Part shown: positions 1 to 28,334 of the stretch, one piece after another
Layout: every line of letters begins with the position of its first letter
Numbering within the stretch: the first letter of the stretch is position 1
Assembly (NCBI GenBank): GCA_963726245.1
Contig: CAVSBT010000041.1
Span: 1-28,334 of the forward strand
DNA length: 28,334 bases
Direction: 5' to 3'
Source: an uncultured Chloroflexia bacterium
Lineage (GTDB): Bacteria > Chloroflexota > Dehalococcoidia > DSTF01 > JALHUB01
The notes under the pieces: model-generated
The model's input: the letters and a program-made list of their open reading frames with translations, nothing else
What the model was told of the DNA's origin: nothing
Databases searched by the model: none
Translations under genes and position numbers: made by a program

Positions 1-61
1 ACCAAAAGGTTCGGAGGCTGTCTGTTCTCCCGTTGTTACCTCTCCTCCTAAATCTCCTTCC

Positions 62-1312
62 TTACTTGATCACACCCTGCTTGATAAGGTTCTCCGCCAC
101 ACTTGCAAGTCCCAAATCCGTGAGCTTCTCTTTGGTCGGAATTCCCCTCTCAACATCCCAACCACGCTCGTCATAGTAGTCATCAAGTAATCTCTCCAAG
201 CCCTCAGCAGAAAGAGGTCTACCCAGACAGTCCCTTAAGATGATCTCTTCCCCGGTCGGAGGCCTGAGAGGCTCCAGCCATCTTGGCGGGAACCGGTCAT
301 CCTTGCGGCCAAACCCCTCCCTGACATTCAATGCCTTGTAAAGGTTCCAGATCCTCTCCCCGGCTCTTAACATCTCACCTGGGGTTGTCTCGATACCGCT
401 CGCCGCTGAATAAAATTCCGCAAGTTTATCTATATCAAGAGAATGATGCCGGTACTCACATATCCCGAGGCTGGTGAGCAATGTGAAAAAATTCTCGGCA
501 TGAGGAGAAATTCGACCGATATTATAGCCTGCTGGCTCATACAGGCATCTATCTATAGCCTCCCTCGACATACCCACATTCTTACAATAGGTCCTTACCT
601 CATCCTGGGGGAAGCGTGACATCATACCACCTTTTTCCGGTCGTGCCCTAAAAGTTACCGCATAGGCTGGCTCAGGGTGCCCACCTTCAGGATTAACAAC
701 GGCCGCCCATCCACCCATGGTGGTCTGTGACATCCTTGGATCAAGATGAAATGTAATGCCCTTGATCTGGCCGGAGTATCTCTCACATTCACTGCCAAAA
801 GCATTGATTACTCCTAATGGCCCATCTGCGAGTATGCTCCCTATACCCTGCTTCCGTGTAACCATCTCAATCAGCTTGGCAGTAGTTTCAAAGTCCCGCT
901 TTAGAATGAACCCTTGGGCATCTTTTGCAGTAATGAGCCCTCTTTCCTGCAACTCCACAGCGAAGTCCATAGTGGAGATGAAAATGATTCTATTGATGCC
1001 GTTCCGGTTGAAAAGGTCAGATAACTTTGCCATCCTCTGGATGTTACCGGCACCGCAGCGGATACCCATCTGCCACGTAGTGCCGATCAGGCTGGAAATG
1101 TTCGTCTCCATGCCCTCGTACTCGCCTTTCTTAACCTTCACCCGGTCTTTACATGGGTATAGGCAGCCCGGGCAGCCGGTCACCCTCCATTGGATCTTAT
1201 CAACGTATTCTTCGATACCGTATAGCCTCTTAGCTTCTTCGACAGGGAATAGATCCGTCCAGTTTTTATAAATAATACCCGCTTTGGGGAAGTAACTCTC
1301 ACTCAGAGCCAT
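62..1312 (-). CDS. Aldehyde:ferredoxin oxidoreductase (AOR/WOR) family, C-terminal part (domains 2-3); probably one gene with 1303-2046
   Basis: CPGCLYPC (CxxCxxxC) plus a distal Cys in LGIC for [4Fe-4S]. C-terminal GERIWNL..NVREGF..DDRFPPR and LLDDYYDERGWD..GIPT are typical of the AOR family. Confidence 0.9.
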   Translation of the reverse strand: MALSESYFPKAGIIYKNWTDLFPVEEAKRLYGIEEYVDKIQWRVTGCPGCLYPCKDRVKVKKGEYEGMETNISSLIGTTWQMGIRCGAGNIQRMAKLSDLFNRNGINRIIFISTMDFAVELQERGLITAKDAQGFILKRDFETTAKLIEMVTRKQGIGSILADGPLGVINAFGSECERYSGQIKGITFHLDPRMSQTTMGGWAAVVNPEGGHPEPAYAVTFRARPEKGGMMSRFPQDEVRTYCKNVGMSREAIDRCLYEPAGYNIGRISPHAENFFTLLTSLGICEYRHHSLDIDKLAEFYSAASGIETTPGEMLRAGERIWNLYKALNVREGFGRKDDRFPPRWLEPLRPPTGEEIILRDCLGRPLSAEGLERLLDDYYDERGWDVERGIPTKEKLTDLGLASVAENLIKQGVIK

Positions 1313-2046
1313 GACATTTTGCCAAACTTTACGTGTTTTTCGTGAGAGGGGTCGGCCCGGTAAGCCTTTAGGATGGGAGAAACAGCTTTTTCGAACCTCT
1401 CTGGACAGGCAACTTCTACCCTTCCAGTTCCCCCCACAGCGATGGCCTTGAGGTTCTTGGAACCCATAACCGCCGCGAGTCCCCCCATGCCCAGAGATGC
1501 CATTTTATCCACCAAGGCAATGCTGATCCTGACCAGATTTTCACCAGCCGGGCCGATGGCGGCTATGCTATAGGTCCTGCCCAGCTCCTGCCAAAGGTGT
1601 TCCGTAGTCTGGTAAATGTCCTTCCCCCATAGGTTACGAGCATCACATATCTCGATGTCATCGTTCCAGATCCTGAGGATTACTGGCCGGTCAGCCCGTC
1701 CAGTAATGATTACATTGTCGTAACCGGCATGTTTGAGCCGTCTGCCCAGACTCATGCCCGTGTTTCCGAAGGATAGGGTGCCATTGACCGGGTTTTTGGT
1801 AACAACGCTGCATCTCACTGCAGATGGGGCTTTCGTCCCGACCAGAGGGCCGGCACCCAGTATAATGACGTTAGACGGGGAAAGAGGCTCTATGCCCGGT
1901 TTTATCAGATCATAAGCAAGTTTCAGGCTGATGCCTATATCTCCTATGAAATCATGGGCTAATTCAGGTTCAAGCTGCACCCGCCCGGTCTTTCCAGTGG
2001 TTAAATCCACTTGCAGTATCCTGCCACAATAACTTCCGATCGACAT
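1303..2046 (-). CDS. Aldehyde:ferredoxin oxidoreductase family, N-terminal domain
   Basis: GRILQVDLTTG, GPLVGT, LKHAGYD, DARNLWGKD, IGPAGENLV and GGLAAVMGSKNLKAI match AFOR_N. SD-like GGAGG lies upstream. The frame shifts near the T4 run at 1317-1320. Confidence 0.9.
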   Translation of the reverse strand: MSIGSYCGRILQVDLTTGKTGRVQLEPELAHDFIGDIGISLKLAYDLIKPGIEPLSPSNVIILGAGPLVGTKAPSAVRCSVVTKNPVNGTLSFGNTGMSLGRRLKHAGYDNVIITGRADRPVILRIWNDDIEICDARNLWGKDIYQTTEHLWQELGRTYSIAAIGPAGENLVRISIALVDKMASLGMGGLAAVMGSKNLKAIAVGGTGRVEVACPERFEKAVSPILKAYRADPSHEKHVKFGKMSWL

Positions 2047-2084
2047 AGTAAGCCTCCTGTATCTGGATTTTGGGTTCCTATTTC

Positions 2085-2750
2085 TCAGAGGACCCCTTTA
2101 ACCGGAGGAAGGTCCTTTTTCCTCTTTTCCAGGGATCGCAGGAAACCTTCATTTGCATGAAGGTTTTTCCAGTCAGGTTCGTTCAATGATGGAATGTAAT
2201 ATACCCGTGTGTTCTTCACCCCGCCAGATAGCAAAGGTTTTGCTCTATCGGAACCCACGAGTTGGTAAATCCTACTCTCAGGGTCATCCAGCCGGCCGAA
2301 TAGAATCGCTTTGGCCGGACATTCTTCAACGCATCTTGGCAGCGAGCCGATATCGATCCTATCTAAACAGAAGTCGCACCCGTCGGCTTTCCCACTGGGA
2401 CCGATGTACAAAGCACCGTAGGGGCAGACAGAAGCACAAACTCCGCATCCATTGCAGCGCTCCTTATCTATCCTAACCACCCCGTCAACCCTCTTGCTTA
2501 TGGCATCCACAGAGCAAAAATTGACGCATATTGGCTCTTCACATTGCATACAATGAACCGGTATAAAGCCTCTCCTGACTACGGGGTACCTTCCATTCTC
2601 CCACTCGATATATCTGAGCCTGTAATATTCATAGGGATGCGTCTCATCTCTCGGGTGAGCCAGTATTTTGTGCTCTTTCTTACAGGCAACGTAGCAGGTC
2701 CGGCACCTGAAGCATTTATCCAGGTCGATGATCATGCCATAGGAACTCAT
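2085..2750 (-). CDS. 4x[4Fe-4S] electron-transfer subunit (DmsB/PsrB/NrfC-like)
   Basis: Four Cys groups: CFRCRTCYVAC, CMQCEEPICVNFC, CNGCGVCASVCP and CDFC..PRCVEECP. N-terminus YGMIIDLDKC. 4-nt ATGA overlap with the upstream gene. Confidence 0.93.
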   Translation of the reverse strand: MSSYGMIIDLDKCFRCRTCYVACKKEHKILAHPRDETHPYEYYRLRYIEWENGRYPVVRRGFIPVHCMQCEEPICVNFCSVDAISKRVDGVVRIDKERCNGCGVCASVCPYGALYIGPSGKADGCDFCLDRIDIGSLPRCVEECPAKAILFGRLDDPESRIYQLVGSDRAKPLLSGGVKNTRVYYIPSLNEPDWKNLHANEGFLRSLEKRKKDLPPVKGVL

Positions 2751-5278
2751 TTTTGCACCCCTTGATCTATTTTGCGTATCCTGACGATGGAGTAGTTCTT
2801 ACCCATTCCGCCAGCGTAGGGTGACACGCTGGAGGGCACAAACCAGTTATAGGTAATTCCTTTTCTGGCCTTCGATAGCATCAAATTTGACCGATGACCA
2901 GCAGCAAAATATACCCATGCCGCCCGGGGATGAAGCCCCTCGGTTACCTTCACTCTGGCTCTTTCCTTAACGCCGATAGCGGCTTCATTGCAAACGCACG
3001 GGTCGTCCTTTTTCCTTGGACCGATACACTCTACCTCCACTAAATCACCATCTTGCGTACCCAGTTTTTTTGCCCTCTCTGCACTGATGTAGATGGCGGT
3101 ATAGTCGCAGTCCCCTTCGATGGCGTCTTCCATCAAATAGCGGTCATGCTGGGTAGCGCTTTTCTGATGCCAGGCTGCTTTTCCGCATATGAGGGTAAAC
3201 TCATCCTCACCTTTAGGTTCTGCTATCGGAACATGAATTGGCAGCGGGTGTACATGGGAGTTTTTGTACCATCTCGATTTAAGATTGTGATAGCACTCCT
3301 CAGATAACTCATTCGAATAAATTTCAAAGCGGCCGCTTCGGGTTGCGATAGGCCTGAACAGAATATTATACTCCAGCGGGTATTCTTCCAAATAAGGCCC
3401 TTCTTCAATGAGTTTCATGGCCGTAACCTTAGGGTAAAGGCCAGATGCGGTAAGGGCCCTATCCCACCAAGCATAGTCCAGATCCAGCCTTTCGAAATAC
3501 CTGCCGAGTCCCAGCCTCTTGGCCACTTCAACAAGGAACCAACTCAGCGGCTTTGAATCCCCTTGGGGTGGTATGGCTTTCGACCTCATATAGGCCACCA
3601 GATGTTCCTTGTCATCGGCGCCAATATAGGTAGCGCCGTATAAATGGTTTCTCTCCAGATAGGACGCTTCGGGGAGTACATAGTCTGCCAAATCAACAAG
3701 TTCTTTGGGCAATTGTTCGCCGACAATGATTAAGTCCAGTTTACTGAGAGCATCCCAGACCCATTTTGAGTCGGGCTGGGTGACCGCGGCGTTTTCCGCT
3801 GTTGATAACACCGCTCTCACCTTCTTCTGGTCGATGGCTTCAAAATGAAGCCAGGGAAGGGCTACTGTAGCCGGGTGAAAGTCTCTGGGTTCCTTATAGC
3901 ATGGCTCCCGATCGATGGTCTTAGCTGACATCACATTCCCCTGGGGTCCACTAACCAATTCCAGCCCCTCGGGATACTCCGGCACCTCAGGAGGTAATGG
4001 CCAGCCAACTCCCACCTTCAGGAGCCTTTCAGCAAAAGGAAACCGGTGCTTTGTGATATAAAGCCCGCCCGGCTTTTCCAGATTCCCCAACAACAAATTT
4101 ACCACGCTATAAGCCCTCATCGTCTGAAACCAGTTCGGATATCTTCCGGAGGTAAAGCCAGGATAAAAAACAACGGACGGTTTGTAAGCTCCTAAGTTCC
4201 TTGCTATCTCGACCGTTTTCTCCGGAAATTCCGTCACTTCGGGAGGATATGCCCCTACTTCTTCAGCGAGCATCTGAAAAGCTGTTTTGCACCCCACAAC
4301 CTTTCCATCTACTGATATGGCCAACGCCTCATTCAAGCCCAGCGTTAGCCCCGCATCTTTACCGGCTCCGGGCACGGGTTTCGCTGAACCCGTGACCGAA
4401 TCCCAGACCAGGTAACGCCCTTCCTTATCCTTCAGTGCCTTACCGTCATCTTCTCTAATGAGTTGAGGGGCGTTGGTATATTTGAGCAGGAAATCCTCAT
4501 CGTAAAGCTTCTCTTTAAGCAGTACATGGGCCACGCTCAGAGCAAGAATGTCATCACCCCCTGGTCTGATGGGAATCCATTCATGGCACCAAGGCGCTGA
4601 ATCCGCCAATTTGGGATCGATGACTACAAACCTGCACCCATTCTGTTTGGCCTTGCTCAGTAGAGCTTGAGAGTTTATTCGGCAGCCGCCACCACCTTCT
4701 GTGGCTGTTCCAGGGATGTTTTGACCGGCGATAACCGCGTATCTGGTACGAGTCCAATCCGCTTCTCCTAAGAGCAGAAAGGGGCCGTGATTACTCCCAA
4801 AGGTCAACATCTTCTCAACGCGGTGGTCTCCCATGCAAACCTGACCATGAAGATACGATATGTTAGACCCGACGATCGCTGCCCAGTAGTGCAAAAAGAA
4901 AATATTATCCGCCTGTACCGGGCACCCCCACCAGATGTCAAAGTACTCGGGATGTCCCATCTCGATATACTCTTTGAGCTTTGCTGATAGGGCGCTAACG
5001 ACTTCCTCCCAGGTGCATCTAATAAATTTTCCTTCCCCTCTCTCGCCCACTCGCTTGAGGGGATAAAGAATTCTATCCGGCGCGTAGATCCTGCCTCCGA
5101 TCCCGGCAATGGCCTTGCCGCACAGCTTGCCTTCCCAGCCAGGAATGTCCTCTCCCTTAATCTCAACTATTTTGCCCTCCCTGACCTTGACTTTCATCGG
5201 GCCAGCGGTGCACATAGCGCAGGCGCTATGGACCCATTTCCCCTCGTCCTTTGCTTCTTTTACTGGTTCCACTTCCAT
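2747..5278 (-). CDS. Molybdopterin (bis-MGD) oxidoreductase, DMSO reductase superfamily catalytic subunit, no Tat signal
   Basis: CAMC...LCGK, PDRILYPLKRVGERGEGKF, VVIDPK, WIPIRPGGD, ADYVLPEASYLER, TRSGRFEIYS and a C-terminal domain IV. Probable Cys metal ligand in HGQVC. SD AGGAGGA upstream. Confidence 0.93.
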   Translation of the reverse strand: MEVEPVKEAKDEGKWVHSACAMCTAGPMKVKVREGKIVEIKGEDIPGWEGKLCGKAIAGIGGRIYAPDRILYPLKRVGERGEGKFIRCTWEEVVSALSAKLKEYIEMGHPEYFDIWWGCPVQADNIFFLHYWAAIVGSNISYLHGQVCMGDHRVEKMLTFGSNHGPFLLLGEADWTRTRYAVIAGQNIPGTATEGGGGCRINSQALLSKAKQNGCRFVVIDPKLADSAPWCHEWIPIRPGGDDILALSVAHVLLKEKLYDEDFLLKYTNAPQLIREDDGKALKDKEGRYLVWDSVTGSAKPVPGAGKDAGLTLGLNEALAISVDGKVVGCKTAFQMLAEEVGAYPPEVTEFPEKTVEIARNLGAYKPSVVFYPGFTSGRYPNWFQTMRAYSVVNLLLGNLEKPGGLYITKHRFPFAERLLKVGVGWPLPPEVPEYPEGLELVSGPQGNVMSAKTIDREPCYKEPRDFHPATVALPWLHFEAIDQKKVRAVLSTAENAAVTQPDSKWVWDALSKLDLIIVGEQLPKELVDLADYVLPEASYLERNHLYGATYIGADDKEHLVAYMRSKAIPPQGDSKPLSWFLVEVAKRLGLGRYFERLDLDYAWWDRALTASGLYPKVTAMKLIEEGPYLEEYPLEYNILFRPIATRSGRFEIYSNELSEECYHNLKSRWYKNSHVHPLPIHVPIAEPKGEDEFTLICGKAAWHQKSATQHDRYLMEDAIEGDCDYTAIYISAERAKKLGTQDGDLVEVECIGPRKKDDPCVCNEAAIGVKERARVKVTEGLHPRAAWVYFAAGHRSNLMLSKARKGITYNWFVPSSVSPYAGGMGKNYSIVRIRKIDQGVQK

Positions 5279-5425
5279 TTCCTCCTACCGGTTTACAAAG
5301 CAGGGAGTGAATACGTCAAGAACCCGGCCTCCACACCTCCCGCCTTTGTGTCATCTGCCTCGACTTCTTTACACCGCGTGGAATACGTCCCGAAGCGTGT
5401 GAGAAGAAAACCACAGGTGAAAACC

Positions 5426-6412
5426 CTATTTTTCTTTCAATATACCGGCCTTGTCCATCATCCTTCGTAACAATACTCTTTGCTCATTCATGTAACTCAG
5501 GGCTCGGTCAGGAAGCAAATGAAAAGGCACGTTAAATCGCTCGATAAGAAATTTGTGATATTCTGGATCATTTGCGGCTATTCTAAAGACATCGACTAAT
5601 TTGTCAGTAACATCCTTAGGCATTTTGGGAGGACCGATAATACTCCCAAAAGAACCAATACTGAGATCGAATCCAAGCTCTTTTATCGTAGGAACATGAT
5701 CGAATGGTGCGGGAGGTCGTTTATCACCAAATGTCGCTAAGTAACGTACATTGCCTGCATCAATTTGAGGCTTTGCCGAAGCAAAATCAATGATACCTAT
5801 ATCTGCGTGCCCTCCTGCAACCTGAGAAATAATAAAACCACCCACGCCCGGCTGAGGAATGATATTAAATTTAAGTCCCGAAACCTCCTCAAAAGCTACC
5901 GCAGTAATCCAGAATCCATGTCCAACCCCTGCGCTAGATAGTAATATTTCTCCAGGATGAGACTTAGCAAACGAAATAACCTCTTCCATCGTTTTAAAAG
6001 ATCGTTGAGATTTGGTCGCCCCAATAACGTTATAGGGGTGAGAATAATAGGTGGCCATAACGGTGTAATCTGAATGATCATACGGCATTAATCCTTGCAT
6101 TTTACAAGTAAGTAGAGTTACTGTTGCACTACCGATGGTATAACCATCCGGCTTAGCGTCATGAGTTTCTCGGTAGCCTAAGGAACTACCGGCCCCGGGT
6201 TTATTAACGATTATGAGCGGTTGACGTAATATCTCTGAAGCTTTTTTGCATAACGGTCGGACTAAGACATCCCCGCCTGAGCCTGGTTCGAGGGGAACTA
6301 TAAAAGTGATAGGTTTTACAGGATACTTCTCTGCTGCTTGTGCCTTATAGCCCAAACTAAAGATACTCAATAATAAAATTGTACTCAGACCCGTGATAAA
6401 TGACCTTCTCAT
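5426..6412 (-). CDS. Tripartite tricarboxylate transporter substrate-binding protein (TctC/Bug family)
   Basis: Signal peptide ending AQA-A, then YPVKPITFIVP..PGSGGD, VNKPGAGS, AKPDGYTI and VPTIKELG, all Bug/TctC hallmarks. Confidence 0.93.
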   Translation of the reverse strand: MRRSFITGLSTILLLSIFSLGYKAQAAEKYPVKPITFIVPLEPGSGGDVLVRPLCKKASEILRQPLIIVNKPGAGSSLGYRETHDAKPDGYTIGSATVTLLTCKMQGLMPYDHSDYTVMATYYSHPYNVIGATKSQRSFKTMEEVISFAKSHPGEILLSSAGVGHGFWITAVAFEEVSGLKFNIIPQPGVGGFIISQVAGGHADIGIIDFASAKPQIDAGNVRYLATFGDKRPPAPFDHVPTIKELGFDLSIGSFGSIIGPPKMPKDVTDKLVDVFRIAANDPEYHKFLIERFNVPFHLLPDRALSYMNEQRVLLRRMMDKAGILKEK

Positions 6413-6539
6413 CTTTAACCCCCTTTCTTCGGTGGAGTTCCCTTTGACATTGCCACCTGGTTAGACCATCGAGTGATCCAAATCCTTCTCCATTTGCCAA
6501 TTCCTTTAAAGGATTTCACCTCCTTCCCCATAAATCATT

Positions 6540-6600
6540 TCGTAAATCTTCTTTTAATCATGGTTGTATGCGAATCTGCGAACAGTTATTCCATTCCACG
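6540..6600. other. Probable junction between unrelated DNA segments (approximate position)
   Basis: Gene content switches abruptly from an anaerobe redox operon to a Planctomycete-type DUF1559 locus, with a visible change in codon style. No mobile-element features. Confidence 0.6.
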
Positions 6601-7712
6601 ATATCAACCGGTACCGCGACATATTCGAGCAGCGGGCCCAGAGCATCAAAGGCTGCAGCGACGAAGCCTGAATGCGACAATTCAGAAAGAGTCCGCTTGC
6701 CGTTTCGCAAAGCTGGTCGCCACTCCTGGACACCCGGCTTTACTCTGATTGAATTGCTGGTTGTGATTGCGATCATTGCCATTCTTGTGGCGTTGCTTCT
6801 TCCGGCCGTCCAGCAGGCACGCGAAGCCGCGCGGCGCACGCAGTGTCGCAACAATCTGAAGCAGATGGGAATTGCACTCGCGAACTATCATGATGTCTAC
6901 GGTGTTCATCCTCCGGCACTGATTAACTCCGGACGATACGAAGACCTGCCGTTCTACAGTGGTGGAAATCGAGTTCTGAATACGACAGGCTGGACTCTGT
7001 TACTCCCGTATCTGGAACAAGCCAATGCCTGGCAAAGATACGACTTCAATCAATGTTCGTCGGGGTCATCGCCTGTCTTGATGCCAGTGGCTGGACACGA
7101 CACAGCCAATCTGAGTGTGACTCAACTGAAGATTCCGATTCTTGGATGTCCATCAGATCCCGGTGCTGGCGAACAATCGACACATTTTCCCGGCACCGAC
7201 GACATCTATTCCCGCAACGCGCGCGGCGCACGAGTTATCTGTTTGCCACCGGGCGATTCACTGACTGGGATTCCACATGGCGTGAAACGTCCTATGACAT
7301 TCGCCGGGGCATGTTCGGAAATAATGGAGCTGCTCGGATGGCAGATCTGAGTGATGGTTCATCAAATACAGTCGCTGTCGGCGAATCGCATGGTGGAACA
7401 ACGCAAAAGATCAGTGTCAATTTCGGACCATGGGGCCTGACAGGAACACATACCTGCTGCCATGGTCGCGTCTTCAGCGACAGCGACAGATCTGTTGATT
7501 CCACGCATTTCTTTGACACACGCTGGGCACTGAACGCTGACTGGGACCAGACGGGACGCAGCTATGCCTGGGTCTTTAACAGCAGTCACACGAGCGGTGG
7601 ACATTTTCTGCTGGGCGATGGTTCGGTCCGCTTCCTGAGTGATGCAATCGACTATCGCGTCTATTGTCTGTTGAACTACATCCAGGACGGAGAGGTGACC
7701 GGTGAATTCTGA
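6568..7712 (+). CDS. DUF1559 prepilin-type protein with H-X9-DG C-terminal motif (one frameshift near 7218-7226)
   Basis: [47 protein letters not shown], then [11 protein letters not shown] and [18 protein letters not shown] in the second frame. The true start is uncertain; TTG at 6697 is possible. Confidence 0.9.
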
Positions 7713-7867
7713 TTCAAACGGCACTCAGACTTAGCGTGGAGCAATTGAGGAATCGCTTCGGCGAGCGGGGGATGTTAATCCCCTGATTGAACAGTGCGCG
7801 TCTCAAACAACTTGTCACAAGCGTCTGCCATTCCAGTCGCAAAATCCTTTTCAAGAAGACTTGATCG

Positions 7868-8425
7868 ATGCCAAAACAGAATATTTCGCTTCTGGTCGCC
7901 GCATGTGTCGTTTTTGTGATCGCGATCGGAATCCAGATTCGTGAACCCGAATGCGTCAGCGGCGTCGTTTTTCTGGATGGTCGGCCGTTGACTCAAGCAG
8001 ACGTTTTTCTTGTCGGCAATGAATCATCGAACAGTGTCGCTCGAAGCTTCGCACGCACTGACAATTCAGGTCATTTTGAAGTGACGAAGCCACTACCACC
8101 GGGAGAATACAAAGTCATCGTTCGCCGCCTGATCGGTGATTCAGTGGAATCGGTCCTGTTGCTCACAGCCGACGAATTCGTGATTGATCCAACTCAGGAA
8201 GAGACCAGGACCAATGCACTCAGCGGCAAACATCGCGCTGCAAACCAAACGGCATCCATCCTGACGCCACTGCAACAATTGCCGGAGATCTACAGCTCTC
8301 CGGAACGCACAATCATCCGCATGCGTGTGCCTCACACTGGCGCTGATACAGCAAACATCCATCTGTCACTCGCCAACTCAAACCACATCGCCACGAATCA
8401 GAACACAATTTTAGCGACACGATAA
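7868..8425 (+). CDS. Carboxypeptidase regulatory-like (transthyretin-like) domain protein, the usual Planctomycete partner of DUF1559 genes
   Basis: Hydrophobic N-terminus, then VSGVVFLDGRPL..ADVF, ARTDNSGHF, LPPGEYKVIV and LPEIYSSPERT. Confidence 0.75.
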   Translation: MPKQNISLLVAACVVFVIAIGIQIREPECVSGVVFLDGRPLTQADVFLVGNESSNSVARSFARTDNSGHFEVTKPLPPGEYKVIVRRLIGDSVESVLLLTADEFVIDPTQEETRTNALSGKHRAANQTASILTPLQQLPEIYSSPERTIIRMRVPHTGADTANIHLSLANSNHIATNQNTILATR

Positions 8426-8528
8426 ATTCTTCTGACGTTCGACAGGTCTTATAGCCGCTGTGCCAATATAAAGTATGTCAGTCGCGCCACGATTGAACTG
8501 AGCTGTTTCCGATTCTGACATCACCACG

Positions 8529-9572
8529 TCACGCAAGATGCTCGCGGACTAACGAAGTGTTTGGCGAATGAACAATCCCGCGTTCCGTGATGATCGCCGT
8601 GATAAGTTCCGCAGGGGTCACATCGAAGGCAGGATTGTAGACGCTGGTATCGTCGGGGGCTGTTTGAGTTCCAAAACCGCAGGTGATTTCTGCTGTGGCT
8701 CGCTGTTCAATCGGAATGCCGCTGCCATCAGGGAGGCTCAGGTCAAACGTACTTGACGGTGCTGCCACGCAAAACGGTATTCCATGATATTTCGCGAGCA
8801 CGGCCACCCCGTACGTTCCGATCTTATTCGCCGCATCGCCATTGGCCGCAATTCGATCGGCACCGGTGATCACCATCTGAATGCGGCCTTCTTTCATCAC
8901 CTGAGCTGCCATGTTGTCGCAGATGAGTGTGACAGGAATATTGCGTTGCTGCAGTTCCCAGGTTGTCAGGCGAGCTCCCTGCAGCAGCGGGCGAGTTTCG
9001 TCGGCAAAGACGTGAATGTTCTTTCCGTCCGCGGCGGCCTGAAACATCACCGCCAGAGCGGTCCCGTCGCCTGCAGTTGCAAGTCCGCCTGCATTGCAGT
9101 GTGTCAGGATTGACATGCCCGATGTGATTAACGTGCTTCCATGCCGGCCTATTAACGAGCACATTGCCTGATCTTCCGTTTCAATGAGTCGCGCTTCTGT
9201 CAGCAGCCGATCATGGATTGCAGCAGCTGTGGATGCGTCACAGCTGGCAGCAACCGACTTCATGCGATTCAGCGCCCAGAAAAGATTCACCGCGGTGGGA
9301 CGACTGCCTGCGAGATACGCGGCTACTCGTTCCACTTCTGACAGGAATATTCCAAGGGCAGAATTTCGAAACGGCTGCAGTCCCGTCACCAGGCCATAGG
9401 CCGCAGCGACGCCAATCGCCGGCGCTCCACGAACTTTCAACACCTTAATCGCGTTCCAGACATCTTCCACAGAATCACAGATCATATTTTCGACATGCAG
9501 TGGAAGCCGAGTCTGATCAAGCAGATTGAGTTTGCCATCGGCGTCGCCCGTCCAGAATAGCGTCTTGTACAA
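8529..9572 (-). CDS. mtnA: S-methyl-5-thioribose-1-phosphate isomerase
   Basis: LLDQTRLP, VRGAPAIG, SRPTAVNL, LTHCNAGGLAT, ETRPLLQGARLT, GADRIAANGD.ANKIGTY and NPAFDVTP. TTG start. Confidence 0.96.
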   Translation of the reverse strand: MYKTLFWTGDADGKLNLLDQTRLPLHVENMICDSVEDVWNAIKVLKVRGAPAIGVAAAYGLVTGLQPFRNSALGIFLSEVERVAAYLAGSRPTAVNLFWALNRMKSVAASCDASTAAAIHDRLLTEARLIETEDQAMCSLIGRHGSTLITSGMSILTHCNAGGLATAGDGTALAVMFQAAADGKNIHVFADETRPLLQGARLTTWELQQRNIPVTLICDNMAAQVMKEGRIQMVITGADRIAANGDAANKIGTYGVAVLAKYHGIPFCVAAPSSTFDLSLPDGSGIPIEQRATAEITCGFGTQTAPDDTSVYNPAFDVTPAELITAIITERGIVHSPNTSLVREHLA

Positions 9573-9789
9573 GTTGTCGCCCCTTGAACTATGTCAAAAT
9601 AAGAAATCAAGCCATTGGATGTGTTTACAGTCTACTGCACACCGCGCGAACGTTGCAGCGACGTTCCCGTTAAACTCAACGGCTTGCAGAGATTCCTGGC
9701 AGCGTCATTTGAGACAGAAAACAGTGGCACCGATCCAGGTCTTTCGCCATCACACCGCATCCTCCTGAGCAAGGGTTCAATCATGAAGC

Positions 9790-9840
9790 AGTGAGGCGAG
9801 TGGCGGAAATGAATTTACCGGTACATTCGATGTGCCTGGG
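9790..9840. other. Probable junction between the Planctomycete-like and high-GC Chloroflexota-like segments (approximate position)
   Basis: GC rises sharply at about 9840 and the indel density changes. No att site or transposase nearby. Confidence 0.7.
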
Positions 9841-10279
9841 CTAATCATCTTTGCGCTCCCACAGCGACTGGTAGCTCTCGCCGCCGCGGATGGCGGTGAT
9901 AACCTCCGCCTTCTCTTCCTGCACCAGCTCCTGGAAGACGGCCTCCGCCTGCTCCTCGACCCGGAGTGGCCGCTGGCGGCAAGCCGGTCGATGATGCGCT
10001 GCCAGAGGCCGGCGACGCGGAAGGTCTCCACGTGGCGTGGCCAGGTGAAGGACATGATCTTTTCGGGCAATGGAAAGTGAGGGCGAAGCTGCTTCAGGCT
10101 GCGGAAGCGCTCCTCCACCGAGGAGGCCTTGGGCACCAGCTGAAGCAGGGGGCCTCCACCTCGTTGTGGCGGGCGTCCATCAGCAGGCGCTTCTCCAGGA
10201 TGGCGAAGCGGATCACCAACACCTCGGCGGTGTCGATGACCTCCCTCACCTCGTCCAAGTCCATCCCGAATTCGTCCAT
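9841..10279 (-). CDS. Hypothetical protein of about 145 aa (two frameshifts)
   Basis: Three frames join into one protein: MDEFGMDLDEV..RLLMDARHNEVE / VPKASSVEERFRSLKQLRP..LWQRIIDRL / VEEQAEAVFQELVQEEKAEV..YQSLWERKDD*. Strong GC3 bias. Confidence 0.7.
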
Positions 10280-10480
10280 GGCGTATCCGCTGCGGCTCAG
10301 CGCGGCGTCTAGTTCATTCTACCTGCGGCGCGAGGGCGGTCAACCAAGCAGCTCGAGTCCGCTCATGGGAGCCTCGCCTGAGGCAGGTCCGCCTCGGAGA
10401 TGTCGAACCTATTCTACCCGCTCGTCCAGCGCAGGTCAGGTCAACGGCTGGAGCTTGGCACCATGGAGCGTGCCACAGCG

Positions 10481-11077
10481 TCAGGAGTAGCGCTCCTGCT
10501 TCCAGGGGTCGCCGCGCATGTGGTAGCCGTGGGTCTCCCAGAAGCCGGGGCGGTCGCTCGTTCATGAAGTGGAGGCCGCGCACCCACTTGGCGCTCTTCC
10601 AGAAGTAGAGCTTGGGCACTACCAGGCGCAGGGGCCAGCCGTGGTCTGGCGTCAGGTCCTCGCCGTTGTGCTTGTAGGCGAAGAGGACGTCGTCGTCATC
10701 CGAGGTCGGCCAGGGGGATGTTGGTGGTGTAGCCGCCGTAGGAGTGAACCATCACGTAGCGGGCGTCGGGCTTGAGGCGAACGTGCTTCATCACCTCGCG
10801 GAAGGCCACGCCCTCCCAGGTGTTGTCCAGCTTGCTCCACCCGTAACGCAGTGGACATCGGCGGTGACGGTGGTCTTGGGGAGGGCCATGAACTCCTGCC
10901 AGGTGAAGGTCACCTCTTCCTCCACCTCGCCCCAGATGCGGAACTCCCACGTCTCGAGGTCGATGCGGGGCACGAGGCCGTAGGTGAGCACCGGCCAGCC
11001 GTCCACCACCCTCTGGCCTGGCGGCACGCGGCCGCCGGCTGCTCTGGACGCGATTCCTTCTTGGCACGAAAGACCAC
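10481..11077 (-). CDS. Sulfite oxidase-like molybdopterin-dependent oxidoreductase (YuiH-like), frameshifted
   Basis: [51 protein letters not shown] and [18 protein letters not shown], spread over several frames. Confidence 0.88.
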
Positions 11078-11119
11078 GGCCAACCCCCGCCTAGATTCTT
11101 GCACACGGTTGTCAAATTT

Positions 11120-11148
11120 AGGATACAGGGCGGGCTGCGAGGGGTCAA
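11120..11148 (-). promoter_or_regulatory. Putative sigma70 promoter for the sulfite-oxidase-like gene
   Basis: TTGACC-17 bp-TATCCT on the minus strand. Confidence 0.5.
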
Positions 11149-11150
11149 GC

Positions 11151-11674
11151 GCGATCGTCGTGCATGACCCTCAGACCGCGGCCATCCGCCACTTCCGGGA
11201 GCCTGCGGGGGCCAAGTGGATCTGGCGCTGCCACATCGATACGTCCGAACCGAATGAGGCCGTCCTCGAGTTCATGTTGCCGTTCCTGGCCGAGTACGAC
11301 GCTCTGGTGTTCACCATGGAGAGCTTCGTGCCACGCCGCGCTGAAGCACCGACGCGTGGTCGACGCATGACCCCGGCAATCGACCCCCTGAGCCCGAAGA
11401 ACATGGGGCTTCCCCACGCTATATGCCAGGAGATCCTGCGCCTGGCGAGGCATAGACCCGCGGCGGCCCCTCGTGAGCCAGGTGTCCCGCTTCGACCCCT
11501 GGAAGGACCCTCTGGGCGTGATCGAGGTGTACCGGTTGGTGCGCGCAGGAGGTGCCGGGTCTCCAGCTTGCCCTCATCGCGTCCATGGCCTCCGATGACC
11601 CCGAGGTCTCGGAGATGTACGGCAAGATCGTCGCCGAGGCGAGGGGCGACGATGACATCCACGAATCGCCCTGA
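11151..11674 (+). pseudogene. Internal fragment of a TreT-like trehalose synthase glycosyltransferase (GT4)
   Basis: [40 protein letters not shown] and MASDDPE are present. There is no N-terminus and no C-terminal EGFGL region. Confidence 0.75.
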
Positions 11675-11709
11675 ACCGCGCGACTGCGACCTGCTATCAT
11701 AGGGCAGGT

Positions 11710-12230
11710 ATGCAGCTCCCACAGACCAAGCCCTCCGGCGGCCGCGTCCTGAGCCTGCGGCGGCGCGACCTGCTGTTCCTCTCGCTGGCGGCGGCGGTCA
11801 TCGCCCTCGACCAGCTCACCAAGCACCTGGTGCGCGCCTACATCGACCCGGGCGAGACCTTCCCCGAGGGCTGGCCGGTGCGCCTGGTGAACGTCAGCCA
11901 ACACCGGCGCCGCCTTCGGCATCCTCCAGAACCAGGGCGCCTTCCTGGTCATCACCAGCCTCATCGGCGTCGTGGCCATCCTGCTGTACTACCTCTACCC
12001 GCCCTTCGAGCACTGGCCGATGACGGCCGCCCTGGCCCTGATGCTGGGCGGCGCCATCGGCAACCTGTCCGACCGCATTCGCCTGGGCGAGGTCACCGAC
12101 TTCATCGACTTCCCCCACTACCCGGCCTTCAACGTGGCCGATTCCTCCATCGTGGTGGGAGTGGCCGTGCTGGCCGGCCTGCTGGCGCTCGGTCTGCCGC
12201 AGCGGACTCCGCCCGAGGGCAGAGCCGTGA
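11710..12230 (+). CDS. lspA: Lipoprotein signal peptidase II (frameshifted)
   Basis: DQLTK, NTGAAFG, GGAIGNLSDR, VTDFID and FNVAD. Frameshift near 11898. Confidence 0.93.
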
Positions 12231-13169
12231 GCGCAGACCGTCGAGCTGTTCGCCGACCACGCCGGCGAGCGCCTGGACGCCTTCCTGGCCCGCCGCCTGG
12301 GCGAGCGGCTGTCGCGCTCTCACGCCCACAAGCTCATCGCCGACGGCCTGGTGACCGTCAACGGCGCGCCCGCCAAGGCCTCGCACCGCCTGGCGCGCGG
12401 CGACCACGTCGTGGCCATTCGTGCCGCCGCCGGAGGCGCCGGCGCTGGTGGCCGAGGCCATCCCCCTGCGCATCGTCTACCAGGACGAGGACGTGATCGT
12501 GGTGGACAAGCCGCCGGGCCTCACGGTCCACCCGGCGGCCGGCCACCCGCGCGGGCACGCTGGTCAACGCCCTGCTCGCCCTCTGCCCGGAGCTGGCGGA
12601 GATCAAGGGGACGCTGCGGCCGGGCATCGTCCACCGGCTGGACAAGGACACCTCCGGCCTGCTGGTCGGTGGCCAAGAACGAGGCGGCGCAGGCCAGCCT
12701 GGCCCGCCAGCTCAAGGACCGCGAGGTGCACAAGGTCTACCTGGCGCTGGTGCAGGGACGAGTGGAGCCGCCGGAGGGCGTCATCGATGCGCCCATCGGC
12801 CGGCACCCGCGCCGGCGCCAGCGGATGGCGGTGGTCGAGGGCGGCCGCGCGGCGCTCACCCGCTATCGGGTGCGCGAGTACCTGCGCGCGACGCCTACTC
12901 GCTGGTGGAGGCGGAGCCGCTCACCGGCCGCACGCACCAGATCCGGGTGCACTTCGCCAGCATCGGCCATCCGGTGGTGGGCGACAGGCTGTACGGCAAG
13001 GCGTCGGCGCTGGTGGGGCGGCAGTTCCTCCACGCCTGGCGGCTGGGCTTTCGCCTGCCCAAGGGCGGCCGCTACCAGCGAGTTCGAGTCGCCGCTGCCG
13101 GCGGACCTGGAGGCGGCGCTGGAGGCGCTGCGGCGGGCGACGGACAGGGGCAAGACGTTCCATTGCTGA
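12227..13169 (+). CDS. rluD: RluA/RluD-family 23S rRNA pseudouridine synthase with S4 domain (frameshifted)
   Basis: RLDAFL..SRS S4 domain, [50 protein letters not shown] and QFLHA. Follows lspA as is usual. Confidence 0.9.
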
Positions 13170-13185
13170 GCCGTGCGGCCAGCCC

Positions 13186-16718
<3,533 letters not shown>

Positions 16719-16735
16719 TAAGGCAGGCCAGGTTT

Positions 16736-16809
16736 TGGGGGATCGTCTAACGGTAGGACAGCGGACTCTGGATCCGTATGTGGGGGTTCGAATCCTCCTC
16801 CCCCAGCCA
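16736..16809 (+). tRNA. tRNA-Gln (anticodon CTG)
   Basis: Acceptor TGGGGGA/TCCCCCA, anticodon arm GCGGA-CTCTGGA-TCCGT, GTTCGAATC T-loop, encoded CCA. Confidence 0.95.
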
Positions 16810-16820
16810 ACGGAAGGCGG

Positions 16821-16897
16821 GGCGCATTCGTCTAGCGGCCTAGGACACCGCCCTCTCAAGGCGGAGATCGAGGGTTCGAATCCCTCATGCGCTACCA
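16821..16897 (+). tRNA. tRNA-Glu (anticodon CTC)
   Basis: Acceptor GGCGCAT/ATGCGCT, anticodon arm CCGCC-CTCTCAA-GGCGG, GTTCGAATC T-loop, encoded CCA. Confidence 0.95.
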
Positions 16898-16906
16898 ATG
16901 AAGCCA

Positions 16907-16943
16907 AGGAGCCCGGCGCTGCCCCCAGGGCCGCCGGGCTCCT
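16907..16943 (+). terminator. Terminator-like hairpin after the tRNA pair
   Basis: 12-bp inverted repeat AGGAGCCCGGCG/CGCCGGGCTCCT. No clear U-tract. Confidence 0.5.
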
Positions 16944-16965
16944 CGCTCCCAGCCGGGAGGGCGCC

Positions 16966-18652
16966 ATGATGGAGATGACCGGCAAGCAGGCCCTGCTGGA
17001 GCAGCTCGTCGCCGAGGGCGTCCAGTACGTCTTCGGCAACCCCGGCACCACCGAGCAGCCGTTCATGGACCTCCTCCAGGACTACCCCCAGCTTCAGTAC
17101 GTCCTCGCCCTCCAGGAGGCGGTGGCCCTGGGCATGGCCGACGGCTACGCCTGGGCCTCGGGCCGGCCGGCCTTCGTCCAGCTACACATCGCCCCCGGCC
17201 TGGGGAACGCCATGGGCCTGCTCTACAACGCCCGCCGCACCGGCACGCCGCTCGGTCGTCTACGCCGGCCAGCACACGCCCACCGGCGTCGTGCAGGAGG
17301 CGATGCTGGCCGCCGATCTGGTGCGCATCGCCGAGCCGCTGACCAAGTGGGCGGTGGAGGTGCACGACGCCGCCGACATCCCGACCGTCCTGCGGCGGGC
17401 GTTCAAGGTGGCCGCTGACCCGCCGCGAGGGCCGGTCTTCATCTCCATCCCGACCAACGTCATGGACGAGACGGCGGAGATGGTCATCGCTCCCGCGACG
17501 CGCACCTGCTGGCGGGCCCGGCCCGAGCCCGACGCTATCCAGGAGGCGGCGGCCATCCTGGCGGGCGCCCGCTCGCCGCTCATCGTCTGCGGCGACGGCG
17601 TGGCCACCTCCGGCGCCGTCCCCGAGGCCGTCCAGCTCGCCGAGATGCTGGGGGCGACGGTGTTCAGCTCCTTCGCCGCGCAGCTCACCTTCCCCTTCGA
17701 CCACCCGCTCTATCAGGGCCTGCTGAACCTGCTCAGCGCCGGCGGCCTGCGCAGCCAGCTGGCCCAGGCCGACGTCGTTCTCATCGTCGGGAAGCTCGGC
17801 CTTCCCCCTTCTCTTCGCCCTACCCGAATCGCCCTTCGCCGCCGAGACCAAAGTCATCCAGATGGACATGAGCCCGTGGGAGCTGGCCAAGAACTGGCCA
17901 GCCACCCTGGCCATGGTCGCCGACCCGCAGATGGGCCTGCGCGACCTGCTGGCCCTTCTGCCCGAGAAGCTGTCGCCGGCGGCCCGCCGCGCGGCCGAGG
18001 CCCGCCTCCAGGCCGCCGGCGAGCAGCGGGCACGCGTGGACGAGTCTCTGGAATCCCTGGCGAAGCCAAATCGCGATGCCGTGCCCATCGCCGTGCCCTG
18101 CCTGATGAAAGTGCTGGCCGATTGCCTGGAGCCCGGACACCATCGTCTACGACGAAGTCGGTCACCGACTCGGCCTACCTTCCCCGCTACCTCAAGCTCC
18201 ACCAGCCGGGGAACTACTTCCGTGCCGTCGGCGGCGGACTGGGCTCCGGCCTGCCGGGCACCCTGGGCGTCAAGCTCGCGCGACCGGAGAGCCGGGTGGT
18301 CGGCGTCATCGGCGACGGCGCTGCCCTGTATACCATCCAGGCCCTGTGGACGGCGGCCCACCACCGCATCCCCGTCACTTATCGTCATCTGCAACAACGC
18401 CAGCTATCGAATCCTCAAGATCAACATGCTCCATTACCTGGGCGAGGCCGCCGCCCGCCGCCGGTTCATCGCCATGGACTTGACGAACCCCCTGCTGGAC
18501 TTCGCCCGCATCGCCGAGGCCTTCGGCGTGCGCGGCCAGCGGGTGGAGCACCCCGACGAGCTCGCGCCCGCGCTGCGCGCCGCCCTCAGCCGCCGACGAG
18601 CCCTCGCTGGTGGACGTGGTGGTGGAGGGAGCGATGGGCGGGATATGCGTAG
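16966..18652 (+). CDS. Thiamine pyrophosphate-dependent enzyme, benzoylformate decarboxylase-like (frameshifted; 3' end approximate)
   Basis: VFGNPGTTE, LALQEAVALGMADGYA, LHIAPGLGNAMG, PRGPVFISIP and the TPP motif GDGAALY...VICNNASY. Confidence 0.88.
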
Positions 18653-18817
18653 CCACCCGTAGGCCCGCCATGCGCCTCGCAGCGCGCTTAACGGAGGCCT
18701 TCAGACCCGCCAATCCGTTGAACACCAGCTGTCTCCATCTTTCAATCGGATGAGGCCGATTCACAGCCCACGTTTTGTCTCGGCCGGCTTCGTACGTCTT
18801 ATACTTAGAGCGTACCA

Positions 18818-19021
18818 ATGGACGAAGACCAGAAGAGGGAGTATATCGCCGCCTACCAGGCGTGGCAGGAGCAATTGCAGGCCCTCCATCGCGTGGTGCT
18901 GGAGGGCCAGCGCATCGACCCGCCCCGCCTGAAAGGCCTGCTCAACCGGGAGATCCGGGCGAAGGAGAAGTACGAGGAGGCGCGACGGCGCTTGCTGGGG
19001 CTGGGGACTGACGAAGAGTAG
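18818..19021 (+). CDS. Small helical hypothetical protein (67 aa)
   Basis: Intact ORF with host-like GC3 bias. TATACT lies 12 nt upstream and a hairpin lies right after the stop. Confidence 0.7.
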   Translation: MDEDQKREYIAAYQAWQEQLQALHRVVLEGQRIDPPRLKGLLNREIRAKEKYEEARRRLLGLGTDEE

Positions 19022-19030
19022 GCCGTTGGA

Positions 19031-19065
19031 GGCCGCTCGCCCTTCGACAGGCTCAGGGCGAGCGG
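19031..19065 (-). repeat. REP-like hairpin, family A
   Basis: CCGCTCGCCCT-TCGACAGGCTC-AGGGCGAGCGG. Its reverse complement matches 16617-16651 with 2 mismatches. Confidence 0.8.
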
Positions 19066-19147
19066 TCTTCGCCCCGGCGTATCCGAGCGCAACGCCCGCG
19101 TTATGGTAGTTGACCGGCTCCCGCCTCAGGCGGGGGCCAGCGCGGGT

Positions 19148-19781
19148 ATGAGTGTGCAAGCGCTGTCGGCACTAGTCCTCGGGGGGAGCATTCGGACGAC
19201 CGCCGCACGAGCACGCCTACCAGAGCGCCCAGGTCCGGCAGGAGGAGGAGCTGGTCCGCAGGGCCCAGCAGTTCGACCAGGAGGCCCTGAGCTGGCTGTA
19301 TCAGCTCTTCTACCCGAAGCTCTACAACTACGGCTACCTCCAGCTGGGCGACGCCCAGCTGGCCGAGGACCTGGCCTCGGAGGTGCTCCTGCGCGTCCTG
19401 GAGTCCCTCCACGAGTACCGCTTCCGCGGCCTGCCGGTGGCCGCCTGGGTGTTCCGCATCGCCCGCAACTACGTCATCGACCTGCACCGCCGTCGCCAGC
19501 GGCGGCCGCAGGTCCCGCTGTTCGACGGCATCCCTGACGCCGACGACAACCCCCACGCCCTCGCCGAGCGGGCCCTCGCCCAGAGGGAGCTCTACCTGGC
19601 CATGCGCCACCTCACCGAGGAGCAGCGCCAGGTGATCATCCTCAAGTTCATCGAGGGCATGGACAACGCCTCGGTGGCCCGCGTCCTGGGCCGGAGCGAG
19701 GGCGCAGTCAAGTCGCTCCAGCACCGAGCGCTGGTAGCGCTGCGCAAGATGCTTTCGCCGGAGGGGACGGAGGAAAGCTAA
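19148..19781 (+). CDS. ECF-family RNA polymerase sigma factor (frameshift near the N-terminus)
   Basis: LVRRAQQFDQEAL..LY, AEDLASEV, WVFRIARNYVID (region 2); LTEEQRQVIILKF..ASVARVLGRSEGAVKSLQHRAL (region 4). Confidence 0.9.
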
Positions 19782-21610
19782 GTGAGGCAGCGTCAGTTCG
19801 AGTCCATCCTGGACGAATGCCTAAAGGCCGTGGGCCGAGGCGAAAGCCTCGGATGCGGTCCTGGGGCGCCATCCCGCAGTGGGCCGACGAGCTGCGCCCG
19901 CTCCTGGCCACCGCCCAGCGGGTGACGCCGGCGCCCGTGGCCAAGCCGCGACTGGTCGCCCAGCAGGCCGGCTGGCAGCGGTTCATGGGCCAGGCCGTCG
20001 CCCTGCGGCGGGCCCGCCAGCGCCCGGCTTTCGCCCTTTGGCGGCCGCTGGCGGCCGCCGCGTCTCTCGTGCTTGTCCTCTCCTTCGCCGGCGGCGCCAC
20101 CGTCTACGCGGCCTCGCGCAGCATGCCCGACGACCGCCTCTACGCCGCTCAAGCTGGCCACGGAAGAGGCGCGCCTCTGGTTCGCCTTTGATGAGGTGAC
20201 CGGGCGGACGTCCTGCTGAACCAGGCGGACACCCGCCTGACGGAGATCGGCAACCAGGTGGAGGAGGGCCAGCCGGTAGGCGACAACGTCCTGGCCGCCA
20301 TGCGCCACCGCATGGACCGCGCCGCCGACATCATCGACAAGCCGGACGCTCCCGCCGACCTTGTGGCGCGGGCCAGCGAGCTTTCCGCCCGCCAGGAGGA
20401 ACTGCTCATCTCCATCCAGGGGCAGGTCTCGTTCAAGGCCGCGCCCGAATACGGCCGGACGCTGGCCGTGGTCCACGACGTGCGCCTCGTCCCTGCGCAG
20501 CGAGCCCTCGGCGCCGTCCGATCCGCTGGTGCTGGCGGACGGCGTCGGGCAGGTGATAGGCCGGGTGGAACAGAGCGAAAGCGGCTCCTGGACGGTGGGA
20601 GGCGTGCCGGTGCTGGTGGACCGCAGCACTATCGTAGAGGGCGAGGCCGGCAGCCTCGTGGGGAAAGTGGCCAGCGTCGCCGTCGTGCGCGAGGCGCGAC
20701 GAGGGCCTCCACGCCCTGACGGTATCCCTCCAGAGCCAGGGTGACGTCGCCGGTGGGATGCGCATCAGCGGCGTGGTGGACGAGGTGCAGGGCAACCGCA
20801 TCCGCGTCGGGAGACCGCATCGTCACCATCGACAAGCACACCATCAAGGACGGCCAGCTTCGCGAGCGGCTCGCAGGTGGAGATCATCGGCGAGAACGCC
20901 GGCAAGGTCTTCGCGGCCAGCTTCATCCACGTCGCGAAGCCCAACGACGCCGAGGACAGCTTCGCCTACGAAGGCAAGGTGGAGCAGGTGAACCCCGACG
21001 AGCTGGACGGTGGGCGGCCTCACCTTCGAGGTGAGCCCCTCGACGCCCGTGGACGCCGGCGCTCTCTTCATGGAGGCGGGCGCCCGCGCCCGGGTACAGG
21101 CGGCCCGCCAGGGCAGCGAGCTTGTGGCCCAGCGCATCACCCTCCTCACCTCCGAGGACGCGAGGACACGGTGGCGGTGGAAGGCGTGTTCCAGGGCGCC
21201 TGGCAACGGCCACTGGCTGGTCGGTGGACTGGAGGTGGACGTCAAATCGTCGGCAGTCCAGCTCGGGACCACGGACACGCTGGTGCGCGCGGTGGGCAAG
21301 CCGTGCCAGGACGGCACGGTCGTCGCCGTCCGAAGCGTGGAGCCGCTGGTTGCCGGCGGCGAGACCGGCCTGGTGCGGGTGGAGGGCGTGATGACCCGCC
21401 TGGGCCAGGATGCCTGGCTCGTCGGGCCGGCGCGCGTCCAGATCACGGACGACACCAAGATCGACGGGAACTTATCGCCGGAGCCCGCGCCCTGGTCTGG
21501 GGCCGCCCCGGCCTGAGCGACTCGCTGGAGGCGGTGACGTGGACGTGCTGGACACGCAGTCCCTGTTCGTCCCGCTGGCCGCCCAGCAGAGCGGCTCGCT
21601 GGCCTACTAA
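19782..21610 (+). CDS. Putative anti-sigma factor: N-terminal domain, TM helix, DUF5667-like region and DUF5666-like repeats (many frameshifts)
   Basis: Starts 1 nt after the sigma stop. ILDECL..P..ADELRPLL N-terminus, TM helix, SMPDDRLY.LKLATEEARL, then repeated G.VE...W.VGG..V.V..T units. Confidence 0.7.
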
Positions 21611-21640
21611 GGAGCGCAACGGCCGGACCCAGGGTCCGGC

Positions 21641-21793
21641 CGCCCGCCCTGAGGCTGTCGAACGACGAGCGAGGGGCCGCTCGTGGTGAGCCCGTCGAAC
21701 CACGAGCGGTTGAAGGCGCTCACCACGAGCGGTTGGATCCCGGCCCTCTGTCATGCTGAGCGGAGCGAAGCATCTCGGGTGGAGACCCTTCGC
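21641..21793. repeat. Cluster of REP-like hairpins (families A and B)
   Basis: Family A: degenerate copy 21641-21671, full copy CCGCTCGTGGT-GAGCCCGTCGA-ACCACGAGCGG at 21677-21709, inverted 15-mer at 21718-21732. Family B: TGTCATGCTGAGCGGAGCGAAGCATCT at 21749-21775, partial inverted copy at 21783-21793. Confidence 0.75.
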
Positions 21794-21897
21794 CTGCCTG
21801 CCTCATGTCCTGAAACACTGGTGACCTCCCTCGCCAGTTGCGGTAAAATAAGAAAAGGCAGTACAAATCCGCAAACTCCGGCGCGGGAGGCAAGAAC

Positions 21898-22194
21898 GTG
21901 GTCAACGAAGAGATCATCCGCGAGTCGCTTAAGGGTATCCTGGACCCGGAGCTGGGCCTGAACATCGTCGACCTGGGCCTGGTCTACGACATCAACATCC
22001 ACGACGGCGACGTCCGCGTCGCTTACACGTTGACCGCCATGGGTTGCCCCATCGGGCCCATGATCAGCGAGCAGATCGAAGAGACGGTGATGGCCCTGCC
22101 CGGGGTGAAGAACGTGGTCGCCGATTTGACCTTCAGCCCGCCGTGGGACCCCTCGAGGATGAGCGACGAGCTCCGCGAGGAGCTAGGGTTCTAG
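21898..22194 (+). CDS. DUF59/SufT-like metal-sulfur cluster assembly factor
   Basis: ILDPELGLNIVDLGLVYDI, TLTAMGCP and LTFSPPWDPSRMS. Intact ORF with GGAGG SD. Confidence 0.92.
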   Translation: MVNEEIIRESLKGILDPELGLNIVDLGLVYDINIHDGDVRVAYTLTAMGCPIGPMISEQIEETVMALPGVKNVVADLTFSPPWDPSRMSDELREELGF

Positions 22195-22215
22195 CAGTCG
22201 CTCTCAGCCCCGCGG

Positions 22216-22280
22216 AGATTCTTCATTCCGTTCAGAGTGACGGGAGCCGTCGGCGTCACCCTGAGCGTAGCGAAGGGTCT
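22216..22280. repeat. Divergent pair of family B REP-like hairpins between convergent genes
   Basis: Reverse complement GTCACTCTGAACGGAATGAAGAATCT at 22216-22241 and GTCACCCTGAGCGTAGCGAAGGGTCT at 22255-22280. Confidence 0.75.
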
Positions 22281-22289
22281 GGCGTTCGC

Positions 22290-22565
22290 CTAGGCCTTCG
22301 CCTCTTCCGGCGGAATGGCGATGCCGCAGTGTGGGCAGTAGTGGGCGCCCACCGGCGGCAGCGGACTGCCGCAGCCCGGACAGCGGGTCGCCAGGCGAGC
22401 GCCGCACTCGGTGCAGTACTGCCAGTAGGGAGGCACCTCCGCCTGGCAGCTCTGGCATTCCACCACGAACTTGCGGAAGACCTCCAGGCTATGCTGCAGC
22501 TGCTCCTCCGACACGGCGCTTCGCGGCCGGCGGCGGCGCCGGGGGCGTTCACGGGCCTCAGCCAT
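22290..22565 (-). CDS. Double zinc-ribbon protein (91 aa)
   Basis: Four CxxC motifs (CQSC, CTEC, CPGC, CPHC) and an Arg-rich N-terminus. The ATG is 2 nt after the phosphatase stop. Confidence 0.8.
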   Translation of the reverse strand: MAEARERPRRRRRPRSAVSEEQLQHSLEVFRKFVVECQSCQAEVPPYWQYCTECGARLATRCPGCGSPLPPVGAHYCPHCGIAIPPEEAKA

Positions 22566-22567
22566 GG

Positions 22568-23252
22568 CTATTCCTCTCCCGTCTCTTCGAAGACGTGGGC
22601 CTCCGCTTGGGCTTCGCGGCTGGCCGACAGGTGGCACACGTCATTCAAGGACGCCAGCACCGCCGGAGGGCCACCCGGCCAGCCCTGGCCCAGCGTGTCC
22701 ACCACTGTGATCGATCCGTTCTCCACCACGAACGGAATCGGCCGCCGGTAGGGCCGGCCCAGGACCTCCAGCAGGAACACAGCGATGACGCCGGCATGGG
22801 TTACCACCGCCACCGTCTGGCCGCGGTGGTGCTCGCGCAGGCCCCAGAGGGCATCGCACACCCGGCGGCGGAAGGCGTCGCGGCCTTCCTCGCCCGGGTA
22901 GTGCGGGTACTCGCCGCTGCGGGAAACGACCGCCGCAGCCACCGCTGGCGCCCGCTGGTGGATCTCCCCCCAGGTCAGGCCGGAGAGCTCGCCGAAATCG
23001 TACTCCTGCGCCGCGGCCAGGGCCTGGGGCGCCAGGCCCAGCGCCTGTGGCGATGACCGCCGCCGTCTCCCAGGCGCGCCGAATGGGGCTGCTGTAGACC
23101 GCAGCGATCTGCCAGCCGGCCAGCCGCCGCGCCAGCAGCCTCGGCCTGGCGGCGGCCGCGCTGCTCAGGGGGAACTCGTGCTGACCCTGAAGCCGCCACT
23201 CCCGGTTGCCCTCCGACTCGCCATGCCGAATCAGCAGCCAGCGCATCGACAT
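22568..23252 (-). CDS. Histidine phosphatase (PGM-like) family protein (frameshifted)
   Basis: LIRHGESEGN, YSSPIRRAWETA, EYDFG, VVTHAGVI and LNDVCHL. Confidence 0.88.
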
Positions 23253-23254
23253 TC

Positions 23255-23846
23255 CTAGCGCCCCACCGTCGAAAGGTGATCCGAGGAAGCCCTTGAGGAT
23301 GCGAGCGGTGGCCCCCCAGATGCGATGGTCGCCGTAGTGATAGGTGAGGATGGGCAGCCGGCGGTCGCCGAGCCGGCGCACGGCCAGCTCCAGGTTGCGC
23401 TCGTCCATCAGGTGGCTCAAGGGACCTCCACCAGCTCCGCCACCTCGTGGGCATTGGCCGCGAAGGGATAGACGGCGTGGGAAGAGGCCCACGAAGGGGC
23501 TCACCACAAAGTCGGTGATGGTCACGATGTCGTCCAGGCGGCCCAGGACCTCCACGTCCTGCTGGCCGCACGCCGATCTCCTCCTCCGTCTCCCGCAGGG
23601 CGGTGGTCAGCAGGTCGCCGTCCTCGGGGTCGAAGGCGCCGCCGGGGAAGGAGGTCTCTCCCTTGTGGTGCTCCACGTCGTCGGTGCGCCTGGTGAGGAC
23701 GATATAGGGCTCGCCCGCCTTCTCGTAGAGGAGGAGAAGGACCGCGGCCGGCGTCGCTCAGGCCTGCGAAAGACGCGCGGCCGGTAGTCGGCAAGAAGTC
23801 GCGTATTTGCTTGAAGAAGGCTGGCCTCTCTCACCACCATCGGCAT
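23255..23846 (-). CDS. CoA pyrophosphatase-type Nudix hydrolase (frameshifted; start approximate)
   Basis: AAVLLLL, LTRRT...HKGETSFPGG, TALRETEEEIG Nudix box and IWGATARIL. Confidence 0.88.
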
Positions 23847-24034
23847 CCCCCAACTGCATGATAGCGTATCCAGGGGCCGGAAGGCCACCCCGAAGGCTCT
23901 CTCCTTGTTCTGGACCCACGATGGCCAGATCATTTACGACATAATGATTAGTTTCCAGGTTGATCGATAGGACGGTCGAGTCGAGAATGAGATTAACCGC
24001 CGGGGGGTGCGCTCACAGGGCTCCCGACGCGACC

Positions 24035-24076
24035 GGGGCGGGGAGACAGACTCTCCCCGCCCCTTCTTTTGTCTTT
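24035..24076. terminator. Strong hairpin downstream of tRNA-Ile2, with its T-tract on the + strand
   Basis: GGGGCGGGGAGA-CAGAC-TCTCCCCGCCCC followed by TTCTTTTGTCTTT. Confidence 0.65.
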
Positions 24077-24081
24077 CGTGG

Positions 24082-24156
24082 TGGTGGGCCCGGCAGGATT
24101 CGAACCTACGATCAACCGGTTATGAGCCGGCCGCTCTGCCGCTGAGCTACGGGCCC
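24082..24156 (-). tRNA. tRNA with CAT anticodon, most likely tRNA-Ile2 (lysidine)
   Basis: GGGCCCG..CGGGCCC-ACCA acceptor and GCCGG-CTCATAA-CCGGT anticodon arm. The 1:72 pair is intact, so it is not fMet. C4:G69 and C5:G68 match TilS substrates. Confidence 0.88.
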
Positions 24157-24263
24157 GCGGGGGATGCGCCAGGCGCGCTCCGCCCATCATCATAGCACCG
24201 GCGGAAAGCATCGCAAGCCGGCCGGGGCGGAATGTCAATGCCCTATGGAGTGGGTACGCGCGG

Positions 24264-25103
24264 TCAGGGGAGCGGGTGCAGCCCGTCCAGCCACCCGAGC
24301 AGCGCCCGGTTGAACGCCTCCGGTTGCTCCAGCGGCGGGATGTGGCCGGCGTCGGCGATGACCTGGAGCCGGGCGCCGGCGATGTTCCCCGCCAGCACCT
24401 CGGCGATGAGCTGGAAGTCGGGGATGTCCAGCTCCCCCACCAGCACCAGGGTCGACGCCCGGACCTCCGCCAGCCGGTCGATCGCCTGGCGTTCGGGCGG
24501 AACGTACGGCGTCTCGTCGAGGTAGTCGGCGGCGGCGTAGGCCAGGGCCATCGTCCGCAGCAGTTCGAAGCGTTTCGGGAAGCGGCGGATGCCATCGAAG
24601 AGGGGGTGCGACAGCCACAGCCGCTCGAAGGCGGCGGCCGGCCCCTCGGTGCGCACGGCGGCCACCAGCGCCTCGACGGCGCCGGCGAACTCCGGCGAAT
24701 AGTCGAAGCCGGGCAGGGCCGAATCGACCAGCGCCAAGGACGCGACGCGCTGCGGGAAGTCCAGCGCGAGCTGGAGGGCGATGCCGCCGCCCATGGACAG
24801 CCCCACGACGTGGGCCCGCGCCGCGGCGATGCCGTCCAGCAGGTCGCGCAGGTCGAGGGCGTAGTTCGGCCAGGTGTAGCCGCTGGGCGGGACACTGCTG
24901 CGGCCGTGGCCGCGCACGTCGTAACGGATGACGCGATAGCCGGCGGCGACCAGGGCCGGCACCTGGAGGTCCCACAGGCGGCGGTCGGCGCTGTGGCCGT
25001 GGATGAGGACGACGGGGCCGAAGGTCGGCCGGCCTGCCGGCCCTCGCCCCTGGCCAGCCTCCTCGTAGTAGGTATCGATGCCGTTGGTGCGGACGTGAGG
25101 CAA
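24264..25103 (-). CDS. Alpha/beta fold hydrolase (enol-lactonase-like)
   Basis: LIHG, YDVRGHGRS, nucleophile elbow GLSMGG, GELD and AGHIPPLEQP. Intact. Confidence 0.9.
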   Translation of the reverse strand: MPHVRTNGIDTYYEEAGQGRGPAGRPTFGPVVLIHGHSADRRLWDLQVPALVAAGYRVIRYDVRGHGRSSVPPSGYTWPNYALDLRDLLDGIAAARAHVVGLSMGGGIALQLALDFPQRVASLALVDSALPGFDYSPEFAGAVEALVAAVRTEGPAAAFERLWLSHPLFDGIRRFPKRFELLRTMALAYAAADYLDETPYVPPERQAIDRLAEVRASTLVLVGELDIPDFQLIAEVLAGNIAGARLQVIADAGHIPPLEQPEAFNRALLGWLDGLHPLP

Positions 25104-25141
25104 CGGGCTAGCCTACCGCAAAGGTGCGGCGGCTCCCTTCC

Positions 25142-25789
25142 CTACAGCTTTTCGATGATCGCGCGGCGCTTCTCCTGGTACTCCTCTTCCGAGATCAGGT
25201 CCTTCTGTCGGAGGTCGGCGAGGCGAGCGAGCGCCTGCTCCGCCGTCTCGCTGGTCGGCGAGGGCGAAGAGGTGAGCCTGATGGGCGGGGCGAACTGCGG
25301 CGGCGGCACGACGCCGGCCGGCAGCGCAGCGAGGCCACCCTTCTCGACAATCTTCTCGGAGCCTTGGGCTCGGACAACGACCGTGTTCACGAGCTTGTCG
25401 TGGAGCGTTTGGGCGTCGCGGTCCCACAGCAGCCAGAGCTCGTCCAGGTAGAAGGGGAGAATGCCGGCGAGGATGCCGGCGAGCCCCCGGACGAACATGC
25501 CGCCCGTGCGCACGGCGTCGCCGTTGGTACGGATGACGCGGATGCCCACGACGGCCTTGCCGGGATTCTGGCCGCGTGGGGCGACGATGAACCACCAGAT
25601 GAGCCAGCCGATGCCGAGCGTAAAGAACAAGATGAGGCCGCTGACCAGCCAGGAGATGAGGCGGTCGCCGCGGCCGGCCATAACGACGGTGCCTTCAGGG
25701 TCGAGGACGTAGGTGCCGTCGAACTGGCAGAACAGGCCTTCACCGAGCGGTTGGTGGCAGCGGACGCAGAGGCGGGCGGCAGTGGACAT
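25142..25789 (-). CDS. RDD-family membrane protein with N-terminal zinc ribbon and C-terminal SHOCT
   Basis: CVRC..FCQFDG, RLISWLV, GQNPGKAVVGIRV, QTLHDKLVNTVVV and LARLADLRQKDLISEEEYQEKR. Confidence 0.85.
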   Translation of the reverse strand: MSTAARLCVRCHQPLGEGLFCQFDGTYVLDPEGTVVMAGRGDRLISWLVSGLILFFTLGIGWLIWWFIVAPRGQNPGKAVVGIRVIRTNGDAVRTGGMFVRGLAGILAGILPFYLDELWLLWDRDAQTLHDKLVNTVVVRAQGSEKIVEKGGLAALPAGVVPPPQFAPPIRLTSSPSPTSETAEQALARLADLRQKDLISEEEYQEKRRAIIEKL

Positions 25790-25818
25790 GGCATCCCTCC
25801 CCAGGTGAGGATGGCGGT

Positions 25819-25847
25819 ATTATATGCCGCCGCCGTTGCGGTTACAA
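25819..25847 (-). promoter_or_regulatory. Putative sigma70 promoter for the RDD and hydrolase genes
   Basis: TTGTAA-17 bp-TATAAT, then a GGGAGG SD before the ATG at 25789. Confidence 0.65.
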
Positions 25848-25879
25848 CGGGACGCGGGTCATGGGTCAAGGGTGGTTTC

Positions 25880-25972
25880 TGTCATTCCGAGCCCGCAGGG
25901 CGAGGAATCTGGTGTGGGGTGGCTGACCCCGCCCCAGACCCTTCGTCCGCCTCTGGCGGACTCAGGGTGACA
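25880..25972. repeat. Convergent pair of family B hairpins (REPIN-like)
   Basis: TGTCATTCCGAGCCCGCAGGGCGAGGAATCT at 25880-25910 and reverse complement TGTCACCCTGAGTCCGCCAGAGGCGGACGAAGGGTCT at 25936-25972. Confidence 0.78.
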
Positions 25973-26033
25973 GGACGGGTGGGGCGTCAGTGGGAGAGGG
26001 GACGTGAGGCCACGGCGGGCCCCTGGCGGTGGC

Positions 26034-28090
26034 CTACGGCTTGCCGGGTGGCGGCTTCTTGGGGGGGCGCTTCTTGCGGGGCGGCCTTGGCTTGGGCGTG
26101 GGCTGAGCCGCGCCGGCGGCGGCGAGTACCTCCAGAGCCCGGGTGACGTTCTGGGGCCCTGGGCCGCCGGAGCCGGTGGATTCGAACAGCCCTTTGGCCT
26201 GGTTCAAGAGATCGCGCGCGTTCTCCACCTCGCCGCGTTGTGCAGCTAGGAACCCCAGGTTGCCCAGCTGGTTGGCTTGGCCATGCTTGTGACCCATCTC
26301 CATATGGATGGCGAGGGACTTCTGGTAGTGCTCCTCAGCTTTGTGCAGGTCGCCGCGGGCGGCGTAGACGAGCCCCAGGTTGCCGAGGTTCTGGGCCTGA
26401 CCCAGCTTGTTGCCGATCTCCTCATCGACGGCTAGGGATCTGCGGTGATGCTGTTCGGCTTCGTCCAGCCGGCCGCGCTCGCGGTAGAGGAGGCCGAGGT
26501 TGCCGAGCGTGGTGGCCGCGGCGAGCTGGTTGCCAATCTCCTGGCTGATAACCAGTGCCTGCTCGTAGTACCGCTCGGCCTTGTCCAGTTGGCCGCGGTC
26601 AGAGAAGATGAGGCCCAGGGCGTCCAGGGCGGTGGCCTCGCCGAGCCGGTTGCCTATTTCCCGGTTGATGACGAGGGCCTGGTTATGGTACTCCTCGGCC
26701 TTGTCCAGCTCGCCTCGGCGAAAGTAGATGTCGCCGAGCCTGGATAGTTCCTCTGCCTGCTCGCGCCGGTTCCCGATCCGGACACTGATGCCGAGGGCGT
26801 CTCCTATGTGCTTCTCCGCGCCGTCAAGATCGCCACGCAGGAAGTAGACTCTGCCCAGATTGTCGAGATCAGCGGCCTGCCCGAACAGGTTGTTGAGTTC
26901 TTGGTGGATGGCAAGCGCACTGTTGAGGTGCTGCTCCGCCTTGTCGGGGTGCCCGCGTTTCAGGTCCAGGACCCCCAGATTGGTGAAGGCGTTCGCCTCG
27001 TCCAGTCTATTGCCTATCGCCTCGTTGATGGAAACAGCTCTTTCGTAGTGCTCCTCGGCCTTGTCCAGGTCACCTCGCTCGCTGTACAGAATGCCAAGGT
27101 TCCCCAGCGCGCTAGCTTGGCGGAGCTTGCTGCCAACCTCGTAGGCAATCGCGAGGGCCTTCTTGAAATGTCCTTCCGCCGTGTTCAGGTCGCCACGCCG
27201 TCGCCGGACTATACCTAGGTTCGTTAGGGTACTAGCTTGGCCGAGCCGGTCACCGAGTTGCTGGTAGATCTCGAGAGCCTTGGCGAAGTACTCTCGGCGC
27301 TGCGGAGATCGCCGCGCTGCCCGCAGACAATCCCCAAGTTGCCCAGCTGTGACGCCTGGCCAGGCGGGTCGCCGAGTTGCTTAGCGATGGCGAGCGATCT
27401 CTTGAAGAGGTCTTGGGCCTTGTCGGACTCGCCGCGCTGCTGGTAGAGGATGCCCAAGTTGCCCAGGCCCAGGGCCTCCCCGAGCCTGTCGCCAATCCCT
27501 TCGTCTATGGCGAGGGCTTTTGACAAGTGGTCCTCGGCCTTGTCGAGCTCCCCACGGCCGAGGTAGACAATCCCCAGGTTGCCGACCGCCGCCGCCCTCG
27601 CTCTCTCGTCCGAGGCGTGCTCGGCGATCGCCTGGGCTTGCAGGAAGTGGGCTTCTGCCTCAACAGGGCGGCTGAGCCGGCTGAAACTGTTGCCGATGAG
27701 GATGTAGAGAGCGCAGCGCTGGCTGTCATCCTCTGCGGCAGCGAAGGCGCTCTCGAATTCCCGAATGGCCGCGAGGTGCTGCTCCTCGCGCTGGAGCCGT
27801 CGGCCCTCGTCGAAGTGATTCCGAACTTGGGGCCTCGCCTGCGGTAGGCCGTCCACGTAGATGTTCAAGTCGCCACCGACCTGAACATTTTGCAGCGTCA
27901 CAACGCGGTCCGCGGCACGCACCGTCACCGAGTTGCTGCTGCCGGGTTGCGGCGGCGCAGGTGCCCTTGGCGAGCTGGTTCCACGGCGCCAAAGCCAACC
28001 AAGGCCAGCCCCAATGACTCCCAGAGCACCAACAAATGTGAGCGCTCCTTGGGCCAGTGGGTCGCGGAAGAAGTCCCCAATCTGCTCCAT
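26034..28090 (-). CDS. Membrane-anchored protein with about 13 tandem 40-aa TPR repeats (about 680 aa; frameshifted)
   Basis: TM helix at aa 12-34, then repeats of A..LGNLG..Y..RG.LDKAE.H..ALAI...IG.RLG. The repeats continue past a frameshift near 27292 into ORF 26034-26303. Lys/Pro-rich tail. Confidence 0.85.
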
Positions 28091-28097
28091 TCGGCCC

Positions 28098-28334
28098 CTA
28101 CCCCGCTGGACACTACCGTCGCCCCTTCGCCGCCTTCCTTGGGCGGGGGTGTCGTAAGCGATTTTACCAGAGGGTGGCGCGATAGCGCCTCGCGGATGGC
28201 GCGGCGCAGGGTGCCCGTCCCCTTCCCGTGCACGATGCGTATCTGGGGCAGACCGGCCCCAAAGGCGTCGTCCAGCCGCTGGTCGATGAGGAGCATCACC
28301 TCGTCCACCCGCATGCCGCGCACCTCCAGCTCGA
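28098..28334 (-). CDS. mutS2: C-terminal Smr domain, probably of MutS2 (truncated by the window edge)
   Basis: LEVRGMRVDE..LDDAF..IRIVHGKGTGTLR..EGGEGATVV. The stop is probably the TAG at 28098-28100 after an indel. Confidence 0.78.

Follow-up and report, generated by a model that had tools for sequence, protein, structure and literature searches.

The described system closest to the enzymes reported here is PsrABC of Thermus thermophilus, whose catalytic subunit PsrA carries a Cys in the motif 'SLCTAP' that we take to be the Mo ligand. To our knowledge, pyrogallol-phloroglucinol transhydroxylase is a heterodimer of alpha and beta in which the Fe-S beta subunit is not known to have any external partner, and acetylene hydratase has no beta subunit at all. 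Among the aldehyde oxidoreductases (AORs), the gene order of AorABC is presumably aorA followed by aorB, an Fe-S gene and then an AOR gene, which is also the order found in the locus described here. We know of no characterised soluble system in which two different pterin cofactors sit on one Fe-S wire.

The window, meaning the whole stretch of 28,334 nt that was analysed, is the entire contig C41. Open reading frames and domains confirm that positions 62-6412 hold four co-oriented genes on the minus strand (Table 1), which encode a TctC-type binding protein, a molybdenum/tungsten enzyme (MGD; the alpha subunit), its Fe-S beta subunit and an AOR-family enzyme. The reading favoured in this study, with a probability of about 0.6, is that these genes form a foreign catabolic cluster in which a soluble alpha-beta enzyme, the TctC protein and the AOR share a pathway and do not build a fixed complex.

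Table 1. Positions of the four-gene cluster and of the adjoining low-GC piece in the window
Feature	Coordinates	Strand	Evidence
TctC/Bug-type extracytoplasmic solute-binding protein, 328 aa, first gene of the cluster	5426..6412	-	PF03401, 3.8e-37
TctC-MGD spacer, 147 nt, with a good ribosome-binding site, GGAGG, just 5' of the MGD start codon	5279..5425	-	Sequence reading
Alpha subunit, Mo/W-bis-pyranopterin-guanine-dinucleotide enzyme, 843 aa, PsrA/PhsA-related	2747..5278	-	PF00384, PF01568, PF04879
Beta subunit, PsrB/DmsB-like ferredoxin, 221 aa, four Cys groups (16 Cys)	2085..2750	-	Fer4_11 and related Pfam
AOR N-terminal part (AFOR_N and linker), 247 aa, ending at a premature stop caused by the frameshift	1303..2046	-	PF02730, 1.8e-66
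1-nt deletion splitting the AOR gene	1308..1309	-	GGG to GG on the coding strand; junction reading
AOR C-terminal part (domains 2 and 3; AFOR_C), 416 aa	62..1312	-	PF01314, 1.9e-66, profile positions 1-39 missing
Second piece of about 50% GC, outside the operon	6556..9722		Pfam; edges are breakpoints against public contigs

The alpha-beta pair and its cytoplasmic relatives

The alpha subunit contains the domains of the DMSO-reductase (MopB) family (PF00384 at 1.4e-28, PF01568 at 4.8e-08), and all of its NCBIfam matches fall far under their cut-offs, the top one being PhsA with 220 bits against a cut-off of 694. Its top PDB match is PsrA (2vpw; 1e-52 by sequence, 4e-63 by profile) and that of the beta subunit is PsrB (2vpw_B, 3.4e-33). 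No characterised member was found for the pair, the nearest solved structure, PsrAB, being a match at profile level only. In the profile alignment Cys148 of the alpha subunit (HGQVC) falls on the Cys of the PsrA motif, and it is invariant in alignment A1; it is likely, on these alignments, to be the metal ligand. The FS0 motif has three Cys (C20, C23 and C53; CAMCTAGP...C53) rather than four, and its third position is Ala/Gly-Pro in all 38 close relatives that could be read there. The beta subunit is 60-72% identical to the proteins encoded directly after MGD in the cytoplasmic-clade loci with a long-type Fe-S gene (alignment A2). It ends in a conserved C-terminal tail of about 35 residues (...RKKDLPPVKGVL) that is restricted to the cytoplasmic clade and missing in members of the Tat clade.

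The preliminary description of this DNA had proposed a 4x[4Fe-4S] subunit whose gene overlaps the MGD gene by a 4-nt ATGA, no twin-arginine signal and no NrfD/PsrC anchor after the Fe-S gene. The first of these was borne out. There is no RR motif at the alpha N-terminus, and the same holds for the entire subclade, with no Tat motif in any of the 45 closest clusters (P0001-P0045); a Tat signal and CxxCxxC are both present in P0046-59, P0063-65 and P0068-70, and the loci are split in the same way. As for the anchor, no NrfD-like gene was seen in the window, which stops 61 nt past the AOR stop, so that the statement holds as far as this contig reaches. In the Tat clade NrfD occurs in 7 loci and a TorD-like gene in 16, and neither was found in loci with a long-type Fe-S gene. 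Judged by these sequence features, the alpha-beta enzyme is cytoplasmic and anchor-less.

The pair itself is strictly conserved. The Fe-S gene lies directly 3' of MGD in 50 of the 50 related loci whose DNA extends past MGD (14 of 17 genome loci and 36 of 48 metagenome loci), and everything else around it varies. When sequences are clustered at 90% identity the clade has 45 clusters or more, and the genome loci with a name in it belong to MAGs labelled Deltaproteobacteria (Desulfobacterota), Dehalococcoidales and Bathyarchaeota. Uptake systems adjoin the cytoplasmic pair in several loci, namely TRAP transporters in 4 loci and Liv-type ABC transporters in 6, and a D-2-hydroxyacid dehydrogenase gene is found nearby in 7. 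Other neighbours include LarA-type nickel-pincer racemases, GlcD/GlpC-like proteins, a class III aminotransferase, GntR, and a thiolase with DUF35. The theme of an imported organic acid, which had been raised from this one locus, therefore recurs elsewhere. Because the pair repeatedly lies next to uptake systems for carboxylates or amino acids and to enzymes of 2-hydroxy acids, the data suggest that the clade functions in anaerobic organic-acid breakdown. It is possible, though this is put forward tentatively, that the cytoplasmic PsrAB-like clade with its three-Cys FS0 represents, in Bathyarchaeia, Dehalococcoidia and Desulfobacterota, a new enzyme class for 2-hydroxy-, 2-oxo- or related organic acids.

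The missing ligands may also mean that the alpha-beta enzyme catalyses no net redox reaction. On that reading, which is considered unlikely, it would act in the cytoplasm as a hydratase or group-transferase, like acetylene hydratase or transhydroxylase, its clusters would be vestigial or serve to poise the metal, and the AOR would be the next enzyme or an unrelated one. The loss in FS0 is not the only one that fits, as Cys2 or Cys3 of beta group I is replaced by Ser/Ala or Gly in many members of the cytoplasmic clade whereas the Tat clade retains all four. In addition, neither an anchor nor a partner gene is present, and acetylene hydratase (2e7z, 9.8e-41) is among the better profile matches of the alpha subunit; the transhydroxylase beta subunit (4v4c_B) matches the beta subunit at 7.7e-19. 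However, the beta subunit in the window retains all 16 Cys, three Cys suffice for a functional [3Fe-4S] cluster, as in arsenite oxidase, and the nearest relatives by sequence are respiratory-type reductases. The predicted metal ligand is Cys as in PsrA, whereas the table of a review gives Ser for transhydroxylase.

Origin and surroundings of the cluster

One caveat of this study is the contig on which the cluster is found. The piece from about 1 to 6555, which contains the operon, has a GC content of about 50% compared to 67% (0.666) for the Dehalococcoidia MAG, and GC stays at about 0.47-0.56 over positions 1-10000. The second piece of low GC encodes a frameshifted DUF1559 gene (N-methylation motif, Planctomycetota-type), a CarboxypepD_reg-like protein and MtnA, and the only DUF1559 matches within the MAG are those in this piece. 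Public contigs from X2, X3 and X6 cover 6556-9725 but not 1-6400; ahead of 6556 the X2 and X3 contigs have 376 and 623 unaligned letters, respectively, and an X2 contig continues after 9722 with sequence unlike the window. Run X1, on the other hand, holds only 53-6325, at 95-99% identity and similar depth. Since other metagenomes carry the pieces 1-6555 and 6556-9722 separately, the contig is probably chimeric. Indel errors are also frequent in it, with the glutamyl-tRNA synthetase and DUF1559 genes split as well as the AOR gene. The MGD gene was found in none of 40 relatives, and no AOR above 39% identity was found among 400 other Chloroflexota genomes. The source of 62-6412 is probably an anaerobe of about 50% GC, Desulfobacterota-like and foreign to the Dehalococcoidia genome whose contig now carries this piece.

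The TctC protein has no NCBIfam equivalog match, the named organisms among its closest relatives are Deltaproteobacteria and Syntrophus MAGs, and these relatives often occur as several paralogs on one contig. No terminator-like site was reported in the spacer between TctC and MGD, in a scan that was overall at chance level. From the shared orientation and the short gaps alone, we infer co-transcription of the four genes.

A composite, error-rich contig raises the question of whether the neighbourhood has any functional meaning, or whether it reflects chance, operon shuffling in an anaerobe rich in AOR and Bug genes, or a misassembly inside 1-6555. The many paralogs of TctC, the abundance of AOR paralogs in genomes of this kind and the fact that TctC and AOR are both not conserved beside the pair are all consistent with this explanation. 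Against it, the X1 contigs that cover nearly all of the cluster bridge both the Fe-S/MGD junction (2663-3166) and the MGD start (5026-5298), the gaps are short (4-nt overlap, 38 nt and 147 nt) on a single strand, and genes for carboxylate or amino-acid transport adjoin the pair in 10 further loci. A meaningless neighbourhood is regarded as quite unlikely.

The AOR gene and a proposed shared pathway

An AOR/WOR-family gene does begin 38 nt past the Fe-S stop, as had been described, but it is broken into two overlapping ORFs rather than being intact. The upstream ORF aligns to residues 1 to about 245 of the full-length homologues P0122 and P0123, which are uninterrupted frames of 662 and 661 aa, and the downstream ORF is 79% identical to P0122. 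P0122 reads GKMAWALSDSYFPK through the frameshift junction, and in an X1 contig that spans 828-1473 a single additional base stands behind 1308, giving an intact AOR frame in a related population. The C-terminal ORF carries a CxxCxxxC...C [4Fe-4S] motif (C47, C50, C54 and C285, conserved in alignment A4), and, through P0122, these residues align with the Cys of 9mqx_D, which is the nearest solved AOR when measured with P0122 (273 bits). The subclade is rare, with P0122 and P0123 the only sequences above 55% identity.

The preliminary description suggested that the MGD, Fe-S and AOR proteins may form a soluble complex. In its full form this would be one heterotrimer in which the four clusters of beta bridge FS0 to the [4Fe-4S] cluster of the AOR, so that oxidation at one of the pterin sites would power reduction at the second with no free carrier. 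The 38-nt gap favours such a complex, as does a beta subunit that has no membrane partner and would have its distal end free, and the cluster contains no other redox-partner gene. The AORs nearest in the PDB were also solved with poly-ferredoxin subunits (9mqx_E and 8c0z_C). Additionally, an AOR-family gene is found close to the pair in 5 of the 64 distinct loci (L044, L050, L053, L055 and L057), always upstream and in co-oriented clusters, a recurrence that may exceed chance. However, those AORs are only 24-42% identical to the one in the window and belong to other subclades, the AOR in L057 has a 165-aa Fe-S gene of its own, and five genomes with the pair carry 2-10 AOR paralogs each, which means that chance proximity is not rare. 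The synteny comparison that had been proposed for the three genes covered 25 loci in which the Fe-S gene is of the long type and is followed by 700 nt or more of sequence; none of them has an AOR after that gene, and TctC is present in 0 of 65 loci. The trio is not conserved, an outcome the preliminary description itself had named as speaking against its proposal, and the arrangement was found in the window alone. The betas that resemble the one in the window come nearly all from loci without an AOR nearby, and no special feature sets it apart from them. Because the pair is widespread and normally has no adjoining AOR gene, a three-part machine with two pterin sites is unsupported, and the heterotrimer is judged very unlikely. 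The three-gene arrangement seems to be a single occurrence on a contig that is error-rich and probably chimeric, and therefore no claim of a new type of enzyme complex is made. Least probable of all, and clearly less likely than a new enzyme class for the cytoplasmic clade, is the bolder proposal that, in the organism from which this piece comes, the AOR docks at the free distal end of beta, with about six Fe-S clusters linking a Cys-ligated Mo/W-bisPGD to a tungsto-bispterin site and aldehyde oxidation (or acid reduction) coupled directly to oxo-transfer on the same imported acid.

The favoured reading of a shared pathway has at its core an autonomous soluble alpha-beta Mo/W-bisPGD oxidoreductase. 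The TctC-type protein would be an accessory for uptake of an organic acid, and the AOR-family tungsten or molybdenum enzyme an accessory that interconverts aldehyde and carboxylate. The alpha subunit would transfer an oxygen or sulfur atom (hydroxylation, dehydroxylation or oxide reduction) to or from the imported acid, or one derived from it, at its Cys-ligated metal. Electrons would leave by way of the clusters in beta and reach a diffusible carrier of low potential, e.g. ferredoxin, and the AOR would draw on the same pool, with the enzymes working in one pathway and not in a single fixed complex. The substrate class, the metal and the electron carrier in this scheme are inferred. It should be noted that several observations count against it. 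The cluster has no ferredoxin gene, the Fe-S-then-AOR order resembles what we take to be the aorA-aorB order, and the structures of the AORs 9mqx_D and 8c0z_A both include a small Fe-S subunit (9mqx_E and 8c0z_C). No other partner gene for the AOR is visible before the contig ends.

Comparison with known systems

What this study brings out is a sizeable, little-explored clade of cytoplasmic PsrAB-like molybdenum/tungsten enzymes. The clade illustrates how a respiratory periplasmic complex of the PsrABC type may be converted to a soluble enzyme, in that the Tat signal, the NrfD anchor, the chaperone gene and the third FS0 cysteine appear to have been lost and the beta C-terminal tail gained. 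Its suggested role in organic-acid breakdown offers a well-defined goal for enzymological work.

The first gene of the cluster is comparable to tripartite tricarboxylate transporters (TctABC) and orphan 'Bug' proteins in its TctC domain, its own signal-like N-terminal segment and its position at the head of a catabolic cluster. It differs from TctABC in that the MAG (82.8% complete) yielded no TctA (PF01970) and neither TctA nor TctB was seen among the genes of the window; its closest relatives are at most 59% identical. The last gene shares AFOR_N and AFOR_C, here split over two ORFs, and the [4Fe-4S] Cys motif with AORs of the AorABC and WOR5 types (8c0z, 9mqx and 6x6u), and, as in those systems, a four-cluster ferredoxin-like gene lies directly upstream. 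Unlike in AorABC, this Fe-S gene is an orthologue of the MGD beta subunit and not a small AorA-like one (9mqx_E 2e-11, 8c0z_C 2.9e-11), and no gene for an AorC-like FAD subunit is visible in the cluster up to the point where the contig is cut off.

Transhydroxylase (4v4c) and acetylene hydratase are, like the enzyme in the window, cytoplasmic and anchor-less members of the DMSO-reductase family, and act on organic substrates, but both are distant from it by the profile scores given above. PsrABC and the PhsA/PsrA group are closer, providing the top PDB and NCBIfam matches for both subunits, and they have in common with the pair the domain order, the aligned 'SLCTAP' Cys and the four Cys groups of the beta subunit. 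The Tat signal, NrfD and the TorD-like chaperone are all still present in a sister clade whose proteins are 54-57% identical to the alpha subunit in the window. The pair in the window, in contrast, has no Tat signal, NrfD/PsrC gene, TorD-like gene or third FS0 cysteine, its beta subunit carries the extra conserved tail, and the genes that surround such pairs encode organic-acid enzymes and transporters rather than functions in sulfur respiration.

Gene content of the operon and the interrupted AOR gene

The genes of the operon are listed below. No twin-arginine (Tat) motif was found in the MGD protein, no NrfD-like anchor gene is present in the window, and the AOR-family gene begins 38 nt past the Fe-S gene. 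The preliminary description was therefore correct as to gene order, the ATGA overlap, the 38-nt gap and the lack of both Tat and NrfD. A promoter and terminator scan of the window gave results at chance level and was uninformative.

Features of the operon and the evidence for each
Feature	Position	Strand	Evidence
TctC-type binding protein	5426-6412	minus	PF03401, 3.8e-37
Spacer between TctC and MGD genes, 147 nt, with ribosome-binding site			sequence read
bis-MGD enzyme (alpha), 843 aa	2747-5278	minus	PF00384, PF01568, PF04879
Ferredoxin-like subunit (beta), 221 aa, four Cys groups	2085-2750	minus	ATGA overlap with MGD gene
AFOR_N ORF of AOR-family gene	1303-2046	minus	
AFOR_C ORF of AOR-family gene	62-1312	minus	

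The AOR of the window lies in two ORFs. P0122 (662 aa, 79% identity) and P0123 (661 aa), the homologues nearest to it, are each one continuous protein and read GKMAWALSDSYFPK through the break site. One G of the G run at 1308/1309 is missing in the window, and the extra base is present in a contig of the public metagenome run X1, from a wetland, that covers 828-1473 at ~98% identity. Further genes on the contig are split as well (a DUF1559 gene at 7218, a glutamyl-tRNA synthetase at 15167-16721 and several fragments). Because of the intact homologues, the extra base in X1 and these other split genes, the AOR break most likely reflects an error of assembly or a private mutation.

The DUF1559 gene (6568-7712, plus strand) carries a prepilin-type N-methylation motif and is split into two overlapping frames; an additional G follows 7218 in contigs of runs X2 and X3. 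The synthetase, a plus-strand glutamyl/glutaminyl-tRNA synthetase, is also spread across two overlapping frames, and a TPP enzyme, a trehalose-synthase-like gene and a histidine phosphatase occur only as fragments among the ORFs from 10000 to 28334. Indel errors seem to be rife in the high-GC part of the contig, a point that matters for each frameshift on it.

Origin of the operon-bearing piece

The MAG comprises 2.68 Mb in 46 contigs, with a completeness of 82.8% and a contamination of 6.3%. The window is the entire contig, which ends 61 nt past the AOR stop, and therefore there is no sequence beyond position 1 to inspect. GC content is ~0.47-0.56 at 1-10000 and 0.60-0.74 from there on, with a step at ~9800 and a genome value of 0.666; in contigs C31, C32 and C46 of this MAG, too, the ends include low-GC stretches. 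Run X1 spans 53-6325 with almost no cover further on, and runs X2, X3 and X6 cover 6556-9725 without the operon. X2 and X3 contigs have 376 and 623 unaligned letters, respectively, before 6556, and an X2 contig diverges past 9722. Window parts without cover in runs X1-X6 are by themselves no evidence; the composite reading rests on contigs departing from the window at 6556 and ~9722, plus composition. DUF1559 is a hallmark of Planctomycetota, and within the MAG it is matched only in the middle piece. A search of 40 relatives of the MAG turned up no copy of the window's MGD gene, and in 400 other Chloroflexota genomes no AOR exceeded 39% identity. No TctA was found in the MAG, and those relatives of the TctC protein that have names come from Deltaproteobacteria and Syntrophus MAGs. 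From GC content, the breaks in run coverage, DUF1559, these absences and the TctC relatives we conclude that 1-6555 derives from a different anaerobe of ~50% GC, with a chimeric join likelier than a recent island.

Overall, the contig seems to be made up of three segments, each from another organism, with breakpoints near 6556 and 9722, namely the operon (~50% GC), a Planctomycetota-like piece (~50% GC; DUF1559, CarboxypepD_reg-like, MtnA) and the host piece (67-70% GC). Single long contigs carry several TctC paralogs with 52-57% identity to the protein of the window (P0264/P0292/P0329 and P0269/P0305/P0324/P0340), which points to a Bug-like expansion of orphan binding proteins among uncultured anaerobes of the Deltaproteobacteria type.

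The conserved MGD-FeS pair

Loci with relatives of the MGD gene numbered 17 from species-representative genomes and 48 from metagenomes (64 distinct, with one duplicate), and the Fe-S gene comes next after the MGD gene in all 50 loci whose DNA goes on past it. The named genome loci belong to MAGs labelled Deltaproteobacteria, Dehalococcoidales and Bathyarchaeota, and Syntrophomonadaceae for the Tat clade. The family falls into two distinct groups. The 45 homologue clusters closest to the window's MGD protein are without Tat, and the third cysteine of FS0, the N-terminal Fe-S cluster, is absent in all 38 that are readable (motif CAMCxx[A/G]P). Tat and CxxCxxC both occur in a sister clade, which shares 54-57% identity with the window protein and has genes for NrfD (7 loci), a TorD-like chaperone (16 loci) and a polyferredoxin/FlpD protein downstream. 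Cytoplasmic-clade beta subunits have a conserved C-terminal tail, RKxDLPPxKGxL, that is not found in the Tat clade. In many of them Cys2 or Cys3 of group I is gone; the beta subunit of the window retains the full set of 16 cysteines. This erosion of cluster ligands prompts the alternative that alpha-beta is a non-redox hydratase or transferase, which is considered unlikely. Cys148 of alpha is invariant and aligns with the PsrA cysteine.

In the beta-subunit alignment (L019-L054 and others) group I often reads CxRSRTC or CxRCRTG in the cytoplasmic clade, so that one cluster is left with three ligands; in the Tat clade and the window all four Cys of the group are retained. The Tat clade (L008, L012, L014-L018, L036, L040-L042, L058-L063; hosts Syntrophomonadaceae, Desulfatiglandales and Bacilli MAGs) has a fixed cluster of MGD(Tat)-FeS-(NrfD)-TorD-like-polyferredoxin/FlpD, often then a sigma-54 activator, and as far as seen is likewise uncharacterised. 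FS0 has also eroded in another way: in L053 (6518-9019) it reads CSMSTTCP, where the third Cys remains but not the second. L044 (2065-4563) and P0060-P0062 lack Tat yet keep CxxCxxC. Because of these exceptions, loss of export and loss of the FS0 ligand were separate events. Three more distant homologues (P0082, P0084 and P0089; 32-38% identity) have MGD fused to a TorD/NarJ-type chaperone domain (PF02613), and two of them are 1036-1048 aa long.

Proposed role and comparison with known systems

Alpha-beta is most likely a Mo/W-bisPGD oxidoreductase of the cytoplasm, soluble and descended from a periplasmic PsrABC-type complex. It would act on an imported or derived organic acid, with the beta subunit as the route for electron exchange with a diffusible carrier. 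At the window locus it is joined with the TctC binding protein and the AOR, probably as steps of one pathway, a reading to which we assign a probability of about 0.6. The neighbours of the pair vary yet have a common theme: a D-2-hydroxyacid dehydrogenase (7 loci), LarA-type nickel-pincer racemases, GlcD/GlpC-like proteins, a class III aminotransferase, GntR, thiolase with DUF35, CoA ligase, an OYE-type reductase, and TRAP (4 loci) and Liv-type ABC (6 loci) transporters.

The preliminary description had proposed a soluble complex of MGD, Fe-S and AOR proteins in which one Fe-S wire joins two pterin sites. Synteny did not bear this out. The trio is not conserved, which the preliminary description itself had named as an outcome that would refute its proposal: an AOR lies downstream of the Fe-S gene in 0 of the 25 loci whose Fe-S gene is of the long type and has 700 nt or more of sequence after it, and a TctC gene occurs in none of the collected loci. 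AOR-family genes are present in five loci (L044, L050, L053, L055 and L057), always upstream and with 24-42% identity to the window AOR, and the AOR of L057 has its own 165-aa Fe-S gene. Because each of five pair-bearing genomes has 2-10 AOR paralogs (none above 39% identity to P0122), some proximity of AOR to the pair is expected by chance. That the adjacency of TctC, MGD-FeS and AOR in the window is meaningless is improbable. A true alpha-beta-AOR complex is likewise improbable. A model of the AOR N-part, AOR C-part and beta, built from alignments made for this analysis, scored 0.00 in both runs; as no controls were folded, this score speaks neither for nor against such a complex.

In anaerobic phenylalanine degradation a DMSO-reductase-family enzyme is found together with an Fe-S subunit, an AOR, an aminotransferase and a CoA ligase, which made PadBCD (phenylacetyl-CoA:acceptor oxidoreductase) a candidate parallel. 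HVOR is a Mo-dependent 2-oxo-acid reductase of Proteus, and a literature search for it gave unrelated 'HVOR' papers only. A formate dehydrogenase reading was ruled out, as His follows Sec/Cys in formate dehydrogenases and the ligand Cys here is followed by Phe or Met. The name PadBCD is absent among the 120 homologues listed, and a search for it gave genome-annotation mentions only (excerpts of PMC4959651). A limited search of open-access text on cytoplasmic Psr-like clades gave no description of this clade, an excerpt of PMC10100899 lists only known cytoplasmic members, the ESM Atlas gave only generic 'molybdopterin-dependent oxidoreductase' clusters, and all NCBIfam scores for alpha were far under cut-off. 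What makes the locus of interest is this cytoplasmic MGD-FeS clade rather than the arrangement of three genes. Among solved structures, those of Thermus polysulfide reductase (2vpw) come closest, with alpha matching PsrA (1e-52 by sequence, 4e-63 by profile) and beta matching PsrB (3.4e-33).
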